This document shows positions 1 to 64,000 of a stretch of DNA of 64,000 nucleotides, piece by piece. Positions within the stretch are counted from its first letter, which is position 1. Every line of letters starts with the position of its first letter. A program made the position numbers and the translations under genes. Source of the DNA: an uncultured Candidatus Saccharibacteria bacterium (GTDB lineage: Bacteria; Patescibacteriota; Minisyncoccia; UBA6257; UBA9933); contig CAYRXZ010000001.1 of assembly GCA_964428615.1 (NCBI GenBank), positions 2,334 to 66,333 on the forward strand, in the 5' to 3' direction. Under the pieces are notes generated by a model that saw nothing but the letters and a program-made list of their open reading frames with translations, was not told where the DNA came from and did not search any database.

Positions 1-789
1 TTTAACAAGCTTTTGCAAAGCCATTCTAGCAACTTCCCTTCTTATTGGATCAAAAGAAGAAATTACGATGCTTTCCGGAGTTTCATCTATAATAAATTCT
101 ACTCCGGTGGCGCGCTCCAAAGCACGGATATTTCTTCCTTCTCTACCAATTATTTTTCCCTTTAAATCTTCATCGTTTAAAGTAAAAACAGAGGTCGTCA
201 CATCGCTTACATGCGAACGCGCATAGCGTTGCATGGCTGTTGTCATAATATCCAAGCTCTTGTGTTCAATTTCCTCGCGTCTTTCTTTATCCATTTTAGA
301 AAGAGTTGAAACAAGTTCGCCTTGATGTAACTCTTGAGCATTTTTTAAAAGAATTTCTTTTGCTTGAATAGTAGACATCCCGGAAACTTTTTCAAGATCA
401 GAAACAACTTTTTTCTTAAGTTCATCTATTTCCGTTTTAGCTATTTTTAATTTTTCTATATCTTGCAAAGACCTTTCTTCGCGCTGTTTTAATTCAATGG
501 ATTGCGAGTCTAAATGCTCTTCTTTTTTAAGAAGCCTTTCTTCAAGTTTGCCAAGTTGAATTTTACCTTCTTTTTCAGCTTTTTTAATTTCTTCAAATGC
601 ACCCGTAGCCTTTTCTTGAGCTTCAAGAATTATTTCTTTTGCTTTTGATTTAGATTCTTCGATCTGCCTTTTTATTTTCTGCTCGACAGAATTAAGATTT
701 TTAGAAGCTATTATTTGGCGAATAAAATAGCCGGCAAACACCCCCAAAACAACCAAGCCGGCCCAAAAAAGCGGGTTTTGATAAATCAT
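1..789 (-). CDS. rny: Ribonuclease Y (partial; N-terminal TM anchor, coiled coil and KH domain; gene continues beyond window start)
   Basis: Reverse translation gives N-terminal TM helix, long coiled coil, and KH motif [41 protein letters not shown] typical of RNase Y; ATG at ~789. Confidence 0.75.
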
Positions 790-920
790 CGTTTAATAAT
801 CGCGAATAATCACGAAGTTGAACACGTTTTAAATTTTTAATTAATAAGTCCGTGGCCATATTCGTTTCAATTGGCGAATCTTTGTTTGCTATAAATTCAT
901 TATAACGGTAAAATAAAAAT

Positions 921-2462
921 ATGTCAAAACAACCGATTATATTGGCAATTTTAGATGGCTGGGGAGAGGGCCAGCCAAATAAAACAAATCCTATTTATAC
1001 TGCCGAACCAAAAAACTTTGATTATTTAAGAGCTAATTTCCCAAGCGGATTACTTCAGTCATCCGGCATCAGCGTCGGCTTGCCCTGGGGAGAAGAAGGA
1101 AATAGTGAAGTAGGACATTTAAATTTGGGCGCCGGAAGAATTATCTACCAATATTTGCCGAAAATTGATTTTGCTATTCGCGATGAAAGTTTTTTTAAAA
1201 ATCCTGCCATCAGAAACGCCTTTGAGCATACAAAAAAATATAATTCCAGCGTTAATCTGATAGGTTTAATAGGCAACGGCAATGTCCATTCTTCTTTTAA
1301 CCATATAAAATCACTTATCGAATTCGCGGTAAAAGAAAATGTTCCAAAAATAAATCTTCATCTTTTTACCGATGGCCGCGACAGCGCGCCGATTTCTTCA
1401 ATAGAAACATTAAATCGTCTGCCAAAAGAAGCTAACCTGGCAAGTATTAGCGGCCGTTTTTTTGGCATGGACAGAGAGGGTTATTGGGACCGTACCAAAA
1501 AAGCTTATTCTGTGATGATTGGAGAAGGTCCAGTAAACACCGATATTGAAACTTATATTAAAAATTCTTATGCGGGCAAAAAAACCGATGAATACATTGA
1601 ACCGACACGCGTAAAAGAAGGATGTGAAATTAAAGATAACGACGCGGTAATATTTTTTAATTTCCGCGAGGATAGAATCAGGCAAATGGCATCTGTTTTC
1701 GCCGATAGAAACTTCCAGAAATTCCCGGTTAAAAGTATCAACAATCTCTTTGTGGCAACAATGACACCTTACGATAAAAATATAAGCGCGGCAGTTATTT
1801 TCCCAAATGAAAAAATTGATTATTGTCTAAGTAAAATCTTGGCTGAAAACGGGAAAAATCAAATTAGAATAGCCGAAACTCAAAAATATCCTCATATAAC
1901 TTATTTTTTCAATGGCCTGGAAGAAAAGCCATTTTTAAATGAATATCGAACTTTAATCCCTTCAAGGCCGATTGTCAGACAAGACGAACACCCTGAAATG
2001 ATGACTCCAGAAATAGCCAATCGCGCCATAGAATCTATAATGGAAGATGCATTTGATTTTGTGCTTATAAATTTCGCCAATTCCGATATAATCGCCCACA
2101 CTGGAAATTATGATGCTTGTGTTAAAGCAGTAAAAGTAATTGATGAACAAATAGGAAAACTCATAAAAACCGTTTTAGAAACTGATGCTACTCTAATTAT
2201 TACGTCCGACCATGGCAATATAGAAAAAGTTATAGACGAAAGAACTGGGAATATCGAAACTAAACACAATGCCAATCCTGTGCCGATTTATATAGTTTCT
2301 AAAAAATTTATGCGTCCCAGAACTCAAGAAGAAATTCTTAGATCAAGAAAAGAAAACATCGGCATTTTAGCCGATGTCGCGCCCACTATTTTGGAATTAA
2401 TGGGTCTCCCCCAGCCAAAAGAAATGACAGGGCAGAGCCTAATTAAGTTTTTGGTGAGCTAG
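921..2462 (+). CDS. gpmI: 2,3-bisphosphoglycerate-independent phosphoglycerate mutase
   Basis: 513 aa; N-terminal ILDGWGEG and SEVGHLNLGAGR metal-binding motifs of iPGM. Confidence 0.9.
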   Translation: MSKQPIILAILDGWGEGQPNKTNPIYTAEPKNFDYLRANFPSGLLQSSGISVGLPWGEEGNSEVGHLNLGAGRIIYQYLPKIDFAIRDESFFKNPAIRNAFEHTKKYNSSVNLIGLIGNGNVHSSFNHIKSLIEFAVKENVPKINLHLFTDGRDSAPISSIETLNRLPKEANLASISGRFFGMDREGYWDRTKKAYSVMIGEGPVNTDIETYIKNSYAGKKTDEYIEPTRVKEGCEIKDNDAVIFFNFREDRIRQMASVFADRNFQKFPVKSINNLFVATMTPYDKNISAAVIFPNEKIDYCLSKILAENGKNQIRIAETQKYPHITYFFNGLEEKPFLNEYRTLIPSRPIVRQDEHPEMMTPEIANRAIESIMEDAFDFVLINFANSDIIAHTGNYDACVKAVKVIDEQIGKLIKTVLETDATLIITSDHGNIEKVIDERTGNIETKHNANPVPIYIVSKKFMRPRTQEEILRSRKENIGILADVAPTILELMGLPQPKEMTGQSLIKFLVS

Positions 2463-2497
2463 ATAATTGGATAATTAGTTTTTCAAAAACTAATTCT

Positions 2498-3748
2498 CTA
2501 ATTCTCCAGTTTTCCAATCTCTAATAATCTATTATATTTTATCATTCTTTCCGGCGCCGATGGGGCGCCGGCTTTTATCCCAAAAGCTCCGGTTCCCACC
2601 GCTAAGTCAGCTATAAAATCATCCATTGTCTCGCCGCTTCTGTGAGAAATGACTGCTTGCCAATTATTCTCATATGCCAGTTTAACTACATTTAAAGTTT
2701 CTGTTAAGGTACCGATTTGATTCGGCTTTATTAAAATCGTGTTGCCGGATTTTTTTTCTATCGCGGTTTTTAACCTTTCAAAATTAGTTGTTGTTAAATC
2801 GTCTGTTATCACCAATAATCCGTGTAAATCCGTGTTCGGGTCCGTGTAAATCCGTGTTGTGAGAGACGCGAACGAATCAAATGACTCTTCGGAAAAAGGA
2901 TCCTCTATCGAAAAAATTTTATATGCTTCAATAATTCTATAATAATAATTTCTCAATTCTTCTGCTGAATATTCTTTTTTGCCCAGAATATAAACTCCCC
3001 CTTGTTTGTCGTTTGTCGTTTGTAGTTTATAAAATTGCGTTGCTGCCGTATCCAAGCCGATTTTCAATGGATAATTATGCTTCAAAATCAAATCCGCCAT
3101 AATCTCAAGCGCTTGTTCATTATTCTCAAAGGGGCACGAAAATCCCGCTTCATCACCAAACATAATATTTTCTTTACTAAATTTTTCCTCAAGAGATTCT
3201 CCTAATTTTCTGTAAAATTCTTGCCCCAAACCTAATGCCAAATTAAAGTCTTGTGTGTCGGGAATTATCTGAAATTCCTGAAAATTCAATTTTGATTCCG
3301 GATGCGTGGCATGCGCCCCGCCATTTATAACATTAAAAAGGGGTCGCGTGCTTCTTGAAACCTGAAACTTAGAATCTGAAATTTTATTTATATATTCAAA
3401 CAATTCAACGCCTTCTTTTTTTGCTTTTGACCGCGCAAACGCCAAAGACAAAACCAAAGTCAAGTTTCCGCCAAGATTACTCTTATTCTGGGTGCCGTCT
3501 AAATAAATCAAAAAATCATCAAAATCTTTTTGATCTTTAAATTCTCTGCCTAAAATGCCGAGCTTTGTCTTATTAAATTTTTCAACAGCAAGTTGTGGTT
3601 CCAACACAAACGCTTCATGCGCCCCCCGGCTTTTTCCGCTTGGAGCCGAGGCTATTGCTGAAAATTCACCGGCTTTTAATTCCGCTTCCAATGTATCTTT
3701 CCCCCGCGAATCCTGAATTATTTTTAAATTAATATCAATAATTTTCAT
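2498..3748 (-). CDS. eno: Enolase (phosphopyruvate hydratase)
   Basis: 416 aa; C-terminal SHRSGETMDDFIADLAVG and KYNRLLEIG enolase signatures; contains short in-frame tandem repeat inserts. Confidence 0.9.
   Translation of the reverse strand: MKIIDINLKIIQDSRGKDTLEAELKAGEFSAIASAPSGKSRGAHEAFVLEPQLAVEKFNKTKLGILGREFKDQKDFDDFLIYLDGTQNKSNLGGNLTLVLSLAFARSKAKKEGVELFEYINKISDSKFQVSRSTRPLFNVINGGAHATHPESKLNFQEFQIIPDTQDFNLALGLGQEFYRKLGESLEEKFSKENIMFGDEAGFSCPFENNEQALEIMADLILKHNYPLKIGLDTAATQFYKLQTTNDKQGGVYILGKKEYSAEELRNYYYRIIEAYKIFSIEDPFSEESFDSFASLTTRIYTDPNTDLHGLLVITDDLTTTNFERLKTAIEKKSGNTILIKPNQIGTLTETLNVVKLAYENNWQAVISHRSGETMDDFIADLAVGTGAFGIKAGAPSAPERMIKYNRLLEIGKLEN
3003..3030. repeat. Heptamer tandem repeat (CGTTTGT)x3+1 inside eno
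   Basis: cgtttgt cgtttgt cgtttgt agtttat; encodes QTTNDKQ segment in-frame. Confidence 0.6.
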
Positions 3749-3942
3749 TTTATGAAAAATCCATTATAAACCCAAAATATATCAATTAATAATCCCAAAA
3801 CACCGATAACCAAAATTGTCATTAAAACCCATAAAGGAAATAACTTTTTAAACTTAAGCCCCCACAATGAAATACAAATTAAAAATGCAAAGATGAAAAT
3901 GCCAAAGATATCAAAAAATTCCGGTCGCATAAAGTTAAACAT
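3745..3942 (-). CDS. Small hydrophobic membrane protein (hypothetical)
   Basis: 65 aa, two predicted TM helices; 4-nt overlap with eno start. Confidence 0.3.
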   Translation of the reverse strand: MFNFMRPEFFDIFGIFIFAFLICISLWGLKFKKLFPLWVLMTILVIGVLGLLIDIFWVYNGFFIK

Positions 3943-3953
3943 ATTAATTAACT

Positions 3954-4583
3954 TTAATTCACTATAATCTTATTAATAATAAAAAAATCTTTTACAATTT
4001 CAAAAATTTTTCTGTGGCCCTCAGAATTCGGGTGCAGACCGTCTTCTGATAAATTTTCATTCCCTTTTAATTGATCGAAGACTTCTATAAATAAAAGATC
4101 ATTCTCCTCGCAAACTTTTTTTATAATTTCATCGTATTTTTGAATATATTCATTTTTGTAAAATTTATCTGTATCCCATGGAATCGGCGTAGTTTTTAAT
4201 TCTTTAATCGGCGTTAAACCGACAAAAATTATTTTCCCCGAAAACTGCTTAACACGACTTATTAAAAATAAAATGTTGTTTTTAAAATTTTCGAGCGGAA
4301 CCCGAAAACTATTTTTAGTAGGAATAAATTGAGAATCATTTATTCCTATCGCAAAAATAAAAATCGTTTTTTCTTTACTGTCAAATCTAATCCTTATTTC
4401 CTGTTCAAATCTTTTTAATAAAGCTTCCGTATTATCACCGTTGATCCCAAGATTATATACGGAAAAATCGCTTTCGTCAGACAAATTTTTATCATCTAAA
4501 AACTTTCTTAGCCTTTTCACCCAACCGCCCTCATTATCACAAGCACCATAAGTTATACTATCCCCAAAAATAAGAATTGTCAT
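3954..4583 (-). CDS. SGNH/GDSL-family hydrolase
   Basis: N-terminal ILIFGDSITYG (GDS(L) block I) and downstream conserved blocks of SGNH hydrolases. Confidence 0.6.
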   Translation of the reverse strand: MTILIFGDSITYGACDNEGGWVKRLRKFLDDKNLSDESDFSVYNLGINGDNTEALLKRFEQEIRIRFDSKEKTIFIFAIGINDSQFIPTKNSFRVPLENFKNNILFLISRVKQFSGKIIFVGLTPIKELKTTPIPWDTDKFYKNEYIQKYDEIIKKVCEENDLLFIEVFDQLKGNENLSEDGLHPNSEGHRKIFEIVKDFFIINKIIVN

Positions 4584-4584
4584 T

Positions 4585-7011
4585 TTATTGCTTCTTCAAT
4601 TTCTTCTCCTTTTCGTAAACTTTCAAAGTCGTTTTTATCACCGTGTCCGGGTTTAAAGACATACTCTCAATGCCTTGTTCAACCAAAAACTCGGCAAAAT
4701 CGGGATAATCAGACGGAGCTTGGCCACAAATACCAATATATTTCTTGCGTTTGCGGCATTTTTTGATTACTTCGACGATTAATTTCTTAACTGATTCATC
4801 TTTTTCATTTGCTACGTCGCGAACCAATTCCGAAGCGTCACGATCTATACCAACTGTTAATTGAGTTAAATCATTTGAACCGATACTCATGCCATCAAAA
4901 ATATTTAAAAATTCGTCCGCTAAAACAACATTTGAAGGAATTTCGCACATGACAAAAATATTAAGATTTTTGTCACCCCGAGCTTGCCGAAGGGTTTTCT
5001 TTATTATTTCAATAACTTTCTTGCCTTCTTCCACTGTCCGGCAAAACGGCACCATTACCGCCACATTATCCAATTTCATTTCTTCACGAACTTTTTTAAT
5101 TGCTTTAAGCTCTAATACAAAAGCCGAAGCAAAATTCGGGTGATAATAACGCGAAGCGCCACGCCAGCCAATCATTGGATTTTCTTCTTGTGGCTCATAA
5201 ATTTCTCCGCCAATTAAAGTACAGTATTCATTTGTTTTAAAATCCGAAAACCTTACAATAACTTGTTTTGGATAAAACGCCGCGGCGATTTTTGCAATTC
5301 CATAAGCAAGCTTATCAATATAAAATTGTTTTTTATCTATGTAGCCTATTGTTTTTTTATCTACAAGTTTTTTTACCGCCACAGGAAGTTTTTTATAATT
5401 TATTAAAGCATTTGGATGAATACCGATATCACTGGCGATAATAAATTCTTCTCTTGCCAGCCCGACACCATCATTCGGCAAAAGCGATTTTTCAAAAGCT
5501 GTATCCGAAGTAGCGATATTCATCATTATTTTGGTCTTCGGTTTAGGAAATTTTTTAACGTTATTTTCTATCACTTTAAAATTCAAAGCTCCATCGTAAA
5601 TTACGCCCTCGCTGGAAGTGGTGTCTACGGTTATAGTCTGACCCGTTTTTATCTTTTTTGTGGCATTGCCAGAGCCTACAACGCAAGGAATGCCCAATTC
5701 ACGCGAAACTATAGCTGCATGTGAAGTTCGTCCGCCTTTATCTGTAACAATCGCCGAAGCGATTTTCATAATTGGCTCCCAATCCGGGTCTGTCATATCA
5801 GTTATTAAAACTTCGCCCGCTTTAAACTGGCTTATTTGTTTAGCGTCTAAAATTATCCGCGCTTTGCCAACGGCAATTTTATTCCCTACTGATGCTCCTT
5901 TTACAATAACCCTTTTAATTTGTCTCTTATTGCTCGTCACTAATCGATATTCTTTTATTTTTGAAAAATCCCGGCGGCTATGAACTGTTTCTGGTCTGGC
6001 TTGAACAATAAAAAGTTCTCCTGTTTTGCCGTCTTTCGCCCATTCCATATCCATTGGCGTCCATTTTTTCCGCAAAGTCGTGTAATGTTTTTCTATTATC
6101 ATTGCCCACTCCGCCAATTTCAAAATTTCCGCTTCACTTAAAATAAATTTATTTTTTTCTTCTATTCCTACGTCTATAACTTTTGTTTTTTTAATACCGC
6201 GACCGGTTGAATAAACCATTTTACGGCTCTTATCGCCAAGCCGTTTATCTATAATTGCCCTAGTCTTTTTGAAAACCAAGAACTCGTCCGGCGTTACTTC
6301 TCCCTGCACAACCATTTCGCCTAAACCCCAAGCGCCGTTTATTAAAACTACATCTGGAAAACCTGACTCCGTATCAAGTGTAAATATTATTCCCGAACAT
6401 CCCAAATCTGAGCGCACCATTTTTTGTACACCCACTGAAAGAGCCATTTTAGTGTAATCAAATCCCTTATCCGCCCTGTAAGAAATCGCCCTATCTGTGA
6501 ACAAAGAAGCAAAAGATTCTTTCACCGCTTGTAAAACTTCTTTTGTGCCGCGAATATTCAAAAATGTTTCGTATTGGCCGGCAAACGACGCATCGGGCGC
6601 GTCTTCTGTTGTCCCGCTGGTACGAACTGCCACATCTGCATTTTTACCATATTCTTTTTCTAATTTTTTATAATTTAAAGCTATTTCTTCTTCAAGTTCT
6701 CTTGGCACATCAACGCTTTTAATCATTTCCCTGATTAATTTTCCACGCCTAGCTAAATCCGGAAGGTTATGGGTATTTAAACCTTTAAGTGTTTCCGCTA
6801 TGAAAACTTCTATTGTTTTGTTTTTGTTTTTAAGTTTTGTATTTTTTAAAAAATACCTATATGCTTCCGCCGTTACCGCGAAACCATCGGGTATATTTAA
6901 ACCTTTCGGTTTTAAATATTGGATCATTTCCCCAAGCGAACCGTTTTTCCCACCCACTTCTAAAACATTTTTAATTCCTACTTCTTTAAATTGTTTTATA
7001 AATTTTTTCAT
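4585..7011 (-). CDS. ppsA: Phosphoenolpyruvate synthase (pyruvate, water dikinase)
   Basis: 808 aa; N-terminal VGGKNGSLGEM like E. coli PpsA, PEP-utilizing mobile domain GGRTSHAAIVSRELGIPCVVG, C-terminal TIM-barrel PEP-binding domain. Confidence 0.85.
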   Translation of the reverse strand: MKKFIKQFKEVGIKNVLEVGGKNGSLGEMIQYLKPKGLNIPDGFAVTAEAYRYFLKNTKLKNKNKTIEVFIAETLKGLNTHNLPDLARRGKLIREMIKSVDVPRELEEEIALNYKKLEKEYGKNADVAVRTSGTTEDAPDASFAGQYETFLNIRGTKEVLQAVKESFASLFTDRAISYRADKGFDYTKMALSVGVQKMVRSDLGCSGIIFTLDTESGFPDVVLINGAWGLGEMVVQGEVTPDEFLVFKKTRAIIDKRLGDKSRKMVYSTGRGIKKTKVIDVGIEEKNKFILSEAEILKLAEWAMIIEKHYTTLRKKWTPMDMEWAKDGKTGELFIVQARPETVHSRRDFSKIKEYRLVTSNKRQIKRVIVKGASVGNKIAVGKARIILDAKQISQFKAGEVLITDMTDPDWEPIMKIASAIVTDKGGRTSHAAIVSRELGIPCVVGSGNATKKIKTGQTITVDTTSSEGVIYDGALNFKVIENNVKKFPKPKTKIMMNIATSDTAFEKSLLPNDGVGLAREEFIIASDIGIHPNALINYKKLPVAVKKLVDKKTIGYIDKKQFYIDKLAYGIAKIAAAFYPKQVIVRFSDFKTNEYCTLIGGEIYEPQEENPMIGWRGASRYYHPNFASAFVLELKAIKKVREEMKLDNVAVMVPFCRTVEEGKKVIEIIKKTLRQARGDKNLNIFVMCEIPSNVVLADEFLNIFDGMSIGSNDLTQLTVGIDRDASELVRDVANEKDESVKKLIVEVIKKCRKRKKYIGICGQAPSDYPDFAEFLVEQGIESMSLNPDTVIKTTLKVYEKEKKLKKQ

Positions 7012-8381
7012 ATTTTTAATATTAACATTAAATCTGATACATTAAAAGTTTTCTTTTCTGTAAAAATTAAATCTCCGGTTTTTTTAAAAAAATCAAAAAC
7101 ATTATGATTTTTAAGATATTTTTCAAAGTTTAATTTCAACTTCTGAGCCTTACTTATTGTCAAAATATCGCCAATTGCGCCCGCAGCCTCGGTATTATCT
7201 TTGCCGTCACTGGCAACGCTCAAAAGAACGTAATTCTGAATTCTAAATTCTGAATTCTGAATTAGCATTTCTAAAACTCCAAGCACCGCCTCCATATTCC
7301 TTCCTCCCTTGCCCGGATTTTTCCCTAAAACAATCGTCGTTTCTCCCCCAGCCACAGCAATGTTTACTTTCCTATAGGAAAGTAAACCAACCAGTGGTAT
7401 TAAGGAATTTTTGGCTTCTCCGTTTAATTTATATGAATAAATTTTCGGCAAAAACCCCAATTTTTTCGCCTTTTTCACCATTGCCATGATGGGCTCGCGG
7501 TTGGAAACAAACAAAATATTTTTGACACTTTTAAAATATTTTTTATCCCCGGTAGTAGAACTTCGTTCGCTACGGGGCTTCGCTTTCGGCGTTTCTATCA
7601 ACAAATTACGCGTAACAGGCGACAATAATCCATATTTTTTCAAAATTTTTTCCGCGTCTTTTTTTGTTGTTTTATCAGGCATTGTCGGACCGGAGGCCAC
7701 CATAGATAAATCTCCGCCTATAACGTCGGAAACTATTAAAGAAATCATTGTTGCCGGATAAGCAATTTTCGCCAGCCCGCCGCCCTTAACTTCGGATAAG
7801 TGCTTTCTTATTGTATTAAGCTCAATTATATTAGCTCCAGCGCTAGTTAATTTACTAAAAATCTCACGTGAAGCTTTTAATTCTTTTTTTGAACCGCAAA
7901 GCAATGCCGAACCGCCCCCGCAAATAAAGGAAATTATTAAATCATCTTTACCGGCTTTTCCCGCCAATTCAATTATTTTTTTTGTGGCTCTCACATTTTG
8001 AAGTGACGGTAGCGGATGCGTACCCGTTAAGAATTCAGAATTTAGAATTAAGAATTTAGAATTTAGGGACGGCTTATTAATATCTAAAGCAATACATTTA
8101 TTCAATTTTTTGCCTAAAATATCTGCCAGTGCCATACTCGCCAAAGCCGAACCCTTACCAATTCCAATGATAAAAACTTTTTTATAATTACCCAAACCTA
8201 TTTCTAATTTTCTGCTTCCCTTCAAGGAAGCAGATTTTATTGTAAGTTTACTGCCGTTCAGCTCTATTTTTCCACCTATTACCTTTTGAATATTTATTGC
8301 ACTATATCCCGCTTCAATAATTTGAAGCGCTTTTTTACGAAGCGGACTTTTCGCTAAATTTTTAAAATTAGTAATTATCAT
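7008..8381 (-). CDS. Glycerate 2-kinase, MOFRL family (DUF4147 + MOFRL domains)
   Basis: 457 aa; motifs GGGSALL, NTIRKHLSEVKGG, SDVIGGDLSMVASGPT, AGGETTIVLGKNPGKGGRNME match Thermotoga-type glycerate kinase; two in-frame heptamer repeat inserts. Confidence 0.7.
   Translation of the reverse strand: MIITNFKNLAKSPLRKKALQIIEAGYSAINIQKVIGGKIELNGSKLTIKSASLKGSRKLEIGLGNYKKVFIIGIGKGSALASMALADILGKKLNKCIALDINKPSLNSKFLILNSEFLTGTHPLPSLQNVRATKKIIELAGKAGKDDLIISFICGGGSALLCGSKKELKASREIFSKLTSAGANIIELNTIRKHLSEVKGGGLAKIAYPATMISLIVSDVIGGDLSMVASGPTMPDKTTKKDAEKILKKYGLLSPVTRNLLIETPKAKPRSERSSTTGDKKYFKSVKNILFVSNREPIMAMVKKAKKLGFLPKIYSYKLNGEAKNSLIPLVGLLSYRKVNIAVAGGETTIVLGKNPGKGGRNMEAVLGVLEMLIQNSEFRIQNYVLLSVASDGKDNTEAAGAIGDILTISKAQKLKLNFEKYLKNHNVFDFFKKTGDLIFTEKKTFNVSDLMLILKI
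7232..7265. repeat. Heptamer tandem repeat (AATTCTR)x5 inside glycerate kinase gene
   Basis: aattctg aattcta aattctg aattctg aattag; encodes IQNSEFRIQN in-frame. Confidence 0.65.
8031..8066. repeat. Heptamer tandem repeat (GAATTYA)x5 inside glycerate kinase gene
   Basis: gaattca gaattta gaattaa gaattta gaattta; encodes LNSKFLILNSEF. Confidence 0.65.
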
Positions 8382-8384
8382 AAA

Positions 8385-11300
8385 TCAAATCTTTTTAATC
8401 CCCGCCCAAATTGAGGAACCATTTATTTTAGTTTCGGCTTCCGCGTCAAATTTATCGGTCCGGTTAAAATAAACATTCTTTGCGGAAATTTTTTCTTTAA
8501 ATTCTTTAATATTCTTTTCTATTGCTGAACGGATTTCTACCGGGACTTCCAGCCATAAATCAATCTTATCTTTCGGCAAAAAACCAGCTTCCTTTCTTAT
8601 ATCCTGCATTGCTCTTGCCATTTCTCTTAATAATCCCTCTGCTTTTAATTCCGGAGTAATTTTTGTGTCCAATTCTATTTCTCCGCCGATTTTCAAATCA
8701 AAAATAATTTTTTTAACATTTATCTCATCTGCCAAAATTCCCAATAATTCTTTTTTATCCTTTAATTCTGAATTCTTAATTCTTAATTCTGAAAGCGGTT
8801 GCCTTACTTTAATTCCTCTATTGCCCCTTAATTCCAAAGCCGCTGAGGCAATTTTTCTAATTTCCACCATTGCCTCAATTAAATCTTTATCTATTAATTT
8901 TTTATCAACCTTCGGCCAATCTTCTAAGTGCACGCTTGCCGCTTGTCGCTTGCCGCTTGTCGCCAAAAAAATTCCCTCTGCCACAAACGGCGCGAATGGC
9001 GCAATAATTTTAGAAAACTCCGACAAAACATATTTTGTTGTTTCTATCGCAGCAAATTTATCACTGTCTTCCAATTTAAACCTTTCACGCGAACGTCGAA
9101 TATACCAAGTTGAAAAATCATCAACGAAACCGCTAAGCGGCCTGACCGCTTTGTCAATTTCATAATTCTCTAACGATTCCGAAACTTCCTGCTTTAATTG
9201 TTCCAACCGGGCAATAATCCATCTATCTAGAACATTTTTATTTGAAGCTTGAAGCTTGAAGCTTGAAGTTTTACTATCGGCGTACATCTCGTAAAATTTA
9301 TAAGTATTCCATAACCGCAATATTGTTTTTTTATAAACTTCATCCACGCCTTTTTCTGAAAAATTCAAATTTTCTCCCGCTACCACGGGAGAAGAAAGCA
9401 AATAAAGCCTCAAACTATCTGCGCCATATTTTGAAACAAGCTCCATTGGGTCAGGATAATTTTTCAATCGTTTGCTCATTTTTTGCCCATTTTCCGCCAA
9501 AATTATGCCATTAACAATAACGTTTTTGTAAGCCGGTTTATCAAACAAAGCTGTTGAGAGAACAAGTAATGTATAGAACCAACCACGGGTTTGGTCCATC
9601 CCCTCAGCGATAAATTCCGCCGGCACCGGAGAAAAATTATTCTTCGGCGTTGAAAACGGAAAATGCGATTGGCCGTAAGGCATTGAACCAGATTCAAACC
9701 AGCAATCAAAAACATCTTCTATTCTTTTCATTTTACTACCGCAACCGCAGATAAATTCCACTTTATCAATATACGGCCTGTGCAAATCAAGCTCAAAATT
9801 TTTATTATGCGGAAATGGAACAAATTTCAAATTTTTTATTTCTCCGGTTTTTATAAAATCTTTTTTATTTTCTCTTATCTTAATCGCCTTTTTGGCGCTT
9901 GCTCCTTCGGCGCCAGCGAAAAGCAGCCAAATCGGATATTCATGACTGATAATTAAAATATTTTTACCGGAATATTTTTTATCAATATCATAAATAAAAT
10001 CTGACATCCTATTTTTTAAATCAGTCAGGTTTTCACCTTTCGGAGCCGGCTTAACGAATTTTTCCTCGTAGGAAGAAAAATGTTCTCCATACTCTTTTAT
10101 TGACTTATTATTTAAATTACCTGTATTGACTTCTCTTAATCTTTTGTCGTAGAAAACCTTTTTAATCCCGAAATGCTTTGCCGCCATTCCCGCAGTTTCT
10201 TTTGTCCGAATAAAATCTGAACTATAAATCAAATCAATATTTTTTATCTTTTTTAGAGTATCAACAATTTCTTTTTTCCCTTTTTCTGTTAGATGGTGAC
10301 TGTTTTTATAATTTGAACTCGCAATACCAAATATATTATTTTCCGCTTGCCCATGCCTCATCACAAAATATTTATTACCCGAAGTTCCCGAATTTTTCTT
10401 TATTTCCTCAACCGAACCGACAACTTTTAATTTTCCGCATTTTTTACATTCCCAGACCGGGAGCGGCGACCCCCAAAAACGGCTTCTTGAAATCGCCCAG
10501 TCTCTCGCGTCTTTAAGCCACTGGCCAAAACGTCCATCTTTCACGTGTGCCGGCAGCCAGCTTATTTTCTGGTTATTTTTTATAAGCTTATCTTTAATCG
10601 CTGTCACCTTCACAAACCAAGAAGATGCCGCGTAATTCAAAAGCGGAGTTTCACAACGCCAGCAATGAGGATATGAGTGGACCACTTTTTCACAATTAAA
10701 AACTAAATTTTTTTCTGAAAGAAATTTTATTATTTTCTCATCGGTTTCTTTTGTATTCTCTCGCGGCTTTGCGCGCAAATTTGTAAAATTTTTAACTTCC
10801 TGTTTTAATTTTCCATTCATTCCGACATGCTGAATAAAAGGCAAATTAAGTTTTTGCCCTAATTCCATATCTTCCGCACCAAAAGCCGGAGCAATATGTA
10901 CAATACCCGTTCCTTCTTCAATATTCACAAAATCCGCCGGATAAATTTTCCATCCGTTTTCACGATCTTTTAATTTTTTATCCTGGCTGAAATAATCAAA
11001 AAGAGGCTTATAATTTTCCCCAACCAATTTATCTCCCTTAAACTTCTCTATAATTTCATACTTTTCTTTTACGGCGCCCAATCTTTCTTCCGCTAAAATA
11101 TATTTTTTGTTATCGAAAGTTTTTATTTTTATATAAGTAATTTTCGGGTTTACCGCCAAAGCCACATTCCCGGGCAAAGTCCAAGATGTCGTTGTCCAAG
11201 CCAAAACAAAAGTTTTCGGCTCGTCAATTAATTCAAATTTCAATGTTATCGCAAAATCTTCAATATTTTTATAGTTCTGGGTAACTTCAAAATTTGAGAG

Positions 11301-11867
11301 TGTTGTTTCACAGCGCGGGCAGATATGCATCGGCTTATAGCCTTTATAAATTAAATTCTTATCATATAAATCTTTAAAAACATGTAAAACTGATTCCATA
11401 TATTCAACATCCATAGTTTTATATGGATTTTTCATATCGACCCAACGACCGATTCTGGGAATCGTTTTTTTCCATTCTGATTCATATTTTAAAACACTGA
11501 TTCTCGCAGCCTCATTGAATTTTTCAACACCAAAATCAATAATGTCTTTTTTGCTTTTCAAGCCCAGTTCTTTTTCGATTTCAAATTCAACCGGTAAACC
11601 ATGGCAATCCCAACCCCATCGCCTTTTAACGCTCTTCCCCTTCATAGTCTGGTAACGAGGAATTGCGTCTTTTATTATTGAAGCTAAAATATGGCCATAA
11701 TGCGGCAAACCATTAGCAAAAGGAGGACCATCGAAAAATCTGTATTCTGCTGACGGTTTACCCTGAGCCTGTCGAAGGGATTTTTCAAAAATATTATTAG
11801 TTTGCCAAAAATTAAGAACTTTTTCTTCAATTTCCGCAGGATTGAAATTTTTAAGATTTTTAAACAT
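8385..11867 (-). CDS. ileS: Isoleucyl-tRNA synthetase with an inserted histidine-phosphatase domain
   Basis: 1160 aa; HIGH-type motif PHYGH, KMSKR motif, zinc-binding CPRC/CWRC, DLHRPYID block; ~210 aa extra domain between WECKKCG and DLHRPYID. Confidence 0.9.
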   Translation of the reverse strand: MFKNLKNFNPAEIEEKVLNFWQTNNIFEKSLRQAQGKPSAEYRFFDGPPFANGLPHYGHILASIIKDAIPRYQTMKGKSVKRRWGWDCHGLPVEFEIEKELGLKSKKDIIDFGVEKFNEAARISVLKYESEWKKTIPRIGRWVDMKNPYKTMDVEYMESVLHVFKDLYDKNLIYKGYKPMHICPRCETTLSNFEVTQNYKNIEDFAITLKFELIDEPKTFVLAWTTTSWTLPGNVALAVNPKITYIKIKTFDNKKYILAEERLGAVKEKYEIIEKFKGDKLVGENYKPLFDYFSQDKKLKDRENGWKIYPADFVNIEEGTGIVHIAPAFGAEDMELGQKLNLPFIQHVGMNGKLKQEVKNFTNLRAKPRENTKETDEKIIKFLSEKNLVFNCEKVVHSYPHCWRCETPLLNYAASSWFVKVTAIKDKLIKNNQKISWLPAHVKDGRFGQWLKDARDWAISRSRFWGSPLPVWECKKCGKLKVVGSVEEIKKNSGTSGNKYFVMRHGQAENNIFGIASSNYKNSHHLTEKGKKEIVDTLKKIKNIDLIYSSDFIRTKETAGMAAKHFGIKKVFYDKRLREVNTGNLNNKSIKEYGEHFSSYEEKFVKPAPKGENLTDLKNRMSDFIYDIDKKYSGKNILIISHEYPIWLLFAGAEGASAKKAIKIRENKKDFIKTGEIKNLKFVPFPHNKNFELDLHRPYIDKVEFICGCGSKMKRIEDVFDCWFESGSMPYGQSHFPFSTPKNNFSPVPAEFIAEGMDQTRGWFYTLLVLSTALFDKPAYKNVIVNGIILAENGQKMSKRLKNYPDPMELVSKYGADSLRLYLLSSPVVAGENLNFSEKGVDEVYKKTILRLWNTYKFYEMYADSKTSSFKLQASNKNVLDRWIIARLEQLKQEVSESLENYEIDKAVRPLSGFVDDFSTWYIRRSRERFKLEDSDKFAAIETTKYVLSEFSKIIAPFAPFVAEGIFLATSGKRQAASVHLEDWPKVDKKLIDKDLIEAMVEIRKIASAALELRGNRGIKVRQPLSELRIKNSELKDKKELLGILADEINVKKIIFDLKIGGEIELDTKITPELKAEGLLREMARAMQDIRKEAGFLPKDKIDLWLEVPVEIRSAIEKNIKEFKEKISAKNVYFNRTDKFDAEAETKINGSSIWAGIKKI
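8763..8793. repeat. Heptamer tandem repeat (WAATTCT)x4 inside ileS
   Basis: taattct gaattct taattct taattct; encodes SELRIKNSEL. Confidence 0.65.
8934..8964. repeat. Heptamer tandem repeat (GCTTGYC)x4 inside ileS
   Basis: gcttgcc gcttgtc gcttgcc gcttgtc gcc; encodes ATSGKRQAAS. Confidence 0.65.
9244..9271. repeat. Heptamer tandem repeat (GAAGCTT)x4 inside ileS
   Basis: gaagctt gaagctt gaagctt gaagttt. Confidence 0.65.
9753..10376 (-). other. Histidine phosphatase (phosphoglycerate-mutase-like, RHG motif) domain inserted within ileS coding sequence
   Basis: Residues ~498-705 of IleRS: VMRHGQAENN (catalytic RHG), IRTKETAGMAA, ILIISHEYPIWLL (second catalytic His) - complete branch-1 histidine phosphatase fold signatures. 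Confidence 0.6.
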
Positions 11868-11968
11868 CCCCTTAAATATACAAAAAAACGGCCATTATCT
11901 CAAGAGCCGCCTGAAAATAATTTAAAATTTATAAACCCTAAAACTTTACGTTTATCTGCAATATTTTA

Positions 11969-12751
11969 CTATCTACTATTCGCTATCTGCGGCAAATCTT
12001 CAGGGTTTATTCCCGCCAAAGAATTTCCCTCAAAACTCTGAATTATTTTTACGCCTTCAATATCTATCGCCACTCTATCCTCTGAAGCTAAAATCAAATC
12101 TGGCTCGCGTACAACGCCTTTCATTGGTCCGCCAGAAATAAAACACTTTCTCGCATCCATGATAACCAAATCCGGATGAATTATTTTATTTAAATCTGCA
12201 ATTTTTTTTTGAAGATTAGTTAAATGTAATGACACGCGCTGAGCCGGCTTCATAAATCCAACTGAAAGCTTTAAGGCGCCTGTGTATCGCGCCTGCTTGT
12301 GAGTTTTAAGACAAGGCAAAAGAATTAATTTATCCGCTCTTTCTAAAATCTCCGGGACAGAAACGCTTTTTAAATATTTTGCGCCCGGAATTTCTTTTTT
12401 TACCCAAACTTCTTCTTCAAAAATATATATCCGTGGCGGAGTTTCCATTTTTAATAATTCAAGAACTCCGGATTTTTCCATTATTTTTCTGGTGTTTAAA
12501 GTTACAGTTGAAGACTCGCCTATCATCGCCAGTTTCGCGCCAAAATCATAAACTAATTCAACCACAGATTTTAAAAAATCAACACTTGTTGAAGCCGGAG
12601 ACGGATCAGCGGTATTATAATTCGGCTTCAAAAAAATCACGTCGCCGGTTTTCACAAATTTTTTAAAACCGCCGATTTCTTCAACCACTTTTAAGACCGC
12701 GTCTTTAACGCCAGTACTATTTTTCAGATTTATTTTTCCTACCTTACTCAT
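11969..12751 (-). CDS. DUF362-domain protein (hypothetical)
   Basis: 260 aa; pattern resembles DUF362 family; no catalytic motif recognised with certainty. Confidence 0.4.
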   Translation of the reverse strand: MSKVGKINLKNSTGVKDAVLKVVEEIGGFKKFVKTGDVIFLKPNYNTADPSPASTSVDFLKSVVELVYDFGAKLAMIGESSTVTLNTRKIMEKSGVLELLKMETPPRIYIFEEEVWVKKEIPGAKYLKSVSVPEILERADKLILLPCLKTHKQARYTGALKLSVGFMKPAQRVSLHLTNLQKKIADLNKIIHPDLVIMDARKCFISGGPMKGVVREPDLILASEDRVAIDIEGVKIIQSFEGNSLAGINPEDLPQIANSR

Positions 12752-13985
12752 ATCTTAACGCCTCTATTGGACTCTTTTTAGACGCTTGCCGCGCCGGATA
12801 AAGTCCGAAAATTAAACCTATTAAAGCGGCAACGCCGAAACCTAATAATGCCCCGCTTAAAGGAAAAGTAAATTGCCAATCCAAAACAAGAACTTTACCC
12901 AAAACGTACGCGAGAATAGCTGAAAATGACGAGCCTAAAATTATTCCTATTAATCCACCTACTCCGGTTAAAATAACCGCTTCTAAAAGAAATTGAAATA
13001 ATATATTTTTTTTCGTAGCTCCAATAGCTTTTCTAAGCCCGATTTCGCGAGTTCTTTCAGTAACTGAAACAAGCATTATATTCATAATACCCACTCCGCC
13101 CACTAAAAGCGAAATTGCCGCGACGGCCGCCAAAAACAAAGTTATTATGTTCATGACCGTTCCTACCATCTCCAAAGCATCAGCTTGGCTTGAAACGTTA
13201 AAATCATCTTCTTCAAAACCTGTTATATCGTGTGAATTTCTTAATGTCATTTCAATGTCTTCAACTGTTTGCTCGACATGGTCATCGGTATCGGCCTCTA
13301 TTATAATGTGATTAAAATATTTTATTCCCAAGATGTATTGCTGGGCCGTGGTATAAGGAACAATCATTGTTTCGTCAAAACTTATCAAGCTTGCGCCTTT
13401 TTTTTCTAAAACTCCTATTACCCGGAAATTTTTTCCTTTTATTTTTATTTTTTTACCGATAGCGCCTTCATTATTTACAAAAAGTTCTTCCTTTATTTTT
13501 GAACCGATAACAACCACATCGGCATAACTTTTAACTTCGTCTTCTGTTAAAAAACGGCCTTCACTCACAGTAAGATTATACATGCTGCTAGCAGCATCGG
13601 TCATGCCATAAAGAGACGCCTGATATGTTTCGCTCCCGTAAGCCGCGCTTTCACTGCCGAAGACCAAGGGCATAATCTTGCTTAGATAAGGAACATTGCC
13701 TTTTTTTGAAAGCGCGTCAACATCCTTCTGCACTAATGAATCGGAAAACATTGATAAAAAATCGCTCGGCCCCTTTGGTTGTCTGCCTGGCGCTATCTCA
13801 ATAACTCTTGAACTGACTTGGCCTTGTATCTGCCCCAATATTAAATTTTGCATTCCTTCGCCAAGCGACATTACCAAAATAATGGCAGTTATACCGATAA
13901 CAATCCCCAAAATAGTCAGCGCCGAACGCGACTTATGGGTTTTAAGGCCAATAACGGCTGTTTTAAATGTGTAACCTAACGTCAT
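12744..13985 (-). CDS. ABC transporter permease, MacB/FtsX family
   Basis: 413 aa; N-terminal TM, large periplasmic domain, C-terminal FtsX-type 3-TM bundle. Confidence 0.75.
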   Translation of the reverse strand: MTLGYTFKTAVIGLKTHKSRSALTILGIVIGITAIILVMSLGEGMQNLILGQIQGQVSSRVIEIAPGRQPKGPSDFLSMFSDSLVQKDVDALSKKGNVPYLSKIMPLVFGSESAAYGSETYQASLYGMTDAASSMYNLTVSEGRFLTEDEVKSYADVVVIGSKIKEELFVNNEGAIGKKIKIKGKNFRVIGVLEKKGASLISFDETMIVPYTTAQQYILGIKYFNHIIIEADTDDHVEQTVEDIEMTLRNSHDITGFEEDDFNVSSQADALEMVGTVMNIITLFLAAVAAISLLVGGVGIMNIMLVSVTERTREIGLRKAIGATKKNILFQFLLEAVILTGVGGLIGIILGSSFSAILAYVLGKVLVLDWQFTFPLSGALLGFGVAALIGLIFGLYPARQASKKSPIEALRYE

Positions 13986-13989
13986 AAAA

Positions 13990-14712
13990 TTATTTCATAA
14001 AATGGTCTTTTCCTCTCCTCCTGTGGTCATAATTAATTACTTTATCACTTTCAACCTCTCCATCTTTTAAATGAATAATTCTTTGGCTGTATTCCGCGGT
14101 GTAGGTTTCGTGAGTTATTAAAATTATGGTATGGCCTATATTATTCAGTTTTTCCAAAAATTCCATAATTTGCCCGCCTGATTTTGAATCCAGATTTCCA
14201 GTTGGCTCATCGGCAAAAATAACTTGCGGCGAATTAACTAGGGCGCGCGCTATCGCCGTTCTTTGTTTTTCACCTCCGGAAAGTTGTGAAGAAAGATGAT
14301 TTGCGCGATGCGATAAACCCGCCATCTCAATTGAATCCATGGCAATCCTATCCCAGGAAGATTCTTTAACTTTTGAATAAAAAAGGGGAAGTTTTACGTT
14401 TTCAAATACCGTTGTCCGAGGAAGTAAATTAAATGACTGGAAAATAAATCCCATCTTTTTATTGCGAATATGGGCAAGATCTTCATTTGAATAATCAGTT
14501 ATCGCTTTACCGTCAAAAAAATATTCTCCTTTTGTTTGGCTATCTAAAAAACCCAGAATGTGGAGTAATGTAGATTTGCCCGAACCGCTTGGTCCCATAA
14601 TCGCCACAAATTCACCCTGCTCTATTCTAAAAGAAATATCATGAAGCGCAGGCGTTTCAATATCGCCATCAGAGTATAATTTTGATATATTTTTTAACTC
14701 TATTAAAGACAT
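13990..14712 (-). CDS. ABC transporter ATP-binding protein (MacB/LolD-like)
   Basis: Walker [13 protein letters not shown] signature LSGGEKQR, Walker [12 protein letters not shown]. Confidence 0.85.
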
Positions 14713-14715
14713 TAC

Positions 14716-16275
14716 TTATTTAATTGCTCCAGTAGCGGAAATTTTTTCCATTTCTTCTAAGCCAGAAATGATTTCAATATTCCCATCAATTCCCCTAAGA
14801 CCAGTTTCAATTTTTCGTTTTTCAAAATTTGGAGTTCCATTATCCACCATCACAAATTTTTCTATTCCTTCAGAAATAACAGCTCTTTGCGGGATTATTA
14901 AAACGTTTCCACGTTTATCTGTCGAAATATCTATATTCGCCGTCATTCCAGATTTTATCCTGTTATCGCTTTTTTCAAATTGAATGGTTGTCTTATATGT
15001 CGCGACCCCTTCAATAATTGTTTCCGCTGGATTTATTTTAACTACCTTCGCATCAAAAATAACACCTTCACCATAAGCATCAAGTGTAATTTTTGCCAAA
15101 TCTCCAATTTTAACCTTAGCTATATCGGCTTCAGGAATTTTTGATTCTATTTCAAATTGATTGGCGCTTATAACAGAAACCATAATTGTGTTTGCCAAAA
15201 CAATTTCACCTATTTTAGCGTCTTGCCTAGTTATAATTCCGCTTATTGGAGAACGAAGAATAGTTTTATCCACCTGAACTTGATAAGTTAAAACGTCAGC
15301 GCGAGCTTTTTCAACTTGAGCTTCTTGCGCTTTTATTTCTTCAATAGTAGAGCCTGCTATTTCCAAATTTAATTCTTGTTGCGCTAAAGACAAGGCCGCT
15401 TGGGCATTTTTATAATTCGTTTCAGCTGTTGAAATGCTATCTATCGCCGTATTAACAGTTGTTCTCACTGTTGAAATCCCAGTTTTCCAGCCATCTATCG
15501 TAGCTTGAGAAACACTAGCGCCGGCAGTAAGCCCATTTAAAGCTGAATTTGCCTTGTCTAAAAACACACTTGCTTTATTAAGATTATTTTTTGCCTCAGA
15601 AATATATAAAGGCAAATTAGATTCAACTGTTAATTTTGCCAAGGTTAAATTCCAAGAATTCAACATTTCTTCCATCGCCAATCTTTGATTTTCTATATCT
15701 ATTTTTAACTGATTATCAGAAATGTAAAAATTGAGCTGCGGAGCGGGGATAGCCGGCACTTTAAAAAAACTGTCGGCTTTATTTCGGATAGCATCATCAC
15801 AAGTAGTGTAAGAATTTTTTATTTTTTCAACTAGAGTTTTTTTTGATTCGTCTAAAACAATTTTAGCATTATCAACTTTCGTCTGACTGATTATTATTTT
15901 TTCTTCACGAGTGCCACGAATTAATTCATCAAGTTTGGCTTCTTGGGTTTTTAAGGTCGCTCTTGCACTGGCAAGACTGGCATAAACCCCAGAATCATCA
16001 AGTTGTATAAGCGCTTGACCAGAAATAACTACATCTCCAACTTCGACGTAAACCTTAAAAGCCTTTCCCCCGCTTTCAAAAGCTAAATTAGCATCCTCTG
16101 ACGGCTTAACATTGCCGGTAACACTTACTTCCTGAAATATATTCCCGCGTTTAACTTCGACCGTCTCAATGCCCGAATCGGTCTGGCGATTAAAATAAAA
16201 ATAACCGCCTATAGCTAAAACTGCGACTGCTATAACTATAATTAAAATTTTCCTTCTTTTGATAAAACTTTTCAT
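14716..16275 (-). CDS. Efflux periplasmic adaptor (HlyD/MacA-like membrane fusion protein) with extended coiled coil
   Basis: 519 aa; N-terminal TM anchor, biotinyl/lipoyl-like hairpin, long alpha-helical coiled coil, C-terminal beta-barrel; operon with ABC ATPase and FtsX permease. Confidence 0.7.
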   Translation of the reverse strand: MKSFIKRRKILIIVIAVAVLAIGGYFYFNRQTDSGIETVEVKRGNIFQEVSVTGNVKPSEDANLAFESGGKAFKVYVEVGDVVISGQALIQLDDSGVYASLASARATLKTQEAKLDELIRGTREEKIIISQTKVDNAKIVLDESKKTLVEKIKNSYTTCDDAIRNKADSFFKVPAIPAPQLNFYISDNQLKIDIENQRLAMEEMLNSWNLTLAKLTVESNLPLYISEAKNNLNKASVFLDKANSALNGLTAGASVSQATIDGWKTGISTVRTTVNTAIDSISTAETNYKNAQAALSLAQQELNLEIAGSTIEEIKAQEAQVEKARADVLTYQVQVDKTILRSPISGIITRQDAKIGEIVLANTIMVSVISANQFEIESKIPEADIAKVKIGDLAKITLDAYGEGVIFDAKVVKINPAETIIEGVATYKTTIQFEKSDNRIKSGMTANIDISTDKRGNVLIIPQRAVISEGIEKFVMVDNGTPNFEKRKIETGLRGIDGNIEIISGLEEMEKISATGAIK

Positions 16276-16670
16276 TCGCTTGTTACTCCGTCAAATTCAG
16301 CCTCGTTCGCTTCCGCTTCTTCTTTGGTCGCGCGCACAATACCATCTTTGTGATGAGCCGGTGAATAAATTGTATAAAGTTTTAATTCTTCCACATCAGA
16401 AGTATTAATAATGTTATGTTCTGCTCCCGCCGGAACAACGACCATTATACCATCTTTCAAATCGTATTCGTTTCCATCAATAATGCATTTGCCTTGACCT
16501 TTTTCAAAGCGAAAAAATTGATCGTTATCACTATGTATTTCCATTCCAATTTCTTCTTTTGGTTTTAAACTCATCAATACCAATTGACTATGCTTGCCCG
16601 TATATAAAACTTTACGAAAATTACCGTTTTCTAATGTTTCTTTTTCTATGTTTATACTATATCCTTTCAT
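16272..16670 (-). CDS. Cupin-domain protein
   Basis: 132 aa; HSDNDQFFRFEKGQGKCIIDGNEYDLKDGIMVVVPAGAEHNIIN two-motif cupin pattern. Confidence 0.6.
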   Translation of the reverse strand: MKGYSINIEKETLENGNFRKVLYTGKHSQLVLMSLKPKEEIGMEIHSDNDQFFRFEKGQGKCIIDGNEYDLKDGIMVVVPAGAEHNIINTSDVEELKLYTIYSPAHHKDGIVRATKEEAEANEAEFDGVTSE

Positions 16671-16690
16671 ATTTTTATTAATTAATTTAA

Positions 16691-17164
16691 TTATTTTTTA
16701 AAACTATTATTCTTATATTTTGCCAGCAGCCAGGAACTCGACTGGACCTTGCCGCCCTTGCCTATATTATTAATTATTTTACAATTAATTTTTTTACAAA
16801 CTTCTCCTTCTATTATCGGGATATTCTTTACACTTCTATCTCCCCCTTTAGCAAAAATGTCCGGCTTTAATTTCCTTAAATCTTTTCCAATGCTTATATC
16901 TTTCGTGCCCGGCTTATGTTTAGTAAATATAACCTTATCTACATATTTAAATGCTTCTAAAATTTCTTTTCTTTCTTTCTGTGGCATAAAAACATAACCT
17001 TTTTTCAATTTCAACCAATTATCGTTGTTTAAAATAACAACCAATTTATCACCAAGCTTTTTTGATTCCCTAAACATTCTCACATGACCGATATGAATAG
17101 GGTCGAATCCCCCACTAACGGCAACAATTATTTGTTTTTTAATTTGCTTTTTCTTTTCACTCAT
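16691..17164 (-). CDS. Cytidylyltransferase-family nucleotidyltransferase (RfaE/HldE domain II-like sugar-phosphate adenylyltransferase)
   Basis: 157 aa; GGFDPIHIGHV (HxGH), LNNDNWLKLKKG, PDIFAKGGD blocks parallel heptose-1-phosphate adenylyltransferase domain. Confidence 0.6.
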   Translation of the reverse strand: MSEKKKQIKKQIIVAVSGGFDPIHIGHVRMFRESKKLGDKLVVILNNDNWLKLKKGYVFMPQKERKEILEAFKYVDKVIFTKHKPGTKDISIGKDLRKLKPDIFAKGGDRSVKNIPIIEGEVCKKINCKIINNIGKGGKVQSSSWLLAKYKNNSFKK

Positions 17165-17167
17165 AAT

Positions 17168-17587
17168 TCAGCTTAATCCGTGCTCGTTAAAAAATTCCGT
17201 ATACAATTTGTCCACTACAATAATATGAGCCAAAAGCCAATTCCCGGAATAAGCAGTCATTTCTTCCGCCAATTTTTTTATATCAATATCTTGGCTGTTC
17301 ATCTTCACAAAATATTCATTTATGGCTTCACGATATTCATTATGCGCGTTTATATGAAGCGGCGCATCCTGATATTTAAACTTATCAAAATAACTCTCTT
17401 CTGTGCTTAGATGATAAAAGGCATAATCTCCAAGCTCTTGCAAACCTTTAACAGTTTCCTCTTTCGATAGGGTTTCTTTTGTTGTTAAATCAATAATTCC
17501 GTTTACGATTTCAAAAAAATGCTTATGTTGTTCGTCTATTTCCTTTATACCGACGCTATTTTCTTCTTTCCAAATAAATTTATCCAT
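17168..17587 (-). CDS. Hemerythrin-like metal-binding protein (bacteriohemerythrin)
   Basis: 139 aa; H..H...E / H...H / H....D iron-ligand spacing (EIDEQHKHFFEIV ... HINAHNEY ... LLAHIIVVD). Confidence 0.7.
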   Translation of the reverse strand: MDKFIWKEENSVGIKEIDEQHKHFFEIVNGIIDLTTKETLSKEETVKGLQELGDYAFYHLSTEESYFDKFKYQDAPLHINAHNEYREAINEYFVKMNSQDIDIKKLAEEMTAYSGNWLLAHIIVVDKLYTEFFNEHGLS

Positions 17588-17613
17588 AACAAAGTAATTA
17601 TATAACCTTTAGA

Positions 17614-18111
17614 TTATTGCCGCAACTCAAATTTTACTTTATCGCCTGTTTTTAAGCCAATTTCATCGGACTTACCACTATTTATCTCTAAAGCATATTT
17701 CCCTGGTTTATCGGGGGAAATTGAAGGGCAAACAACAGACTTACAAGGCTGGACATTTTTAGCAATATAAACAATTTCTTTATTTTCGCCAATCCAAATA
17801 ATATCCAAAGGAATAAGAGTATTTTTCATCCAAAAGGCATACTTATCTTCGCTTGAAAAAACAAAAAGCATGGCATTTCCATCTGCTAAAGACTTTCTAT
17901 TCATTAATCCTTTCATTCGCGCTAAAAAAGAAGAGGCAATTTCAGTGTTAAAACATTTATCGCCAAAACAAACGGGGATGTATTTTACCGGACCTGGAGC
18001 CACTTCCTCTTTTATGACAGACAAAAAAATAACCCCAAAAATAATTATTATAAAAAGCAACAAAATCAATAAAATCATTTTAATTTCCATAAATAAATAG
18101 CCGCCCGCCAA
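17614..18111 (-). CDS. DUF192 (COG1430) family protein with N-terminal TM anchor
   Basis: 165 aa; FVF..EDKYAFWMKNTLIPLDIIWI ... NSGKSDEIGLKTGDKVKF typical DUF192 blocks. Confidence 0.55.
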   Translation of the reverse strand: MAGGYLFMEIKMILLILLLFIIIIFGVIFLSVIKEEVAPGPVKYIPVCFGDKCFNTEIASSFLARMKGLMNRKSLADGNAMLFVFSSEDKYAFWMKNTLIPLDIIWIGENKEIVYIAKNVQPCKSVVCPSISPDKPGKYALEINSGKSDEIGLKTGDKVKFELRQ

Positions 18112-18114
18112 AAT

Positions 18115-18585
18115 TCAGTAATTTAATTGCCAAATGGAAAAATTTAAAACTGCCGCAAAGGAAACCCAAATAATATAAGGAAGCAAAAGCCAGCCGGCGA
18201 ATTTTTTAATTTTTCTGAATAAAATTAAATTTATTAAAATTGCCAGCCAAAGAATAAAAATTTCAATTAAGGCGGCCTCCGGTCTTCTTAAGCCGAAAAA
18301 TAAGATTGACCACAAAGAATTAAGTCCGAGCTGAATTGCAAAAAAAGTAATTGCAATTTTTTTCTTTTTCTTTTCAGTATCGCTCTGCCAGACAAAATAA
18401 AGCGCGATTCCCATTAAAATATAAAGAAAAGTCCAAACCGGACCAAAAATCCAATCCGGAGGATTAAAAGACGGCTTAGCTAATTCTTTATACCAAAGAT
18501 CGATTACCGGCATAACAAAGAACGAACCGATGAGTCCGGCTAATAAAGGTAAAATAATCGAAATCCCTAATCTAAACTTGTTCAT
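18115..18585 (-). CDS. tspO: TspO/MBR family tryptophan-rich sensory protein
   Basis: 156 aa, 5 TM; PSFNPPDWIFGPVWTFLYILMGIALYFVW TspO signature. Confidence 0.7.
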   Translation of the reverse strand: MNKFRLGISIILPLLAGLIGSFFVMPVIDLWYKELAKPSFNPPDWIFGPVWTFLYILMGIALYFVWQSDTEKKKKKIAITFFAIQLGLNSLWSILFFGLRRPEAALIEIFILWLAILINLILFRKIKKFAGWLLLPYIIWVSFAAVLNFSIWQLNY

Positions 18586-18613
18586 AGATGATTATTTATT
18601 TTATTATATTAAA

Positions 18614-18832
18614 CTATAAAATTTCTACAATTTTCTGTTTTGAAGTATGGCCTGACAAGATATTTACCCGTGAAGGACTTATGCCAAAATATTCCGCTAA
18701 AACCTTAATTATCCCTGTATTCGCCTTGCCATTTACGGATGGCTCTTTAACCGAAACCGTATAATGATTTTTATCTATTTTTACTACCTCCTTTTTTTTA
18801 GCGCTAGACTTAGCTTTTATAAAAATTTTCAT
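18614..18832 (-). CDS. DUF167 (YggU-like) protein
   Basis: 72 aa; AKSSAKKKEV...VKEPSVNGKANTGIIKVLAEYFGISPSRVNILSGHTSKQKIVEI matches DUF167. Confidence 0.5.
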   Translation of the reverse strand: MKIFIKAKSSAKKKEVVKIDKNHYTVSVKEPSVNGKANTGIIKVLAEYFGISPSRVNILSGHTSKQKIVEIL

Positions 18833-18843
18833 AAAGAACGCAT

Positions 18844-19596
18844 TTATTGCTTGCTACTTACCGCTTGGACATAATCGCAATAATCACAATCTGCGCCAGC
18901 TTCAGGTATTTTTTCGCCATTTAAACATTTATGAGCTTCTATTATTACTCTTTCAACCCAATTGTCAGAACCCGTATAAGGAATCAAAGTAACCTCAAAT
19001 TCAAGCTTGGCATCAAACGCTTGACGGTCCGTTTTTCCATTGCAATAAACAAAATATCCGGTATCCGAAACCTTATACCCATTTTGGCGGAATAACCACT
19101 GATATATTTCCATCTGCCTTTTATATCCATCTTGCCATTCTTTATTAAGCTCAATAATTTCTTCATCTTTTGAAGTGGCCTTATAGTCAACGACAATATA
19201 TTCGCCTTTAGAATTTTGCCAAAGGTCGTCTATAGCGCCTGTTATTAAAAAATTCGTTGGTTTGTGCAGATATTGTATGCCAGTAAAATTGTGGCGCCAT
19301 TTATCCAGATCTTCATGTGGGACAGGCCGCGCATCCACGCCATATTTTTCAATTAACGGATGTTTAGTATCATTGGCACGATAGACGTCAAATTCCAATT
19401 TTAAAAGTTTATCAACTGCCGAATTTAAAGAAAATGGAAAACCGGGCGGCCTGCCGATTCCAAGCCGACGATCTAAATAAAAACATCTTGGGCATTCAAA
19501 AAATAAATCTATTTTTGAGCGTGACAATTTAAACGGCTCGGGAGAATTCGACCCATAAAGATTTTTCGTGCGCTTAGAATTGTAGTATTGGCTCAT
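18844..19596 (-). CDS. PD-(D/E)XK nuclease, Cas4/RecB-like with Cys cluster (standalone)
   Basis: 250 aa; N-terminal CPRCFY, nuclease motifs IVVDYKATSK and QMEIYQWLF (QxxxY), C-terminal CDYCDY. Confidence 0.5.
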   Translation of the reverse strand: MSQYYNSKRTKNLYGSNSPEPFKLSRSKIDLFFECPRCFYLDRRLGIGRPPGFPFSLNSAVDKLLKLEFDVYRANDTKHPLIEKYGVDARPVPHEDLDKWRHNFTGIQYLHKPTNFLITGAIDDLWQNSKGEYIVVDYKATSKDEEIIELNKEWQDGYKRQMEIYQWLFRQNGYKVSDTGYFVYCNGKTDRQAFDAKLEFEVTLIPYTGSDNWVERVIIEAHKCLNGEKIPEAGADCDYCDYVQAVSSKQ

Positions 19597-19798
19597 AAGT
19601 TTTTATATTCTACGCCTTACGCCGAAATAAATCAAAATAAATAAATTACAAAAAATGCCTTATTAGAAGAAAGGTATTTATAAGCCAAAAAATAATTCCA
19701 CTGGCCGTTAAAAATAAAATTACTTTTGTTTGAGTGTCCATAAAAAATATCAACTAAGCCAAAAACAGCGTAGTTTGTTTTAATTACCTTGTCAATTT

Positions 19799-20641
19799 TT
19801 ACGGAGAAAAAATTCTTCCGTCAGGAGTCTCGCATTTCATCGGATTTTGACCCACTATCGGAAAGGCAGCGACAACGCATTCTTCAAAATTAGTTACTAA
19901 TTTAAAAAGAGCGCTGCATTTTTCTTTACTTGCTTTGTCGCTCTTGCCCAAGCATTCATCTAGTTGAGCTACAATATTACCTTCTATGCCAACTATGCTA
20001 AATTTCAAAGTTTGAATTACTTCATCTATTAAACTGTCTATATTAAAAGAGGCGCGTTCATTTTCACATTCTATTTTTTGCAGATCATTATAATTTCCGC
20101 ACTGCGTAGCGCTAACACTAAAAGTGAAAATTGCGGTTTTTTTATCTTTTTCTACTGCATAAACATATTGCGTATAAATGCTTCCAGCAGCACCCTCGCT
20201 TAATTTTGTTACGCAATATTCGTGACCATTAATTATGCGTTTTTCCGTTCTGCCGGCGCGCTCTATCTCTGAACCAGCTTCGGTGCATCCAACTGACCCA
20301 TCTACAATTTGAACTTGTGGCGGCCAATCAAAAGCGCGCATATAAGTCGTCAAAAAACTAGCCGGATATTCAAATGTGACATTTTGAATTTTATCAACAA
20401 AAGTTATCCAATTCGACTTTTTTTCTTTTATATTAATCGGACAAGGCGCAAACTCACAATTCGGCCCTATTCGACTCACAGAAGAACCGTCCGAGCAAAG
20501 TTTCGCCTCCATGGTACAGGCGATCTCATCAGATTTATCTAAAAATTGATTAATTATCAAATAAAAAATTCCCGCCACTAAAACCGTCGCAAAAATTGCA
20601 AACAAAATTTTCTTATTTTGAGAATAAAACTCTAAGACCAT
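19799..20641 (-). CDS. Hypothetical membrane-anchored Cys-rich protein
   Basis: ORF 19799..20695; likely start at internal ATG (MVLEFYSQ...) with N-terminal TM helix; no recognisable domain. Confidence 0.3.
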   Translation of the reverse strand: MVLEFYSQNKKILFAIFATVLVAGIFYLIINQFLDKSDEIACTMEAKLCSDGSSVSRIGPNCEFAPCPINIKEKKSNWITFVDKIQNVTFEYPASFLTTYMRAFDWPPQVQIVDGSVGCTEAGSEIERAGRTEKRIINGHEYCVTKLSEGAAGSIYTQYVYAVEKDKKTAIFTFSVSATQCGNYNDLQKIECENERASFNIDSLIDEVIQTLKFSIVGIEGNIVAQLDECLGKSDKASKEKCSALFKLVTNFEECVVAAFPIVGQNPMKCETPDGRIFSP

Positions 20642-22140
20642 ATATAAATTATAGCCATTCCAATAATTCCTACAAGAATTAAATATGTAATACACGGAAT
20701 GAATACTCCTTTTAAAATTTCTCGTTCACGATTTTTTACGCCAACAATGGCTTCTCCCGCCAACATATCTGCCAGCGCTATCATATTACCCGCAGAACCA
20801 CCAACCACGCCAAGCGACAATATTACCGCAACACTAAAACCGAGAGCTTGTCCGGCGACACTGAAAAAATTTCCAAACATAATATTTGAAACCGTAGCGC
20901 TACCGGTAATAAAAGCTCCAAAAGCGCCAATAAAGGGCGCGAAAAACGGCAACCAACTCATTTCAAAACCCCCAGCGATAAGGGTCATAGCCGATGGCAA
21001 TCCAGAATAATTATTACTGGAATTTATCATTAATTGCACAAAAGCCGACATTGATACAACGACAAAAAATGGATTTAAAGTTCCTTTGAAAGCATCTATC
21101 ATTGAAAGTGAAAGTTTTTCTTTTTTATTTTTCCATATAAAAGCGGTAATTAGTCCGGCAATAATAAACACAAAACCGGGATTAAACAAGCTGAAGGCAT
21201 GATTTATTATTAAATGGATATTAATATTTGCGTTGCCTAAAATTAACTTACCAACAATTAAAAGCAAAACTAAAATTCCGTAAGGTAAAAATGCCCTAAA
21301 TGCAGGCATTGTTTTTTCAAGCTTTTCTTCTCCGCGCAAAGACAAAATGCTTTTCGGCATAAAAATTTTTAATTTCATTGTAAGCAATACCAAAAGTAAA
21401 CCGATTATAGAGCCAACTATTGAGGGAAATTCCTGTCCAAGAAAAGCAGCTGCTATAGCCGATGGAACAACAAATGCTATACCGGACCAAACAGAAAAGC
21501 TTAAACCTCCAAAAAATTCTTTCTTTCCATTGATTCTGCCAGAAGTAATTATCCAAAGCATAAAAATAGGAACTATAAATCCAACACAATTTATAAGCGC
21601 GGAAGTAAACGGAACCGAAGAAATATCCAATCCAGCAAAACCAATACGGATAGGCGCTCCGGCAGCACCAAAAACAACAGCAGCGCTATTACCCAAAAGC
21701 CCTACTATTAAAGATTTCATTACCGGAAGTCCAAGTCCAATAAGAAGCGGAGCAACAACCGCCACTGGAGTTCCAAACCCGGCAGTACCTTCTATAAAAC
21801 CTTCGAAAAACCACGCCAAAATAATAATTTGCACCCTATAATCCTTTGAAATATGTTCTAAATAATATGAAATATTTTTGATAACATCCAAATCTTTTAA
21901 TATTCCCAAGAAAAAAATCGCTCCGAAAATAATAATAAAAATATCAAAAGCCACAAAAAAGCCTTTAATATATGAAGTCAAAAGCGAAACCGGCAATATC
22001 TGCCAATAAAAAATCGCCAGAAGCGTAAATAGGGCAAGCGTAACAAGCGACGCCCTAAGAAGAGAAGTTTTTACCCAAAGTAAAAAAACGAGAAAAACCA
22101 AAAAAGGAATTATTGATAACAAAACCGGAAAAGTAAGCAT
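20632..22140 (-). CDS. L-lactate permease (LctP/LldP family)
   Basis: 502 aa polytopic membrane protein; FFEGFIEGTAGFGTPVAVVAPLLIGLGLP matches LctP block FLEGAAGFGAPVAI..LLVGLGF. Confidence 0.7.
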   Translation of the reverse strand: MLTFPVLLSIIPFLVFLVFLLWVKTSLLRASLVTLALFTLLAIFYWQILPVSLLTSYIKGFFVAFDIFIIIFGAIFFLGILKDLDVIKNISYYLEHISKDYRVQIIILAWFFEGFIEGTAGFGTPVAVVAPLLIGLGLPVMKSLIVGLLGNSAAVVFGAAGAPIRIGFAGLDISSVPFTSALINCVGFIVPIFMLWIITSGRINGKKEFFGGLSFSVWSGIAFVVPSAIAAAFLGQEFPSIVGSIIGLLLVLLTMKLKIFMPKSILSLRGEEKLEKTMPAFRAFLPYGILVLLLIVGKLILGNANINIHLIINHAFSLFNPGFVFIIAGLITAFIWKNKKEKLSLSMIDAFKGTLNPFFVVVSMSAFVQLMINSSNNYSGLPSAMTLIAGGFEMSWLPFFAPFIGAFGAFITGSATVSNIMFGNFFSVAGQALGFSVAVILSLGVVGGSAGNMIALADMLAGEAIVGVKNREREILKGVFIPCITYLILVGIIGMAIIYIWS

Positions 22141-22244
22141 TGCATCTATTTTACACTTTCAACAGATTTGGAGCAAATAAAAAAACCGCTTCAAAAGTGA
22201 GCCAAGCCCGCTTTTTATTTAAAGTATTCACCCAGTAATACCTA

Positions 22245-23384
22245 TTAAGCTTTTTTGAAGTGCTTATACAAATAGTTGAAAAGCGCTCCGAAAGCTGCAA
22301 GGAAAAATACAAAACAAAATATCCACCCGACAAAAGGAATTATTCCTATCACTTTCATTACCACAATACCAGTTAATATACTCTTCCAATCCACTCCGAA
22401 TTCCGGCTTTTTCAAAAGTTTCCGAAAAATAATAGTTCCCAACATTATCGGCGCGAAAACCGAAGCAAAAATTGCCATTAATAAATATAGTAAAACTCCG
22501 ATAATACCAAGAAAAACGCCAACAACTGTAATTAAAGAAATAATTACTGCAATAGGCAAAATCACCAAAACGATAAACCCGCGCAATGTTTCTTTCCCAA
22601 AATTATCTAATGTGTAGCTTACTGCTTCTTTTATTTTTTTACCAAGGAAAAAATAAATTGCTAGCGCCGCAGTTAAAGAAATCAATAATCCTAACAACCA
22701 ACCCATACCAAACAATCCAATAAAACCTTTTTTAGATATTGCTCTATTTTTTGGAGCTACAATTTCTTTAAAAACAACTTCTCCTTTTATTTTAGCTCCG
22801 TCTTCAATTGTTAATTTTTCTGGCGCACTGTAATTTAAATTCCCAGAAAGTTCCGCCTTACTGCCAATAACTAATTTTTGGCCTACTTTTATTGAGGTAT
22901 TACCATTAACTTTCCCATCAATGCGGATAGTATCGCCGTAAACGATAAGATCACCCCCTATATAACCGTCAACCAAAACATTTCCGCCGGCCAATCCAAC
23001 ATTTCCATCAATTTTTAAATCCGAATTCAAGCTCACTTGTCCGCCAGCTGCCAAAAGTTCTCCGCCAATTTTTCCGCCAATCGCTAATGTGCCGCCAACC
23101 AAGCGAGCATCTTCACCAATATTGCCTTCAAAAATCAAGGTTCCGCCTGCCGCATTTAAGTCATTACGTATATCTCCTAAAACCACGACGGTTCCTCCAG
23201 CGGCAAAAATGTCTCCCTTGGCAATTCCCAAAATATTTACACTATTACCGGCAATATAAAGATTTTCTTCGGCAACTGCGTCCCTACTAAGAGAATAATC
23301 CGGAACACCTTGAAAATTCGCCCCAAAAGAAACAAACGGTAATACCAAAAAAGAAAAAACTAAAGCCAAAAATATTTTTTTCAT
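22245..23384 (-). CDS. Secreted polymer-forming (bactofilin-like beta-helix repeat) protein with C-terminal TM segments
   Basis: 379 aa; signal peptide, >10 repeats of GG.(V/L).(I/L).G(D/N) units, then 3-4 TM helices. Confidence 0.4.
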   Translation of the reverse strand: MKKIFLALVFSFLVLPFVSFGANFQGVPDYSLSRDAVAEENLYIAGNSVNILGIAKGDIFAAGGTVVVLGDIRNDLNAAGGTLIFEGNIGEDARLVGGTLAIGGKIGGELLAAGGQVSLNSDLKIDGNVGLAGGNVLVDGYIGGDLIVYGDTIRIDGKVNGNTSIKVGQKLVIGSKAELSGNLNYSAPEKLTIEDGAKIKGEVVFKEIVAPKNRAISKKGFIGLFGMGWLLGLLISLTAALAIYFFLGKKIKEAVSYTLDNFGKETLRGFIVLVILPIAVIISLITVVGVFLGIIGVLLYLLMAIFASVFAPIMLGTIIFRKLLKKPEFGVDWKSILTGIVVMKVIGIIPFVGWIFCFVFFLAAFGALFNYLYKHFKKA

Positions 23385-23415
23385 ATTTTTAAATTAATAA
23401 AACTAATGATAATTT

Positions 23416-24078
23416 TTACAACTCTGCCGTTAAACTATTAAAAGCTGTTGTTTCTACTCTTTTAATAATTGTTTGCTTATCTAAGTTAGAAATTTTCTGC
23501 CGCGCATCTTCAGGGAATATTCTTTCGATATCTATACTATTATACGTACCGTCTCGCGGTGCTTCAAAAGAAAACCCGCTCAAATCGTAATATGATAATT
23601 CATTCGGATAACTTATTCTAACCGGCAAAGAAATACTGCTTAATGTTTTTAATTTACCGTTTTCAACAGTATATTCTCCACAATATGCCCAGATATAAAA
23701 TGGAAACAGCTCGTTTTTAGGTTGAAGATTTTCAATTCCGCAAAATTTTTGGCTGTTTTCTGCAGTTTCCCAGTTAAATTGTTTTTGAGTTAAAAGATAA
23801 TCCGTAATTGTTTTTTCCAACTGAGAATTGCCAAAATTGAACGCCAAGCAATCTTCTTCCCAAACTCTTAAACATTTTTGTTTAGCCTCACACCAAGAAT
23901 AACCGGCTGAGCCAATACAACCATGAATATCTTTGTCTCCGCCAACAACCAACCCAGACTCAGATTCTGACGCAGGCGCCTGCATATCTTTAAAAACTAA
24001 ATAACCGCCAACCCCTATAATTAATACCGCTACTACTATTATTGCCACTAATAATGGCGTAAATGTTTTGTTTTCCAT
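23416..24078 (-). CDS. Hypothetical membrane-anchored exported protein
   Basis: 220 aa; N-terminal TM helix, Cys-containing soluble domain; no known motif. Confidence 0.3.
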   Translation of the reverse strand: MENKTFTPLLVAIIVVAVLIIGVGGYLVFKDMQAPASESESGLVVGGDKDIHGCIGSAGYSWCEAKQKCLRVWEEDCLAFNFGNSQLEKTITDYLLTQKQFNWETAENSQKFCGIENLQPKNELFPFYIWAYCGEYTVENGKLKTLSSISLPVRISYPNELSYYDLSGFSFEAPRDGTYNSIDIERIFPEDARQKISNLDKQTIIKRVETTAFNSLTAEL

Positions 24079-24082
24079 AATT

Positions 24083-24484
24083 TTATTTTACTACTTGAGC
24101 GCAATAAGAGCAACGTTTAGCTTCAATGGGTATATCACTTAAACATTCTTTACATTTTTTGATTACTGAGTCCGCCGAAGGTTCTCTATGAGAACGCTCA
24201 ACTAATATATTTATCGGTTTAACTACAAAGAAAAATATTGCAGCTGCAGCCAATATAAATGAGATAACAGCATTTATTAAATGCCCTATCATAAATTTAC
24301 TTCCATTTATAGTAAAATAAAATCCGGAAAAATCCGGCACTTTGATAATTGCCGCAATGAATGGAGTTAATAAGTCAGATACAAGAGCGGTAACTACTGT
24401 GCCAAAAGCCGCGCCAACCACCACGCCCACAGCTAAATCAACCACATTCCCGCGAAGCAAAAATCGCTTAAACTCTTTTAACAT
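24083..24484 (-). CDS. mscL: Large-conductance mechanosensitive channel with C-terminal CxxC...CxxC zinc-ribbon extension
   Basis: 133 aa; RGNVVDLAVGVVVGAAFGTVV MscL signature; tail KCKECLSDIPIEAKRCSYCAQVVK. Confidence 0.8.
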   Translation of the reverse strand: MLKEFKRFLLRGNVVDLAVGVVVGAAFGTVVTALVSDLLTPFIAAIIKVPDFSGFYFTINGSKFMIGHLINAVISFILAAAAIFFFVVKPINILVERSHREPSADSVIKKCKECLSDIPIEAKRCSYCAQVVK

Positions 24485-24508
24485 ATAAATACATTATAAC
24501 ACATTCAT

Positions 24509-24540
24509 AAAAAAACAGGCATGAAGTGCCTGTTTTTTAT
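24509..24540. terminator. Rho-independent terminator hairpin (A-run / CAGGCAtgaagtGCCTG / T-run)
   Basis: Perfect 6-bp GC-rich stem flanked by A7 and T6 runs, immediately downstream of minus-strand gene ending at 24562. Confidence 0.5.
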
Positions 24541-24561
24541 GATATTCATCTAAATAATTGA

Positions 24562-25254
24562 TTATTTAGCGAATAATCTAGTAAACCAACCAAATAAGCT
24601 AAATTTGTTTTCATTCGCATTAACAAATATTTCAACCTTCTGTTGCTCTTGTTGTAATGCCTGGATTTGATTTTGAAGCTCTGTTTTATCGGCTTCATTT
24701 TGAACATTTTCCATTAACTTGTTTAATTGTTGTAATCTATTTTCCGTTTGAACCATCTCACTTCTTAGAGCTCCCAAATTTTTATAGTCGGAACCTAAAA
24801 AGAATGTTTTTACTTTATTTCTCTCCTGGACTTTTTCCATTGCTTGAACAGTTGTGCTAGCAGCTTGATTTTGCTGTTGTGCAATAACCCTAACTTGTTG
24901 CCCTATCCCATTATTTTCTCTATTAGCAACAAATAAGAGACCCTGAACAAAATTTGATACGGCGCTGCGATGCTCTTCAATATCGACTCGATCTTTTATT
25001 TGTTTTTGTTCGCGAACTTGAACTTGTGTCCCAGAACTCATCTCAGTATTCTGATTTTGAATTTGGTTTTGAACTTGAACTTGAGCCTGTATATTTTCTC
25101 CATGATTGGCAGTTTGCGTTTGTTGTTGAACTTGAACGCCCGCACCAGCATTACTGTTACTGTTTTCTCCTTGTGCAAAAACCGTTAAAGAAGAAAAAGA
25201 AATCGCCAATGCCAAAAAAATGACAAATAATGAACTTATATTTAATTTTTGCAT
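24562..25254 (-). CDS. Secreted Gln/Asn-rich coiled-coil protein (hypothetical)
   Basis: 230 aa; signal peptide, QVQVQNQIQNQ low-complexity tracts, C-terminal coiled coil. Confidence 0.35.
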   Translation of the reverse strand: MQKLNISSLFVIFLALAISFSSLTVFAQGENSNSNAGAGVQVQQQTQTANHGENIQAQVQVQNQIQNQNTEMSSGTQVQVREQKQIKDRVDIEEHRSAVSNFVQGLLFVANRENNGIGQQVRVIAQQQNQAASTTVQAMEKVQERNKVKTFFLGSDYKNLGALRSEMVQTENRLQQLNKLMENVQNEADKTELQNQIQALQQEQQKVEIFVNANENKFSLFGWFTRLFAK

Positions 25255-25393
25255 AATTCTATTAATTATTTAATTATATGCGACCTTTTTTCCATTATAT
25301 AAAAGATATGTCTATTTGGCAATTTCCATTTCCCCTGTTCTACTCTACACTTAAAACACTAAACTAAAAGCAGAAGTGGTTGTAAAAATGTGT

Positions 25394-26101
25394 TCACATA
25401 GATATAAGTTTCATCGCCGCTCCAACAGCAACCGCGTTTTTATAAAATCTTGCTTTTTTTACCGGCATATTGATATTTTTCTTGAAATTTTTTAAAAATC
25501 CTTTTTGTCGAAACATTCCTCCGCCAACAATCATTAATTGTGGGTTATACGGTTTTATTAATTTTTCTATTTTATTCCCAAGGAATTCAGGTAACGCCTT
25601 ATCATTTTTAGAGTTGCGGAGTTTTTGATATCCGCGCTCCCATTGTTCCGGACATTCAAATTTTTTTATTTTTAAAATTTTACCGTTTTTACCGAAAGCT
25701 CTACCAATTCCCGTTCCTATTGTTATAAAGAAAACGCTTTTCTTGCTGACCGCTTTGCCTATCCTATATTCTGCGTGGCCAAAACAGCGAGCGTCATTAT
25801 CCAACGCCATAACTTTAAAATTAAAATTCGTAGCAAGAAAATCAAAGTTTTTAATATAGGGAATATTTGGGCTTTTTATTATTTTTTTCCCACTCACAAT
25901 CCCGGCTACCCCAATAGCAATTCTGTTTGTTCCCCCTAAAATTCTTATTATTTTAAAAAGAGATTGTTTAAAACTGGACAAATTTTGAGGTGTCGACAAT
26001 TCTGTTGTTTTTAAAACTTTTTTTCCGTTCCACAAAACTCCCCGTATTTTTGTTCCACCAATATCTATCCCTATTATTTTTTTGCCGATTTTATTAGACA
26101 T
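25394..26101 (-). CDS. ROK/BadF-type sugar kinase (glucokinase-like)
   Basis: 235 aa; N-terminal IGIDIGGTKIRGVL ATPase phosphate-1 motif. Confidence 0.5.
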   Translation of the reverse strand: MSNKIGKKIIGIDIGGTKIRGVLWNGKKVLKTTELSTPQNLSSFKQSLFKIIRILGGTNRIAIGVAGIVSGKKIIKSPNIPYIKNFDFLATNFNFKVMALDNDARCFGHAEYRIGKAVSKKSVFFITIGTGIGRAFGKNGKILKIKKFECPEQWERGYQKLRNSKNDKALPEFLGNKIEKLIKPYNPQLMIVGGGMFRQKGFLKNFKKNINMPVKKARFYKNAVAVGAAMKLISM

Positions 26102-27354
26102 GAACGGTATAATTTGAGATGGTCCAGAATAAAACGTGGGAATAAAAATTTTCTAAATACCGTCTTTCTCGCTTCCTCGCCCATCTTTTTTTTCTTTTTA
26201 TAATTTGCTAAAAGAAAAAGCGCTCTCTGGGCTAATTCTTCCGAATTTTTTGCGATGAAACCGTTTTTATTGTTAATAATTTGTTTTCGAATCCCCGAAG
26301 CCGGACCGCCAATTACCGGCTGACGTTTCCACATTGCTTCCGTAACTACTAACCCAAATCCTTCTTTAATGGAATTCTGCATCACGATATCCGCGGCGTT
26401 TTGCGCCATACTTGTAAATTTTAAAATATTTTTATTTTTCGGGTTAAAAAACATGAAGATTTCGGGCGATTTTTCAACAATACCTTTAATATCTCTATAA
26501 ACTCCTCCTGCCAGCGGATTATCATAAGCCTCATTAAAACCAATAAGCGCCAAATATGCCTTGGGATATGTATTTTGAATTATACGAAACGCTTCAACAA
26601 CCCCGACCGGATTTTTCCAAACATCAAAACGCGACACCTGAACAATTAACGGGCCGTCTATGGGAACACCGCCATGTTTTTTTAAATACAAACGCGCCTT
26701 TTCTTTGAAAACAATTTCTTGTTTGGGCGACAATGGGTCAATAGCGGGCGTAAAAATTTTAACTTTATTTCGGGGAAAGCCATTACATATAAAATCACGA
26801 TTACTAAAAACGGTTTTATGATACGGCTTTACAAACGGGGAAAGTTTTCCCCAGACCGGTTCAAAAACCGCGGAAGTATCTATATGGCTAAAAAGAACCT
26901 TGCCCTTGATGCGTGAATAAAAACCTGCCAAAAGAAGTTGCGGGTCATTTATTGCTAAAACATCGCAATTGATATTATTTAATTCTATCGCAACAGCCTT
27001 ACTAACCCGTTCATATTCTGCCCATTCTTTATTATTGATTTTTATTGCCGCTCCTTGTAAAGCATTATGGATTTTATTGGTTATCCCGAAAAAATCTTTT
27101 CCAACTGCGGAATCCATATAATACCAATTGCTTTCCACACCCAAAGCGCGCAAATAGGGGATTAAACTTTTTAAAATTTCCGCCACGCCACCGCCGACAG
27201 CCGTTGCGTTAACGTGCGCCACCTTCTTGCCCCGCAAGTAAGAAGCTTGTTTTAATAATTCTTTTTTTCCTTTTTCCGGTAAAAATCTTAAAAAGTCCGC
27301 CGAACGTATTTTTTTTGTAAATTTAAATTTTTTTAAAAGCGTTTTTCGCGCCAT
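26074..27354 (-). CDS. GT4-family glycosyltransferase, TreT-like (trehalose/glycosyl-glycerate synthase type)
   Basis: 426 aa; N-terminal HVNATAVGGGVAEIL matches TreT block NSTAFGGGVAEML; C-terminal GT-B EX7E-like region. Confidence 0.55.
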   Translation of the reverse strand: MARKTLLKKFKFTKKIRSADFLRFLPEKGKKELLKQASYLRGKKVAHVNATAVGGGVAEILKSLIPYLRALGVESNWYYMDSAVGKDFFGITNKIHNALQGAAIKINNKEWAEYERVSKAVAIELNNINCDVLAINDPQLLLAGFYSRIKGKVLFSHIDTSAVFEPVWGKLSPFVKPYHKTVFSNRDFICNGFPRNKVKIFTPAIDPLSPKQEIVFKEKARLYLKKHGGVPIDGPLIVQVSRFDVWKNPVGVVEAFRIIQNTYPKAYLALIGFNEAYDNPLAGGVYRDIKGIVEKSPEIFMFFNPKNKNILKFTSMAQNAADIVMQNSIKEGFGLVVTEAMWKRQPVIGGPASGIRKQIINNKNGFIAKNSEELAQRALFLLANYKKKKKMGEEARKTVFRKFLFPRFILDHLKLYRSCLIKSAKK

Positions 27355-27510
27355 TTTTGTTTTATTATTTTATTAAATTTTTCAACCCTTTAAACATTAT
27401 CATATTGGAAAAATATTAAAATATTTTATCACTTAAAATTCAAATGCTTTTTAAATAATTTACTGAAAAGCCGCCCACAAAGGAACGGCCTTTGATTTAT
27501 AATCAAATAA

Positions 27511-28173
27511 TTACTTCTTTAGCCTAAAACTTCTAACAATCTCGGAAAACACACTTTTATACTCATCCCAGCTGCTTTTGGTTGTGTTAAAAGACATTAC
27601 CCAAACATCATCTCCTTCGCCCGGAATCGCCACTATTAAAACCTTAAAATCTACTCCTTGCTGAGTTAATTCTCCTTCTACCGCGCGGACAGATTTGTCA
27701 TTTATATTTACATCTTGCTCGTTAGCAAAAACAGTATTTGAAACAACTTGTGAAAGCGCATCTTTAACGGTTTGCATATATTCAGCCAAGTTTTTTCCTT
27801 GAAGAGTATCGTAGCTCACCGCAAAATAACTTCTAAAATTAATTTTTTGCGCTGCAGGGTCATTGAGTTGTTCACTAACATTAACTGCCATTGCCGAAGC
27901 CCCAATTACAGGCTCTGTTTTTTGCCAACCCAAAGGGAAAACAACATCAAAATCATCAGTTACAAGTTTATTTTGTAATTGCTCGTCACCCATTCCATTA
28001 TTTTGATTTCCCATTGGCGTTTGTTGCGCAGTATTTTCAGAAGAATTAATTAGCGGTTTATTCTGCTTAATAAAGTAAAAACTAATTAATGCCGCAATAA
28101 CAACAACTACGATTATTAAAACGAGAATTACAATTTTGTTTTTCATATATTTATTATTATTATAACACCTCAA
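27511..28173 (-). CDS. Hypothetical membrane-anchored protein
   Basis: 220 aa; N-terminal TM, no known domain. Confidence 0.3.
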   Translation of the reverse strand: MRCYNNNKYMKNKIVILVLIIVVVVIAALISFYFIKQNKPLINSSENTAQQTPMGNQNNGMGDEQLQNKLVTDDFDVVFPLGWQKTEPVIGASAMAVNVSEQLNDPAAQKINFRSYFAVSYDTLQGKNLAEYMQTVKDALSQVVSNTVFANEQDVNINDKSVRAVEGELTQQGVDFKVLIVAIPGEGDDVWVMSFNTTKSSWDEYKSVFSEIVRSFRLKK

Positions 28174-28210
28174 TAGAACAACTCTATAATTAACGAAGTT
28201 TTTATTTTTT

Positions 28211-28696
28211 TTAATTTATCTGCGCGAAAAGTACCACATAATTCTTACCGTATGCTTTGGCGCACTTTGGGCAAGTGGTATAAGAAAAGTATAATTTATT
28301 TAACTTCTTACCTTTATTCTCAACATGTATCTTCATTTCTTGCGCCCATTTACCGGCATTTTTATATGGTCCTTCAAAAACTTTTGTTAAAAAAGTTCCG
28401 GAGAGAGCCGCCATTTGTGCGCCAGAGACATCTTTAGATACATCAATATAAATATCCGCGCCCCAAAGAGATTTCTCGTCTGTTAACATTAATTGCTGTG
28501 GCGCTTTAGCATCCGCCTTCTCGATTAATTCCATATTCTTAACTATTTTTTTCCCTATATTAAGAGGCATATGAAAAAAGCTAGTAATATGGTCTTTCAC
28601 AAAAATTTTATCTTTCCATGCAATTTCTTTATCCTGCCACGGCTCAGGATTAAACGGCTCGCAACAACCTGTTGATTTTATTGTTTGATTATCCAT
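28211..28696 (-). CDS. Hypothetical protein with C-terminal CPKC motif
   Basis: 161 aa; no recognised domain. Confidence 0.3.
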   Translation of the reverse strand: MDNQTIKSTGCCEPFNPEPWQDKEIAWKDKIFVKDHITSFFHMPLNIGKKIVKNMELIEKADAKAPQQLMLTDEKSLWGADIYIDVSKDVSGAQMAALSGTFLTKVFEGPYKNAGKWAQEMKIHVENKGKKLNKLYFSYTTCPKCAKAYGKNYVVLFAQIN

Positions 28697-28740
28697 ATTT
28701 TTATTATACCATTATATTCCGCCAACCACAAAATAAACAA

Positions 28741-28770
28741 AAAAACAGGCGTTTTACGCCTGTTTTTATA
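28741..28770. terminator. Rho-independent terminator (AAAAA CAGGCGttttaCGCCTG TTTTT)
   Basis: 7-bp perfect stem with flanking A/T runs right after stop of 28785..29087 gene. Confidence 0.55.
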
Positions 28771-28784
28771 CAAATATCTATTTT

Positions 28785-29087
28785 CTATTTCTGCTTACGC
28801 ATTTCACGTATATCTTTTTTTACAACCCTAGCTACATCGCCGCCTATCTTAATGCTATTTTTAAGGCCGACTTTAAGCGACTTCATGCCTTTTTTCCCCG
28901 CTTTTTTAGCAGCCACTTCAAATTCTTCTTTATATTTTTTCCGCTGAGGCTCTGAGGCTTTCCATTTTTTCTGTATTACTTTCGCCATCTTGCCGGCTTG
29001 CTTATCCGCTTTTTTCGCTAATACTCCTGTTTTTTTTGCCGCGCCTCGCGCGAATGATTTTATCTTTTTTATCGTTTTTTTGTTCAT
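28785..29087 (-). CDS. Highly basic Lys/Ala-rich small protein (histone-H1-like, hypothetical)
   Basis: 100 aa, ~35% Lys, AKKAGKK repeats. Confidence 0.35.
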   Translation of the reverse strand: MNKKTIKKIKSFARGAAKKTGVLAKKADKQAGKMAKVIQKKWKASEPQRKKYKEEFEVAAKKAGKKGMKSLKVGLKNSIKIGGDVARVVKKDIREMRKQK

Positions 29088-29316
29088 TTTATTTAATTAT
29101 TTTTACGCAAAAATTCAATTTCGCCCCTTTATTCAATTAAGTTTAATTCCTATAGTGGCGTAAATCAATATTTTTAACTTCCCGGACAACCTATCCGCCG
29201 ACAGGCAGGTTTAAGCCCATAATCTTAAAATCATTATATCAGATTTTACCCTACCCTACTACTCACGATTTTATTATACCACGAAAAATAAAAAATCCCG
29301 CTTTTTATTTTTCGTT

Positions 29317-29844
29317 TTAACGACGAAGGAAGTTCGCGACTCCTACTAATTGAAGTTTATATTCACCCTGAGAAACCTGTCTCAGGGTTATAGTCTCGGA
29401 TGTGTATGAACCAGAGAATATTCCATAGCCTCCTCCAGATAAATTTTCAATACGAGAGCCATTAAGCAATGCTTCCATATTTAGTGTTTCAATGTCCCAA
29501 TTATCACAAGTAGCGCCGCCATATGGAATATTTTTTGTTGATCCGTACATAAATTGACCATAGATGTGATTATTATTTTGGCTTGTTATTTTTAATTTGA
29601 TTGGACCCGTAAAAGTACAATAATTATCCGGAACATTAGTATTTTTAAAAGACGCTACGCCCTCCCAATTTCCTTTGAGATCGGCCACGGCCCCAAGATT
29701 AAATTTAGTTTCATCAATCTTTATATTCTCAATAGGTTTAATTTTTATTTCTGATTTTGATCTAAAAACAAAAACAGGAACAACTACAATGATTATTGTA
29801 GTAATAAGTACAAAAGGCCAAAATTTTACTAACCATGGACGCAT
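29317..29844 (-). CDS. Hypothetical exported protein (N-terminal TM)
   Basis: 175 aa; no known domain. Confidence 0.3.
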   Translation of the reverse strand: MRPWLVKFWPFVLITTIIIVVVPVFVFRSKSEIKIKPIENIKIDETKFNLGAVADLKGNWEGVASFKNTNVPDNYCTFTGPIKLKITSQNNNHIYGQFMYGSTKNIPYGGATCDNWDIETLNMEALLNGSRIENLSGGGYGIFSGSYTSETITLRQVSQGEYKLQLVGVANFLRR

Positions 29845-29866
29845 ATTTTTATTTCAACATACAATT

Positions 29867-29917
29867 TGGCTCCCCGGGTAGGATTTTCCGCCAAAGCGGA
29901 ATAAACTTCCCTACAAC
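29867..29917 (-). pseudogene. tRNA 3'-half-like fragment (T-arm with hairpin insert + acceptor 3' strand)
   Basis: Reverse complement GGTTGTAGG-[GAAGTTTATTCCGCTTTGGCGGAAA]-ATCCTACC-CGGGGAGCC aligns to T-arm/acceptor of adjacent tRNA-Asn. Confidence 0.45.
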
Positions 29918-29936
29918 CTTTTATATTTAAACTTCT

Positions 29937-29998
29937 CTGCTCCGCGGGTAGGATTCTTCGCCTAAGGCGAATGCGCCTCTGGCTCAGAACCTACAAAT
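29937..29998 (-). pseudogene. tRNA 3'-half-like fragment with 31-nt structured insert in T-loop
   Basis: Reverse complement TTGTAGGTTC-[TGAGCCAGAGGCGCATTCGCCTTAGGCGAAG]-AATCCTACC-CGCGGAGCA; insert identical (1 mismatch) to that at 30354..30400. Confidence 0.45.
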
Positions 29999-30250
29999 CT
30001 ATATCAATAAATTATTTAACTCTTTTCTCCCTTGACCAGATTTCAAAAATTTTTCACGTTTCATTGCTTCGCTACGAGTTAAGAATCCCTCCCTATAAAT
30101 CAGTTTCCACGGCATTCTCCCCTTAGTATAACGACATTTCCCCGAATTATGTTCCTTTATTCTTTTACTAAGATTATTTGTACTGCCAATATATTTAGTA
30201 TCAAAAGACGAACTTTTTATTACGTGTAATACATTGCAAATAAAATCCCT
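29999..30250 (-). CDS. Small GIY-YIG nuclease (YhbQ/COG2827-like); start codon ambiguous
   Basis: KYIGSTNNLSKRIKEHNSGK...PWKLIYREGFLTRSEAMKREKFLK = GIY-YIG core; the ORF-track N-terminus (to 30328) is just translated tRNA-Asn; no in-frame ATG after the tRNA. Confidence 0.5.
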   Translation of the reverse strand, partial: RDFICNVLHVIKSSSFDTKYIGSTNNLSKRIKEHNSGKCRYTKGRMPWKLIYREGFLTRSEAMKREKFLKSGQGRKELNNLLI

Positions 30251-30326
30251 TGCTCCGGCGGTAGGATTCGAACCTACAACCTTATCCTTAACAGGGATTT
30301 GCTCTGCCGTTGAGCTACGCCGGAGC
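30251..30326 (-). tRNA. tRNA-Asn (anticodon GTT), CCA not encoded
   Basis: Reverse complement GCTCCGGCGTAGCTCAACGGCAGAGCAAATCCCTGTTAAGGATAAGGTTGTAGGTTCGAATCCTACCGCCGGAGCA folds as cloverleaf; anticodon loop CTGTTAA. Confidence 0.8.
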
Positions 30327-30353
30327 AAAAGATTTTATTAAATAAATTTACAT

Positions 30354-30465
30354 TTGGTAGGATTCTTCGCCTAAGGCGAATGCGCCTCTGGCGCAGAACC
30401 TACAACCGTCTCGTTAACAGCAAGCTGCTCTGCCTCCGCCAGCCGGCGGAGAGCTACGCCGGAGC
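30354..30465 (-). pseudogene. Degenerate tRNA-Asn(GTT)-like copy with 17-nt D-loop and 31-nt T-loop hairpin insertions, lacking 3' acceptor strand
   Basis: Reverse complement GCTCCGGCGTAGCTC-[TCCGCCGGCTGGCGGAG]-GCAGAGCA-GCTTGCTGTTAACGAGAC-GGTTGTAGGTTC-[TGCGCCAGAGGCGCATTCGCCTTAGGCGAAG]-AATCCTACC then AAATG. Confidence 0.5.
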
Positions 30466-30473
30466 AAAGCATT

Positions 30474-30872
30474 TTATACTTTCTTGTCTTTTCCTTTTTT
30501 GTCCAATTTTTTCAGCTGATTTTTTATTTCCTCCAAATCGCTTTTTATCTGTCTTAAACTTACTGCCTCGCCTCTTAATTCTTCTTCTGTTTTTTCATCA
30601 ATTCTCTTTTCTTCTTTAATACCGCTCAGTAAAATTTGGTCGCCGATAAAAAAAGAAACAAATAATCCAGTTGTCAATAAAATAAGAACGCTTATTAATA
30701 TTGAAACTGGTCCTGTCATAAAGGGAAACATGTCTGCTGTCATCCAAATTCCGCGCCAAAGCAAAACAATACCTATACTTCCAACTATCGCGTAAAGAAC
30801 CGGATGATGTGAAAGCGCCCCTCTGACTTTATCCTCAAATTTATCAAAAAATTTCATCATATTCATACTCAA
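30474..30872 (-). CDS. Hypothetical membrane protein with C-terminal coiled coil
   Basis: 132 aa; 2 TM helices then charged helix. Confidence 0.35.
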   Translation of the reverse strand: MSMNMMKFFDKFEDKVRGALSHHPVLYAIVGSIGIVLLWRGIWMTADMFPFMTGPVSILISVLILLTTGLFVSFFIGDQILLSGIKEEKRIDEKTEEELRGEAVSLRQIKSDLEEIKNQLKKLDKKGKDKKV

Positions 30873-30930
30873 AATTCAACAATCACCATTATAATTTTTA
30901 AAAGGCTCCCTGTCAAAGACATGGGAGCCT

Positions 30931-31326
30931 TTATTGATAAGCATTTATGGCTTCCACTATTCTATTTTTCATAGTCTCGTAGCTTTCATAAAATTCTATC
31001 TCCACAGTTGGGATATCCGGGTGCCTTTTCTTATGATTCTCTACCCATGCCTTCCCTGTAATAGACAAGGGGATAGATTGATATTTTCTTTTATCTATCC
31101 GAACTACGTAAAAATCTATACCTTCTTTAATATCCGAATAAGAAAATCTACCCGACGGAACAAACCCACTAATAATCCCTGAAGTTTTTAACTCTTTAAG
31201 AATTTTATTTACCATAAACTCTCTTCGCTTACCGATTCTTTCGCTGGCCCAATTACCGCAACTCTTAATTTCTTCTTTTATTTTTTCCCTTAACAAGAAG
31301 AATCTAACCATTTTGGGTTTTTTCAA
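30931..31326 (-). CDS. Hypothetical protein
   Basis: 131 aa; no recognised motif. Confidence 0.3.
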   Translation of the reverse strand: MKKPKMVRFFLLREKIKEEIKSCGNWASERIGKRREFMVNKILKELKTSGIISGFVPSGRFSYSDIKEGIDFYVVRIDKRKYQSIPLSITGKAWVENHKKRHPDIPTVEIEFYESYETMKNRIVEAINAYQ

Positions 31327-31369
31327 TTTCTATCGCCTCCTTTATTTTTTTATTTTTTTGAATGTTCTG

Positions 31370-31442
31370 TGCGCCCACCAGGGCTCGAACCTGGGACCTT
31401 CTCCTTAAAAGGGAGCCGCTCTACCAACTGAGCTATGGGCGC
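31370..31442 (-). tRNA. tRNA-Lys (anticodon TTT)
   Basis: Reverse complement GCGCCCATAGCTCAGTTGGTAGAGCGGCTCCCTTTTAAGGAGAAGGTCCCAGGTTCGAGCCCTGGTGGGCGCA; anticodon loop CTTTTAA. Confidence 0.8.
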
Positions 31443-31496
31443 AAAAGAACCCGTAGCTCGAGAGCATTAGGGCTCTTCTTATTTATTTTAAATCGT

Positions 31497-31940
31497 CTAT
31501 CTGGTTACAGATATCACTTCATCTAATTCAATAGAAGAACTAGAAACGCCAATAGTAATCCGACTGGTTGTGGCGTTTTGAAAAATCTGATATTTGGTAT
31601 CGGCAGCGCTTCCGTCTTTCGGATCAAAAACCATAGTAGAAACATAAGTCGGCACCAAACAAGGTTCCAAATTTACTAAACCGGCATCTGAGCCGATATT
31701 GGTTAGAAAACTAGGAATAGCTACTGTTGAAGCACCACAAGTGGTATTCCAAACTCCTTTATTATCAGCCATTCTTTGCCCAACCGCGTTCAAAATTGTA
31801 TTAACATTGCTCCATCTTTGAGTATTTCTTGCTTGAGCAAATTGCCGGGCTGGATTTAAAGCCACAATAACAACTGCCGCTAAAATAGCAATAATACCGA
31901 TAACTACCAACAATTCTATCAAAGTAAAACCTTTATTCAT
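31497..31940 (-). CDS. Type IV pilin / competence pseudopilin (prepilin N-terminal methylation domain)
   Basis: MNKGFTLIELLVVIGIIAILAAVV class-III signal peptide. Confidence 0.7.
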   Translation of the reverse strand: MNKGFTLIELLVVIGIIAILAAVVIVALNPARQFAQARNTQRWSNVNTILNAVGQRMADNKGVWNTTCGASTVAIPSFLTNIGSDAGLVNLEPCLVPTYVSTMVFDPKDGSAADTKYQIFQNATTSRITIGVSSSSIELDEVISVTR

Positions 31941-32012
31941 AACATATTTAACATTTTAGATAATCTTTCGACCTTTAATTTACGCCTTTATTATACCAAT
32001 ATATTAAAAAAA

Positions 32013-32390
32013 TCAAAATTTCGCAACTTCTTCCCAAAAAATAATCGATAAATCGCTTTCTTGAGCCGTAATTTTTAAATTGGTAGTTGCTTTCTGGAAA
32101 ATTGCCTTAGTTTTAATGATTTTTTGACTCGAGACGGTTTCAATCGGCAAAATAAAACACTGATATTCGCCTACAGAAATATTTTCATCGCCATTATAAG
32201 ATCTATCCCATGATAATTTTAATAAAGCCGTTTCAACACATGCCTCGGCCAAAGCAAAACTTCGTTCTTTGAATTCGGCGTCCAAAATATTAGCGCGGCT
32301 GAAAAAACCCGTAGAACTGACGGTTAAAGTAATCGTCATAAGTAAAATCGAAATAATAATTGTGGATATAATAGCAATATAACCTTTCAT
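32013..32390 (-). CDS. Hypothetical pilus-operon membrane protein (minor pilin-like)
   Basis: 125 aa; N-terminal hydrophobic helix; sits inside the pilin gene run. Confidence 0.3.
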   Translation of the reverse strand: MKGYIAIISTIIISILLMTITLTVSSTGFFSRANILDAEFKERSFALAEACVETALLKLSWDRSYNGDENISVGEYQCFILPIETVSSQKIIKTKAIFQKATTNLKITAQESDLSIIFWEEVAKF

Positions 32391-32848
32391 TTTCTTAAAT
32401 ATATAGTCGTATTAAATAATTTTGAATTGACTATTAAATTTATTTTTATTGCTTCCGGCAAATTGCCGTTAGCCGCCTGATGTTCAAAAATAACATTATT
32501 CACGGCAATATTTTGGCTGTTTAAGATATTCCACTCGTTCAAACCATTTTTTAATCTAAGATTATTAGAATTTAAATCAACAATAATTGGGTTGTCGGAA
32601 AAATTGGCTTTATTGACGGAAAGCGTTGAACTAGTTGCGTCAACCGGCGGGATATTGATTGCTGTCGCTCCGATTAAAGCCCATTTAATTTTTTGAAGCA
32701 GAAAATTCGCTTCTTGCTCAATAATGATTGAGTCATAAATACCATTATTGCTTTCAATTATTTGATAAACCGCCACAAGAGAACCGCCGATGATAATGGA
32801 GGTTAAAGCAGAATAGATTAAAATTTCAATTAAAGTAAAACCCCGCAT
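32387..32848 (-). CDS. Minor pseudopilin (prepilin-type N-terminal domain)
   Basis: MRGFTLIEILIYSALTSIIIGG prepilin-like leader. Confidence 0.55.
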   Translation of the reverse strand: MRGFTLIEILIYSALTSIIIGGSLVAVYQIIESNNGIYDSIIIEQEANFLLQKIKWALIGATAINIPPVDATSSTLSVNKANFSDNPIIVDLNSNNLRLKNGLNEWNILNSQNIAVNNVIFEHQAANGNLPEAIKINLIVNSKLFNTTIYLRK

Positions 32849-32849
32849 A

Positions 32850-34232
32850 TTAAGGACTTGATGTAATAATTCTTAAAGCGTCGTTTGAACGGACCGAAAC
32901 ATAAATAATATTGTCTTCATAATCTATGCCTGTAGCCATTTGTGGAAAATTAAAAAAACTCCATAACAAAGGACTGGAAGGATTGGAAATATTATATATT
33001 TTAAATTCCGCGTTGGCGTCTTCCGTTACCAAAAAAGCCAAAGAACCGGCTGAAACAATATCGCGAGTTTTATCGCCGATTGAAACTGAACCAACGATTG
33101 CCATATTGGAAACGTCGGAAGCGTTAACGATATAAAATTTTGTTTTTTCGCCAACCAGTATCTTGTCTTCGCTTTTTGAATAAACACTATAAGTATAATC
33201 GCCGATGTCGATTGACCCCAAAATAAACGGCGAGGTTGAGCTTACCACATCAACCACAATCATTCCTCTTTTAAAATCTTCAGTACCTAAATAAGCCCGA
33301 TTATTTAAAACATAAATGTCATTAATTCCATTGCCAACGCCTGAAAGGCCGGAAACTAATGAAGGATTTAAAGGATTATTCACATCAATAATTGAAAATT
33401 CCTGAGGGGCTCCGCTGGCGCGGCCGACATAAACATAATTATCCCAATAAAATATTGTTAAAGCGTCGGCATCGCCGGGCAAATCAAGAGAAGCTATTTC
33501 AACCGGCGCCGACAAATTACTAACATCAACAACGATGAATTCCTTATTATCATCCTTGCCGACCGTATAAGCGTAATTGCCGGCAACATCAATACTATTT
33601 AACCCTTCTCCCATATTAAGACTGGAAATAATAAAAGGACTTTGACCGTTGGCGGCATCAACGATAAAAAAATCCGGTTTGGTTTCAACACTCGCGATTG
33701 CCGAAAGATAAATAATTTTATTTTTAACATCTAAATCGGTGGCGGAAACTCCAGCTCCAAGATCAATTGAGCCCAAAGTTCGAGGATTTTCCCAATTGCC
33801 CGAAGGAGGACTTCCTCCGGTATCGCCGCCGGTCTCAAGAACCACCTGCTTATCCGTAATTAAAGTAACTAATTCAATTTTTTGCGGCCGCAATTTTTCA
33901 ATTTGCCAACTAACACGACTGATAATTTTTTTAGTATAAGTGTCAATATTATCAATAATTATTTCTTTTAAATAAATATCTTCCGTTGATGAACTTGATA
34001 TTAAAGAATTAAAATCTTGTTTGCCAGTCGCCCAAGCAGTTTCCAAAATTTGACGATTAAGATAAAGCGCCTGGTTACTCAATTCTGCGTCTATCGCCGT
34101 TGACTGATTCCCAAAAGAAATTATAACGGCGGCAGCAATACTTGTCGTTAAAATAAAAAGCGAAATAAGGATTTCCAGAGTGGATTGCCCCGTAGAATAA
34201 TTTTTTTTATTACCAATTAATTCTTCCTTCAT
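32850..34232 (-). CDS. Pilus-associated protein with N-terminal pilin-like helix and LVIVD-repeat beta-propeller
   Basis: 460 aa; TLEILISLFILTTSIAAAVI N-terminal helix; repeated ~40-aa units (FIVVDVSNLSAP, FSIIDVNNPLNP, MIVVDVVSSTSP, FKIYNISNPSSP) typical of LVIVD repeats. Confidence 0.45.
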   Translation of the reverse strand: MKEELIGNKKNYSTGQSTLEILISLFILTTSIAAAVIISFGNQSTAIDAELSNQALYLNRQILETAWATGKQDFNSLISSSSTEDIYLKEIIIDNIDTYTKKIISRVSWQIEKLRPQKIELVTLITDKQVVLETGGDTGGSPPSGNWENPRTLGSIDLGAGVSATDLDVKNKIIYLSAIASVETKPDFFIVDAANGQSPFIISSLNMGEGLNSIDVAGNYAYTVGKDDNKEFIVVDVSNLSAPVEIASLDLPGDADALTIFYWDNYVYVGRASGAPQEFSIIDVNNPLNPSLVSGLSGVGNGINDIYVLNNRAYLGTEDFKRGMIVVDVVSSTSPFILGSIDIGDYTYSVYSKSEDKILVGEKTKFYIVNASDVSNMAIVGSVSIGDKTRDIVSAGSLAFLVTEDANAEFKIYNISNPSSPLLWSFFNFPQMATGIDYEDNIIYVSVRSNDALRIITSSP

Positions 34233-34659
34233 TTTGAATTGATATTATTGACGAACGCGTCTCATTGGTCATGGTAATATTTCCTGTAATATTAGGGTTG
34301 CCTGTTAATTGTTCAAAAACGACTTCCTCTAAACCACCGCGAGTTATCGCTTGATTGGCTTTAATAATTTCATCATAAACGGTATCGCGCGATAAATAAT
34401 TTTCGCCTTGAAAAATTATGTATTCGCTATTTTTAAGATAAACGCCATGCTTGACCTCATTGATATTCGTCAACGATTGATTTCTGGCTTTCTGAAGAAC
34501 GCTGACTATTAGATTACGTTCGGAATTAAAACCATGGCTTTTATAGAAATCGATGCCGACAAATAAACCCAAAGCTCCAAGCGCAACAAAAATAGTCATT
34601 GCTATTAATAATTCAATAAGGGTGAAGCCCCTGTTATCTAAGGTTTTGGGTAACTTCAT
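34210..34659 (-). CDS. Major pseudopilin (GspG/ComGC-like), prepilin leader MKLPKTLDNRG|FTLIELL
   Basis: Class-III signal peptide; ORF-track start at 34713 likely over-extended, ATG at 34659 fits leader length. Confidence 0.6.
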   Translation of the reverse strand: MKLPKTLDNRGFTLIELLIAMTIFVALGALGLFVGIDFYKSHGFNSERNLIVSVLQKARNQSLTNINEVKHGVYLKNSEYIIFQGENYLSRDTVYDEIIKANQAITRGGLEEVVFEQLTGNPNITGNITMTNETRSSIISIQNEGRINW

Positions 34660-35689
34660 AAATTGGCGTAATAATTGAAAGAGCGACGAAACCGACAATC
34701 GCCCCCATAACAACCATTAAAAGCGGTTCTAAAACAGTTGATAAATTTTTTGTCATTTCATCAAGTTTTTTTTCGTGGAATTCCGAAAGGTATAAAAGAG
34801 TTTCGCTCAAATTACCCGTTGCCTCGCCGATAGCAATTAATTGCGAAAGCATTGGCGGAAAAAGACGCTGTCTCTTTTCTAAATGTTTTGAAATTTCCCC
34901 GCCACCGGAAATTTCTTTGGCTATTTCTTTAAATTCTTTTCTGTAAATAAGATTGGGCAAGCTATCAGCCGTAATAGAAAGAGCTTCAACGACTTTAACA
35001 TCGCTTTTGAGAAGCAAACTTAAAGTTCGACAAAAGTTCGCCATATTATAATTTTGGGAAATATCGCCGACAAGCGGCGTATAAAGAATTAAACGATCGG
35101 TAAAAAAACGAACCGATTTTATTTTCAACATTAACCAAGCGGAGATAATCATTATAATAATTCCAAAAACAACATAAACACCATAAATTAAAAGAAATTC
35201 ACTGACATTAATAAGAATTCTAGTGGTAATGGGAAGTTGGACTTTCAAACTTTTAAAAATCGGCAGAATTTTAGGAAAAATATAAACTGTTAAAAGACCG
35301 GTAATTATAAAAGTGGCGATAACAATAATAATCGGGTAGATAAGCGCGCTAAGCACTTTACGGCGCAGCTCCCGTTTTTTATTTAATTCTTCCGCCAGAT
35401 AATTTAAATTTTCATAAAGAATGCCACTAGCTTCGCCGACTCTGATGACATTAATCATTAAATCACCAAAGACGCCTTTAAAACGTTCCAAGCTGGTGGA
35501 TAAAAACTGACCATTGGCAATATCTTCGGTAATTTGCCCGAGAATTTCTATCATCGATTTTGACCTCGCCTGTTTTTGAAGAAGTTTAACGCTGTCCAAA
35601 ATCGGCATGCCGGCCTTAATCATCACCGCCAAATTTTTGGCAAAAATGATTTTTTCCTGCAGTGGAATCCAAAAGAAAAATTTATTCAT
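34634..35689 (-). CDS. Type II secretion/type IV pilus platform protein (GspF/PilC/ComGB family)
   Basis: 351 aa; two T2SS-F repeats with 3 TM segments. Confidence 0.7.
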   Translation of the reverse strand: MNKFFFWIPLQEKIIFAKNLAVMIKAGMPILDSVKLLQKQARSKSMIEILGQITEDIANGQFLSTSLERFKGVFGDLMINVIRVGEASGILYENLNYLAEELNKKRELRRKVLSALIYPIIIVIATFIITGLLTVYIFPKILPIFKSLKVQLPITTRILINVSEFLLIYGVYVVFGIIIMIISAWLMLKIKSVRFFTDRLILYTPLVGDISQNYNMANFCRTLSLLLKSDVKVVEALSITADSLPNLIYRKEFKEIAKEISGGGEISKHLEKRQRLFPPMLSQLIAIGEATGNLSETLLYLSEFHEKKLDEMTKNLSTVLEPLLMVVMGAIVGFVALSIITPIYEVTQNLR

Positions 35690-36896
35690 TGATTACTCTT
35701 AATATTTCTTCGACCGTGGTAATGCCGCTTATAACTTTTTGGAAACCGTCTTCAATCATAGTGGTCATTCCGTTTTTGATGGCAATCTTTTTTATTTCGC
35801 CAGCGTCAACCTTTTTTACTACAGCTGCTCTTATTTCATCATCCATTTCTAAAACTTCATAAATGCCGATTCGGCCGCGATAACCACTATGGTCGCATTT
35901 ATCGCAACCGCTACCCTGATAGAAATTTTTGTAATTCGCCAAAATTTTCCCAGGTAAAACACCTGAAAGACTTTTTATTTCATCTTGGGTGATAGATTTT
36001 TTAATTTTACAATCCGAACAAATTTTTCTCACCAATCGCTGGCCAATAGCGAGATTAATGGTGGAGGCGATTAAAAATGGCTCTATTTCCATATCAATAA
36101 GCCTAGGTAAAGTTGTGGCGGCATCATTGGTATGTAAAGTGGAAAGAAGAAGATGACCTGTTAGAGCGGCATTAATTGAGATCGAAGCGGTTTCTTCATC
36201 GCGAATTTCACCAACCATAATAATATTCGGGTCTTGTCTTAAAATAGAACGGAGGCCTGTGGCAAAAGTCAAACCGGTGCGCGGATTAACTTGAATCTGG
36301 TCTATTCCTTCAATAGCATATTCAATCGGGTCTTCAATAGTAATAATGGAAATTTCCGGCGTATTTAAAAGTTTGATCAAAGTATAAAGAACCGTTGTTT
36401 TCCCGGAACCGGTCGGTCCGGTAGAAAGAATCATTCCATAAGGTTTTTTAACGGCGTTAAGAATTTTCTTTTTATCCCTTTCACTAAAACCTAAGGTTTC
36501 TAAAATAAATTTTCCCGTTTTTTCCGCCAAAAGCCTTAAAACGGCATTTTCGCCGTAATAAGTCGGAGCGATGGAAACTCTGATGTCAATCGGGCCGACT
36601 TTTTTAATGACAAGACGGAAACGGCCATCTTGAGCCGCTTGATGCTCGTCGGTCCTTAACCCTGAAAGAACTTTAATTCTGGTAATTATTTCTGAATGAA
36701 TTTCCTTAGGAAAAATAAAACTATCATGAAGTACGCCATCAATTCTTAATCTGACCCGCAAACGTTTGTCTTCCGGATCAATATGAATATCAGAAGCTCT
36801 ACTTTCATAAGCATGTTCGATTAAGCTGTCTATCAAATCAATAATCGAAATTTGCTCTCCTTTTTTAATCTCTTGATCAATATTTTTTTTAGGCAT
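35682..36896 (-). CDS. Type II/IV secretion ATPase (GspE/PilB/ComGA family)
   Basis: 404 aa; Walker A GPTGSGKTT, Asp/His boxes, tetracysteine CSDCK...CDKCDHSG zinc motif; lacks N1 domain like ComGA. Confidence 0.75.
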   Translation of the reverse strand: MPKKNIDQEIKKGEQISIIDLIDSLIEHAYESRASDIHIDPEDKRLRVRLRIDGVLHDSFIFPKEIHSEIITRIKVLSGLRTDEHQAAQDGRFRLVIKKVGPIDIRVSIAPTYYGENAVLRLLAEKTGKFILETLGFSERDKKKILNAVKKPYGMILSTGPTGSGKTTVLYTLIKLLNTPEISIITIEDPIEYAIEGIDQIQVNPRTGLTFATGLRSILRQDPNIIMVGEIRDEETASISINAALTGHLLLSTLHTNDAATTLPRLIDMEIEPFLIASTINLAIGQRLVRKICSDCKIKKSITQDEIKSLSGVLPGKILANYKNFYQGSGCDKCDHSGYRGRIGIYEVLEMDDEIRAAVVKKVDAGEIKKIAIKNGMTTMIEDGFQKVISGITTVEEILRVINE

Positions 36897-36919
36897 TTCT
36901 TATTCGTCTTTACCCATAT

Positions 36920-38047
36920 TTAAATTTCTTTTTCCAGATCTTCTAAAATTTTTCTTGCCTTTGCGCTAACTTTTTTCGGCGTTTTAACTTTTAATTCTAC
37001 GATTAAATCACCTCTGCCAAACCCGCCAAACCTAGGCATTCCTTCTCCGCGAATCTTCAAATTCTCTTTTAAATCAAAATCTGCCGGAATTTCAATCTTT
37101 AATTTATTACCTGAAATAGTCAGAATATCAATCTTTTTATCTAACATCAAATCAATCATTTTAAAATCTTTTCTTATTATCAAATCATCTTCTTGCCGTT
37201 TAAAAATCTGGTGCGATTTAATTTTGATAATTATATAAAGGTCTCCTTCTTTAGCTCCGCGTTCGCCTGCTTCGCCTCCCCCCTGAATTTTTATTATTTG
37301 TCCGTCGGCAATGCCGGAACGAATTTCTATCGTTGTATTTTTTTCACCCATTACTTTGCCGACGCCACGGCAAACTTCGCAAACTTTTTTCGGAATCTGT
37401 CCTGTGCCAAAACATTTAGAGCAAGATTTTACTTGCATAATATCTCCAAAAAAACTTTTACGAATTTCTTTTATCTCACCTCTGCCGCCGCAAGTTTCGC
37501 ATTTATCAAAACCGGCTTTAGCGTCATGACCCAAGCCACTGCACTTTTCGCATTTTATCGAAACCGAATATTTTATTTTTTTCTCTGCCCCACGATATGC
37601 TTCTTCTAAATCTATTTCCTGAACTATTTGGACATCAGCTCCGCCATGATATGAACGGCGCTTTTGTTTTACACCCATACCTTCAAAAAACGCATCAAAT
37701 ACATCGCTCAAATCTCCAAAGTCGCCGGAAAAATTGACATTTGCTCCTCCAAAATCGAAACCAAAAGGATTTCCCTGAGTTCCGCCGAAGGGCCCGCCTT
37801 GCGAAAAATCAAATCCGTTAAATCCTCCGCCGGCTTGCTGACCGCCATCAAATACTCGGCCGAATCTGTCGTATTGTGCCCGCTTTTCTTTACTAGACAA
37901 AACTTTATACGCTTCGCTTATTTCCTTGAATTTCTTTTCGTCGCCGCCCTTGTCGGGATGATATTTATGCGCTAATTTCCGAAACGCTTTTTTAACGTCC
38001 TCTTCCGAAGCTCCCTTATTTATGCCAAGAATTTTATAATAATCCAT
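36920..38047 (-). CDS. dnaJ: Chaperone DnaJ
   Basis: J-domain [33 protein letters not shown], Gly/Phe region, four CxxCxGxG zinc-finger repeats. Confidence 0.85.
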
Positions 38048-39033
38048 TATTTTAAAATGACATTCTCTTTGCTTCTTCCTTCAAGTATAATCGTGCCGAA
38101 ACCCAAAGCCAAAAGAGTTTCATAAAGTAAAAACGAAACAAAAGCGGCAAGTAAACGAATTGGCCAAATAAAACTAATAATAACTAAAAATATGAAAACT
38201 GCAACCAATATTGGAGTAGAATTTAATATATTGTCCGGCAATGAATAAAATTTAACCGCTAAAAAGTCATACATCGTGTCGGAAAGCTTGCTTTGAAAAT
38301 TCAGCTGCGTCCCGGCCATACCCATTGCCTGACTTTTTACCTGTTGAATTGCATTACCTAATAATTCTTCTTTTATAGAATCTGGCAAAAGGCTAAGTTG
38401 AGGATTATTTTCAAGTTCCTTTGTGGCGATACTTCTTATCATTTCTTCTGTTGAACCGGCAAGATTAAAACCGGGCATAATTTTTTCCAAAACCCCATTA
38501 TCCGTTATTGGAGAAACTACAACATTGAAAGCATTTCGTGAGATAAAAAAGTCTTTATCGCTAACATCTATAAAACTTGCGCAAATAACTCCAGCAAACA
38601 CCGCTATTCCGGCAACCACCTTGGGTAAAACTTTTTTAGCAACTTTCCAAAACTTTATTTCAAGAGCATTTTCAATTTCTTTTCTGCCGGCATAAATGCC
38701 GGATACAAAAAATAAAAGGCCTAAAATTATCCCAACGCCAACCATTAAAGAAAATCTATCGTAAAAAAAGATAAAAAATGCCAAGCTTTGAAATAAAACC
38801 GCCAAAACAACCATCCATCCGGTTTTAATAAAGAAAACACAAAGCAAAAACACCGCCATGAAAGCAAGCGCCATTAATGAAGACAATAAAAGATTATTCC
38901 CGCCGCCGCTAACCATAAAAACCTGTACAAAAAATCCCGAAGCAAAAGAAAACACAACGCCGAAAAGCGACAAAATAATTATTTTAACCCTTGAACGGTC
39001 TAATGAAACCTCATCTGTTCCCGATGAATCCAT
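38047..39033 (-). CDS. Hypothetical polytopic membrane protein inserted between dnaK and dnaJ
   Basis: 328 aa; 6-7 TM helices; no known family. Confidence 0.3.
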
Positions 39034-39053
39034 AATTATATTATAGCAAATTT

Positions 39054-40925
39054 TTATTGATTAGGAGAATTTTGCTCTTTATTATCTTCATCACCCCCAT
39101 TGCTTTCATTGCCTTCTTTTTTTTCGGCATACATCGCTTGCCCTATTTTTTGAAGCTCTAAAGAAAGTTCGGAAGCGGCTGATTTTATTTCTTCAATATT
39201 CTGCGATTGATGAATTGAAGTTTTAAGTTTTTCAACTTTTTGATTTATAGAATCTTTAAGTTCGGCCGAAATTTTATCGCCAGCTTCGCTCACTGATTTT
39301 TCAGCTAGATAAACCGTCTGCTCGGCATGATTTTTTGCTTCTGCTAATTCTTTTTTCTGCCTATCTTCTTCGGAATGCGCCGCAGCTTCTTGTTTTAATT
39401 TTTCAACGTCTTCTTTTGAAAGCTGGGTTGAAGCTTCAATGCGAATTGATTGACTTTTACCGCTAGCTTTATCTTTTGCCGAAACATTCAAAATGCCATT
39501 AGCATCTATATCAAAAGAAACTTCAATTTGTGGAATGCCACGCGGAGAAGGCGGAACTCCGTCTAAAATAAATTTCGCCAAAGTTTTGTTATCTAAGGCC
39601 ATAGTGCGTTCGCCCTGTAGAATGTGAATTTCAACTGAAGTCTGATTGTCAGCCGCCGTTGAAAAAACCTGCGACTTTTGTGTCGGAATCGTTGTATTTT
39701 TTTCAAGAATCGGAGTAGCTACTCCGCCATATGTTTCAATGCCTAAAGTTAAAGGAGTAACATCTAAAAGTAAAACATCTTTTACATCGCCTTGAAAAAT
39801 TCCGGCTTGAATCGCAGCGCCGGCAGCAACAACCTCATCGGGATTAATTCCTTTATGCGGCTCTTTTCCAAAAAACTTTTTAACTGCTTCCTGAATGGCC
39901 GGCATTCTTGTCTGACCTCCAACCATTACTACTTCGTCTATTTCTGAAGGCTTAAAACCAGCTTCTTTAATTGTCTTTTCAACTAATTCAATTGAGCGTT
40001 CTATTTCAGCCTTAACAAGTTCTTCTAGTTTGGCGCGAGTAAATTTTAAAAGAAAATGTTTCGGCCCGGAAGTGTCAGAGGTTATATAGGGAAGATTTAT
40101 TTCACTTTCAAAGGCTGTTGAGAGCTCATGCTTGGCGCGTTCGGCCGCTTCTTTTAACCGCTGTAAAGCCAGTGGGTCACTCGAAATATCAATGCCTTCT
40201 TGTTTTTTATATTCTAAAACCAAGAATTCTATTATTTTTCTATCAAAATCATCTCCGCCCAAATGTGTATCTCCACCGGTAGCTTTTACTTCAACCGTTT
40301 CATCGCCGACTTCCAAAACAGAAATGTCAAAAGTCCCACCTCCAAAATCGTAAACCACAATCTGCTCATTTTTCTTTTTATTTAAACCGTATGCCAACGC
40401 TGCGGCTGTCGGTTCGTTTATTATTCTACGCACTTTCAGGCCGGCAATTTCTCCGGCATTTTTAGTTGCTTGTCTTTGAGAATCGTCAAAGTAAGCCGGA
40501 ACCGTAATAACCGCTTCTTCTATTTTTTCTCCAGTCTTCGCTTCAGCATCGGCTTTTAATTTTGCCAAAACCATAGCTGAAATCTCTTCCGGCTTGTACC
40601 ATCTGTCCGCCATTTTTATTTCCACTCCGCCAGTTGAAGATTTTTGAATATCAAAAGGAAGCCATGCCTTATCGCGCTGAACTTCTTTGTCTTCAAAATT
40701 GCGGCCAATCAACCGCTTAACCGAAGAAATTGTATTTTTAGGATTAACCACCGACTGTCTTTTTGCCAATAAGCCAACTAAGCGTTCGCTTGCCTTTGAA
40801 ATTGCGACTACAGAAGGCGTGGTACGGTTACCTTCGTGATTTTCTAAAATTTTCGGCTCGCCCGCTTCAATAATTGCCATCGCCGAATTTGTTGTTCCTA
40901 AATCTATTCCTAAAATTTTAGCCAT
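39054..40925 (-). CDS. dnaK: Chaperone DnaK (Hsp70)
   Basis: 623 aa; [27 protein letters not shown] Hsp70 signatures. Confidence 0.95.
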
Positions 40926-40948
40926 AGTAATTTATATTATTTTTTTTA

Positions 40949-41467
40949 TTATTTCGCTACTTTTACTCTTGCCGGTCTTATAATCTTACCGTGTAGAGAA
41001 TATCCTTTTTCGACCTCTTCAATTATTGTTCCTGAAGGTTTATCTGACTCAACTGACGCCACTGCTTCTTGTAAGCTTGGGTCAAACGGCTGACCGACTG
41101 ATATAATGACCCTTTCTAATCCACTAAGTCTCATTATGTCTTCCAGTTGTTGGCGTATCAAATAAAGCCCTTTTTGCATTTTTGATTCTTCATCACCTCC
41201 AAGTGTAACTAATGCTAAATCAAAACTGTCTAAAACCGTTATTAAATCTTTTACTATTACTTCGTTAGCGAATTTCACGATGGCTTCAAACCTTTTTGAC
41301 TCGTCTTTTTTATAATTTATAAGATCCGCTTTTGCTCGTTTCCAACCATCAAGGTATTCATCACGTTGTTTTTCGCAGTCGTAATCGCACGAACTGCATT
41401 CCGTCTGTACGTTGGACTCTTCTTTTTTTTCTTCCTTTTTATTTTCTTTTTTTATGTCGTTTTCCAT
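40949..41467 (-). CDS. grpE: Nucleotide exchange factor GrpE
   Basis: 172 aa; coiled-coil then GYSLHGKIIRPARVKVAK C-terminal GrpE block. Confidence 0.8.
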   Translation of the reverse strand: MENDIKKENKKEEKKEESNVQTECSSCDYDCEKQRDEYLDGWKRAKADLINYKKDESKRFEAIVKFANEVIVKDLITVLDSFDLALVTLGGDEESKMQKGLYLIRQQLEDIMRLSGLERVIISVGQPFDPSLQEAVASVESDKPSGTIIEEVEKGYSLHGKIIRPARVKVAK

Positions 41468-41510
41468 AATTCAAATTTTTTAATAATTTATAAAACAACT
41501 AACAAAACAA

Positions 41511-41538
41511 AGTATAACAACTCATTGACGATCGTCAA
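41511..41538 (-). promoter_or_regulatory. Putative sigma70-type promoter of grpE-dnaK-dnaJ embedded in operator palindrome (-35 TTGACG, 16 nt, -10 TATACT)
   Basis: Minus-strand read: TTGACGatcgtcaatgagttgtTATACT ~37 nt upstream of grpE ATG. Confidence 0.4.
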
Positions 41539-41550
41539 TAGTTTGTTATA
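41513..41550. promoter_or_regulatory. 38-bp near-perfect palindrome TATAACAA(C)T(C)ATTGACGATCGTCAATAGTTTGTTATA (operator candidate) between regulator gene and grpE
   Basis: 2 mismatches to perfect copy at 42164..42201; centred on GATC. Confidence 0.5.
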
Positions 41551-41562
41551 CTTCGCTAAATT

Positions 41563-42153
41563 TTAAAAATTAAGCATTTCGTCATCGTCGACCTCACCCA
41601 CTGTCATTAATTTTATACAATCATTTAATTTCCTAAAAAGAATTTCTTCATAAAAATCTTCTGCTAATGGACTTTTCCCCATGAAAACGCTTTTTTGAAT
41701 CGGCTTATATTCCAAAGAAATAAGCTGCCAGCGAAGCCAATTTCTGCCATCACGATTTTTTTCCGGTATATCAAACATTATTATTCTCCATTTGCCATCC
41801 CATTGCTCTTTTTCTTTTTCTTTTTCTTTAAAATTTTTTACGGCTCTTAAACCAAGGTTTGTTATCTGAAAACCTGTTTTCTTTTTTTCAACCAAACCCT
41901 TTTTTTGAAGCCGCCACAAAATAGTTCGAGCGCTTTCTTTTTTAAGATTTTTAAGCTCATCATAATAATCCCAAAAATCTTTTGTATCCATTACTCTTTG
42001 ATAGCTTTTTGCCAAACCTCTTTGGGGGCCAGCTAAAACTTCTGACAATGCTACCGCACCTCTTTCCGCCAAACCCAAAAGTAAAGCCATACCAGCCAAA
42101 CTAGTATTCATAGGTAAATCTCTTATTACTTGTTTTAATTGCTCTTTTTCCAT
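41563..42153 (-). CDS. PaaX-family-like winged-HTH transcriptional regulator (truncated, ~197 aa) at head of grpE-dnaK-dnaJ operon
   Basis: wHTH TILWRLQKKGLVEKKKTGFQITNLG resembles PaaX RTALFRLNKEGWLDVSRIGRRSFYSLSDKG; WDGKWRIIMFDIP matches PaaX WDGKWLLLL block; ORF-track start 42189 is a TTG inside the palindrome; ATG at 42153 preferred. Confidence 0.55.
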   Translation of the reverse strand: MEKEQLKQVIRDLPMNTSLAGMALLLGLAERGAVALSEVLAGPQRGLAKSYQRVMDTKDFWDYYDELKNLKKESARTILWRLQKKGLVEKKKTGFQITNLGLRAVKNFKEKEKEKEQWDGKWRIIMFDIPEKNRDGRNWLRWQLISLEYKPIQKSVFMGKSPLAEDFYEEILFRKLNDCIKLMTVGEVDDDEMLNF

Positions 42154-42163
42154 TCCAAAAAAG

Positions 42164-42201
42164 TATAACAAACTATTGACGATCGTCAATAGTTTGTTAT
42201 A
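42164..42201. promoter_or_regulatory. 38-bp perfect palindrome TATAACAAACTATTGACGATCGTCAATAGTTTGTTATA immediately upstream of PaaX-like regulator gene (autoregulatory operator candidate)
   Basis: Exact reverse-complement symmetry over 38 bp; contains TTGACG/TATACT promoter-like hexamers on both strands. Confidence 0.55.
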
Positions 42202-42302
42202 TTGGCTAATTTGTTAAAATATTTATCAAAGCACAATAATTTGTCAAAATGCCAGTCATCAAGTAAAATTATATTAGCTAATATAATTTTATAGTTAAAA
42301 AC

Positions 42303-43670
42303 ATGATTAAATTCTACAATACTCTTTCCGGTAAAAAGGAAGCTTTTAAACCACTTAAAAATAAAACAGCTCGAATCTACAATTGCGGACCGACGGTCTA
42401 CAACTATGCCCATATAGGCAATTTGAGAACTTATGTTTTTGAAGATATTTTGCGCCGTACACTTAAAGCGAATGGCTATAAAATAAAACAAATAACTAAT
42501 ATCACCGACGTTGAAGATAAGATTATTAAAAAAGCCCAACAAGAAAAAAAGGACATTTCTCAGATTACCCGCCCTTTCGAAAAAATATTTTTTGGAGACC
42601 TTAAAAAGCTAAACATTGAAAAATCCGAGCGTTATCCCCGCGCCACTGAACATATAAAAGAAATGATACTTATTATTTCCGCTTTGATGAAAAAAGGTTT
42701 TGCATACCAAGGAAAAGACAAATCAATTTATTTTAAAATTTCAAAATTTAAAAATTATGGCAAGCTTTCAAGATTAAAAAAACGCCAAATAAAAATTGGT
42801 GCCAGAATCGACAGCGACGAATATAAAAAAGATGATGCCCAAGATTTTGTTTTATGGAAATCGGCAAAGCCGAACGAACCGTCATGGCCTTCACCTTGGG
42901 GCACAGGCAGACCGGGCTGGCACATAGAATGTTCAGCTATGAGTATGAAATACCTCGGCGCACCACTTGATATTCACGCCGGCGGAGTAGATTTAATTTT
43001 TCCACACCACGAAAATGAAATCGCCCAATCGGAAGCTGCTACTGGAAAAAAATTCAGCAGGTTTTGGATCCACGGCGAACATCTTTTGGTTAACGGCGAA
43101 AAAATGTCAAAATCGCTCGGCAACATTTTTACGCTTCGCGATTTAGAAAAAAAGGGTGTTAATCTTTTAGCTTTCCGTTATCTGCTTCTTGGAACGCATT
43201 ACAGAAAAAAACTAAATTTTACATGGCAATCACTCAACGCCGCAGAGCACGCACTAAATAATCTTCACGAGTTTCTTGAGACAACTAAACAAATTAAAAC
43301 GCCTAGACACCTAAACACTAAAAAACTCAAACTTTATAAAGACCAATTTATCAGCGCTATTAATGACGATTTAAACACATCAAAAGCGCTTTCAATTGTC
43401 TGGCAAATTATTAAAGATAAAAACCTGCCAGCGAAAGATACAAAACGATTAATTTTCGATTTTGATAAGGTTTTAGGGCTTGAATTAAAAGATATAAAGC
43501 CCCTAAAAACCCAAAAAATACCTGACAAAATAACAGTGTTGGCGAAAAGGCGAGAGTTATTAAGAGTTAATAAACAATTTATTCAAGCCGACGCCTTGCG
43601 GAAACAAATAGAAAAGTTAGGATACCTTATAGAAGACACAACCAAAGGACCAGTCCTTTGGAAATCATAA
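42303..43670 (+). CDS. cysS: Cysteinyl-tRNA synthetase
   Basis: 455 aa; HIGN (HIGH) and KMSKS motifs, CGPT..Y.H zinc-binding start. Confidence 0.9.
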   Translation: MIKFYNTLSGKKEAFKPLKNKTARIYNCGPTVYNYAHIGNLRTYVFEDILRRTLKANGYKIKQITNITDVEDKIIKKAQQEKKDISQITRPFEKIFFGDLKKLNIEKSERYPRATEHIKEMILIISALMKKGFAYQGKDKSIYFKISKFKNYGKLSRLKKRQIKIGARIDSDEYKKDDAQDFVLWKSAKPNEPSWPSPWGTGRPGWHIECSAMSMKYLGAPLDIHAGGVDLIFPHHENEIAQSEAATGKKFSRFWIHGEHLLVNGEKMSKSLGNIFTLRDLEKKGVNLLAFRYLLLGTHYRKKLNFTWQSLNAAEHALNNLHEFLETTKQIKTPRHLNTKKLKLYKDQFISAINDDLNTSKALSIVWQIIKDKNLPAKDTKRLIFDFDKVLGLELKDIKPLKTQKIPDKITVLAKRRELLRVNKQFIQADALRKQIEKLGYLIEDTTKGPVLWKS

Positions 43671-43760
43671 TTTCTAATATTTAATTTCTAAATGTTTTAA
43701 ATTTTAGATTTTATTATTAGAGTTTATTTAGAATTTAGTGCTTAGAATTTAGAATTTTTA
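43671..43760. repeat. ~90-bp intergenic tract of period-7 tandem repeats (TTAGAAT/TTTCTAA family)
   Basis: tttctaa tatttaa tttctaa ... ttagaat ttagtgc ttagaat ttagaat - 7-nt register maintained across the whole cysS-dnaB spacer. Confidence 0.6.
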
Positions 43761-43765
43761 TTTTT

Positions 43766-45103
43766 ATGGATTTCAAGTTGCCACCACAAGACATAGAAGC
43801 TGAACGCTCAGTTCTGGGGGCGTTAATGTTAGACAAAGAAGCCATTATTAGAGTGGCTGATTTAATAAAACCTTTAGATTTTTATCAGCCGGCTCACGCT
43901 AAAATATTCGACGCGATTTTCGAACTTTTTGAAAAAGGAGAGCCTATAGACGCCTTAAGCGTTAGTCAGAAACTTAAAGACAGAAAAGAACTCAGTGAGA
44001 TAGGCGGCGCGAGCTATCTTACCGACATTATTAATTCTGTTCCAACCGCTAGTCATATTTCTTATTACGCTAAAATCGTCCGCCAGAAAAAAGTTCTCCG
44101 CGAATTAATTAATGCCTCTTCCGAAATAACCGAAAAAGTTTTTGACTCTTCAAATGATTCTGAAGATTTATTAGACGACATTGAGCAAAAAATTTTTTCT
44201 ATCAGCCAACAATCACGTCCACAAAACTTCATACCGATAAAAGATGAACTTAAAGCCGCTTATGAAAGAATTGAAAAACTCCATCAGGGCGAAAAAGGTT
44301 TAAGAGGGGTTACTACCGGCTTTAATGAACTAGACTTTTATCTTTCAGGGCTCCAACGCTCAGACTTAATCGTGTTGGGCGCCCGGCCGTCGTTGGGAAA
44401 AACTTCTTTGTGTTTGGATATCGCCCGCAATGCCGCTGTTAAAGCAAAAATTCCTGTTGGGATATTTTCACTCGAAATGTCGCGCGATCAAATCGTAGAC
44501 AGAATAATAGCATCCGAAGCACAGGTTACACTCTGGGAACTCCGGAGTGGCAGAATAAAAGATGAAATTGAATTTGAAATGATTCAGGCGGCACTGGACA
44601 GATTAGCACAAGCGCCAATTTATATAGATGACACTCCATCGGCAAACATTATCCAGCTTCGATCAATGGCGCGCCGGCTTCAAGTAGAACACGGTTTAGG
44701 ATTACTGGTTGTTGATTACCTTCAATTAATCGCACCCAGAAACCACACCGAGAATATGGTCCAAGCTATGACCGAAGTTAGCCGAGGCCTGAAAGCTTTG
44801 GCGCGCGAGCTTGAAGTGCCCGTTTTAGCGGCTGCCCAGCTTTCCCGCGCGGTAGAACAACGAGACGTAAAAGTTCCCCGTTTGTCCGATTTAAGAGAAA
44901 GCGGCTCAATTGAGCAAGACGCCGATGTTGTTATGTTTATTTACAGAAAAGATAAAGAAAAGCTTGACCTCTCGCCGGAAGAACGAGACACGGCAGAAAT
45001 TATTATTGCCAAACATAGAAACGGCCCTATAGGCAGTGTTAAACTTAAATTTGATTCAGATAAAGTAAGTTTTAGATCAATAGATAAATTCAGAGCAGAG
45101 TAA
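43766..45103 (+). CDS. dnaB: Replicative DNA helicase DnaB
   Basis: 445 aa; N-terminal DnaB domain, Walker A GARPSLGKTS, RecA-like C-terminal domain; no intein. Confidence 0.9.
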   Translation: MDFKLPPQDIEAERSVLGALMLDKEAIIRVADLIKPLDFYQPAHAKIFDAIFELFEKGEPIDALSVSQKLKDRKELSEIGGASYLTDIINSVPTASHISYYAKIVRQKKVLRELINASSEITEKVFDSSNDSEDLLDDIEQKIFSISQQSRPQNFIPIKDELKAAYERIEKLHQGEKGLRGVTTGFNELDFYLSGLQRSDLIVLGARPSLGKTSLCLDIARNAAVKAKIPVGIFSLEMSRDQIVDRIIASEAQVTLWELRSGRIKDEIEFEMIQAALDRLAQAPIYIDDTPSANIIQLRSMARRLQVEHGLGLLVVDYLQLIAPRNHTENMVQAMTEVSRGLKALARELEVPVLAAAQLSRAVEQRDVKVPRLSDLRESGSIEQDADVVMFIYRKDKEKLDLSPEERDTAEIIIAKHRNGPIGSVKLKFDSDKVSFRSIDKFRAE

Positions 45104-45104
45104 A

Positions 45105-45148
45105 AACAAAAGCCCATACTATCATATATGATAATATGGGCTTTTTAT
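45105..45148. terminator. Bidirectional rho-independent terminator (AGCCCATActatcatatatgataaTATGGGCT + T-run)
   Basis: Long hairpin between convergent dnaB (+) and pheT (-). Confidence 0.5.
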
Positions 45149-45178
45149 GTCTTAGGTCTTATTTCTTATATATTTATA

Positions 45179-47191
45179 TTATCTGGTTTCTGCGCCGAAT
45201 TTTAATTTAAGAATTTTTTTTATTTTTCCCATTTCATCACTTGCTTCTTTTTCTTTAAGAGTGCGGTCTTCAGCCTGAAAAATAATTCTAAAAGTCAGAC
45301 TTCGCTTGTTATTCACCTCATACTCATCAATCATATCTACGTCTTCAATATATTTTAAATTGGATTCCTGAATAAGTTTCATCATTTCTCCAACTTTCGC
45401 TGTCGGATTCACCAAAACCGAAATGTCGCGCATAATTGAAGGATATTTAGATAGTGGTCTATATTCGTGTTCTTCTTCAATTAATTCTAATAAAATATCC
45501 AAATTTATCTCGGCTAAAACTGCCTCGGCGCCGGAATAATCAACCCTGCCAATATAACCGATAATTTTATCTTTAGATTCAATTTCTAAAATTTCTCCCG
45601 AAATCAAATTGCCAACAAAATCATTGACCCAAGCTCCTTTCCCCGGCTCAGGCATCATATAATCAACCAATCCTATATTCTTAAACATATTTTCGATATT
45701 TCCTTTAAGTTCAAAGAAAATTTGCTTGTCTTTTTTTGAAGCAATTAAAATGCCTAAATTTAATTTTTCCGGAGTATTATCGTAAAAGACTTTACCAATT
45801 TCAAAAATTTTAATGCCGTCAAAAAATCTAAAATTGGATTCTATATTTTTAATAAGATTAGACGCCAAAGAAGGCCTCATATATTTCGCCTGATTACTAA
45901 TAGGGTTTTCAAGTTCCAATAATTTATTTTTCCACGCTGGATTTTTACTTAAATCATTCTCGCTAATAAAAGAATAATTTAAAACCTCATCAAACCCGAA
46001 ACCTACCAAAACTTTTCTTAATTTATCTTTAAAAACAATTTTGTCTTCAAAACCCGATGGATGAATGTGAATTTTAGGTGGCTGCGATTTTAATTTATTT
46101 AAACCATAGAGCCTAGTAATTTCTTCCACCAAATCTTCAAAAATTGAAATGTCTGAACGCCAAACTGGGACTTCCACTAAAAATATATTTTTTGTTTTGT
46201 CCGCCGGTTGACGAATTGTTTTTTGTATTATTTTAAATCCAAGTTTATCTAAATAATCACGGCAGACTTTCGCATTTAAATCAACACCAATTAATTTTTT
46301 AAATTTTTCAACGTCAAATTTAATTATTTTTCTACCCAGCTGTATATGATTAACATCAATAATTTTTCCGGCTTTCACGTCGATAATCTCTTCAAGTAAT
46401 TGTTTTGCTCTATTTAATCCAATTTGCGCCAAAGCCGGACTAATATTATGCGAAAAGATTACCGAAGCGTCTGTTGCAATTTTAAGAGATTTTGAAGCCC
46501 TATAAATGCCGGTACCGGCAAAATTCGCCGCTTCAATAACGATTCTTTTTGTATTGGCGGTCACTTCGGCGACTTTTCCTCCTTTTATTCCAGCAATAGC
46601 TAACGGATTTTTAGAGTCTGTAATTACTAAAATATTTTCGTTTAAATCGTAATTTTTATCATCAAGTGAAATTATTTTTTCACCTTTTTTCGCTTTTCGT
46701 ATAATAATCTTAGATTGCGAAAGTTTATCGTAATCAAAAGCGTGCAACGGCTGACCGGTTTCAAGCATAACGTAATTCATAATATCAACCACCGCACTTA
46801 TCGGCCGTAATCCGCATTCTTCTAAAATATCACGCATCCATTTCGGAGAAACGCCGGCTTTAACATTTTCAAAATACTGACCCATATAGCGCGGACACAA
46901 TTTTTTATCTTCTATTAAAACGCTAAAATTGGCCTTAGCAAAACCGTTTTTCAAAGACTTTAAATCAAAAATTGAAGAGGTAAACTTTTTGCCATAAATC
47001 GCCGAAGCTTCGCGGGCAATACCAATATGAGAAGCCGCATCTGAATATCTATTTGCCGGAAGAGCAATTTCAAAAGAATTCCCGCTCAAATCAACCGCCT
47101 CAAAAGCAAATTCATTTAACTTTTTAATCAAATCTTTTTTACTTTTTACGGCCGGTACCAATTTTTTAATTAGAGTATAAGAAAATTTCAT
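45179..47191 (-). CDS. pheT: Phenylalanyl-tRNA synthetase beta subunit (short form lacking N-terminal tRNA-binding domain)
   Basis: 670 aa; starts MKFSYTLIKKL like PheT, B3/4 and B5 domains, C-terminal FDX-ACB-like region. Confidence 0.8.
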   Translation of the reverse strand: MKFSYTLIKKLVPAVKSKKDLIKKLNEFAFEAVDLSGNSFEIALPANRYSDAASHIGIAREASAIYGKKFTSSIFDLKSLKNGFAKANFSVLIEDKKLCPRYMGQYFENVKAGVSPKWMRDILEECGLRPISAVVDIMNYVMLETGQPLHAFDYDKLSQSKIIIRKAKKGEKIISLDDKNYDLNENILVITDSKNPLAIAGIKGGKVAEVTANTKRIVIEAANFAGTGIYRASKSLKIATDASVIFSHNISPALAQIGLNRAKQLLEEIIDVKAGKIIDVNHIQLGRKIIKFDVEKFKKLIGVDLNAKVCRDYLDKLGFKIIQKTIRQPADKTKNIFLVEVPVWRSDISIFEDLVEEITRLYGLNKLKSQPPKIHIHPSGFEDKIVFKDKLRKVLVGFGFDEVLNYSFISENDLSKNPAWKNKLLELENPISNQAKYMRPSLASNLIKNIESNFRFFDGIKIFEIGKVFYDNTPEKLNLGILIASKKDKQIFFELKGNIENMFKNIGLVDYMMPEPGKGAWVNDFVGNLISGEILEIESKDKIIGYIGRVDYSGAEAVLAEINLDILLELIEEEHEYRPLSKYPSIMRDISVLVNPTAKVGEMMKLIQESNLKYIEDVDMIDEYEVNNKRSLTFRIIFQAEDRTLKEKEASDEMGKIKKILKLKFGAETR

Positions 47192-47193
47192 AT

Positions 47194-47628
47194 TTATTTA
47201 TCTTGCCACAAAATATGTAAAAAGGCAAAAACAGCCAAAGAAACGATTATGTCTAAAAATAATTCTTTTACAAACACAAAAGATAATATCAATGCAGGAT
47301 TTAAAAAAGCATAAAAAAACAGAACGGCAATTATAACGGCCGTCAAACTCCCGACAAGATAATGCCAGGGAATTAATTTTGCCACAACCACGGCTACTGC
47401 ACCAATAAGCGTAAAAACCAGAAGCTCTATTCCAAATCCCGAACTAAATTTTAATATCAAAACAGAAAACAAAATCAAAAAGAATCCTTCAAAAAAATTG
47501 ACGGCGAAAAAAGCCGACACAACAACCGCCACTAATGCCAAATTAGGAATTACACCAAAAACAGAAAGTCCATATGCTTGGATAATACTTAAAACCCCAA
47601 CTAATATAACAAGAGAAAAAAACTTCAT
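47194..47628 (-). CDS. mreD: Rod shape-determining protein MreD-like membrane protein
   Basis: 144 aa, 4-5 TM, immediately downstream of mreC. Confidence 0.35.
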   Translation of the reverse strand: MKFFSLVILVGVLSIIQAYGLSVFGVIPNLALVAVVVSAFFAVNFFEGFFLILFSVLILKFSSGFGIELLVFTLIGAVAVVVAKLIPWHYLVGSLTAVIIAVLFFYAFLNPALILSFVFVKELFLDIIVSLAVFAFLHILWQDK

Positions 47629-48272
47629 TTTAATAAAATTTCAACTTTCCTTAATGCACCAATATTAAAAGGAACTGCCAGAACCGCCTCTTTAAAAACC
47701 CCGGGCGCTGATTCTTTAATTTCTGATATTTCTCCCACTTTTAATTTTAATGGGAATCCCTGCCCAGCAGAATAAACAATATCACCAGTATTTATCGGTT
47801 TATCTTTTTCAATAAAAGTTATCCTTGGCTCATTCCCTCCCTGTAAAAGACCGCTTATTTCGTTTTCACCTATTCTCACAGGCAACTGCCAATCCGGGTC
47901 AAAAATCGTCTGAATAATGCTAGTATTTTTTGAAACCTTAATTATCTGACCCAATAAAATATTATTTCCAAAAAGCGCCGGCATTAAATTTTTTATGCCC
48001 TGCGCTTCACCGGCATCAACTACTATTTGATTTTTAATATTAAAGGGATATGTTGAAAAAACCTTAACTATGAGAATGTCGCTCTGTAAAACTATTACTC
48101 CGCAATTTCCCGTTTTTAACTCCTGAAGCTCAACTTTAAGATTTTCATTTTCTTTTTTAAGTTGAATATTTTCATCAAAAAAACGCTCTTTTTTTACAAA
48201 AAATCCCGTAAAAAAAACTACTATCGCTAAAATTATTATTGAGATAGTAAGTGTATGCCGCTTCATATCCAC
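47625..48272 (-). CDS. mreC: Rod shape-determining protein MreC
   Basis: 215 aa; N-terminal TM, coiled coil, beta domain ending GDIVYSAGQGFPLKLKVGEISEI (cf. GDxVVTSGLGGxFPxGLxIG). Confidence 0.55.
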   Translation of the reverse strand: MDMKRHTLTISIIILAIVVFFTGFFVKKERFFDENIQLKKENENLKVELQELKTGNCGVIVLQSDILIVKVFSTYPFNIKNQIVVDAGEAQGIKNLMPALFGNNILLGQIIKVSKNTSIIQTIFDPDWQLPVRIGENEISGLLQGGNEPRITFIEKDKPINTGDIVYSAGQGFPLKLKVGEISEIKESAPGVFKEAVLAVPFNIGALRKVEILLK

Positions 48273-48277
48273 TTATA

Positions 48278-48955
48278 CTAACGTATTTTCTTCAAAAAGG
48301 TCAATCTGTGGATTTTTGAGGAGCCGTGTTTTTTTATCATTTTTATATGCTCTTTTGTGCCATAACCCTTATTTTTTTCAAACCCGTATTGCGAATATTT
48401 TTTATGTAAATTTTTCATCTGTCTGTCCCGGCTCACTTTAGCGATAATTGAGGCAAGCGAAATTGCTGAAATTTTCTCATCGCCTTTTATTATTGTCCTG
48501 GATTTCAGATTCCAAGTTTTAAGTTTTAAGCTTTTCAGATATAGCCCCCCGTCTAAACAAACTTTGCAATTTTTAATTCTAAATTCTGAATTCTTAATTA
48601 AAAGTGTAAACGCTTTTCTCGCCGCCAAGTTCGCAGCTTCAGAAATATTTATTTTATCTATTGCCTTCGGAGAAACGCTTGCTATCGCATACTGTAGGCG
48701 TAATTCTTTTTTAGCGTATTTAAACCAAATCTCGCGCTGACTCGATGTTAATTTTTTAGAATCCCTTAGCTTCGCTAATTTAAAATTTAGAATTAAGGAT
48801 TTAGAATTTTTAGTTTTTTTCTTAATTCTTAATTCTGAATTCTTAATTCTTAATTTAGTCGGAACTGCGGTAGCAGCAACGACTACATTTCCCGCCAGCG
48901 CTCCCCTGCCAACTTCGTCTATCCCAATAATATATTTTTCTTTTTTAGAGGCCAT
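48278..48955 (-). CDS. rnhB: Ribonuclease HII carrying two in-frame heptamer-repeat inserts
   Basis: IGIDEVGRGALAGNVVVAA catalytic start; extra segments LRIKNSELRIKKK and IKNSEFRIKN encoded by heptamer repeats. Confidence 0.8.
   Translation of the reverse strand: MASKKEKYIIGIDEVGRGALAGNVVVAATAVPTKLRIKNSELRIKKKTKNSKSLILNFKLAKLRDSKKLTSSQREIWFKYAKKELRLQYAIASVSPKAIDKINISEAANLAARKAFTLLIKNSEFRIKNCKVCLDGGLYLKSLKLKTWNLKSRTIIKGDEKISAISLASIIAKVSRDRQMKNLHKKYSQYGFEKNKGYGTKEHIKMIKKHGSSKIHRLTFLKKIR
48512..48602. repeat. Two heptamer repeat blocks (YAAGTTT x4; WAATTCT x4) inside rnhB
   Basis: ccaagtt ttaagtt ttaagct tttcaga ... taattct aaattct gaattct taattaa. Confidence 0.6.
48776..48860. repeat. Heptamer repeat blocks (AATTTAG/AATTAAG and TCTTAAT x5) inside rnhB
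   Basis: aatttag aattaag gatttag aattttt ... tcttaat tcttaat tctgaat tcttaat tcttaat. Confidence 0.6.
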
Positions 48956-48977
48956 GAAATAATTTTAACACTTTCAA

Positions 48978-49014
48978 ATAAAAAAGCCCGCTTTTTCCTC
49001 CAAGAAAACGGGCT
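48978..49014 (-). terminator. Rho-independent terminator (AGCCCGctttttcctccaagaaaaCGGGCT flanked by A-run)
   Basis: Hairpin plus U-run on minus strand just downstream of 49043 stop. Confidence 0.45.
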
Positions 49015-49042
49015 ATCAATATCAAAAATGTTTTGTAATAAC

Positions 49043-49465
49043 TTATAAGTCTAAACTGGCACGCCATCGCGCGCCGAATTTTTTCCCAATATGAATCCGC
49101 CACGCGGAAAATTCAATTGCCCCAAGATTACCATTGGATAACCGATTCAACGCCTCAAACCACGGGCCTTGAGTGTCATACCCTCCTTCTTTCCTGATTT
49201 TTTCCGTGAGGATAACGATAGGGTTTTTCCCTTTGGCCGTCGCTTCATCAATGGAAACGCATCCAAACTTTTGGATGAATTCCGGCGTACAACACTTGTA
49301 ATAGTAACACCAGGCCGATGAAGCGCAAAACGGTACGGGAAGGGTAGATCCATTCTTTTTTTTGAAGTCGACGATAAGGCCAACTTCTTTTTCCACATCG
49401 GGCAAACATGCCCGACATGGCGCCTTAGAATAACATACGGGATTCTTTTTTTTCCGCATAAACAA
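49043..49465 (-). CDS. Cys-rich hypothetical protein (CX5CX2C ... CX4CX5CC) in GC-rich island
   Basis: 140 aa; 7 Cys incl. CYSKAPCRAC and CASSAWCYYYKCC; local GC clearly above window average. Confidence 0.3.
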   Translation of the reverse strand: MFMRKKKNPVCYSKAPCRACLPDVEKEVGLIVDFKKKNGSTLPVPFCASSAWCYYYKCCTPEFIQKFGCVSIDEATAKGKNPIVILTEKIRKEGGYDTQGPWFEALNRLSNGNLGAIEFSAWRIHIGKKFGARWRASLDL

Positions 49466-49470
49466 CCTCC

Positions 49471-49806
49471 TTATTTGACGAAGTATGTGGACTTGTTTTT
49501 TGATCTCCGACTGTCCGTCCCGCTTGATGTCAAAAACTTTCTTTGCGCCGAAGCAAAGGCTTTAAAGAATTCGTCTGCTGTAAGGTGTTTTGCATCAGCC
49601 CTAATTGAAAGATATTGGCGAGATTCAAAAGAAATCACCCCGCCACACTCTTCAATGAGGCAGTATAATGCCTCTCGCGCTTCTTTCTTCTCCTTTTCTA
49701 CTGCGGCAATAAAACCGCAGTTTGAAATCGTTGCGACATCGCGAGTACACCCAAAACTCCATGTCTCGCACCTATCCCTAAACGGACAAACAAATTCTTT
49801 TTCCAT
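49471..49806 (-). CDS. Cys-rich hypothetical protein (CX5CX6CX9C)
   Basis: 111 aa; CPFRDRCETWSFGCTRDVATISNC; 6-nt gap to downstream Cys-rich ORF suggests operon. Confidence 0.3.
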   Translation of the reverse strand: MEKEFVCPFRDRCETWSFGCTRDVATISNCGFIAAVEKEKKEAREALYCLIEECGGVISFESRQYLSIRADAKHLTADEFFKAFASAQRKFLTSSGTDSRRSKNKSTYFVK

Positions 49807-50058
49807 AAACTCCCCCTTTCAAATAGATTTTTTTATCTAAAAATAAAACATTTTTATCTAACAAAGATTGGTAATTTGCTACCGCCCATAATAACCCAAA
49901 AATAAATACTTGTCAAGAAATTATCCTTCCTTACTCCTTTTATATTTTAATTTTTTATAAAATTGACAAAATAGCAAAAATGTGATAAATTATTTTCAGT
50001 GAAATGGTAAGCACTTTGTATAATAAAATAACCCCAAAATACAGAAAGGAGACGCAAA

Positions 50059-50544
50059 ATGACGAAATGGCTTAAAGAAAGATTACCCACACTACTCAAG
50101 GAAGTCCCTTCAGACTTTCAAATGAAATTTTCGGAAAAATCCGAAAACGATGAATTTATCGGAGCGCTTTCTCCAGGTCTCGTTAAAATGGCGAGACTTT
50201 TCGCATGGCTCAATAAAAAGCTCATTGAGGGCTACGAGACACGACTTAGGACCAAATGTGATAAAGAGAGTTCCCGAAACTTCACCCAGGAACAAATGGA
50301 AACGGAAAACGATATGGATGCGGTGAGAGCCAATATATTCACGTCCCTCTGGCACGAGTTGGGTATTTATCCACAAATACAAACATCTCTAAAAATGGAC
50401 AGAGGCGCTATTGTCGCTGTTGTGCCTAAAAAAATTCCTGATCGCGACGCTAAAGTTACGGTTAACGTCGTTCAGATTTCCGGACCATTGCCAAGTATCG
50501 CGGACATCATCAGTGAAATGACCAAGCCACACCTCAACTCTTAA
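50059..50544 (+). CDS. Hypothetical protein (GC-rich island)
   Basis: 161 aa; no recognised domain; followed by strong terminator. Confidence 0.35.
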   Translation: MTKWLKERLPTLLKEVPSDFQMKFSEKSENDEFIGALSPGLVKMARLFAWLNKKLIEGYETRLRTKCDKESSRNFTQEQMETENDMDAVRANIFTSLWHELGIYPQIQTSLKMDRGAIVAVVPKKIPDRDAKVTVNVVQISGPLPSIADIISEMTKPHLNS

Positions 50545-50559
50545 CCGCCGTAAAGCAAC

Positions 50560-50606
50560 ACAGGCCGTCCTGTTTTTATAAACAGTTGCGGCCTTTTTTA
50601 TTTTTA
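50560..50606. terminator. Bidirectional rho-independent terminator (GGCCG..CTGTTTttatAAACAG..CGGCC + T6ATTTTT)
   Basis: Nested hairpin between convergent 50059..50544 (+) and giant gene (-, stop 50604). Confidence 0.5.
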
Positions 50607-53600
50607 TTCCCCAAAACCGATTTTTATATACCAATCTACGGCCGAATTGATATTTACCGAATCGTCTATATAGCTCCCAAAAGGAGAAACTTTTATAAAT
50701 ACCTGCCCCGATTCACCGCCGGAATAAACATCGCTTCCGCTAACCGCGCTCTGCCAAGAGTTTGAAAGTGAATCGCTATAAGAATGAAATGTATAACTTG
50801 AATTTTCCAAAACAAACCAATATTTAACTCCCGAGCTTAAAACAACGTTCGGCGAAAAGCTGAAAACCAAGTCGCGATTTTGCGGGTCGCCCGATAAACC
50901 TGAAATAGTCGAAGCTGAAATAAGGTTATTAAAATCCGGCTTATTCCCGTTATCACCAAAAACCGTAAGTTTTAAATTAAAACTCGCGCCACTATCTTGT
51001 GAATGTTTTACTTTTAAAATAACCTTATTAAATTCCAAGCTTTCTGCTAAAGTAATACTTTGAATATTTGCTGCGCTAATACCATTCCAATTCATTTGCC
51101 CAAAATTATTACTCCAACCGTCGTCAATTTCCTGAATTAGATTAAAATTAATTGGCGGGTATTCCCAATTTGTCGAAAGCGTTAATATTGAATAATTATT
51201 AAAATTATCTTTTACCATGACGCTTATTGAAAAACTTTCTCCAGGCGAAACGAATCTTGAAGTGCCTGTGGCGTTACCCGCCGAACCCCAGCTCTCGTCA
51301 TTGTATTTAATTTCGTAAACTAAAAGGCTATCCAGCGTATCGGCGTCCGTGGCTTTCGACCAAGAAAGGTTTAATTTGGAATTTACGCTATCAAAATTTT
51401 TGACGATTTCGCCATTAAAAATAGGGGTTTGACGTTTCGGTTCAATCCCAAAATAATATTTTGTTTTGTCCGTCGCGACCAATTGAAACTCCGGATTTAA
51501 ACCGTCAAAAGTCGGGATAGATGAAACAGAATAAAAAACAGCTGTCATAAAATCATTTTCATCAAGACTTAATTCCCCGCTTGATTTAACGGTTTTTATA
51601 ATAAAATGGTTGTCTTCCAATTGAGAAAAACTAAAAGACCTATTAACCGCGCCGCCAGGAAAACCGCTACAATTATTAATATCCGGCAAAATCAAAGAAT
51701 CCCCGCCTGTCCCGCCCGCGCATTGGCTATATCTTAACTCCAAAACATTAGTCAAATCATTCGGCCGCCAATAAGGATTATTTAAATCGTTTTTCGCGTC
51801 GCTATTCAAATAAAAAACTGCTATTTTCCACGTATTGCCCTTATTGAACAAATCCGGGATAAAAGGATATTGCTCGTAATACGCGTCTATCAAAATTTCG
51901 CTGTCTTGAGGACTTTGGTAAAAATATAAACCCGAAAAAAAACTCGGAATACTTATTGAAGAAGTCGCTTCGTCCGAACCAAAACCATCTTCATCAAACG
52001 CCTGAATAGAAAAATGGTAATCGCGGCCGACTTCGTTTATTGTAATTTTTTCCGTTGTTGATGTTGATTCCACTATTGGCAATGTCGCACTCGCATTACT
52101 AATATCAAAAATTTTATAAACTAAAGTTGAGGTGGCCCCTAAATAATCTTGCGATTCACTCCACTCAAAATTTAATTCCATTCTGCTTTGCGCGTATTGA
52201 ACGTTGAAATTTTCCGGTTTTGTCGGCGCAATTCTCGGCTCAGGCAAGCTTAAAGAATTTTGCGGATTAGGAATTTCGCGGGTGTCAAAATCCCCATCGC
52301 TATCGCTATCGCAACCGTTTCCGGAAAATTCTCCGCTCGATTGCGATCGAGCGCAAGCGTTATTTATCCACGCTTTTCGTTCTAAGCTCTGGTTTTCGCC
52401 GACAGAGGAATCATAAGAAATCGAATCTACTTCTCCGCCATTGTTATTAAACAAAAAGACAGTGCTTGAACTGTTAGACAACGAACTCGCCCTAACTATA
52501 TCCGCCGTAACGCTTCCAGTATAATTATTTAATCCTATCAAGAAAAATCCTTTGCTTTTTATCAAAATGTTATCTTCTTGTTTGGAACCGAATTTTGCCA
52601 AAAGCTTCGTTGATGTGGCATCGCCTGTTAAAATATTTAAAGAATAATTTGTCAGATCAATTTCGTTGTCTATTGGATTATATAATTCAATAAATTCTTT
52701 TCCTTCGTCGCTTCCTTGAGCATTAAAAAGAATTTCTGAAATTACAATATGATTTGCGCCCGCTAAAGAAACGGGGATGTTTGCCGTAACTGGAGTTGAG
52801 GAAACTCCTTGATTGTTGAAGACAACAAGACTTGTCTCATAACTCCCGAATCTTGAATAGATATGTGAAGCCACCGAACTTGAGGTGATTAATGTGCCGC
52901 CATCTCCAAAGCTCCACTCATAAGAAATAATTTGCCCATTAGAGTCAGTTGAAGAAGCGGCATTGAAATTTACAACTTGCCAGGCCTGGGGGCTCTCTGG
53001 AGAATAAACAAAAAAGGCGCTGGGCGCCTGATTTGACTGGCTTGTTTGAAGATTTTTGATTTTAAAATCGTTAGAATTGTTGTCTGTATCGACAAACACG
53101 TTATTTTGCAACTTTCTTTCAATACTTTGGTTTTCCGTTGGTTCCAGAGCACAAGAACTCTCGCAATCACTGGAATTGCCCCAACCAACTTTATCCACAA
53201 CATCACCGTTAGAATTTTTTATCTGAATAGAATTCGCCTCTGTAAGCGTTAGGCTGTCCAAGAAAATATCGGCATTCATATCTGAACGTGAAATTAAGAA
53301 AAAACTTTTTGCCGAAATTATTTTATTTTCAAAATAAGTTTTTGAAACGAGCGAAGAAAAAGAACTGCCAGTTTTAGTTTTTCTTTGAATATACCAATTA
53401 GTTAAGTTAATAGCTGAATCGTTTGGGTTATAAAGCTTAATAAATCTGTTCCCGGTTGGAGAAATTTGAACTTCGTTTATTAAAATTTTTATTACGTTTG
53501 ATTGCTGATTTTGATTTACTGATCCGCCACCAAAATAAACTGTTTGCACGGGCGCCGATGCCGTTGAATTTTCCGCTTTCGGCGTTCCATTCACAACACT

Positions 53601-55487
53601 TGAAGTGTACCAATTAAAACCGCTTGCGTCGCGCTCCATTGTTTTTCTTTCGCTACTGTTTCCGGCGGGCCAATCGAGATTCGCCAAAACTTCGTCAATC
53701 AAATTGCATTGGCTATCAAAAAGCCTCAAGCCTTCGTTTGTGTTTGAAAGCGCGCCGCTATAAATTAAATCAGCTTTTATGTTTTGAACCGAATTATCAT
53801 CCGTTCTTTCAAATAAAAGAAGCTTGTTTGCTCCGATAATTTTGCTTCCATTGATGGAACCAAAATTTATTTTTATTTGTTCATCTTTATCTATTAATTG
53901 CCAATTACCAACATCTACGTTTCCGCCAGAAATATTTTTCAACTCAATCCATTCATCGCTAGCGCTGTTTAAAGTCCCCATCCAAGCAACCTCATTAATA
54001 ATGATTTTTTGACGTGAAGGGGTTTGATTAGTAATAAAAGAGCATTGTCTTACTGTCACGACCGGCGTTATTCTATTATTATCTTCGTTGTCATCAAGTT
54101 TATTTTCTAAATCTTGCTCTATATTTATCTCATCATCTTTTTCATTTTGAATAACTTCATTCTCTTGAATTTCTTGAACAATTTCTTCTTTTACTGGTTT
54201 TTGTATTAATTCTTTTTGTATTATTTTTGAATTATCGATTTTATCTTTTTCTATGGATTTAATATCGATGTTTTGATTTTTGTTTTCATTTTGATTTAAA
54301 TCTATTTGTTCCACTTGTTCAAAATTATTATCCGAGTTAAAAATACCTGTTAAAAATTTATTCGCCGAAGAAACTATTCCACTTGCCGTCGAGCCGACTT
54401 GAGCCATAAAATTTCCAACTGTTTCCACAGCATTACCGATGACCGACCTTTCTTCAGCAGTATTAAAATTCGGATCATTTTTCGCTTTTTCAACTTCTTG
54501 GAAGAATAGATTTATCACACCGGCGCCATATTGAACGGATTTTGTGGAGAGGCGGGACCAGTAGTCGGACATTACTCTCTCATCTCCTATATTAATAACA
54601 CCTTTAATGTCTATTAAAACACTTGATTGAACGGGTTGTGCCGATAATTTATAAAATCCATCATCATCTTTGCCTAATTTAAATAAAATGTCATCTATTT
54701 TTTCATAAGTAATTGATTCTGGTAATTCATAACCGCTCTGAACGCCAATTGTATCTTTGCTATAAAAATTACTATTTGAATATTTTGCCAGTTGATCAAA
54801 ATAAGAATTCAAGTCTGATAAAACAACAGGAGTTTTATTGATTAATCTGGTGCCTAAATTTTTATCAGAATTACTTAAATTAAATTGCTCTGCATACATT
54901 TCATAAGGACTACCCGTAGCGTGTGGATCATTCCTTGTGTGATCTGGGACAGCCTTGTCTTCAATTAAATGTAAAATGTGGCCAAGCGTAAACATTGCTT
55001 TTTCTTTTTCGCCTTGAACATAAAATTTAATTGCTCTTTGCCACGTAAAATCAGTTTCGCTTGTTAAAGCGCTAATCGCTCTTTGTTGAATAGCGGTTAA
55101 AACTGAAGCAATGGCGGTTGGAACTTTATAAGTTAAACTATTTTGATTATTGCTGTCTTGCGCCCAATTTTTAGATTTTTGCCAATTTCCCAAATTGTAA
55201 AGAGGGTCAATAGAGGGATCGCGAGTAAGACCCTTGTCTTTAATTGGGTCATAAAAATGATTCATCCAACGGGGAATATCATCTTCGCGCCGAGAGCCGT
55301 CTAAAAGATAAGGAACTAAATCATCAGAAATTTTATTGTTTGAGAAATTCTGATTGTAAAATTTAATAATTTCATCAGTTAAAAAAGTATGTGTTTCTAC
55401 ATTGTAAGCAAAAACATTGCTAAAATTAATAATAAAAAATCCCAATATTAAAATTGAGATTATTTTTATAAGCTTTCTATTTTCCAT
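50604..55487 (-). CDS. Giant exported surface protein: N-terminal zinc-dependent phospholipase-C-like domain, three lamin-tail domains (LTD), PKD domain, C-terminal beta-rich region
   Basis: 1627 aa; N-term TM; WMNHFYDP and HILHLIEDKAVPDHTRNDPHA (Zn-PLC-like); LTD motifs IINEVAWMGT...SDEWIELKN, ILINEVQISPTGNRFIKLYNP, IVISEILFNAQGSDEGKEFIELYNP; PKD WSFGDGG. Confidence 0.7.
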   Translation of the reverse strand: MENRKLIKIISILILGFFIINFSNVFAYNVETHTFLTDEIIKFYNQNFSNNKISDDLVPYLLDGSRREDDIPRWMNHFYDPIKDKGLTRDPSIDPLYNLGNWQKSKNWAQDSNNQNSLTYKVPTAIASVLTAIQQRAISALTSETDFTWQRAIKFYVQGEKEKAMFTLGHILHLIEDKAVPDHTRNDPHATGSPYEMYAEQFNLSNSDKNLGTRLINKTPVVLSDLNSYFDQLAKYSNSNFYSKDTIGVQSGYELPESITYEKIDDILFKLGKDDDGFYKLSAQPVQSSVLIDIKGVINIGDERVMSDYWSRLSTKSVQYGAGVINLFFQEVEKAKNDPNFNTAEERSVIGNAVETVGNFMAQVGSTASGIVSSANKFLTGIFNSDNNFEQVEQIDLNQNENKNQNIDIKSIEKDKIDNSKIIQKELIQKPVKEEIVQEIQENEVIQNEKDDEINIEQDLENKLDDNEDNNRITPVVTVRQCSFITNQTPSRQKIIINEVAWMGTLNSASDEWIELKNISGGNVDVGNWQLIDKDEQIKINFGSINGSKIIGANKLLLFERTDDNSVQNIKADLIYSGALSNTNEGLRLFDSQCNLIDEVLANLDWPAGNSSERKTMERDASGFNWYTSSVVNGTPKAENSTASAPVQTVYFGGGSVNQNQQSNVIKILINEVQISPTGNRFIKLYNPNDSAINLTNWYIQRKTKTGSSFSSLVSKTYFENKIISAKSFFLISRSDMNADIFLDSLTLTEANSIQIKNSNGDVVDKVGWGNSSDCESSCALEPTENQSIERKLQNNVFVDTDNNSNDFKIKNLQTSQSNQAPSAFFVYSPESPQAWQVVNFNAASSTDSNGQIISYEWSFGDGGTLITSSSVASHIYSRFGSYETSLVVFNNQGVSSTPVTANIPVSLAGANHIVISEILFNAQGSDEGKEFIELYNPIDNEIDLTNYSLNILTGDATSTKLLAKFGSKQEDNILIKSKGFFLIGLNNYTGSVTADIVRASSLSNSSSTVFLFNNNGGEVDSISYDSSVGENQSLERKAWINNACARSQSSGEFSGNGCDSDSDGDFDTREIPNPQNSLSLPEPRIAPTKPENFNVQYAQSRMELNFEWSESQDYLGATSTLVYKIFDISNASATLPIVESTSTTEKITINEVGRDYHFSIQAFDEDGFGSDEATSSISIPSFFSGLYFYQSPQDSEILIDAYYEQYPFIPDLFNKGNTWKIAVFYLNSDAKNDLNNPYWRPNDLTNVLELRYSQCAGGTGGDSLILPDINNCSGFPGGAVNRSFSFSQLEDNHFIIKTVKSSGELSLDENDFMTAVFYSVSSIPTFDGLNPEFQLVATDKTKYYFGIEPKRQTPIFNGEIVKNFDSVNSKLNLSWSKATDADTLDSLLVYEIKYNDESWGSAGNATGTSRFVSPGESFSISVMVKDNFNNYSILTLSTNWEYPPINFNLIQEIDDGWSNNFGQMNWNGISAANIQSITLAESLEFNKVILKVKHSQDSGASFNLKLTVFGDNGNKPDFNNLISASTISGLSGDPQNRDLVFSFSPNVVLSSGVKYWFVLENSSYTFHSYSDSLSNSWQSAVSGSDVYSGGESGQVFIKVSPFGSYIDDSVNINSAVDWYIKIGFGE

Positions 55488-56020
55488 ACGCCAGAAATCT
55501 CATTAAATTCTAAATCAATATAGGCTTTTAATTCTCCGTTTTCGCGTACAGCAAATTTAAAATCTTTATCATACGCACGAGCCTTTATATCAGGTTTTGC
55601 TTTTAATAATAAATCTGCCACTTCTTGCAACTCGCCTGCTTGTTTGGTTTTTTCTAATCCTTCTAACCATTTTGGATCAATACTCCCATCTGATCTCAAC
55701 ATAAAATATTTACTCGCCAATTCCACATCATCTTTTTTTAGAGCATCAATAAACATTTTCAACGTTTCTTCCGGTGTTTTACCTCCATAAATGTCGTTTT
55801 TCATTGCCTCCTCAAAATCTTCCCGCCAATCAAGATATTTTTCGTAATTTTCCTGATTCTGCCTATCTAATTTCGCCTGCGGGCTCAAGTATTTATCCCA
55901 AACAAAATACCCGCCCGCGAATAAAATGATTATTGCCAAAAACCCAACAACAAACTTCCAATATTTATTTTTATTCTTCGACGCATCCGGCGGATTAGAT
56001 AAAAAATTTTGCTCTTCCAT
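55466..56020 (-). CDS. Hypothetical membrane-anchored protein co-transcribed with giant surface protein
   Basis: ORF 55466..56065; probable ATG MEEQNF at 56020; one TM then soluble domain; 22-nt overlap with downstream giant gene. Confidence 0.35.
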   Translation of the reverse strand: MEEQNFLSNPPDASKNKNKYWKFVVGFLAIIILFAGGYFVWDKYLSPQAKLDRQNQENYEKYLDWREDFEEAMKNDIYGGKTPEETLKMFIDALKKDDVELASKYFMLRSDGSIDPKWLEGLEKTKQAGELQEVADLLLKAKPDIKARAYDKDFKFAVRENGELKAYIDLEFNEISGVWKIESL

Positions 56021-56121
56021 AATTTTAAAATTTTTATAAAAATAAAAGAGGGATCGCTCCCTCACTAGCTTTAATATTATTATAACAAATTTGTTTCCAT
56101 AAAAATGTGGATAACTTATTC

Positions 56122-56159
56122 TTGCTTAAAGTGCACGCTATAGCGTATACTTTAAGCAA
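56122..56159. promoter_or_regulatory. 38-bp near-perfect palindrome TTGCTTAAAGTGCACGCTATAGCGTATACTTTAAGCAA in divergent promoter region (operator candidate)
   Basis: 2 mismatches to perfect copy at 56784..56821; contains TTGCTT-18-TATACT promoter-like spacing toward 56186 gene. Confidence 0.5.
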
Positions 56160-56185
56160 GACTTATTAAGTATAAATTGTAACAA

Positions 56186-56761
56186 ATGAGAATAACAAAA
56201 CATTGGAAGATTAACAACCTGACTAAAGATACTTTGTTAAAATTAGCTCTCGGAGGAGCGTTTATTTTAGTTTCTATTTCATCTCCATATTTTTTAAATC
56301 AAGTAGCTAAAAATTATTTTAAAGAAAAAAGCAAAAAAGCTGCATATGCACGGGCTAAAAGACTAGGCGAATTGGAAAAGAAAAAAATTATTTCATTCAA
56401 AGAGTCTAGTAACAACAAAATTAAAATAGAACTCACACATAAAGGAAAATTATTAGTAAGAGAATACAATCTAGATAATTTAAAATTAAATAAACCGAAA
56501 GTGTGGGATAAAAAATGGAGAATATTTATGTATGATATTCCCGACTATCACAAAAAAGCTCGGGATGCTTTTAGATTTAAAATAAAACAGCTCGGCTTAT
56601 ACCCACTCCAAAAAAGCGTTTGGATATCACCTTATGATTGTACGCCAGAGATTGAATTTCTTTGCGCTGTTTTTGATATAGACATTAATAGCCATGTTTA
56701 TCAACTAACAACAACTCAAATTCCAAAAGAACGAGAAGTTAAAAAGTGGTTTGATTTATAG
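56186..56761 (+). CDS. PaaX-family-like wHTH transcriptional regulator, paralog 2
   Basis: 191 aa; WDKKWRIFMYDIP...LGLYPLQKSVWISP parallels WDGKWRIIMFDIP...LEYKPIQKSVFMGKSP of 41563..42153 protein and PaaX WDGKWLLLL block. Confidence 0.55.
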   Translation: MRITKHWKINNLTKDTLLKLALGGAFILVSISSPYFLNQVAKNYFKEKSKKAAYARAKRLGELEKKKIISFKESSNNKIKIELTHKGKLLVREYNLDNLKLNKPKVWDKKWRIFMYDIPDYHKKARDAFRFKIKQLGLYPLQKSVWISPYDCTPEIEFLCAVFDIDINSHVYQLTTTQIPKEREVKKWFDL

Positions 56762-56783
56762 ATATATAATAGATTTTCATATC

Positions 56784-56821
56784 TTGCTTAAGGTATACGC
56801 TATAGCGTATACCTTAAGCAA
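56784..56821. promoter_or_regulatory. 38-bp perfect palindrome TTGCTTAAGGTATACGCTATAGCGTATACCTTAAGCAA downstream of regulator paralog 2
   Basis: Exact 38-bp dyad; second copy of the operator-like element bracketing the gene. Confidence 0.5.
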
Positions 56822-56865
56822 CTTTAAAAAACTCAAATAAAGTATATTATTATTTATAATATTAA

Positions 56866-58032
56866 TTATATAATAACTCCGCCGCCGAGAAGGGCGCCTT
56901 TTTTGTTATAGAATACGGCTGATTGGCCAGGAGCGACGAACTTAACTGGTTTAATAAATAGTAAATAGTAATTAGTAATTGGGAGTTTTTTGTTTTCCCT
57001 TGTTACTTGTTGCTTATTACTTATTATTAATTCCGCTTTTTCAAGCAGCTGGCGATAGCGGACTCGTGCCATGACTAAAATTTTTGATTTTTTACCTTTT
57101 AGTTTTTCGTCCGATAAATTAACATTTATCAATTCAACTTCTTTTTTATACAATGCCGGGTTTTCATTCCCCTCGACGAGAACAAGAGTGTTTGTTTTTT
57201 TATTTTTCTCGGCAACGTAATACGGCTGTCTGTCTTTTTGAAATTTAATTCGCCGACTGGCGGAAGGAAAATTTATTTTTGCATTTATGTGCCTTTGGCC
57301 GATTGTATAAAATTGAACACCGCTGTGTTCGCCAATTATCTTTCCTTCAAAATCCAAAATTTTTCCTTTTTTCTTGGAAATATATTTTTTCAAAAAATCT
57401 TCAATTTTTATTTTCCCTAAAAAGCACACACCTTGAGAATCTTTTTTTTCGGCGGTTATCAAGCCGGCGGCTTTGGCGATTTTTCGGACTTGCGGTTTCA
57501 AATAATCACCTATCGGAAATAAACAGTGAGCTAATTGCTCCGCTGTTAAAGCCCAAAGAAAATATGATTGGTCTTTATTTTTATCTTTGGCTTGATAAAG
57601 ATTTTTTGATTTTAATTTCACATAATGTCCTGTTGCCACATAATCGGCTCCGAATTTTAAAGCGCGTTCCAAAAACAGACCGAATTTTATTTCTTTATTA
57701 CACATTATATCGGGATTTGGAGTTGAGCCTTTTTTATAACCATCTATCATATATTTAATAACTTTCTTTTTATATTGTTTACGAAAATCCCAAATGTAAA
57801 ACGGGATTTTAAGTTTTTGGGCAACCAAAGCAGCATCGCGGCTATCTTTTTTAGTACAGCCATCTTTTGAATCGTAGCAACGCATAAAAACACCAACTAC
57901 GTCATAGCCTTTCTTTTTAAGCAGTAATGCTGCGACGCTGGAGTCCACGCCACCACTCATACCGACAAAAACCCTTCTACTCCGCTCAGGGTAAACCTTT
58001 TTCTTTTTAAGCTTTTTCAACTCTTTCAACAT
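56866..58032 (-). CDS. mnmA: tRNA-specific 2-thiouridylase MnmA
   Basis: 388 aa; PP-loop VGMSGGVDSSVAALLLK, catalytic Cys region; contains heptamer-repeat-encoded segment. Confidence 0.85.
   Translation of the reverse strand: MLKELKKLKKKKVYPERSRRVFVGMSGGVDSSVAALLLKKKGYDVVGVFMRCYDSKDGCTKKDSRDAALVAQKLKIPFYIWDFRKQYKKKVIKYMIDGYKKGSTPNPDIMCNKEIKFGLFLERALKFGADYVATGHYVKLKSKNLYQAKDKNKDQSYFLWALTAEQLAHCLFPIGDYLKPQVRKIAKAAGLITAEKKDSQGVCFLGKIKIEDFLKKYISKKKGKILDFEGKIIGEHSGVQFYTIGQRHINAKINFPSASRRIKFQKDRQPYYVAEKNKKTNTLVLVEGNENPALYKKEVELINVNLSDEKLKGKKSKILVMARVRYRQLLEKAELIISNKQQVTRENKKLPITNYYLLFIKPVKFVAPGQSAVFYNKKGALLGGGVII
56955..57026. repeat. Heptamer repeat blocks (TAAATAG x4; MCTTRTT x4) inside mnmA
   Basis: taaatag taaatag taattag taattgg ... 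ccttgtt acttgtt gcttatt acttatt. Confidence 0.6.
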
Positions 58033-58576
58033 AAGAACCGGTCTCAGTATTTACGCGAATAACATCGCCTTCATTTATAAAAAGAGGAGTGTTTATTTTA
58101 ACGCCTGTTTCAATAGTAACGACTTTTGAGCCGCCCTGTGCTGTGTCGCCCTTAATTCCAGGTGGAGCTTCGATAACTTTATACTCCATTTTTACCGGCA
58201 AGTTAATATTTAAAATTTTTCCGTTAAATTTCAGTGCATCTACTTCCATATTCGCTTTCAAAAAACCTTCTTTTCCGCCAAGCAATGATACATCTATCTG
58301 AAACCTATTTTTAGGATTATTTATATCACAAAACCAAACTTCACCACGATTAGTATAAAGAAATTTTATTTGTGTTTTTTCCATTTCCGCTTCTTCTAGT
58401 TGGTCACTCGGCTGAAAAGCACGTTCAACTACAGAACCAGAAACTAAATTTTTAATCTTGGTTTTCATGACTGGTTTTCTTTGTTGCATACGCAAAAATT
58501 CCGACTCAAGCACCGCAAAGGGCTGGCCGTTCAAAACAATAAAAACTCCCGGTTTTAATTCATTATATGACAACAT
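58007..58576 (-). CDS. efp: Elongation factor P
   Basis: 189 aa; PPGIKGDTAQGGSKVVTIETGVKINTPLFINEGDVIRVNTETGSYVERV closely parallels E. coli EF-P C-terminal domains. Confidence 0.85.
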   Translation of the reverse strand: MLSYNELKPGVFIVLNGQPFAVLESEFLRMQQRKPVMKTKIKNLVSGSVVERAFQPSDQLEEAEMEKTQIKFLYTNRGEVWFCDINNPKNRFQIDVSLLGGKEGFLKANMEVDALKFNGKILNINLPVKMEYKVIEAPPGIKGDTAQGGSKVVTIETGVKINTPLFINEGDVIRVNTETGSYVERVEKA

Positions 58577-58618
58577 TATAGTATTTTATATCTAGTATTT
58601 AGTATTTTGTATAAAAAT

Positions 58619-59968
58619 TTAAAACAATTTTTTCTGAATCTCCAAATCTTTTTTCTCTTGCTCGCTGAAAATTTTTACTTTACCATATTCACCATCAAAG
58701 CCCGGCTCTACTTTTAATTTCTTTTCACGAACCGCTACTATTCCTTTTACAACTTTTTCATCGGCGATGGTTCTTAATTCTTCAACGCTTAAATCAATTA
58801 AAATTTTTAATTCCGAACCGAATGTTTTAATTAATTTAATATATTCTTCTTTGACTTTCTTTGTAGCAACCCCCATACCATAAACCTCGGCAATAATTTC
58901 GTCAAGCGGAATCAAACTATAATATGGGACCCTATTTTCATAAGTATTATAAAATTTTTCTTTTTCAAGTTTTATTTCCGGTCTATCGGCTAATTTATCA
59001 ATCCTATTCATTGTGCCAATAGTCAATTTTTTCCCGCATTTTGGGCAAATACTATTATGCTTCTTTGTTTCTTCTGGAGGAAAAACTACACCGCAAGCCC
59101 TGTGGCCATCAAAGTGATATCTGCCCTCTTCGGGAAAAAACTCTATTGTCGCTACAAACGCTGATTTATGCTGATTTGACGCTGATTTTCGCTGGTTAGG
59201 AGCGCCGCTTTTTATCGCTTTAATAATTCCATTATATGACAACTCTGTGTTAAAAATATTCGCTTCTCTGCCTATTCTTGGGGCTGAATGAGAATCGGAA
59301 TTTGATATCAAAGCGATATTGTCTAATTTTGAAAGCCGCCAATTCATAGCCGGATCGCTTGAAAGCCCGGTTTCAATGGCAAAAATGTTTTTAGTATATT
59401 CACCAAAACATTCTTCAATTGAATCAAAGCCCGACATTGAACCAAAAACGGAAAACCACGGGGTCCAAGCGTGCGCCGGAATTATTACCGCCAAAGGATT
59501 GGCGTTAAAAACTATTTTCGCCAGCTCACGGCAATCGAGCCCTAAAATCGGCCGGCCATCTGATTTTAGATTGCCTATCCAACCAAGTTGCGTATTAATT
59601 TTTTCAACAGTTTCAAAATCAGGAGCAAAAAGCAAATTGTGAACTCTATAAACTCTTTTCTGGCCCGTGGACGGAGATTGACGAGAATAAATACTCGAAA
59701 CTTCGGCGGTTAAAACAAATCTCGTTTCTGCCAAAGTTCCTTTTATAGTCGGGCGTTTGTATTGCTGTTTTAATTTAAAAAGTCCAGGCTCGGCCAACTC
59801 TAATCTTTCTTTAAGTTCGCCAAACCATTTCGGATGAGTAAAATCTCCGGTCGCCATTACCAAAATTCCTTTATCATCCGCCCAGCGGTCAAGCTCCTCT
59901 AAATCCATATTTGGAGAAGTAGCACGAGAATATTTTGAGTGAATATGTAAGTCGGCGATAAATTTCAT
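58619..59968 (-). CDS. Endonuclease Q-like PHP-domain nuclease (TIGR00375 family) with C-terminal zinc finger
   Basis: 449 aa; LHIHSKYSRATS PHP start, IPAHAWTPW, GLSSDPAM, SNSDSHSAPRIGREAN, CPKCGKKL, LIDLSVEEL, C-terminal GFDGEYGKVKI match Pyrococcus EndoQ blocks. Confidence 0.75.
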   Translation of the reverse strand: MKFIADLHIHSKYSRATSPNMDLEELDRWADDKGILVMATGDFTHPKWFGELKERLELAEPGLFKLKQQYKRPTIKGTLAETRFVLTAEVSSIYSRQSPSTGQKRVYRVHNLLFAPDFETVEKINTQLGWIGNLKSDGRPILGLDCRELAKIVFNANPLAVIIPAHAWTPWFSVFGSMSGFDSIEECFGEYTKNIFAIETGLSSDPAMNWRLSKLDNIALISNSDSHSAPRIGREANIFNTELSYNGIIKAIKSGAPNQRKSASNQHKSAFVATIEFFPEEGRYHFDGHRACGVVFPPEETKKHNSICPKCGKKLTIGTMNRIDKLADRPEIKLEKEKFYNTYENRVPYYSLIPLDEIIAEVYGMGVATKKVKEEYIKLIKTFGSELKILIDLSVEELRTIADEKVVKGIVAVREKKLKVEPGFDGEYGKVKIFSEQEKKDLEIQKKLF

Positions 59969-59976
59969 TTTGGTTG

Positions 59977-60048
59977 TGGGCGCTGGAGGGATCGAACCCC
60001 CGACCTACTCGGTGTAAACGAGTCGCTCTACCACTAAGCTAAGCGCCC
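59977..60048 (-). tRNA. tRNA-Val (anticodon TAC)
   Basis: Reverse complement GGGCGCTTAGCTTAGTGGTAGAGCGACTCGTTTACACCGAGTAGGTCGGGGGTTCGATCCCTCCAGCGCCCA; anticodon loop TTTACAC. Confidence 0.8.
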
Positions 60049-60051
60049 ATG

Positions 60052-60124
60052 TGCCCCTGAGAGGAATCGAACCCCTATTACAAGATCCGGAATCTCGCGT
60101 CCTATCCGTTAAACGACAAGGGCT
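60052..60124 (-). tRNA. tRNA-Arg (anticodon CCG)
   Basis: Reverse complement GCCCTTGTCGTTTAACGGATAGGACGCGAGATTCCGGATCTTGTAATAGGGGTTCGATTCCTCTCAGGGGCA; anticodon loop TTCCGGA. Confidence 0.8.
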
Positions 60125-61289
60125 AATATATTAATTCATAAACTAAACCACCCAGAAAAACAAGCACTAAAATATAAGCGAAAACCGGACTTAATTTTTT
60201 GAGAAAAACTCTTTCGGTTTTTCTTTTTAAAGACTTCAGCCACATCAAACAAATAATAGCTCCTTCAAAAGCAATAAACACACCACCAATTAATGAGACA
60301 AGCTCTAGAAATTTTCGCAACCCAAAAAAATAAAAAAGTATAGGCAATACAATAACCGCAATGCCGGCAAGTATTTCAGGAAATTTTAAATCGCACCTTA
60401 AAGAATTCTTTATATCTATGCCAATAATAAAATAAGAATCCCAAAGAGAAACTAAGGCAAAAATTCCAATAAACGCCAAAATAAATGGGCTTGCAACACC
60501 TATTAATCCCGAAACCGCGTCTTCAGAAACATTTCCCGAAAGCCCCAAAACTCCAAAGACGAACAAAATATAAACCAACGCCGGAATTAAAGTGCCCAGT
60601 ATAATTGACTTTCCCGCGCCCGAAACCGGCTGATTCGTTTTTTTAAAATAATTTATCACTGTTGGGATCGCTACCCTGCCGGCAAAAGAAAATAAAATTA
60701 TTCCGTATGGGAAAAAAATATTTTTAATGTCAAAAACAGGCATTGAAATAATTTTCTCCAAATCGGCGACGCCGAAGATAAAAACTAAAATTGAAACCAA
60801 AATAACGCCGGAAGTGATAAAAAGTTCCAAAAAAGACACCTTGCAGATTCCTAAAAATATCGCCATTGAACCTAAAAGCCAAAAAATAACAACATTTAAT
60901 GCTCCAAAACTACCCGGGGAAATAAGATTTAAAAAGCTTGAAGAAAGAGCGAGATAAGCGACTAATATTAAAAATAGTCCAAAGACGGAAGAAAAAACCG
61001 TCAGCCAAAAACCGAATTTGCCAAAATAAATTTTGGCGTAACCGGAAAAATAGTGTTTACTTTCGGTATTCGTCAAGATTCCGTCGGACAAATCGGTTTT
61101 GACAATAATATCAGCGTACATTAAATGAATTAAAACAAAAATAAGACTGAAAACTGCCAGATAGGCCAAGCCCGTCAATATGCCGGCTTTTTCAAAAACA
61201 AAAGGCAGGGCGAATATGCCCGCGCCGATAATCGCTCCGGCTAATAGCCACGCCGGCATAAAAAGTTTTTTATACATTTTAAACAACAA
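60123..61289 (-). CDS. Polytopic membrane transporter (putative amino-acid permease, aromatic amino acid/APC-like)
   Basis: 388 aa, ~11 TM; N-terminal AGAIIGAGIFALPFVF resembles amino-acid permease motif. Confidence 0.35.
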   Translation of the reverse strand: MLFKMYKKLFMPAWLLAGAIIGAGIFALPFVFEKAGILTGLAYLAVFSLIFVLIHLMYADIIVKTDLSDGILTNTESKHYFSGYAKIYFGKFGFWLTVFSSVFGLFLILVAYLALSSSFLNLISPGSFGALNVVIFWLLGSMAIFLGICKVSFLELFITSGVILVSILVFIFGVADLEKIISMPVFDIKNIFFPYGIILFSFAGRVAIPTVINYFKKTNQPVSGAGKSIILGTLIPALVYILFVFGVLGLSGNVSEDAVSGLIGVASPFILAFIGIFALVSLWDSYFIIGIDIKNSLRCDLKFPEILAGIAVIVLPILFYFFGLRKFLELVSLIGGVFIAFEGAIICLMWLKSLKRKTERVFLKKLSPVFAYILVLVFLGGLVYELIY

Positions 61290-61346
61290 ACTACAAGCCG
61301 CGAATTATTTCGCTTTATTTTCCGTAACTAGTAGTTTGGTGATTAA

Positions 61347-61598
61347 TTAAACTTCAAACACTTGATCGCCTTCTTTGATATGCTCGTCTACCTTCATCCC
61401 AACCTCATCGCCTTTTTTAGCGCCTTCAATACTTTTATGATCAAACTGCATCGAGCTTATTGTTTGGTTGAAATCTGTATGTATTCCTTTAAACTGAACT
61501 TCATCGCCAACTTTTACGGCTTTAAAAAATTTTACGACTGCCACGCCGATTTTACCGTAATAATGAGTAACTTCGCCTATTGGCTTTTTATCTGCCAT
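61347..61598 (-). CDS. Small beta-barrel hypothetical protein
   Basis: 83 aa; no recognised family. Confidence 0.3.
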   Translation of the reverse strand: MADKKPIGEVTHYYGKIGVAVVKFFKAVKVGDEVQFKGIHTDFNQTISSMQFDHKSIEGAKKGDEVGMKVDEHIKEGDQVFEV

Positions 61599-61699
61599 AT
61601 AATTGAATAATTCAAGCTAATTCGACCTTTCCAGGTAGCAGAAACTCGACTAATTTTTATAGTTGTTCAAATCAAAAATTTGAACAAGTCGAGTTTTCA

Positions 61700-62269
61700 C
61701 TACCTGGCTTTCTCTTTTTTTATTAATTCCACTACTTTGGTAATCAACTCTTTTGGATCATCGGAAAAAACTATTTTATCTTTCATTTCTTCCGCTCTAT
61801 GAGATTTTTCAATTATTTCTTTAATTAACTCATCTGTTTCCCATTCACCGGTTAAAATTCCTATTGGTTTTTTATCTTCAAAGGCAATTGTGAATTCGTT
61901 TAATGTTCCCATTCGACCACAACCGACCACAACCGCATCCGCCGAACGGGTCAAAAGCAAATTTCTTCCGGAATATCCAAAACCCGTATAAATAATCAAA
62001 TTTTGATAATCAAGCGGCAATTTATAATATTCGACGTGTTCTTTTTCTGAGTCAGCAGGAGAAATCCCAACAACAATCCCATTAGCGCTTTTTGCACCCT
62101 TAGCCGCCCAATAGGGGAAACCCGTTGTTGCGCCATTAACTAAAACACAACCCTGTTTAATTATTTCCTTCCCTAATTCTTCAGCTTTTGCTAAAGCCGA
62201 ATCACCACACATGTCCGTTTCTGCCGCCCCAGAAACGCAAATTTTATATTTAGGATAATTGTTATTCAT
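61700..62269 (-). CDS. LOG-family / TIGR00725-like Rossmann-fold nucleotide-binding protein
   Basis: 189 aa; GCGRMGTLNEF resembles LOG PGGxGTxxE motif. Confidence 0.5.
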   Translation of the reverse strand: MNNNYPKYKICVSGAAETDMCGDSALAKAEELGKEIIKQGCVLVNGATTGFPYWAAKGAKSANGIVVGISPADSEKEHVEYYKLPLDYQNLIIYTGFGYSGRNLLLTRSADAVVVGCGRMGTLNEFTIAFEDKKPIGILTGEWETDELIKEIIEKSHRAEEMKDKIVFSDDPKELITKVVELIKKEKAR

Positions 62270-62281
62270 ATATAATGTAAA

Positions 62282-63664
62282 TTATAACACAAATTCTTCC
62301 CCTACTGAAGGAATTATTACGTTAAGAGCCAATTCATCTTTTATTTCTTGAGCTAAGGCTAATGCACTTTTTTCTTCTCCCTGAACAACAAAAACTTTTT
62401 TTGCGCTAAAGCGCATGGGCCGAAGCCAGTTTAAAAGTTGCCGCTGATCAGCGTGCGCCGAATATCCGGCAATTGATTTCATTTTGCATTTTACCGAAAT
62501 TTCTTCACCGTTAATTTTTACCCATTTTTCTCCGTCCAAAATCCGTCTTCCTAAAGAACCATTAACCTGATAGCCAATAAATAAAATCGCGCTTTTGGGG
62601 TCAGGCAGATAACGCATTTCATGATGCAAGATTCTTCCACCTTGCGACATTCCCGAACCAGCAATAATTATTTTTGGCGGAGGAATATTATTTATTTCTT
62701 TTGACTGCTCTGTCGTAAGAGTTGTTTTTAGCCCTGGAAAATTAAATATCGCGTCACCTTTTTTTAAAAGCGCAATCGCTTCTTCACGGAAATATCTTGT
62801 ATCTTGTGAATATTTTCTATAAACTGAAGTCAATTTAATTGCCAATGGGCTATCTACAAATACTAAAACTTTAGGGACACGGCCATTTTCGACTAATTCG
62901 TTTAATTCAAATAAAAGTTCCTGTGTGCGCTCCATAGCAAAAGCCGGTATCATTAAGGTTCCACCAGTATTAATTATTTCTTCGATAAAATCTTCAAGCA
63001 TTTCTTTTCTAGATTCAAGATTCTCATGAAGCCTGTCGCCGTAAGCAGACTCTATTAAAACATAATCTGCATTTTCTATTACATCGCCATCTTTAATAAA
63101 TGGCGCCGGAGAATTACCTAAATCACCCGAAAAAATAACTCTTTTCCCACCCGAAGAAACCGAAATAGAGCTTGAACCAAGAATATGACCAGCATTAAAA
63201 AATTCTATATCTAATTCGTTAATTTTTAGCTTTTCATGATAATCAACTTTTTTCCATAAAAACATAACGTTTTTAACATCTTCAATGCTATAAATTGGTT
63301 CTTTATTTTTTTCGCGAGCTTCTCTGTTTAAAATATTTTCCGAATCAAGTAAAAGCTCTTCGGCAAAATCTTTAGTTGGTGAAGTTGAAAAAATATCACC
63401 GCGAAAACCGGCTTTATAAAGCTGAGGCAAACGGCCAATGTGGTCTATATGAGCGTGAGTAATTAAAACTGCTTTAATAGTTTCCGGATCATAAACAAAG
63501 GGTTCAAAATTTATGCTTTCCAAAAAATTAGAACCCTGATTAAGACCGCAATCAACAAGTACGCTGTCATTTATCAAATAATTAGCGCCTGTAACATTTT
63601 TTGCTCCACCACAAAATTTGAGCTTCATATGAAAATTGTAGCAAATCTGCCCGAAAATAGACAT
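62282..63664 (-). CDS. MBL-fold beta-CASP family ribonuclease (RNase J/CPSF73-like)
   Basis: 460 aa; HAHIDHIGRLP metallo-beta-lactamase motif 2, downstream beta-CASP and RNA-specificity blocks. Confidence 0.6.
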   Translation of the reverse strand: MSIFGQICYNFHMKLKFCGGAKNVTGANYLINDSVLVDCGLNQGSNFLESINFEPFVYDPETIKAVLITHAHIDHIGRLPQLYKAGFRGDIFSTSPTKDFAEELLLDSENILNREAREKNKEPIYSIEDVKNVMFLWKKVDYHEKLKINELDIEFFNAGHILGSSSISVSSGGKRVIFSGDLGNSPAPFIKDGDVIENADYVLIESAYGDRLHENLESRKEMLEDFIEEIINTGGTLMIPAFAMERTQELLFELNELVENGRVPKVLVFVDSPLAIKLTSVYRKYSQDTRYFREEAIALLKKGDAIFNFPGLKTTLTTEQSKEINNIPPPKIIIAGSGMSQGGRILHHEMRYLPDPKSAILFIGYQVNGSLGRRILDGEKWVKINGEEISVKCKMKSIAGYSAHADQRQLLNWLRPMRFSAKKVFVVQGEEKSALALAQEIKDELALNVIIPSVGEEFVL

Positions 63665-63757
63665 ATTTAAAGGGCTTTACAAAACTGAATAGATGTGCTA
63701 TGTTTTATTTAGTTATATTAATAATAAAAAATAACAAAAAAAGGAGAAAATCTTTTA

Positions 63758-64000
63758 TGAAAGTGAAAAGAAATTCTGTGTATGGCGCAATACTGGGAGT
63801 CATTTCTATAATCGCATTGTTGGCGGTAATGAATTATTACGCCGCCGGATACGATCGGGCCCTCGGAATTGGAGCGCCATCGTTTTTAACGGTATCCGCC
63901 TATGTGATCTTAGATATCACAGTTGTCATCTTTATAGTTTTTTGGGTCGCGGATAGGCTCAAAAAACGAAAAGTTAATTTCTATTTCATAAAAAAACCAT
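63758..64000 (+). CDS. Hypothetical membrane protein (partial, runs off window end)
   Basis: ATG at 63758; MKVKRNSVYGAILGVISIIALLAV... two TM helices; preceded by AGGAG RBS. Confidence 0.3.

Follow-up and report, generated by a model that had tools for sequence, protein, structure and literature searches.

PaaX is a repressor that binds palindromic operators at promoters, and its sites are roughly 15 bp long. In Helicobacter, some HspR sites are far upstream of the core promoter. In REP/RAYT systems an HUH/Y1 transposase-like protein lies between REPs, of which a genome has tens to hundreds of copies. CPR bacteria (Patescibacteria) have tiny genomes with few recognizable regulators, and to our knowledge almost nothing is known about how they regulate transcription. 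Literature searches on PaaX in Patescibacteria or CPR bacteria, Cas2-like PaaX, and PaaX structure found nothing relevant, and the same was true of searches on HrcA in Patescibacteria and on CPR transcription factors with palindromic operators.

Here we describe a gene, reg1, that encodes a short PaaX-like protein at the head of a dnaK operon in a 64-kb window (the whole stretch of DNA that was analyzed) and is bracketed by two copies of a long palindrome, O1 and O2. As judged from sequence comparisons, protein and palindrome apparently form a real, previously undescribed regulator/operator pair, and reg1 probably controls both itself and the DnaK chaperone operon.

RESULTS

The regulator and its neighborhood

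The reg1 gene (41563..42153, minus strand) encodes a protein of 196 amino acids. The open reading frame is real, and its ATG start codon is consistent with 70 homologs. In Pfam searches, residues 116 to 187 matched the Cas2-like domain PaaX_M (PF20803; E=1.7e-15; 57.3 bits versus a cutoff of 24). The N-terminal part matched winged-helix models weakly, and we tentatively place a diverged PaaX-type winged helix (the type represented by PF07848) at about residues 18 to 105. PaaX_C (PF08223) was unmatched in Pfam, the protein stopping about 9 residues past PaaX_M, and the equivalog level of TIGR02277 was missed (28.1 bits versus a cutoff of 264.55). Among reg1 homologs the WDGKW block shows no variation or hardly any, and the conserved FDIP aspartate is retained in the Cas2-like domain. 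The best structural matches were PaaX (8A39) and Rv0674, followed by Cas2 folds; weak fold matches to the Lrp-type proteins 8q90 and 2dbb were also obtained. AlphaFold modeled the PaaX_M region with a pLDDT of 83 to 92, and the N-terminal 70 residues had low confidence in both runs. These profile and model data support the view that reg1 is a truncated PaaX-type winged-helix/Cas2-like protein, much as the sequence-only reading had it (a PaaX-type winged-helix regulator of ~200 amino acids, with WDGKW and truncated). The HMM search proposed in that reading for the product of 41563..42153 found PaaX_M without PaaX_C and, for this first gene of the dnaK operon, no match to the HrcA domains (PF01628/PF03444). 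Pfam and PADLOC found no transposase, Cas1, or HUH domain in reg1; PADLOC gave weak matches to Cas2 models only and assigned no defense system.

The putative target operon (36920..41467) lies on the same minus strand and consists of grpE (40949-41467), dnaK (39054-40925), orf328 (38047-39033), and dnaJ (36920-38047); orf328 is a conserved membrane open reading frame of 328 amino acids with no Pfam match. On the other side, cysS (42303..43670, plus strand) is divergent from O1. No paa genes were found among the neighbors inspected.

Two palindromes bracket reg1

O1 (42164..42201) is a perfect, strandless 38-bp palindrome, TATAACA-N9-CGATCG-N9-TGTTATA, that sits in the divergent cysS/reg1 intergenic region and ends 10 nt ahead of the reg1 ATG. 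O2 (41513..41550), likewise strandless, lies between the reg1 stop codon and grpE, about 650 bp from O1. An imperfect 44-bp palindrome (41510..41553) has O2 as its core, and O2 is identical to O1 at 35/38 positions. The perfect palindrome had been called correctly from the letters alone, and so had the location of its copy; the two mismatches ascribed to that copy are in fact three substitutions. No match to the palindrome occurred in any dinucleotide shuffle of the window, and the window holds no further site at ≤4 mismatches over the 20 conserved positions. Nor does it contain CIRCE (TTAGCACTC-N9-GAGTGCTAA; 0 matches with ≤3 mismatches) or HrcA.

Promoter-like elements overlap both palindromes. 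Inside O1, TTGACG-16-TATACT with a TG before the −10 (42162..42189, minus strand) points toward reg1, and its −10 ends 8 nt before the A of the ATG, which would imply a leaderless or near-leaderless reg1 mRNA if the transcript starts where expected. The leaderless signature is not discriminating, as a −10-like hexamer lies 5 to 9 nt before the ATG in 49% of regulator genes versus 36% of other genes; SD-like motifs occur in ~10% of both. A mirror element in O1, TTGACG-16-TATATT with TG (42176..42203, plus strand), points toward cysS, and another promoter-like element, TTGACA-18-AATATT (42247-42218), lies upstream of O1. A conserved putative operator over the −35 and −10 directly upstream of reg1 is the arrangement expected of an autoregulated repressor.

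O2 contains the same TTGACG-16-TATACT with TG (41511..41538, minus strand), whose −10 ends 43 nt before the grpE ATG; no better sigma-70-like match was found between O2 and grpE in the window. This element had been assigned to grpE as its −35/−10, and it is indeed present in O2; it is not specific to O2, since O1 has it too, and the promoter-like reading therefore covers both palindromes. The geometry in which the operator doubles as the −35 does not hold generally; it is peculiar to this genome together with its nearest relatives. Most relatives have the palindrome 1 to 5 nt (15 nt in L001) ahead of a distinct consensus promoter, TTGACA-17-TATAAT, before grpE, placing the site center near −58 relative to that promoter.

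Conservation among relatives

The synteny of regulator and grpE was retained across 13 distinct related loci, whose regulators are 47 to 93% identical, and cysS is divergent from reg1 in those syntenic loci that have this flank in the sequence. This comparison of dnaK operon heads, suggested by the sequence-only reading, also recovered the palindrome, and it is limited to close relatives because the GrpE homolog search returned only these. Over the 13 loci the motif reads TATAACA-N8/9-CGATCG-N8/9-TGTTATA (36/38 bp), with 20 fixed positions kept and spacers that drift. An O1 equivalent is present upstream of reg1 in 13/13 loci, with 0 to 1 mismatch in the 20 fixed positions; an O2 equivalent is present between reg1 and grpE in 11/13 and is degenerate in L010 and L165, where synteny is intact. 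In L006, L008, and L009, changed residues in the recognition helix accompany changed outer arms of the palindrome. In one related lineage, whose GrpE shows 66% identity, reg1 is absent and grpE lacks the motif. HrcA was not found among the called genes of the related loci. All fetched loci together contained a single groESL (L180, on a site-bearing contig), with no palindrome or CIRCE upstream. These comparisons support the palindrome as a conserved and specific companion of the reg1 gene and the grpE promoter region across the whole clade.

Paired palindromes across the short-PaaX family

The short-PaaX family comprises at least 4071 clusters and is apparently confined to CPR bacteria. Each regulator paralog has on its flanks a palindrome specific to it, of 30 to 48 bp across the family. 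An element shared between the upstream and downstream flanks was found at 44/77 short-PaaX loci, versus 0/77 controls, and the downstream neighbor is convergent in 12/23 well-defined family cases.

The window itself provides a second example. The reg2 cassette (56120..56821, plus strand) carries the palindrome TTGCTTAAGGTATACGCTA/TAGCGTATACCTTAAGCAA, centered on GCTATAGC, on both flanks of reg2 (56186-56761, plus strand; 191 amino acids; PaaX_M E=2.7e-20). The upstream copy (56120-56161) is imperfect; the downstream copy (56784-56821) is a perfect 38-bp palindrome between the convergent genes reg2 and mnmA. reg2 stands alone in opposite orientation inside a run of minus-strand genes. Orthologous cassettes are syntenic in three relatives (L204 to L206), in which the neighboring MnmA is 74 to 76% identical, and the cassette is absent in three more distant relatives (L207 to L209). 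No solitary palindrome was found in the L208 gap that lacks the cassette; L207 and L209 leave no gap between genes at this position. We considered recent movement of the reg2 cassette and found no sign of it, given the synteny in three relatives and the absence of a leftover palindrome in L208.

On this evidence, the short-PaaX family as a whole is marked by twin flanking palindromes, which are not special to dnaK. The earlier interpretation of O2 by itself as a grpE operator, paired with an autoregulatory site, is not supported as it stood, since the pairing is family-wide. Together with the frequent convergence of the downstream neighbor, which includes the case of reg2, it means that O2 could have reasons unrelated to grpE. 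The paired palindromes could be cassette boundaries that serve the regulator gene alone, as a 5'-3' autoregulatory loop and/or as a protein roadblock or hairpin insulating the cassette, the position next to grpE being coincidental in one clade and the dnaK promoter constitutive. We regard this explanation as possible, though rather unlikely. Besides the flank-sharing and convergence counts, it would account for the downstream reg2 copy facing the 3' end of mnmA, for the order of stop codon, palindrome, and separate consensus promoter in relatives (a terminator-then-promoter layout), for the RNA fold of O2 (−24.8 kcal/mol) with its U-rich tail, and for the loss of the O2-type site in 2/13 lineages that retain synteny. 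It fits poorly with the only good grpE promoter in the window lying inside O2, with a T-tract that is inconsistent across the family, with the lack of a sense-strand G.U bias, and with the motif standing before clpB and htrA, away from any regulator gene, where the junction of palindrome and −35 is the one seen at grpE.

A selfish or mobile module would also place a palindrome on either side of each paralog. Here a winged-helix/Cas2-like protein would propagate its own palindromes in a REPtron-like or repeat-duplicating cassette, with solitary copies as REP-like offspring or scars. The solitary intergenic copies in all orientations, enriched at strand switches, the isolated and reversed reg2, and the FDIP aspartate kept in the Cas2-like domain agree with such a module. 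The cassettes, however, are syntenic over 47 to 93% (reg1) and 74 to 76% (MnmA) protein identity, copies have diverged in their spacers with the fixed positions kept, a pattern of selection on binding sites and not of recent copying, and copy number is low; there is also no solitary palindrome where the cassette is absent (the L208 gap was checked) and no transposase, Cas1, or HUH domain. We consider this explanation very doubtful.

Where else the motif occurs

On metagenome contigs, the motif occurs ahead of clpB, htrA, and many nonchaperone genes, including sites at def/fmt, typA, maf, dgkA, and gltX, and between convergent gene ends. The motif is not limited to chaperone genes. Only ~25 sites in the metagenome set have a regulator homolog, grpE, or cysS next to them, and the majority are therefore elsewhere. 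The clpB site lies in a divergent region shared with a cysteine-desulfurase-like gene. The junction TGTTATA-GATGC-TTGACAAGG is identical ahead of grpE (L005) and clpB (L123), and at htrA (L128) a consensus promoter lies 23 nt from a site. Thirteen of the 63 classifiable type-A sites, about a fifth of the classifiable nonflanking sites, fall between convergent gene ends, without a promoter to regulate. Several type-A sites take up the whole space separating two convergent stop codons, with A- and T-tracts on their flanks.

One 660-kb contig, Ga0209726_10000003, has at least three exact sites. Across 686 kb of CPR DNA chosen independently of the motif, 22/22 sites (≤2 mismatches) adjoin short-PaaX genes. 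A generic repeat is not what these numbers describe: the window holds two copies only, and the motif-independent DNA holds none away from regulator genes. By these counts the copy number of the motif is regulon-like.

RNA-level tests

O1 was flagged as terminator-like in a scan (17-bp stem, 4-nt loop, tail CTTTTTTGGA), and very high stability was predicted for the hairpins of the two palindromes (−23.6 and −24.8 kcal/mol; z-scores of −7.25 and −6.25); as RNA, the O2 fold of −24.8 kcal/mol is followed by a U-rich tail. The palindromes might be long hairpins, rich in AU, that serve as terminators or attenuators in both directions and do not have the protein as their ligand. O1 would then be a leader attenuator fed by the TTGACA-18-AATATT promoter-like element at 42247-42218, and O2 would be the reg1 terminator; the type-A sites between convergent stops, with their A- and T-tract flanks, would fit as well. 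The stems are AU-rich and 17 to 20 bp long, whereas the ordinary terminators in the window (24510, 28741, 29281) are short GC-rich stems with loops. Terminators need neither 20 fixed positions across lineages nor paralog-specific copies, and sites such as O1 lie in divergent promoter regions (cysS/reg1; clpB/cysteine-desulfurase-like gene) where there is nothing to terminate. Palindrome mismatches on the sense strand were G.U in 46 cases versus A.C in 30, a nonsignificant difference that fits DNA-level and not RNA-level constraint. A T-tract after downstream copies was not consistent family-wide, only 20% having ≥5 T in the next 8 nt. Because of these last two results, a pure terminator was dropped as the main explanation, and we give RNA-level elements as a whole very little credence. 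Rfam searches over 40800-42500 returned only sub-threshold miRNA-hairpin noise.

DISCUSSION

Proposed mechanism

The most likely reading, which we hold with moderate confidence, is that reg1 is an autoregulated repressor that gates the dnaK operon. The protein would be a sequence-specific DNA-binding member of a large, CPR-specific short-PaaX family with a Cas2-like, dimerization-type domain, and a symmetric reg1 oligomer would bind the 36/38-bp palindrome TATAACA-N8/9-CGATCG-N8/9-TGTTATA. Binding at O1, which overlaps the −35/−10 of the putative leaderless-type reg1 promoter and the mirror cysS promoter, would result in autorepression. Occupancy of O2 would gate transcription of grpE-dnaK-orf328-dnaJ, a proposal that builds on O2 holding the only good grpE promoter here and on the site abutting the grpE −35 in most relatives. 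The O2 hairpin or the bound protein may also limit read-through from reg1, and O1 and O2 may cooperate through looping. The action at these sites would be repression rather than activation and may respond to heat or unfolded protein. Sites at clpB, htrA, and a few further promoters suggest a small regulon that includes protein-quality-control genes, and reg1 would fill the role of HrcA/CIRCE or HspR/HAIR in this clade. From the initial proposal of a repressor/operator pair for the chaperone operon, the conserved linkage of site, gene, and grpE survives; the second copy taken alone does not support a grpE operator.

Several observations speak against the proposal. With its center near −58 in most relatives, the site occupies a position no less typical of activators than of repressors. 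Degenerate O2-type sites are seen in 2/13 lineages, the GrpE-66% lineage is without reg1 and motif, and groES in L180 is without a site. Many site-adjacent genes are not stress genes, and 13/63 classifiable type-A sites lie at convergent gene ends.

A broader alternative is that short-PaaX proteins and their palindromes, instead of forming ordinary operator/repressor pairs, are CPR-wide, protein-marked boundaries of transcription units, or even a module that uses the Cas2 fold to propagate itself in the manner of REPtrons or CRISPR repeats, the dnaK link being one clade's co-option. Bound to palindromic DNA, perhaps in cruciform or hairpin form, on either side of its own gene and at the borders of other units, the protein would function in roadblock termination, insulation, or looping. 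We judge this alternative improbable.

If the autoregulated-repressor reading is true, CPR bacteria have a large regulator family that is lineage specific and whose operators can be predicted, and regulon prediction over thousands of uncultured genomes would be directly feasible, since every gene is accompanied on either side by sites of its own. It would also supply a concrete candidate for the missing heat shock/proteostasis regulator of one clade, a nonorthologous replacement of HrcA/HspR heading the dnaK operon, and an instance of a PaaX-type protein working without a ligand-binding domain. The second palindrome, which in many cases faces a convergent gene, is an oddity that can be tested and may reflect looping, a roadblock, or insulation.

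Comparison with known systems

The best profile and fold match to reg1 is PaaX, the phenylacetate-catabolon repressor of Escherichia coli (PDB 8A39; PF07848/PF20803/PF08223). The two have in common the Cas2-like central domain with the motifs W-D-G-x-W, FDIP, and QxSVF, and probably the winged helix before it. They differ in length (~196 amino acids in reg1 versus 316 in PaaX), and reg1 has no obvious aryl-CoA sensing part, since PaaX_C is absent. Unlike PaaX, reg1 has no paa genes nearby, and its gene is flanked by two putative operator copies; its candidate site is 36 to 38 bp long with three conserved blocks, versus ~15 bp for PaaX.

HrcA/CIRCE resembles reg1 in genomic position, both being the first gene of the grpE-dnaK-dnaJ operon, and in having a palindromic element tied to the chaperone promoter and to the regulator's own expression. 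In contrast to that system, reg1 has no HrcA domain, CIRCE is absent from the window, the element differs in sequence, length, and position, and groES in one site-bearing contig (L180) lacks it. HspR/HAIR of Streptomyces and Helicobacter is similar in that a small HTH repressor in the dnaK operon also controls clpB. Like some Helicobacter HspR sites, reg1-type palindromes lie upstream of the core promoter at grpE, clpB, and htrA in relatives. HspR, however, is of the MerR type and encoded at the operon end, and the HAIR sequence is unrelated.

The Lrp/AsnC (FFRP) proteins likewise join an N-terminal winged helix to a C-terminal ferredoxin-fold oligomerization domain; they have no sequence homology to reg1, whose ferredoxin fold is of the Cas2/PaaX_M type and not RAM. 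REP/RAYT REPtrons offer a parallel of another kind, a gene between two gene-specific palindromes with solitary intergenic copies elsewhere, including at convergent ends. The reg1 system differs from them in having no HUH/Y1 transposase domain, in its low copy number, and in its stable orthologous positions and the apparent selection of discrete positions within the palindrome, as opposed to identity of the entire element.

A short PaaX relative at the head of the dnaK operon

The predicted regulator gene reg1 (41563..42153, minus strand, ATG start, 196 aa) is located between two palindromes, O1 and O2. Downstream of it, in the same orientation, come grpE, dnaK, a 328-aa ORF, and dnaJ, and cysS is divergent on its other side. 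In Pfam searches, its product matched PaaX_M, the Cas2-like central domain of PaaX (E=1.7e-15, residues 116-187), and weakly matched winged-helix models at residues ~60-114, with no hit to PaaX_C, the domain thought to sense aryl-CoA. The NCBIfam PaaX model TIGR02277 aligned locally (PaaX positions 33-134) and scored far under its equivalog cutoff. Homologs of ~180-210 aa came from Wolfebacteria/Paceibacterota-type MAGs, and an exhaustive profile search returned 4071 cluster representatives at E≤1e-10, almost all of those listed being 110-236 aa. Given this domain content, score, and homolog length, reg1 is by its sequence a short PaaX relative lacking the putative sensory domain, which bears out the truncated PaaX-type protein proposed in the sequence-only reading. 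The invariant residues are W118, D119, W122, R123, F127, D128, P130, R137, Q153, and S155. Two AlphaFold models had mean pLDDT values of 60.8 and 67.3; confidence was good for the Cas2-like domain, moderate for the helix-wing at 72-97, and poor for the first 70 residues.

The hydrophobic 328-aa ORF (38047-39033, minus strand) between dnaK and dnaJ had no Pfam match. Its homologs (25-42% identity) occupy the same position in related loci, so we consider it a conserved member of the clade's dnaK operon. Type IV pilus/T2SS genes (T2SSE ATPase, T2SSF platform, and N-methyl pilins; 32850-36896, minus strand) lie directly 3' of dnaJ with very short gaps and could share a transcript with the chaperone genes.

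Palindromes flanking reg1

Reading the minus strand across 41300-42400 confirmed that O1 (42201..42164, TATAACAAACTATTGACGATCGTCAATAGTTTGTTATA) is a perfect 38-bp palindrome. O2 (41550..41513, minus strand, TATAACAAACTATTGACGATCGTCAATGAGTTGTTATA) lies within a longer, imperfect palindrome of 44 bp (41510-41553); it is present where the earlier reading placed it, with three substitutions relative to O1 rather than two. A scan of the 64 kb allowing ≤4 mismatches over 20 conserved positions found only O1 and O2, and shuffles of the window gave no matches. The element is distinct from CIRCE, as previously claimed, and CIRCE was absent from the window at ≤3 mismatches.

Both palindromes contain TTGACG-16-TATACT with a preceding TG, and O1 also carries a mirror promoter-like element facing cysS. 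The O1 -10 stops 8 nt short of the A in the reg1 start codon, implying a leaderless or near-leaderless mRNA. Across CPR loci L001-L080, SD-like motifs were rare (about 8-11% of ORFs ≥150 aa), and a -10-like hexamer ended 5-9 nt before the ATG in ~36% of such ORFs, a figure inflated by the AT-rich background; together these suggest widespread leaderless translation in these lineages.

GATC is strongly depleted in the window (66 observed versus ~205 expected from base composition), and the centers of O1 and O2 are two of only 5 CGATCG occurrences there, which suggests GATC-directed restriction pressure with the operator centers exempt. A 28-bp perfect AT-rich palindrome (TAAAATTATATTAGCTAATATAATTTTA, 42264-42291) lies between O1 and cysS, 11 nt 5' of the cysS start. 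A solitary 38-bp zero-loop palindrome of a third sequence type (AAAAGCCCATACTATCATATATGATAATATGGGCTTTT, 45108-45145) separates the convergent ends of dnaB and a 670-aa ORF (45179-47191, pheT-like by eye); it resembles the regulator-flanking palindromes in length and build, adjoins no regulator, and may serve a paralog encoded at another locus or act as a bidirectional terminator.

Conservation at the dnaK locus

A protein-anchored scan (one genome per species) and a motif-anchored metagenome scan yielded 13 distinct loci in which a regulator 47-93% identical to reg1 precedes grpE-dnaK(-orf328-dnaJ), with cysS divergent upstream wherever the available sequence covers that flank. The palindrome TATAACA-N8/9-CGATCG-N8/9-TGTTATA lies just 5' of the regulator in all 13 (0-1 mismatch over 20 fixed positions) and between regulator and grpE in 11, the other two (L010 and L165) having a degenerate copy. 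Arms and center are constant while spacers vary from lineage to lineage and even within a locus, between its two copies, the signature of selection on predicted contact positions.

Three sister regulators (L006, L008, and L009; 41-50% identity) precede ksgA/rsmA (identified by eye) rather than grpE; their recognition-helix residues are changed, and their flanking palindromes, though built alike, differ in the arms (TTTAGCAT, TATAGCAC, and TTACATTTC). A lineage with 66% identical GrpE has neither regulator nor motif, a plain consensus promoter ahead of grpE, and no HrcA among its called genes. In this lineage (L200, 8792-9292), a 119-aa Trp-repressor-like HTH gene occupies the cysS-grpE slot. 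A single type of GC-rich palindrome (GCGCTCTA-N-TAGAGCGC) occurs twice upstream of it and once downstream, so CPR genomes may more widely bracket regulator genes with palindromes specific to each.

Twin palindromes as a family trait

A second short-PaaX gene in the window, the paralog reg2 (56186-56761, plus strand, 191 aa; PaaX_M E=2.7e-20), has its own 38-42-bp palindromes (56120-56161 and 56784-56821) of a different type, with TTGCTTAAG arms, a GCTATAGC center, and a CTTAAGCAA closing arm. It is convergent with mnmA, on the opposite strand downstream. Two ORFs, of 199 aa and 1627 aa, diverge from it, and the L204 ortholog of the longer one bears LTD and PKD domains. In three relatives, reg2 orthologs bracketed by palindrome pairs of their own sit beside efp-mnmA.

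Among 77 short-PaaX loci from many CPR phyla, 44 shared a high-scoring element between upstream and downstream flanks, versus 0/77 shuffled controls. These are 28-50-bp palindromes with lineage-specific arms and mostly CGATCG (32) or CGGCCG (24) centers. Of the 23 loci with strong palindromes on both sides, 12 had a convergent downstream gene and 11 a co-directional one. The existence of O2 is therefore insufficient to call it a grpE operator, and the earlier assignment is not supported in that form. A boundary function belonging to the cassette itself, through looping, a roadblock, or insulation, is a serious partial alternative that may coexist with promoter control. The palindrome-gene-palindrome layout also recalls REPtrons and might mark a mobile or selfish cassette, but the cassettes are syntenic across large distances, low in copy number, and devoid of a transposase-like domain, and no solitary palindrome remains in the one relative that lacks reg2 and has an intergenic gap at that place.

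Sites elsewhere and promoter geometry

The metagenome scan recovered at least 119 loci with at least 136 sites (at least 117 unique). Among the matches listed, ~25 sites adjoin a regulator homolog, grpE, or cysS; others precede or follow clpB, htrA plus a glycosyltransferase, def and fmt, typA, maf, dgkA, gltX, radA, gyrA, and other genes, and many end 0-20 nt ahead of a start codon. The 63 listed sites with both neighbors classifiable were tandem (38), divergent (12), or convergent (13), some convergent sites filling the space from one stop codon to the other (at ychF, efp, and typA ends). A motif-independent sample of CPR DNA (686 kb) held 22 sites at ≤2 mismatches, all of them adjoining short-PaaX genes. 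With two sites in the window and a 660-kb contig carrying at least three exact ones, the low copy number fits a small regulon rather than a high-copy repeat at hundreds of unrelated loci per genome, the pattern that would have refuted the earlier reading.

Terminator or attenuator hairpins in RNA would explain the very stable predicted folds (-23.6 and -24.8 kcal/mol) and the U-rich tail after O2. However, ordinary terminators of the window look different, a sense-strand G.U bias is absent, no T-tract is shared across the family, and sites also occur in divergent regions.

The proposal that a half-site of O2 doubles as the -35 of a grpE promoter fits the window, where the sole good promoter match ahead of grpE is inside O2, but not for most relatives. 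There, a separate consensus TTGACA-17-TATAAT begins 1-5 nt (15 nt in L001) past the downstream palindrome, placing the site center at about -58. An identical junction, TGTTATA-GATGC-TTGACAAGG, precedes grpE in one locus (L005) and clpB in another (L123), and in L128 a distance of 23 nt separates a site from the consensus promoter of htrA. We regard this repeated combination as the strongest indication that the sites would act, positively or negatively, on chaperone and protease promoters.

At 2600-2740 of a contig with a site of the O1/O2 type elsewhere (L180), groES-groEL has a TTGTCA-17-TATAAT promoter, neither CIRCE nor the palindrome, and a 5'-UTR hairpin (AACCTGCC...GGGAGGTT) pairing with a Shine-Dalgarno-like GGGAGG, possibly an RNA thermometer.

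Comparison with known systems

We found no description of the short-PaaX family, its operators, or its dnaK link in the searchable literature. reg1 is homologous to PaaX but falls outside full membership, with no PaaX_C, a score far below the equivalog cutoff, and no paa context. The arrangement is like HrcA/CIRCE in gene slot and like HspR/HAIR in linking dnaK with clpB and in having some sites upstream of core promoters; in both cases the sequences are unrelated, and control is here predicted. PaaX, HrcA/CIRCE, and HspR/HAIR are known systems; the short-PaaX family with its palindromes and putative dnaK link is apparently undescribed.

Follow-up and report, generated by a model that had tools for sequence, protein, structure and literature searches.

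In-Frame Period-7 Repeat Tracts Recur at the Same Sites of RNase HII and Other Housekeeping Genes in a Wolfebacteria/Paceibacteria-Like Lineage

How do tandem repeats of a 7-nt unit come to lie in frame within the gene of an essential enzyme, and do they represent insertions of one repeat family? This question is raised by rnhB in the 64,000-nt stretch of DNA analyzed here (the window; AT-rich, with a GC content of ~36%), which comes from a Wolfebacteria/Paceibacteria-like bacterium of the candidate phyla radiation. The ORF at 48278..48955 matched the RNase_HII profile of Pfam (PF01351) with an E value of 5.7e-30 and 105.1 bits versus a cut-off of 25.8, and its product resembled the solved RNase HII structures 3o3g, 2etj, and 7uwe with E values of ~1e-23 to 1e-25. 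An initial annotation had placed period-7 repeat blocks at 48512..48602 and 48776..48860 of this gene, and Tandem Repeats Finder indeed detected four period-7 arrays there, with 3.0-5.3 copies:

48514-48534, rnhB: AAGTTTT x3.0
48575-48599, rnhB: AATTCTA x3.6
48777-48809, rnhB: AATTTAG x4.7
48819-48855, rnhB: TTCTTAA x5.3

As annotated, these repeats would be translated in frame, and the conceptual translation, which gives LRIKNSELRIKKKTKNSKSLILNF for aa 35-58 and LLIKNSEFRIKNCKV for aa 118-132, matched the peptides quoted at that time. The arrays of rnhB make up three tract sites, with the following features:

48278..48955, minus strand: rnhB, encoding RNase HII (225 aa), the host gene of the tracts
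48823..48850, minus strand: 5′ arm of site 1 (mRNA sense), AGAATTA AGAATTC AGAATTA AGAATTA, encoding RIKNSELRIK
48810..48822, minus strand: loop of site 1, AAGAAAAAAACTA region, encoding the peptide KKKT; its sequence varies in orthologues
48777..48809, plus strand: 3′ arm of site 1, encoding KNSKSLILNFK and pairing with the 5′ arm
48770..48866, minus strand: whole site 1 hairpin with the flanking stem ACTAAATT / AATTTAG, from RNA folding
48567..48599, minus strand: site 2 array, AGAATTC AGAATTT AGAATTA AAAATTG, encoding KNSEFRIKNC
48536..48566, minus strand: conserved, repeat-free stretch separating site 2 from site 3; it encodes (K)VCLDGGLYL and includes the codon of the invariant Asp135 at 48551-48553
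48510..48535, minus strand: site 3 array, encoding LKLKTW; its unit is TTAAAAC in mRNA sense and AAGTTTT on the plus strand, and it also occurs in L083

Head-to-tail AGAATTN occurs in rnhB as four-unit runs. In the 3′ arm of site 1 the AGAATTN-type units lie on the plus strand, so that the mRNA reads NAATTCT, and the block 48776..48860 is an inverted repeat of the form (AGAATTN)4 - loop - (NAATTCT)4, with arms that are 83-88% complementary and a loop that differs in length by 3-6 nt in some orthologues. Compared with T. maritima RNase HII and the solved structures, site 1 adds ~22 aa. Site 2, which covers the C-terminal end of helix 104-122 and the loop preceding the catalytic strand, exceeds its T. 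maritima counterpart by ~6 aa, and site 3, in a loop of low confidence that lies between Asp135 and Asp159, does so by ~7 aa. In the predicted structure, aa 39-60, which correspond to the site 1 hairpin, and aa 146-160 had pLDDT values of <50 versus 80-93 in the core, and these two segments are gaps in the comparison with solved RNase HII structures. Site 1 is predicted to encode an extra, poorly ordered loop of ~22 residues. Of the two insertions originally described, the one at 48776..48860 was thus confirmed as an extra loop, made of an inverted pair, whereas that at 48512..48602 turned out to be two arrays around CLDGGLYL: sites 2 and 3 are single tracts flanking the strand with the catalytic Asp135.

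D13-E14, D65-S66-K67, D135, and G158-D159 were invariant across 40 RNase HII orthologues despite the repeat tracts, and these residues are assigned as catalytic by comparison with T. maritima RNase HII. In the same alignment the tracts were the most variable parts of the protein and the core was invariant, in keeping with the annotators' view that the tract residues do not belong to the conserved core.

Peptides of the same family had also been ascribed to the glycerate kinase and ileS genes, and these tracts were recovered in frame, together with arrays of other units elsewhere in the window:

8027..8067, plus strand: glycerate kinase-like gene (7008..8381, minus strand), site 1, AGAATTN x5, read as LNSKFLILNSEFL
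7231..7264, minus strand: glycerate kinase-like gene, site 2, AGAATTC AGAATTT AGAATTC AGAATTA, read as IQNSEFRIQN
8762..8794, minus strand: ileS (8385..11867, minus strand), AGAATTN x4, read as SELRIKNSEL, located in the linker that joins the Anticodon_1 domain to the DUF5915 domain
9240..9273, minus strand: ileS, GCTTCAA x4, read as KTSSFKLQASN
8932..8963, minus strand: ileS, GCAAGCG / ACAAGCG x4, read as ATSGKRQAAS
3001..3031, minus strand: enolase-like ORF (2498..3748; function from sequence only), GACAAAC x3.6, read as YKLQTTNDKQ
43726..43757, plus strand: intergenic ATTTAGA x4.6, AGAATTN family with N = T

The AGAATTN family occupies six sites in three genes of the window (rnhB, the glycerate kinase-like gene, and ileS), and all three genes stay open in frame through the tracts. 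The description of the glycerate kinase and ileS tracts as inserts did not hold, because these arrays substitute for native sequence of similar length and bring no length gain. Twelve of the 14 window tracts lie within ORFs and are open in frame. The single intergenic array of the AGAATTN family has N = T, giving TAG in the sense reading, and is therefore not open. Many other heptamer units occur in the window, so that the phenomenon is one of period 7 in general, with AGAATTN as no more than its most frequent unit.

Could such tracts be chance low complexity in an AT-rich genome, or an artefact of assembly? The AT-rich composition of both the genome and the units would be compatible with chance. 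However, the AGAATTNAGAATT pattern (with at most one mismatch) occurred 22 times in the window versus 2.49 expected, and none of 100 shuffles reached 22. Period-7 blocks numbered 9 versus 0.15 in shuffles, and the enrichment was confined to this period, as unit periods other than 7 gave 0-2 blocks, while lag 14, the double unit, gave 6. Moreover, the identical RNase HII protein was found under four source labels, and homologous tracts recurred in contigs of several mutually independent assemblies and projects. These data effectively refute chance or artefact as the explanation.

This Wolfebacteria/Paceibacteria-like lineage shows a strong and specific enrichment of period-7 arrays, most of which lie within housekeeping genes. 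Their density per 100 kb was 14.1 tracts in the window, 9.3 in close relatives, 2.5 in other Patescibacteria, and 0.28 in other bacteria. In the window plus ~0.98 Mb of related loci, 38 of 43 tracts (~88%) lay within long open stretches; the 43 arrays represented 30 canonical units, and 12 of the arrays were AGAATTN-type. The AGAATTN family was also found in several genes of the relative L003. A genome scan for relatives, which missed the closest ones (these were fetched individually), yielded three exact AGAATTN units in none of the 80 loci among the matches listed. When metagenomes were scanned for (AGAATTN)4, the hits were heterogeneous, with GC contents of 0.23-0.71, and unfit for taxonomy or counting. 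Only 36 of 128 sites lay within ORFs of at least 150 aa; similar in-frame tracts occurred in LeuRS-, GluRS-, ArgRS-, and MetH-like ORFs, as judged by eye from flanking motifs. The commonest peptides at the metagenome tracts in long ORFs were QNSEFRIQN and NSQFSILNS, which are the readings of AGAATTC in sense and AGAATTG in antisense, respectively, and by codon arithmetic these are the only uniform units that are left open.

Among orthologues, the tracts recur at the same loosely constrained sites, and their unit, orientation, and length change. Period-7 arrays occupied the orthologous rnhB and glycerate kinase sites at 55-77% identity, often with different units. At rnhB site 1, these were AAATCCC/AAATTCN in L081, AAATTCC in L084, AGTATNA in L002, AAATAGC in L007, and GAATTGN in L004; the site was very short in P0017/L083, P0026, P0027, and P0111, and in L083, where it is nearly empty, two TTAAAAC units were retained, the unit also present at site 3 of the window gene. 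Site 1 indels stepped by 7 aa, with P0002 being 7 aa and P0029 14 aa shorter than the window protein. Orthologues at glycerate kinase site 1 encoded the 7-aa units KLEIRNS, LQTTNYK, LKTQNSK, VKCQMSN, and others, with (GAAATTN)5 in L159 versus (NAATTCT)5 in the window, and the orientation was opposite in two species. All 40 aligned rnhB orthologues and three strain variants were full length and in frame, with differences in multiples of 3 nt, a count in which frameshifted alleles would be under-sampled because the protein database consists of called ORFs only. The presence of period-7 arrays, often of other units, at orthologous sites contradicts a recent insertion of one family into this genome. 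Either a targeted insertion mechanism or tolerated microsatellite hotspots had been proposed; hotspots fit the evidence far better than targeted insertion.

Strains L209, L210, and L211 were ~99% identical in the RNase HII core, and their variation was almost wholly confined to the three tracts, with substitutions clustering in the flanks of the variable sites. Site 3 was completely different among them: L209 carried a full hairpin, L210 one arm only, (AAATTCT)5, and L211 the array (AAATCAA)4. This pattern, as well as the position of the tracts in exposed, low-confidence loops and the occupation of the same sites throughout a wide clade, would be in line with variable loops that are useful as protein, acting as a generator of surface diversity or of heptad-like arms, for example in escape from phage-encoded or host-encoded inhibitors or in lineage-specific contacts. 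We consider such a role improbable, as diversifying selection has no known reason to act on the host proteins, which are housekeeping enzymes of the cytoplasm, and the tracts are missing in some orthologues. Furthermore, the periodicity resides in the DNA (7 nt) and not only in the peptide (21 nt), which points to a mutational origin.

The site 1 hairpin had an RNA minimum free energy of -17.2 kcal/mol (z = -3.3 versus shuffles), with a bulged form in which each seventh base is unpaired, and the fold of a five-species alignment contained 33 conserved pairs. In these species, at ~60-66% protein identity, the arms were near-identical in nucleotides and kept the same codon in 151 of 166 cases (91%, versus 53% in the core). 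A per-amino-acid control, in which 92.7 such cases were expected, excluded codon bias as the cause, and the conservation points to a shared source, homogenisation, or selection. Selected DNA or RNA elements, for example a hairpin that tunes translation or mRNA decay, or tandem sites for a lineage-specific binding protein, would account for the shared codons and for a hairpin that is kept in five species and is stabler than shuffles. Nevertheless, only 1 of the 33 pairs was compensatory and the covariation term was unfavourable (+1.32), so that the alignment fold does not support a selected RNA structure at site 1. Regular unpairing of every seventh base likewise speaks against such elements, as do the free changes of unit, orientation, and presence among relatives and strains, and the region of sites 2 and 3 folded no better than shuffles (z = +0.3), which also argues against long-range pairing of these two sites in the window. 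Taken together, a selected nucleic acid element is very unlikely. Of note, in the relatives L086 and L088 sites 2 and 3 are inverted copies of one another that flank the conserved catalytic segment.

The conserved hairpin also bears on another origin, in which the tracts derive from tiny mobile palindromic elements, that is, heptamer-built hairpin cassettes of ~70-80 nt that survive where they are in frame and tolerated; single arms would then be decayed cassettes, and the elements would be comparable to Rickettsia palindromic elements or MITEs. Near-identity of the site 1 arms among diverged proteins is in favor of such a cassette, as are the spread of AGAATTN over six sites in three window genes, the apparently empty or nearly empty site 1 of some orthologues, the exchange of a full hairpin for a single arm at site 3 between near-identical strains, and the opposite orientation at one glycerate kinase site in two species. 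Relatives also clearly carry or lack other small in-frame palindromes, such as the 20-nt CCTGCCTGCCGGCAGGCAGG in cysS of L084, and GC-rich mini-palindromes of ~10-30 nt occurred in L083, L084, L086, and L087, within heptamer tracts or alone in frame; the window holds few GC-rich mini-palindromes, which may be due to chance. In-frame palindromic insertions are, in addition, established in Rickettsia (PMC10969869). On the other hand, a single element family would not explain 30 canonical units in 43 arrays or unrelated units at orthologous sites, the glycerate kinase and ileS tracts replace native sequence instead of adding length, and the inverted arrays around the catalytic segment in L086 and L088 are impossible from a single insertion. 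The site 1 stem runs into the flanks (ACTAAATT / AATTTAG), and since the AAATTA at both ends of the site is part of the stem, no clear target-site duplication could be called there. No transposase was found among the ten window ORFs scanned against Pfam. Mobile cassettes are a doubtful explanation, though the chief rival of the one that we favor.

On balance, we lean toward the explanation that the tracts are hypervariable coding heptanucleotide simple-sequence repeats, shaped by slippage, template switching, tolerance of loosely constrained segments, and shuffling by recombination. Replication slippage with a preference for period 7, as has been suggested for heptamer repeats of bacteria at large, would create and turn over the tracts, and hairpin-mediated template switching or deletion would make or remove inverted arms. 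Selection would retain only net length changes divisible by 3 nt, most often three units (21 nt), and only variants whose variable seventh base avoids stops in its codon phase, and homologous recombination between strains may shuffle whole tracts with their flanks. Most likely, the tracts serve no dedicated function and are tolerated, fast-evolving filler of surface loops. Several observations fit this explanation poorly. A one-unit expansion of 7 nt in an essential gene is impossible without a frameshift, so simple stepwise slippage leaves the birth of the tracts unexplained, and it gives no reason for the absent enrichment of periods 6 and 9. Neutral drift in place does not predict the codon conservation of the site 1 arms, and AGAATTN at six sites in three genes plus genes of L003 would fit a dispersing element. 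In addition, whole-tract replacement between ~99% identical strains is too fast for point mutation and slippage, so that recombination or insertion/excision is needed. A bolder proposal, which we hold to be rather unlikely, is that a clade-specific period-7 mechanism, for instance enzyme-driven templated addition at breaks or a mobile heptamer hairpin cassette, continually rewrites loops of essential genes. If true, it would produce strain-level hypervariability in otherwise near-identical housekeeping proteins and would amount to a novel kind of repeat turnover within genes that is compatible with the frame, apart from microsatellite slippage and Rickettsia palindromic elements.

One would expect essential genes to be cleared of repeats whose unit length is not divisible by three, yet here such repeats are the dominant repeat class, with ~88% of them in ORFs. 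They are the chief source of difference between near-identical strains and come back at equivalent positions of the proteins throughout a large clade of uncultivated bacteria. Should this hold generally, it would explain many odd low-complexity insertions and length differences in proteins of the candidate phyla radiation, with relevance for orthologue alignment, structure prediction, and strain typing of such organisms. The tracts also offer a natural system for asking why 7-base slippage is favored in bacterial replication, how hairpin-forming tracts stimulate recombination, and how much loop insertion is tolerated by core enzymes.

Several known repeat systems resemble these tracts in part. 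As in phase-variable contingency loci, a unit that is not a multiple of three lies inside an ORF, and adding or losing one unit would cause a frameshift; in contrast to those loci, the hosts here are essential housekeeping genes and not surface or virulence genes, and phase variation was rejected because all orthologues and strain variants in the alignments are in frame. The small dispersed repeats (SDRs) of Nostoc, reportedly described by Elhai and colleagues in 2008, are said to be 21-27 nt hairpin elements within tandem heptamer repeats. Relatives of the window similarly pair heptamer arrays with tiny hairpin insertions (the mini-palindromes of ~10-30 nt), but they do so in coding sequence of Patescibacteria, and the window holds few such palindromes. 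PARCELs are coding repeats with dyad symmetry that yield a peptide from either strand (PMC2996958). The dyad symmetry is shared, whereas PARCELs form long tandem arrays of 25-residue (75-nt) domains, horizontally spread in ORFs of unknown function, often of membrane proteins, and the tracts here have a 7-nt period (7 aa = 21 nt) and are short and set within conserved annotated enzymes.

Rickettsia palindromic elements are palindromic repeats found in frame in unrelated housekeeping genes of a reduced-genome host, and their extra peptides were judged compatible with the protein fold (PMC10969869). Site 1 of rnhB is similarly palindromic and in frame, adds a peptide segment, and belongs to a reduced-genome host; hairpin formation is likewise shared, here by site 1 only, as sites 2 and 3 do not exceed shuffles. 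However, the Rickettsia elements measure ~100-150 bp and have a family consensus and no 7-nt periodicity, in contrast to the putative cassette of ~70-80 nt built from heptamers, and here many arms are single, units at orthologous sites differ, and several tracts replace native sequence.

Heptamer repeats as such are already known in bacteria, namely the cyanobacterial short tandemly repeated repetitive (STRR) heptamers and the GGGAATC / GGGGA(T/C)T repeats of Xanthomonas and Nostoc, which have been described as intergenic in the latter two and for which an origin by polymerase slippage was proposed (PMC4692102). The tracts reported here share with STRR-type heptamers their tandem 7-nt units with specific over-representation of period 7, the lineage- and locus-specific units that vary in length and sequence at the same locus, and the occasional inverted pairs able to form stem-loops. 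They differ from them in lineage, which is Patescibacteria, and in composition, being AT-rich, unlike the G-rich or quadruplex-forming units known so far; a literature search found no paper containing both "heptanucleotide" and "Patescibacteria". A further difference is that ~88% of the tracts lie within housekeeping ORFs, in frame and, as the sequences suggest, read through.

The rnhB ORF (48278..48955, minus strand, 225 aa) matched Pfam RNase_HII (E 5.7e-30), and its product also matched solved RNase HII structures; the source names of its orthologues, Candidatus Wolfebacteria and Paceibacterota (Patescibacteria), placed the organism there. GC content of the window was approximately 36%. The initial annotation had described period-7 repeats in rnhB with in-frame peptides, and the same heptamer family in the glycerate kinase and ileS genes. 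Tandem Repeats Finder determined four period-7 arrays in rnhB, the quoted peptides were true in-frame translations, and runs of four or five AGAATTN units (N, variable seventh base) occurred also in a glycerate 2-kinase-like ORF, 7008..8381 (orthologues with Pfam families DUF4147 and MOFRL and the source name glycerate 2-kinase), and in ileS.

48514-48534, period-7 array in rnhB
48575-48599, period-7 array in rnhB
48777-48809, period-7 array in rnhB
48819-48855, period-7 array in rnhB
7231-7258, AGAATTN run in ORF 7008..8381
8030-8064, AGAATTN run in ORF 7008..8381
8763-8790, AGAATTN run in ileS
48567-48594, AGAATTN run in rnhB
48782-48809, AGAATTN run in rnhB
48823-48850, AGAATTN run in rnhB

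Furthermore, the window contained 22 occurrences of AGAATTNAGAATT with at most one mismatch, where 2.5 were expected, a count reached in 0 of 100 shuffles. The arrays, in-frame peptides, motif count and runs in three genes thus confirmed the observation.

Lag 7 gave 9 strict self-matching blocks in the window versus 0.15 in dinucleotide shuffles, with 0 to 2 blocks at other unit periods and 6 at lag 14, the double unit. Period-7 blocks reached 14.1 per 100 kb in the window and 9.3 per 100 kb in close relatives, compared with 2.5 in other Patescibacteria-like loci (867 kb) and 0.28 in other bacteria (360 kb); no period besides 7 was enriched. Chance or artefact can practically be dismissed, being excluded by statistics and by recurrence in contigs of several independent assemblies. 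Within the window, 12 of 14 tracts fell in long open reading frames; with approximately 0.98 Mb of related loci added, the figure was 38 of 43. These 43 comprised 30 different canonical units, the AGAATTN family accounting for 12. Uniform AGAATTG arrays (antisense NSQFSIL) were also seen in many unrelated metagenome contigs (L089-L208, e.g. L107, L110, L139, L143 and L153), some with a GC content of 0.6-0.7, where an AT-rich tract is unexpected.

The two rnhB blocks did consist of period-7 units, but neither was one simple tandem array. The upstream block (site 1; 48770..48866 with its flanking stem) consisted of two inverted arms, (AGAATTN)4 and (NAATTCT)4, 83-88% complementary and joined by a short A-rich loop; the sense arm reads RIKNSEL and the antisense arm NSKFLIL, which explains both peptide flavours noted previously. 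Its RNA folded into a long stem with each seventh base unpaired (-17.2 kcal/mol, z = -3.3; equal or better folding in 0 of 200 shuffles), and its DNA folded with z = -2.3. That the tracts function at the DNA or RNA level was nevertheless considered very improbable. The downstream block was two arrays, AGAATTN units at 48567-48599 (site 2) and TTAAAAC units at 48510-48535 (site 3), separated by a conserved VCLDGGLYL-coding segment with the invariant Asp135; this region folded no better than shuffles. Compared with T. maritima RNase HII, sites 1, 2 and 3 carried approximately 22, 6 and 7 extra residues. In an AlphaFold model built with 40 orthologues, the core was confident (pLDDT 80-93), pLDDT fell below 50 at site 1 (residues 39-60) and at site 3 (residues 146-160), and site 2 was a helix end plus loop.

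Alignment of 40 RNase HII orthologues (55-77% identity) located the repeat residues at three hypervariable sites, the catalytic core being invariant. At site 1 the hairpin peptide LRIKNSELRIKKKSKNSKFLILNSK was common to many orthologues, other peptides occupied some, P0017, P0026, P0027 and P0111 were almost empty, and P0002 and P0029 differed by exactly 7 or 14 residues. That such variable loops are useful at the protein level seems rather improbable. Codon-level alignments with syntenic loci found site 1 to be period-7 there too, but with different units or additions: AAATCCC and AAATTCN (L081), AAATTCC broken up by GC-rich mini-hairpins (L084) and TTAAAAC x2 (L083). In more distant Patescibacteria this position held AGTATNA (L002), AAATAGC (L007) or GAATTGN (L004). 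Sites 2 and 3 of L086 and L088 were inverted copies of each other, (TAGCCAC)n and (TAnTGGC)n, flanking the catalytic strand. Similarly, 60 glycerate kinase orthologues had 7-aa-periodic peptides at both sites, from at least 8 different units; at the DNA level, L159 carried (GAAATTN)5 at the position of the window's (NAATTCT)5, an opposite orientation of the purine-rich strand at this one site. Indels between syntenic pheT and cysS genes of four relatives were mostly heptamer tracts or small palindromes.

The tracts had been described as insertions. This fits rnhB, which is longer at the three sites than T. maritima RNase HII, but not glycerate kinase and ileS, where comparison with solved structures indicated that they stand in for native segments of about equal length. 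A mobile mini-element that forms a hairpin, comparable to the palindromic elements of Rickettsia, would account for the hairpin, for a family that is dispersed, for sites that are nearly empty and for the full versus half cassettes of near-identical strains; it is unlikely, however, given the diverse units at orthologous sites, replacement of native sequence with no gain in length, and the finding of no clear target duplication and of no transposase among the ten annotated ORFs.

The pheT ATACAAA x5 array (IQNTKYKIQNT; approximately aa 378-402 of the alignment) was intact in L083 and L084, held a nested GC-rich insertion in L081 and had decayed into non-periodic sequence in the window (45179..47191), a small series of the states that such a tract can take. 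GC-rich in-frame palindromes, scarce in the window itself, occurred in relatives (L084 cysS; L083:1153-1779, rnhB site 2; L086 and L087, rnhB site 1 arms), for example two perfect palindromes of 20 nt (CCTGCCTGCCGGCAGGCAGG) and 22 nt (CTGCTTCCCTCGAGGGAAGCAG) as well as mini-hairpins like CCCTTCGGGG. A number of them were nested within heptamer arms, and orthologous sites of other genomes were without them; they look like a second class of tiny elements, clearly insertional. Repeats of approximately 10-nt units (AATCCGTGTA, ATCCGCGTNA, ACACGGACCA), frequently inverted arrays, occurred at 2817-2857 of the window (enolase-like ORF 2498..3748), in L084 pheT and at rnhB site 3 of L084 and L087, likewise read in frame (e.g. 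YTDPNTDLHGL, INQRNPHKSAS). TAAATAG and CTTATTA arrays lay at 56951-57026, near the 3′ end of the mnmA-like tRNA 2-thiouridylase ORF (56866..58032).

Because seven is coprime to three, three successive units use all three phases and always encode one heptapeptide, and whether an AGAATTN tract contains a stop depends solely on the seventh base. In the sense direction the NAG phase excludes N = T and the TNA phase requires C or T; an array of identical units thus stays open in just two forms, AGAATTC read in sense (RIQNSEF) and AGAATTG read antisense (QFSILNS). These two readings were the most frequent peptides around tracts in long ORFs of the metagenome hits. Coding tracts in the window had mixed N values, all consistent with the rule, and the sole intergenic array of the family had N = T, creating TAG. 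At the sequence level, this is direct evidence that the tracts are filtered as coding sequence.

Among three rnhB alleles (L209:521-1279, L210:1157-1858, L211:399-1124), approximately 99% identical in nucleotides outside the tracts, site 3 was a complete hairpin in L209, one (AAATTCT)5 arm in L210 and (AAATCAA)4 in L211, and sites 1 and 2 varied by smaller changes. Substitutions were concentrated on either side of the variable sites, a clustering that looks like recombination tracts and suggests that the repeats mark or provoke breakpoints, yielding mosaic genes. In the site 1 arms of five species (approximately 60-66% protein identity), 151 of 166 identical-residue comparisons used the same codon, against 92.7 expected from per-amino-acid rates in the rnhB core, and only 1 of 33 hairpin pairs was compensatory, so the hairpin was kept by invariance rather than covariation. 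Rapid turnover and a limited, recurring unit vocabulary opposed both selected RNA structure and plain neutral drift; they are compatible with homogenization, ectopic templating or recombination, or a dispersing cassette.

We lean, with modest confidence, toward hypervariable heptanucleotide simple-sequence repeats. Slippage favouring period 7, and hairpin template switching or deletion, would generate the tracts; they would be retained solely in frame and in loosely constrained coding segments, and recombination would exchange them among strains. This reading does not account for the birth of a 7-nt array in an essential gene without a frameshift stage, for the exclusive preference for period 7 or for the recurrence of the AGAATTN unit.

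In the neighbourhood, the isoleucyl-tRNA synthetase encoded by ileS (8385..11867, minus strand) carries a histidine-phosphatase domain at aa 501-663 (His_Phos_1, RHG motif, E 8.6e-26) that splits its class I catalytic domain into two stretches. Upstream of rnhB lie two further genes: one (50604..55487, minus strand) encodes 1627 aa with lamin-tail and PKD domains, the other (56186..56761, plus strand) a small protein whose domain is PaaX central (Cas2-like). Four neighbouring ORFs, 49043..49465, 49471..49806, 50059..50544 and 55466..56065, and ORF 58619..59968 had no Pfam match.

Nostoc heptamer arrays reportedly contain tiny hairpin elements nested inside (Elhai, 2008). Bacterial heptameric repeats have been described as over-represented, variable between relatives and sometimes inverted pairs, with polymerase slippage as the published hypothesis (PMC4692102). 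Those of Xanthomonas and Nostoc were described as intergenic (PMC4692102), whereas most of the tracts here lie within open reading frames. Rickettsia palindromic insertions are in frame (PMC10969869), and PARCELs are coding repeats with dyad symmetry (PMC2996958). No paper in the literature searched contained both "heptanucleotide" and "Patescibacteria". The present tracts bring known features together in a new setting: they are period-7 repeats, commonly hairpins and hypervariable between strains, that lie in essential genes of a lineage within the candidate phyla radiation.

Follow-up and report, generated by a model that had tools for sequence, protein, structure and literature searches.

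A PaaX-like gene of Patescibacteria flanked by twin gene-specific dyads: a candidate autorepressor and its putative operators

A gene for a PaaX-like protein lies between two closely similar 38-bp palindromes in the window, the whole 64-kb stretch of DNA that was analysed, and the question that this locus raises is what these palindromes do for the gene that they enclose. Patescibacteria (CPR) have tiny genomes and, to our knowledge, almost no characterised transcription factors. The explanation that best accounts for the locus, and that we regard as probable, is that the protein acts as a dimeric repressor whose recognition site is the dyad of its gene, about 38-40 bp long, and which represses that gene, the downstream dyad serving as an auxiliary operator.

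The twin dyads and the intergenic region

The regulator gene was flanked by a perfect palindrome downstream and an imperfect one upstream (Table 1), as the first-pass annotation had described. That annotation had also called the upstream element a 2-mismatch copy, which was correct for its own symmetry (two unpaired positions; GTGCAC vs. GTATAC) and incorrect for its relation to the downstream copy, from which it differed at 4 positions (90% identity over 40 nt), one of them a symmetric G:C to A:T exchange. The two dyads were 662 bp apart. Half-sites occurred 4 times in the 64-kb window (0.01 expected from shuffles), and no orphan copy of the dyad of either paralog was found there. An intrinsic terminator, rightly judged unlikely beforehand, was rejected (no U-tract, no G+C-rich stem, no flanking A/T runs in the family logo); canonical terminators were present elsewhere in the window.

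Table 1. Positions in the window, or residues of the 191-aa protein, of the features discussed.
Feature	Position	Strand	Description
Giant LTD/PKD surface-protein gene	50604..55487	-	1627 aa; second in divergent operon; linkage to regulator lineage conserved
Small membrane-protein gene	55466..56020	-	First in divergent operon; likely start ATG at 56020
Conserved leader of divergent operon	56038..56087	-	Extended -10-like TGTTATAAT (56087..56079), then hairpin GAGGGAgcgaTCCCTC and T-run (56063..56038)
Upstream dyad	56120..56161		42 nt with outer TC/GA; 38-bp core 56122..56159; 2 unpaired positions; conserved in orthologs
Proposed promoter	56122..56151	+	-35 TTGCTT (56122-27), 18-nt spacer with core CGCTATAGCG, -10 TATACT (56146-51)
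PaaX-like gene	56186..56761	+	191 aa; from ORF call, domain searches and structural model
Predicted winged helix, N-terminal	Helices 12-23, 36-43, 50-65; wing 69-83		Protein residues
Cas2-like ferredoxin-fold domain	Residues 111-188		Invariant D117-I-P and Q142-K-S-V
Downstream dyad	56782..56821		40 nt as repeat; perfect 38-bp palindrome 56784..56821; between convergent stop codons of regulator and mnmA
Paralog 1 cassette	41510..42203	-	Dyad 42162..42203, gene 41563..42153, dyad 41510..41553, then grpE-dnaK

The upstream dyad contained the proposed promoter of the regulator gene, which was read from the sequence and missed by the promoter scan, its -35 hexamer matching at only 3/6 positions. 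Orthologs carried a promoter in the same register (TTGACA-17-TAGAAT in lineage L081, TTGACA-18-TATAAT in L085). The -10-like hexamer of the downstream dyad, TATACC, lacked the final T; this asymmetry between the copies was seen in the window, L081, L084 and L085, and L099 and L100 showed a matching asymmetry at -35, with TTGACA in the upstream copy only. Across the family, strong -10 hexamers in the sense direction were found in 24/50 upstream copies vs. 11-15/50 in other contexts, and a perfect TATAAT 11 times vs. 2-4 times. A promoter within the upstream dyad suggests autorepression, and the downstream copy, having no usable -10, is read as an auxiliary operator (loop anchor or roadblock).

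Orthologs of the regulator from 88% down to 41-49% identity kept the divergent position beside the small-membrane-protein/LTD operon, and retained the dyads together with the complete intergenic architecture. The dyads thus persisted at orthologous loci, where the first-pass annotation had looked to their loss as a possible refutation. In three lineages (L010, L099 and L100) a third dyad closed the LTD operon on its 3' side; in the window this third dyad was absent, and a canonical bidirectional terminator occupied the place. To the left of the dyad, an extended -10 and a leader hairpin, both conserved, seem to belong to the operon itself. The proposal that the regulator gates the giant surface protein was upheld in part, by the conserved divergent synteny and the third dyad, and weakened by the apparent possession of a separate promoter by the operon. 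A scenario in which the cassette had inserted next to mnmA and so displaced a terminator (56048-56063) was considered and dropped, the hairpin in question being a conserved leader in all orthologs.

The protein and its family

The product of the gene matched PaaX_M (PF20803; E 2.7e-20; 72.7 bits vs. a cut-off of 24 in Pfam), and Pfam PaaX_N found no match in the 191-aa protein. In the AF2 model the helix-helix-helix-wing region had moderate pLDDT (56-82). The top PDB match of the model in Foldseek was E. coli PaaX (8A39; 190 alignment columns; E 2e-4), followed by Cas2 structures with a target-normalised TM-score of up to 0.63, and hhalign against E. coli PaaX gave a probability of 89%, covering the last helix and the wing. 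Fold and domain order agreed with the earlier PaaX-like call, and the WDxKWRI..DIP..QKSV block that had been noticed in both paralogs was 43% identical over 42 aa.

Identity as a true PaaX was rejected. The 191-aa protein ended directly after the Cas2-like domain with no match to the effector domain PaaX_C (PF08223), whereas E. coli PaaX has 316 aa, and it scored 16.5 bits with the canonical PaaX model TIGR02277 (cut-off 264.55). No paa gene context was present, the neighbours being the LTD operon and mnmA-efp. The two proteins appear to share their domain order, a winged helix ahead of a Cas2-like PaaX_M domain. The operator of PaaX is of similar length, at about 39 bp, and symmetric in its distal half-sites; PaaX autoregulates, as is proposed here. 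They differ in that the Cas2 hallmarks YDIP and QKSV are kept here and lost in E. coli PaaX (SEGL and APSL), in that all 38 bp are palindromic here, with the Cas2-like domain as apparent reader of a conserved core, and in that the sites here bracket the regulator gene.

Residues 111-188 resembled Cas2 and VapD in fold, in the Asp that ends beta1 and in the QxSV strand. D117 aligned with the Asp of the YDV motif of Cas2 3EXC and was invariant in 62 sequences; the catalytic Asp of Cas2 is thus invariant in the regulator family but not in E. coli PaaX. Unlike its counterparts in Cas2 and VapD, the domain follows a probable winged helix in one polypeptide, and it appears to serve for sequence-specific recognition of the dyad centre. 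The Cas2 model TIGR01573 remained below its cut-off (19.7 vs. 24.5 bits), PF09827 did not match the protein, and PADLOC returned weak partial Cas2 matches only. An association with CRISPR was rejected (no repeat-spacer array in the 64-kb window; no cas1 among the identified neighbours).

The family comprised 4066 clusters at 50% identity (E <= 1e-10), with several paralogs per genome, each having its own dyad. A long dyad was present at both ends of 55/82 homologous genes, with 6.7% of random windows reaching the dyad threshold, and in 47 of those 55 genes the copies at the two ends were related. Relative to the rest of the same loci, the ends of family genes showed a 27-fold density of long dyads. 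This survey of relatives for dyads beside PaaX-like ORFs bore out the earlier suggestion of a family of regulators with twin gene-specific dyads. The arms differed from gene to gene, and the centre GC-N-A|T-N-GC was common to otherwise unrelated dyads. No account of the family was found in the searchable literature on PaaX with Cas2, CPR or palindromes.

Covariation and a proposed mode of binding

The residue that follows the invariant DIP (D120 here) covaried with core base -2 (z 13.8; MI 1.0 bit; phylogeny confounds), with C accompanying H/Q, G or T accompanying E/D, and A accompanying S/T/N, a code that 62/70 cases fit. Switches of residue and base occurred inside subclades of about 70% identity. 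The pairing is chemically sensible. Outer dyad bases covaried with residues of the wing and helix (62 and 72-79), again with phylogeny as a confounder. The correspondence between recognition residues and palindrome sequence that the first-pass annotation had proposed to look for was thus present, at the outer arms as well as at the core. From this sequence covariation we infer that the most likely target of each family protein is its own dyad, with binding spread over about 40 bp.

Published work on both folds is compatible with such binding. Escherichia coli PaaX binds TGATTC-N27-GAATCA (39 bp; PMC9493321), the same span as the family dyads, which fits the binding model. A role in DNA recognition has been proposed for the beta1-alpha1 loop of Cas2, R16 of E. 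coli Cas2 clamps protospacer DNA, duplex in Cas1-Cas2 complexes, and the catalytic Asp pair sits at the dimer interface (PMC10491678).

In the proposed mechanism, the dimer would consist of winged helices joined to a Cas2-fold dimerisation domain. Two winged helices would contact the gene-specific outer arms, at about positions 13-18 from the centre, and the N-terminus of alpha1 of the Cas2-like domain, just past D-I-P, would read the core GC-N-A|T-N-GC. Residue 120 would set the variable core base, D120 going with core GCTATAGC and Q/H with GCCATGGC. Protein bound to the upstream dyad would cover its own promoter and switch the gene off, and may also affect the adjacent divergent small-membrane-protein/LTD operon. 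The downstream dyad, bound by the same protein, would most likely be an auxiliary operator; as it lies between convergent genes with no promoter to control, its role is conjectural. Possible roles are that of partner to the upstream site in a repression loop, like OL/OR around lambda cI, and that of a roadblock insulating the regulator gene from convergent mnmA transcription.

Lambda OL and OR flank the cI-rex genes and mediate autoregulation through a loop. The likeness lies in a repressor gene between operators for its own product, with a promoter overlapping the proximal operator; it is an analogy only, as the folds are unrelated, each end here has one long dyad instead of a tripartite operator, and the separation of the dyads is 0.66 kb.

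Two findings sit less easily with a repressor. The invariant Cas2 Asp counts against it, because dimerisation alone would give no reason to keep this residue. Symmetry-preserving double changes between upstream and downstream copies were in excess (39 observed vs. about 7 expected), so that simple half-site readout is not a full explanation; spacers that differed among the sites of one locus (L016) likewise remained palindromic. This may point to hairpins or cruciforms, or to some mechanism of copying.

Alternative readings and the paralog at the chaperone genes

The dyads might instead be mobile or recombinogenic palindromes and the protein their cognate nuclease or mobilising factor, in the manner of a REP-RAYT 'REPtron' or an integron-like system; a Cas2-like Asp pair would cut the dyad centre, and the units enclosed by dyads (regulator, LTD operon, toxin-antitoxin pair) would behave as cassettes open to excision or insertion, a lone dyad marking either an empty site or a scar. 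The invariant D117 at the catalytic position, the conserved central A|T step, the random orientation relative to neighbours, the several paralogs with a dyad each and the excess of symmetric changes all suit this reading. It also draws on orphan dyads with no family gene close by (about 10 in roughly 0.8 Mb of related loci), on a family-type 48-bp dyad forming an in-frame insert in mnmA of L030, and on dyads in L016 that enclose a RelE module and a lepB fragment present as a duplicate. The orphan dyads and the in-frame mnmA dyad also count against the regulator model. However, orthologous cassettes hold their position and intergenic promoter architecture from 88% to 41-49% identity and the paralog 1 lineage remains with chaperone genes, and this conserved synteny argues against a mobile role. 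Identical dyads on two cassettes of one genome were not seen, the window has no orphan copy, and unrelated hairpins are inserted in the same mnmA loop in other lineages. Relatives of the family were not found in IMG/VR viral contigs, and a phage origin was rejected. We know of no case of strand transfer by a Cas2 fold. In the empty-site comparison, the genes flanking orphan dyads L089-L091 showed no synteny with the window. Mobility of this kind is considered unlikely, and the selfish or mobile unit offered earlier as an alternative agrees poorly with the synteny.

Genes flanked by cognate palindromes, paralogs with different palindrome families, and occasional dispersed intergenic copies, some between convergent genes, are features shared with REP-RAYT. 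The family differs in having a probable winged helix and a Cas2-like fold instead of an HUH/Y1 transposase fold, in an apparently very low dyad copy number (none beyond the pair in 64 kb) and in cassettes that are syntenic over long evolutionary distances. An active Cas2-like domain that works at the conserved A|T centre as a nuclease or recombination factor guided by sequence, with bracketed units excised, duplicated or inserted, appears decidedly unlikely. If true, it would amount to a previously unknown REPtron- or integron-like system on a Cas2 fold, and could mark a relative of the ancestral state before CRISPR recruited Cas2.

Under another reading the palindromes act as RNA hairpins: stem-loops at the 5' and 3' ends would serve in termination, in RNase III-type processing or in transcript stability, and the protein would be incidental or RNA-binding. 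Each copy did fold strongly (-24 to -28 kcal/mol; z -6 to -9), no canonical terminator lay between the regulator gene and convergent mnmA, downstream dyads between convergent genes were the most perfect (16.2/18 pairs), and spacer positions kept their symmetry. Against these stand the lack of U-tracts and of flanking A/T runs already noted, mismatches with no G.U wobble bias on the sense strand, and a proposed promoter inside the upstream dyad, which would leave that dyad untranscribed from it. Hairpins do not predict a conserved core or covariation with protein residues, and the Rfam matches (sub-threshold miRNA-precursor-like hairpins and a weak L20 leader) were spurious. A purely RNA-level role is very unlikely.

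It is likewise highly improbable that each dyad is merely the operator or promoter of whichever neighbour it faces, with the bracketing of the regulator a by-product. Such a role would suit the upstream dyad of paralog 1, which faces a divergent cysS-like gene, and the downstream one, whose promoter-like sequence faces grpE-dnaK; antisense -10 hexamers in upstream dyads were also commoner with a divergent neighbour (7/17 vs. 4/26). The downstream neighbour of the present regulator is convergent, however, as were 19/40 downstream neighbours in the family, in which neighbour orientation was random; the promoter-likeness of downstream dyads was independent of that orientation (7/21 vs. 5/19), and dyads also occurred at the 3' ends of LTD operons. 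The bidirectional control of neighbours once suggested is at odds with these orientations, and the downstream dyad of the present gene cannot serve as operator to the promoter of a neighbour.

If the repressor model holds, the regulons of uncultivated organisms would become predictable from sequence alone, because every family gene would have the operator of its product at its ends and the core base would follow from a single residue; the regulator of the giant LTD surface proteins, which are thought to mediate host attachment, would also be identified. This may be a principal family of regulators in Patescibacteria. The Cas2 fold would serve as a sequence-reading DNA-binding module, which bears on the mechanism of PaaX, for which we know of no DNA complex, and on the origin of Cas2.

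Paralog 1 had the same dyad-gene-dyad architecture with a sequence of its own, as had been claimed for both regulators. Its operator-like dyads (38-42 bp; TATAACA..ACGATCGT..TGTTATA) both carried TTGACG-16-TATACT on the minus strand. Its orthologs are followed by grpE-dnaK or clpB, a position usually held by HrcA and a typical placement for a repressor; if the model holds, this lineage would be the likely heat-shock repressor of Patescibacteria. As with HrcA/CIRCE and HspR/HAIR, a putative repressor gene stands first in or beside grpE-dnaK-dnaJ or clpB with inverted-repeat operators at the promoters, whereas the protein family is unrelated, no CIRCE was found in the window and the dyad is 38-42 bp long.

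Twin dyads in the window and across the family

The PaaX-like regulator gene (W2) was bracketed by two copies of a long palindrome, or dyad (Table), with two unpaired positions in the upstream copy. The copies differed at four positions, and one of these differences was a symmetric replacement of G:C by A:T. The half-site occurred 4 times in the window (G+C 35.8%), compared to 0.01 expected from shuffles, with no occurrence outside the two dyads in the 64 kb. Paralog 1, the other PaaX-like gene, upstream of grpE-dnaK, had the same bracketing with a different dyad, and shared the WDxKWRI..DIP..QKSV block with W2. The first-pass annotation, which had described the palindrome pair of W2 (perfect downstream, two mismatches upstream), a dyad-gene-dyad layout with gene-specific sequence for both regulators, and the conserved block, was therefore correct in these points. 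Its wider proposal, a family of regulator cassettes with twin gene-specific dyads, was supported by the comparison of related loci, and the palindromes were present in close relatives.

In eighty loci of species-representative genomes plus further contigs obtained by exact protein match, long dyads were 27 times denser up to ~160 bp from family gene ends than elsewhere in the same loci. Dyads of at least 13 of 18 pairs, a score reached by only 6.7% of random windows, were found at both ends of 55 of 82 family genes, and at a single end of 16 more. Upstream and downstream copies were at least 69% identical in 47 loci, and centre-to-centre spacing was 619-826 bp across the family. Centre-aligned dyads had a common core, G(-4) C(-3) N A(-1) left of the centre and T N G C right of it, and outer arms varying by gene, even in ~70%-identical tandem paralogs (L072). 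In close W2 orthologs (80-88% identity) the position of both dyads was unchanged and the inner ACGCTATAGCGT was retained, with the outer arms altered jointly in both copies (TTGCTTAAAGTAT, TTTGACAAATTCT, TTGATAAGCGTAC). A G+C-rich palindrome of 32-36 bp, CAACAGGCCTT.CTCGAG.AAGGCCTGTTG, recurred near family genes in three genomes, and is probably a different element because it lacked the family core.

Table. Coordinates of the regulator cassettes, neighbouring elements and other palindromes
Feature	Sequence or locus	Position	Strand	Remarks
W2 regulator ORF	window	56186..56761	+	191 aa
Upstream dyad, related copy	window	56122..56159		26 nt 5' of regulator ATG
Downstream dyad	window, TTGCTTAAGGTATACGCTATAGCGTATACCTTAAGCAA	56784..56821		perfect 38-bp palindrome, 22 nt 3' of regulator stop
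Promoter-like elements in upstream dyad	window	TTGCTT 56122-27; TATACT 56146-51	sense	18-nt spacer
LTD-operon leader	window	56038-56087	-	extended -10-like TGTTATAAT, terminator-like hairpin and T-run; conserved
DnaA-box consensus, perfect	window, TTATCCACA	56106-56114	-	also 50367-50375, 53191-53199
Dyads 3' of LTD gene	L099	4188-4230; 4585-4627
Dyad 3' of LTD gene	L100	4428-4470
Dyad 3' of LTD gene	L010	226-255
Paralog 1 ORF	window	41563..42153	-
Paralog 1 cassette	window	41510..42203
Paralog 1 dyads	window	42162..42203; 41510..41553
grpE-dnaK	window	39054-41467
W2-type orphan dyads	metagenome contigs L089; L090; L091	3779-3816; 5042-5079; 224-261		TTGCTTAAAGT..CGCTATAGCG..ACTTTAAGCAA
In-frame 48-bp family-type dyad	L030	9383-9430		centre CTACGATCGTAG; inside mnmA ORF 8952-10118
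G+C-rich palindrome	L043; L055; L071	4813-4844; 4841-4876; 906-941
28-bp palindrome, perfect	window, TAAAATTATATTAGCTAATATAATTTTA	42264-42291		just 5' of cysS-like ORF
38-bp dyad	window	45108-45145		A-run and T-run flanks, between convergent genes

Protein architecture and covariation with the dyads

W2 matched PaaX_M in Pfam ("central Cas2-like domain"; E 2.7e-20) and had no Pfam match to PaaX_C; its Cas2 and PaaX matches in NCBIfam were all sub-threshold. The AlphaFold2 model, from 62 homologs, had a mean pLDDT of 78 (83-95 in the C-terminal domain), and its best PDB match was E. coli PaaX (8A39; 190 columns, E 2e-4); next, for the C-terminal domain, came many structures of Cas2. Alignment with E. 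coli PaaX by hhalign (probability 89%) placed SEGL and APSL of PaaX opposite YDIP and QKSV, Cas2 hallmarks that the W2 family has kept. In an alignment with a Cas2-like RNase from Sulfolobus, residue D117 fell on the catalytic Asp, and D117 was invariant across 62 sequences. In the order of its domains and the geometry of its site W2 was similar to PaaX, but it differed from canonical PaaX in the lack of a PaaX_C domain, an equivalog score far under the cut-off and the absence of paa context, and from Cas2 in its sub-threshold score and the absence of cas1 and of a CRISPR array. W2 is thus PaaX-like in architecture, and not a canonical PaaX. The family comprised 6278 clusters (50% identity, E ≤ 1e-3; 4066 at E ≤ 1e-10), nearly all of 180-200 aa; its named sources were Patescibacteria/CPR MAGs, and no relatives were found in IMG/VR. 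In the accessible literature, searches turned up no account of this CPR family, of the twin-dyad layout, or of a Cas2-like domain reading DNA. W2 is predicted to be a repressor of the PaaX type in which both the operator architecture and the role of the Cas2 fold are new.

Covariation of protein residues with palindrome sequence, proposed as a check in the first-pass annotation, was found in 75 proteins each paired with its best dyad. The top signal, subject like all these statistics to phylogenetic non-independence, was between base -2 of the core and the residue that directly follows DIP (D120 in W2; z 13.8, MI 1.0 bit), the first of helix alpha1 in the Cas2-like domain; K123, R126 and D127 followed, paired with bases -2, -5 and -6. 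In 62 of 70 pairs, His or Gln went with C at base -2, Glu or Asp with G or T, and Ser, Thr or Asn with A, with switches in one ~70%-identical subclade (L037 Q/C compared to L043 E/T; also L079 E/G). This code would be consistent with major-groove chemistry, provided that the residue contacts the opposite-strand base. Outer bases -13 to -18 covaried with E62, K72, E73, S75, N77, K78 and I79, in the recognition helix and wing. The signals were concentrated in two structural elements, each at the end of the site where it would be expected. A W2 dimer may lie along ~40 bp, its Cas2-like domains paired over the dyad centre and its winged helices on the distal arms. This picture fits the 39-bp site of E. 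coli PaaX, TGATTC-N27-GAATCA (PMC9493321), and, for Cas2, the proposed DNA-recognition loop beta1-alpha1, the clamping of protospacer DNA by R16 of the E. coli protein and the Asp pair at the dimer interface (PMC10491678).

Promoters, neighbouring genes and the second dyad

The W2 downstream dyad had TATACC at the place matching upstream TATACT. Upstream copies likewise carried the better elements in the orthologs L081 (TTGACA-17-TAGAAT; TAGAAA downstream), L084 (TATACT vs. TGTACT downstream), L085 (TTGACA-18-TATAAT, only the dyad core being kept), and L099 and L100 (TTGACA confined to the upstream copy). In 50 loci, -10 hexamers (at least 5 of 6 matches) numbered 24 in upstream sense copies and 11-15 in the other three contexts, and perfect TATAAT 11 and 2-4, respectively. 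Since -10-like elements lie inside the upstream dyad, binding would occlude the promoter, and W2 would repress its own gene. Both paralog 1 dyads had TTGACG-16-TATACT on the coding strand, one facing the regulator gene, where it would give a nearly leaderless mRNA, and the other facing grpE-dnaK. Orthologs of paralog 1 preceded grpE-dnaK(-dnaJ) in L093 and L096 and clpB in L094, and all of them had twin dyads with the pattern TGTAACA..(A/G)CGATCGT..TGTTACA (lineage form TGTAACA..ACGATCGT..TGTTACA). Such a position is classic for a heat-shock repressor. No CIRCE was found in the window. The paralog 1 lineage is a candidate for the heat-shock repressor that takes the place of HrcA/CIRCE in these bacteria.

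The right-hand neighbours of W2, mnmA-efp, were conserved in the close clade only. On the left, the divergent pair of genes for a small membrane protein and the giant LTD surface protein (1338-1644 aa) was kept in L098/L002 (64%), L099 (65%), L100 (54%) and L010 (49%), and LTD homologs divergently adjoined the regulator gene in L011 (45%), L016 (41%) and L085 (83%). The intergenic region was conserved in detail, with its -10-like element, leader hairpin, DnaA-box-like site and dyad. The leader hairpin and T-run lay only ~25 nt before the ATG of the small membrane protein gene and could be an attenuator. The DnaA-box consensus occurred 3 times in the window (0.48 expected), and most orthologs retained the copy beside the upstream dyad as TGTGGATAAC, which had a single substitution in L010. 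In L010, L099 and L100 the regulator's dyad was also present 25-80 bp beyond the LTD gene stop, giving the layout [dyad]-LTD operon-[dyad]-regulator-[dyad], in which the LTD operon is bracketed too; L099 had two such copies, 397 bp apart, without an evident ORF between them. A canonical terminator took the place of this dyad in the window and L098. The kept divergent linkage and the LTD-end dyads support the earlier suggestion of a tie between the regulator and the surface-protein operon.

The suggestion that the dyads may bidirectionally control neighbours was not supported. Neighbour orientation was random across the family (downstream, 21 co-directional and 19 convergent; upstream, 26 co-directional and 17 divergent), and promoter-likeness of downstream dyads had no relation to it; bracketing thus belongs to the cassette itself and does not reflect control of neighbours. 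No canonical terminator was found between W2 and convergent mnmA. The favoured reading of the downstream dyad is a putative auxiliary operator, which might form a loop with the promoter-proximal site comparable to that of lambda OL-OR around cI; it could also be a roadblock insulating a small, tightly autoregulated gene.

Alternative readings and further palindromes

That the dyads are mobile palindromes, or the protein a nuclease, appears improbable, and slightly more so in the specific form of an active Cas2-like nuclease or recombination factor at the dyad centre, with dyad-bracketed units as cassettes. The invariant D117 would suit such a reading, as would the excess of symmetry-preserving changes between upstream and downstream copies (74 symmetric double changes vs. 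21.7 expected; 39 keeping pairing in both copies vs. about 7). L016 had four related dyads in 2 kb (4029-6062) with common outer arms and core, and different yet palindromic spacers; rearrangement at the dyads is suggested there by a RelE-like toxin/antitoxin pair and a duplicated 174-nt 3'-end fragment of a signal-peptidase gene, which lie between two of the dyads. Also in its favour were orphan dyads without a nearby family gene, of W2-type sequence in L089-L092, the dyad of paralog L028 of the same MAG in L025, and further ones in L006, L020, L029 and L063. Those of L089-L091 lay between convergent genes or 5' of an M16 peptidase gene, and may represent empty sites or distant operators. The in-frame dyad of L030, a further point for mobility, sat in the variable TGHY...KDQSYFL loop of mnmA, which in L001, L084 and L085 contained in-frame inserts that were unrelated and could form hairpins, and which was short (15 aa) in the window and L002. 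Long-range synteny of the cassettes, the conservation of their promoter architecture and the fact that no identical cassettes recurred speak against mobility. Stems folding at -24 to -28 kcal/mol would allow the dyads to act as RNA hairpins, but the mismatches had no wobble bias, U-tracts were lacking and dyad bases covaried with protein residues, which argues against this as their main function.

Two other palindromes were observed in the window, the perfect 28-bp one near the cysS-like ORF and the 38-bp dyad at 45108-45145, terminator-like in appearance.
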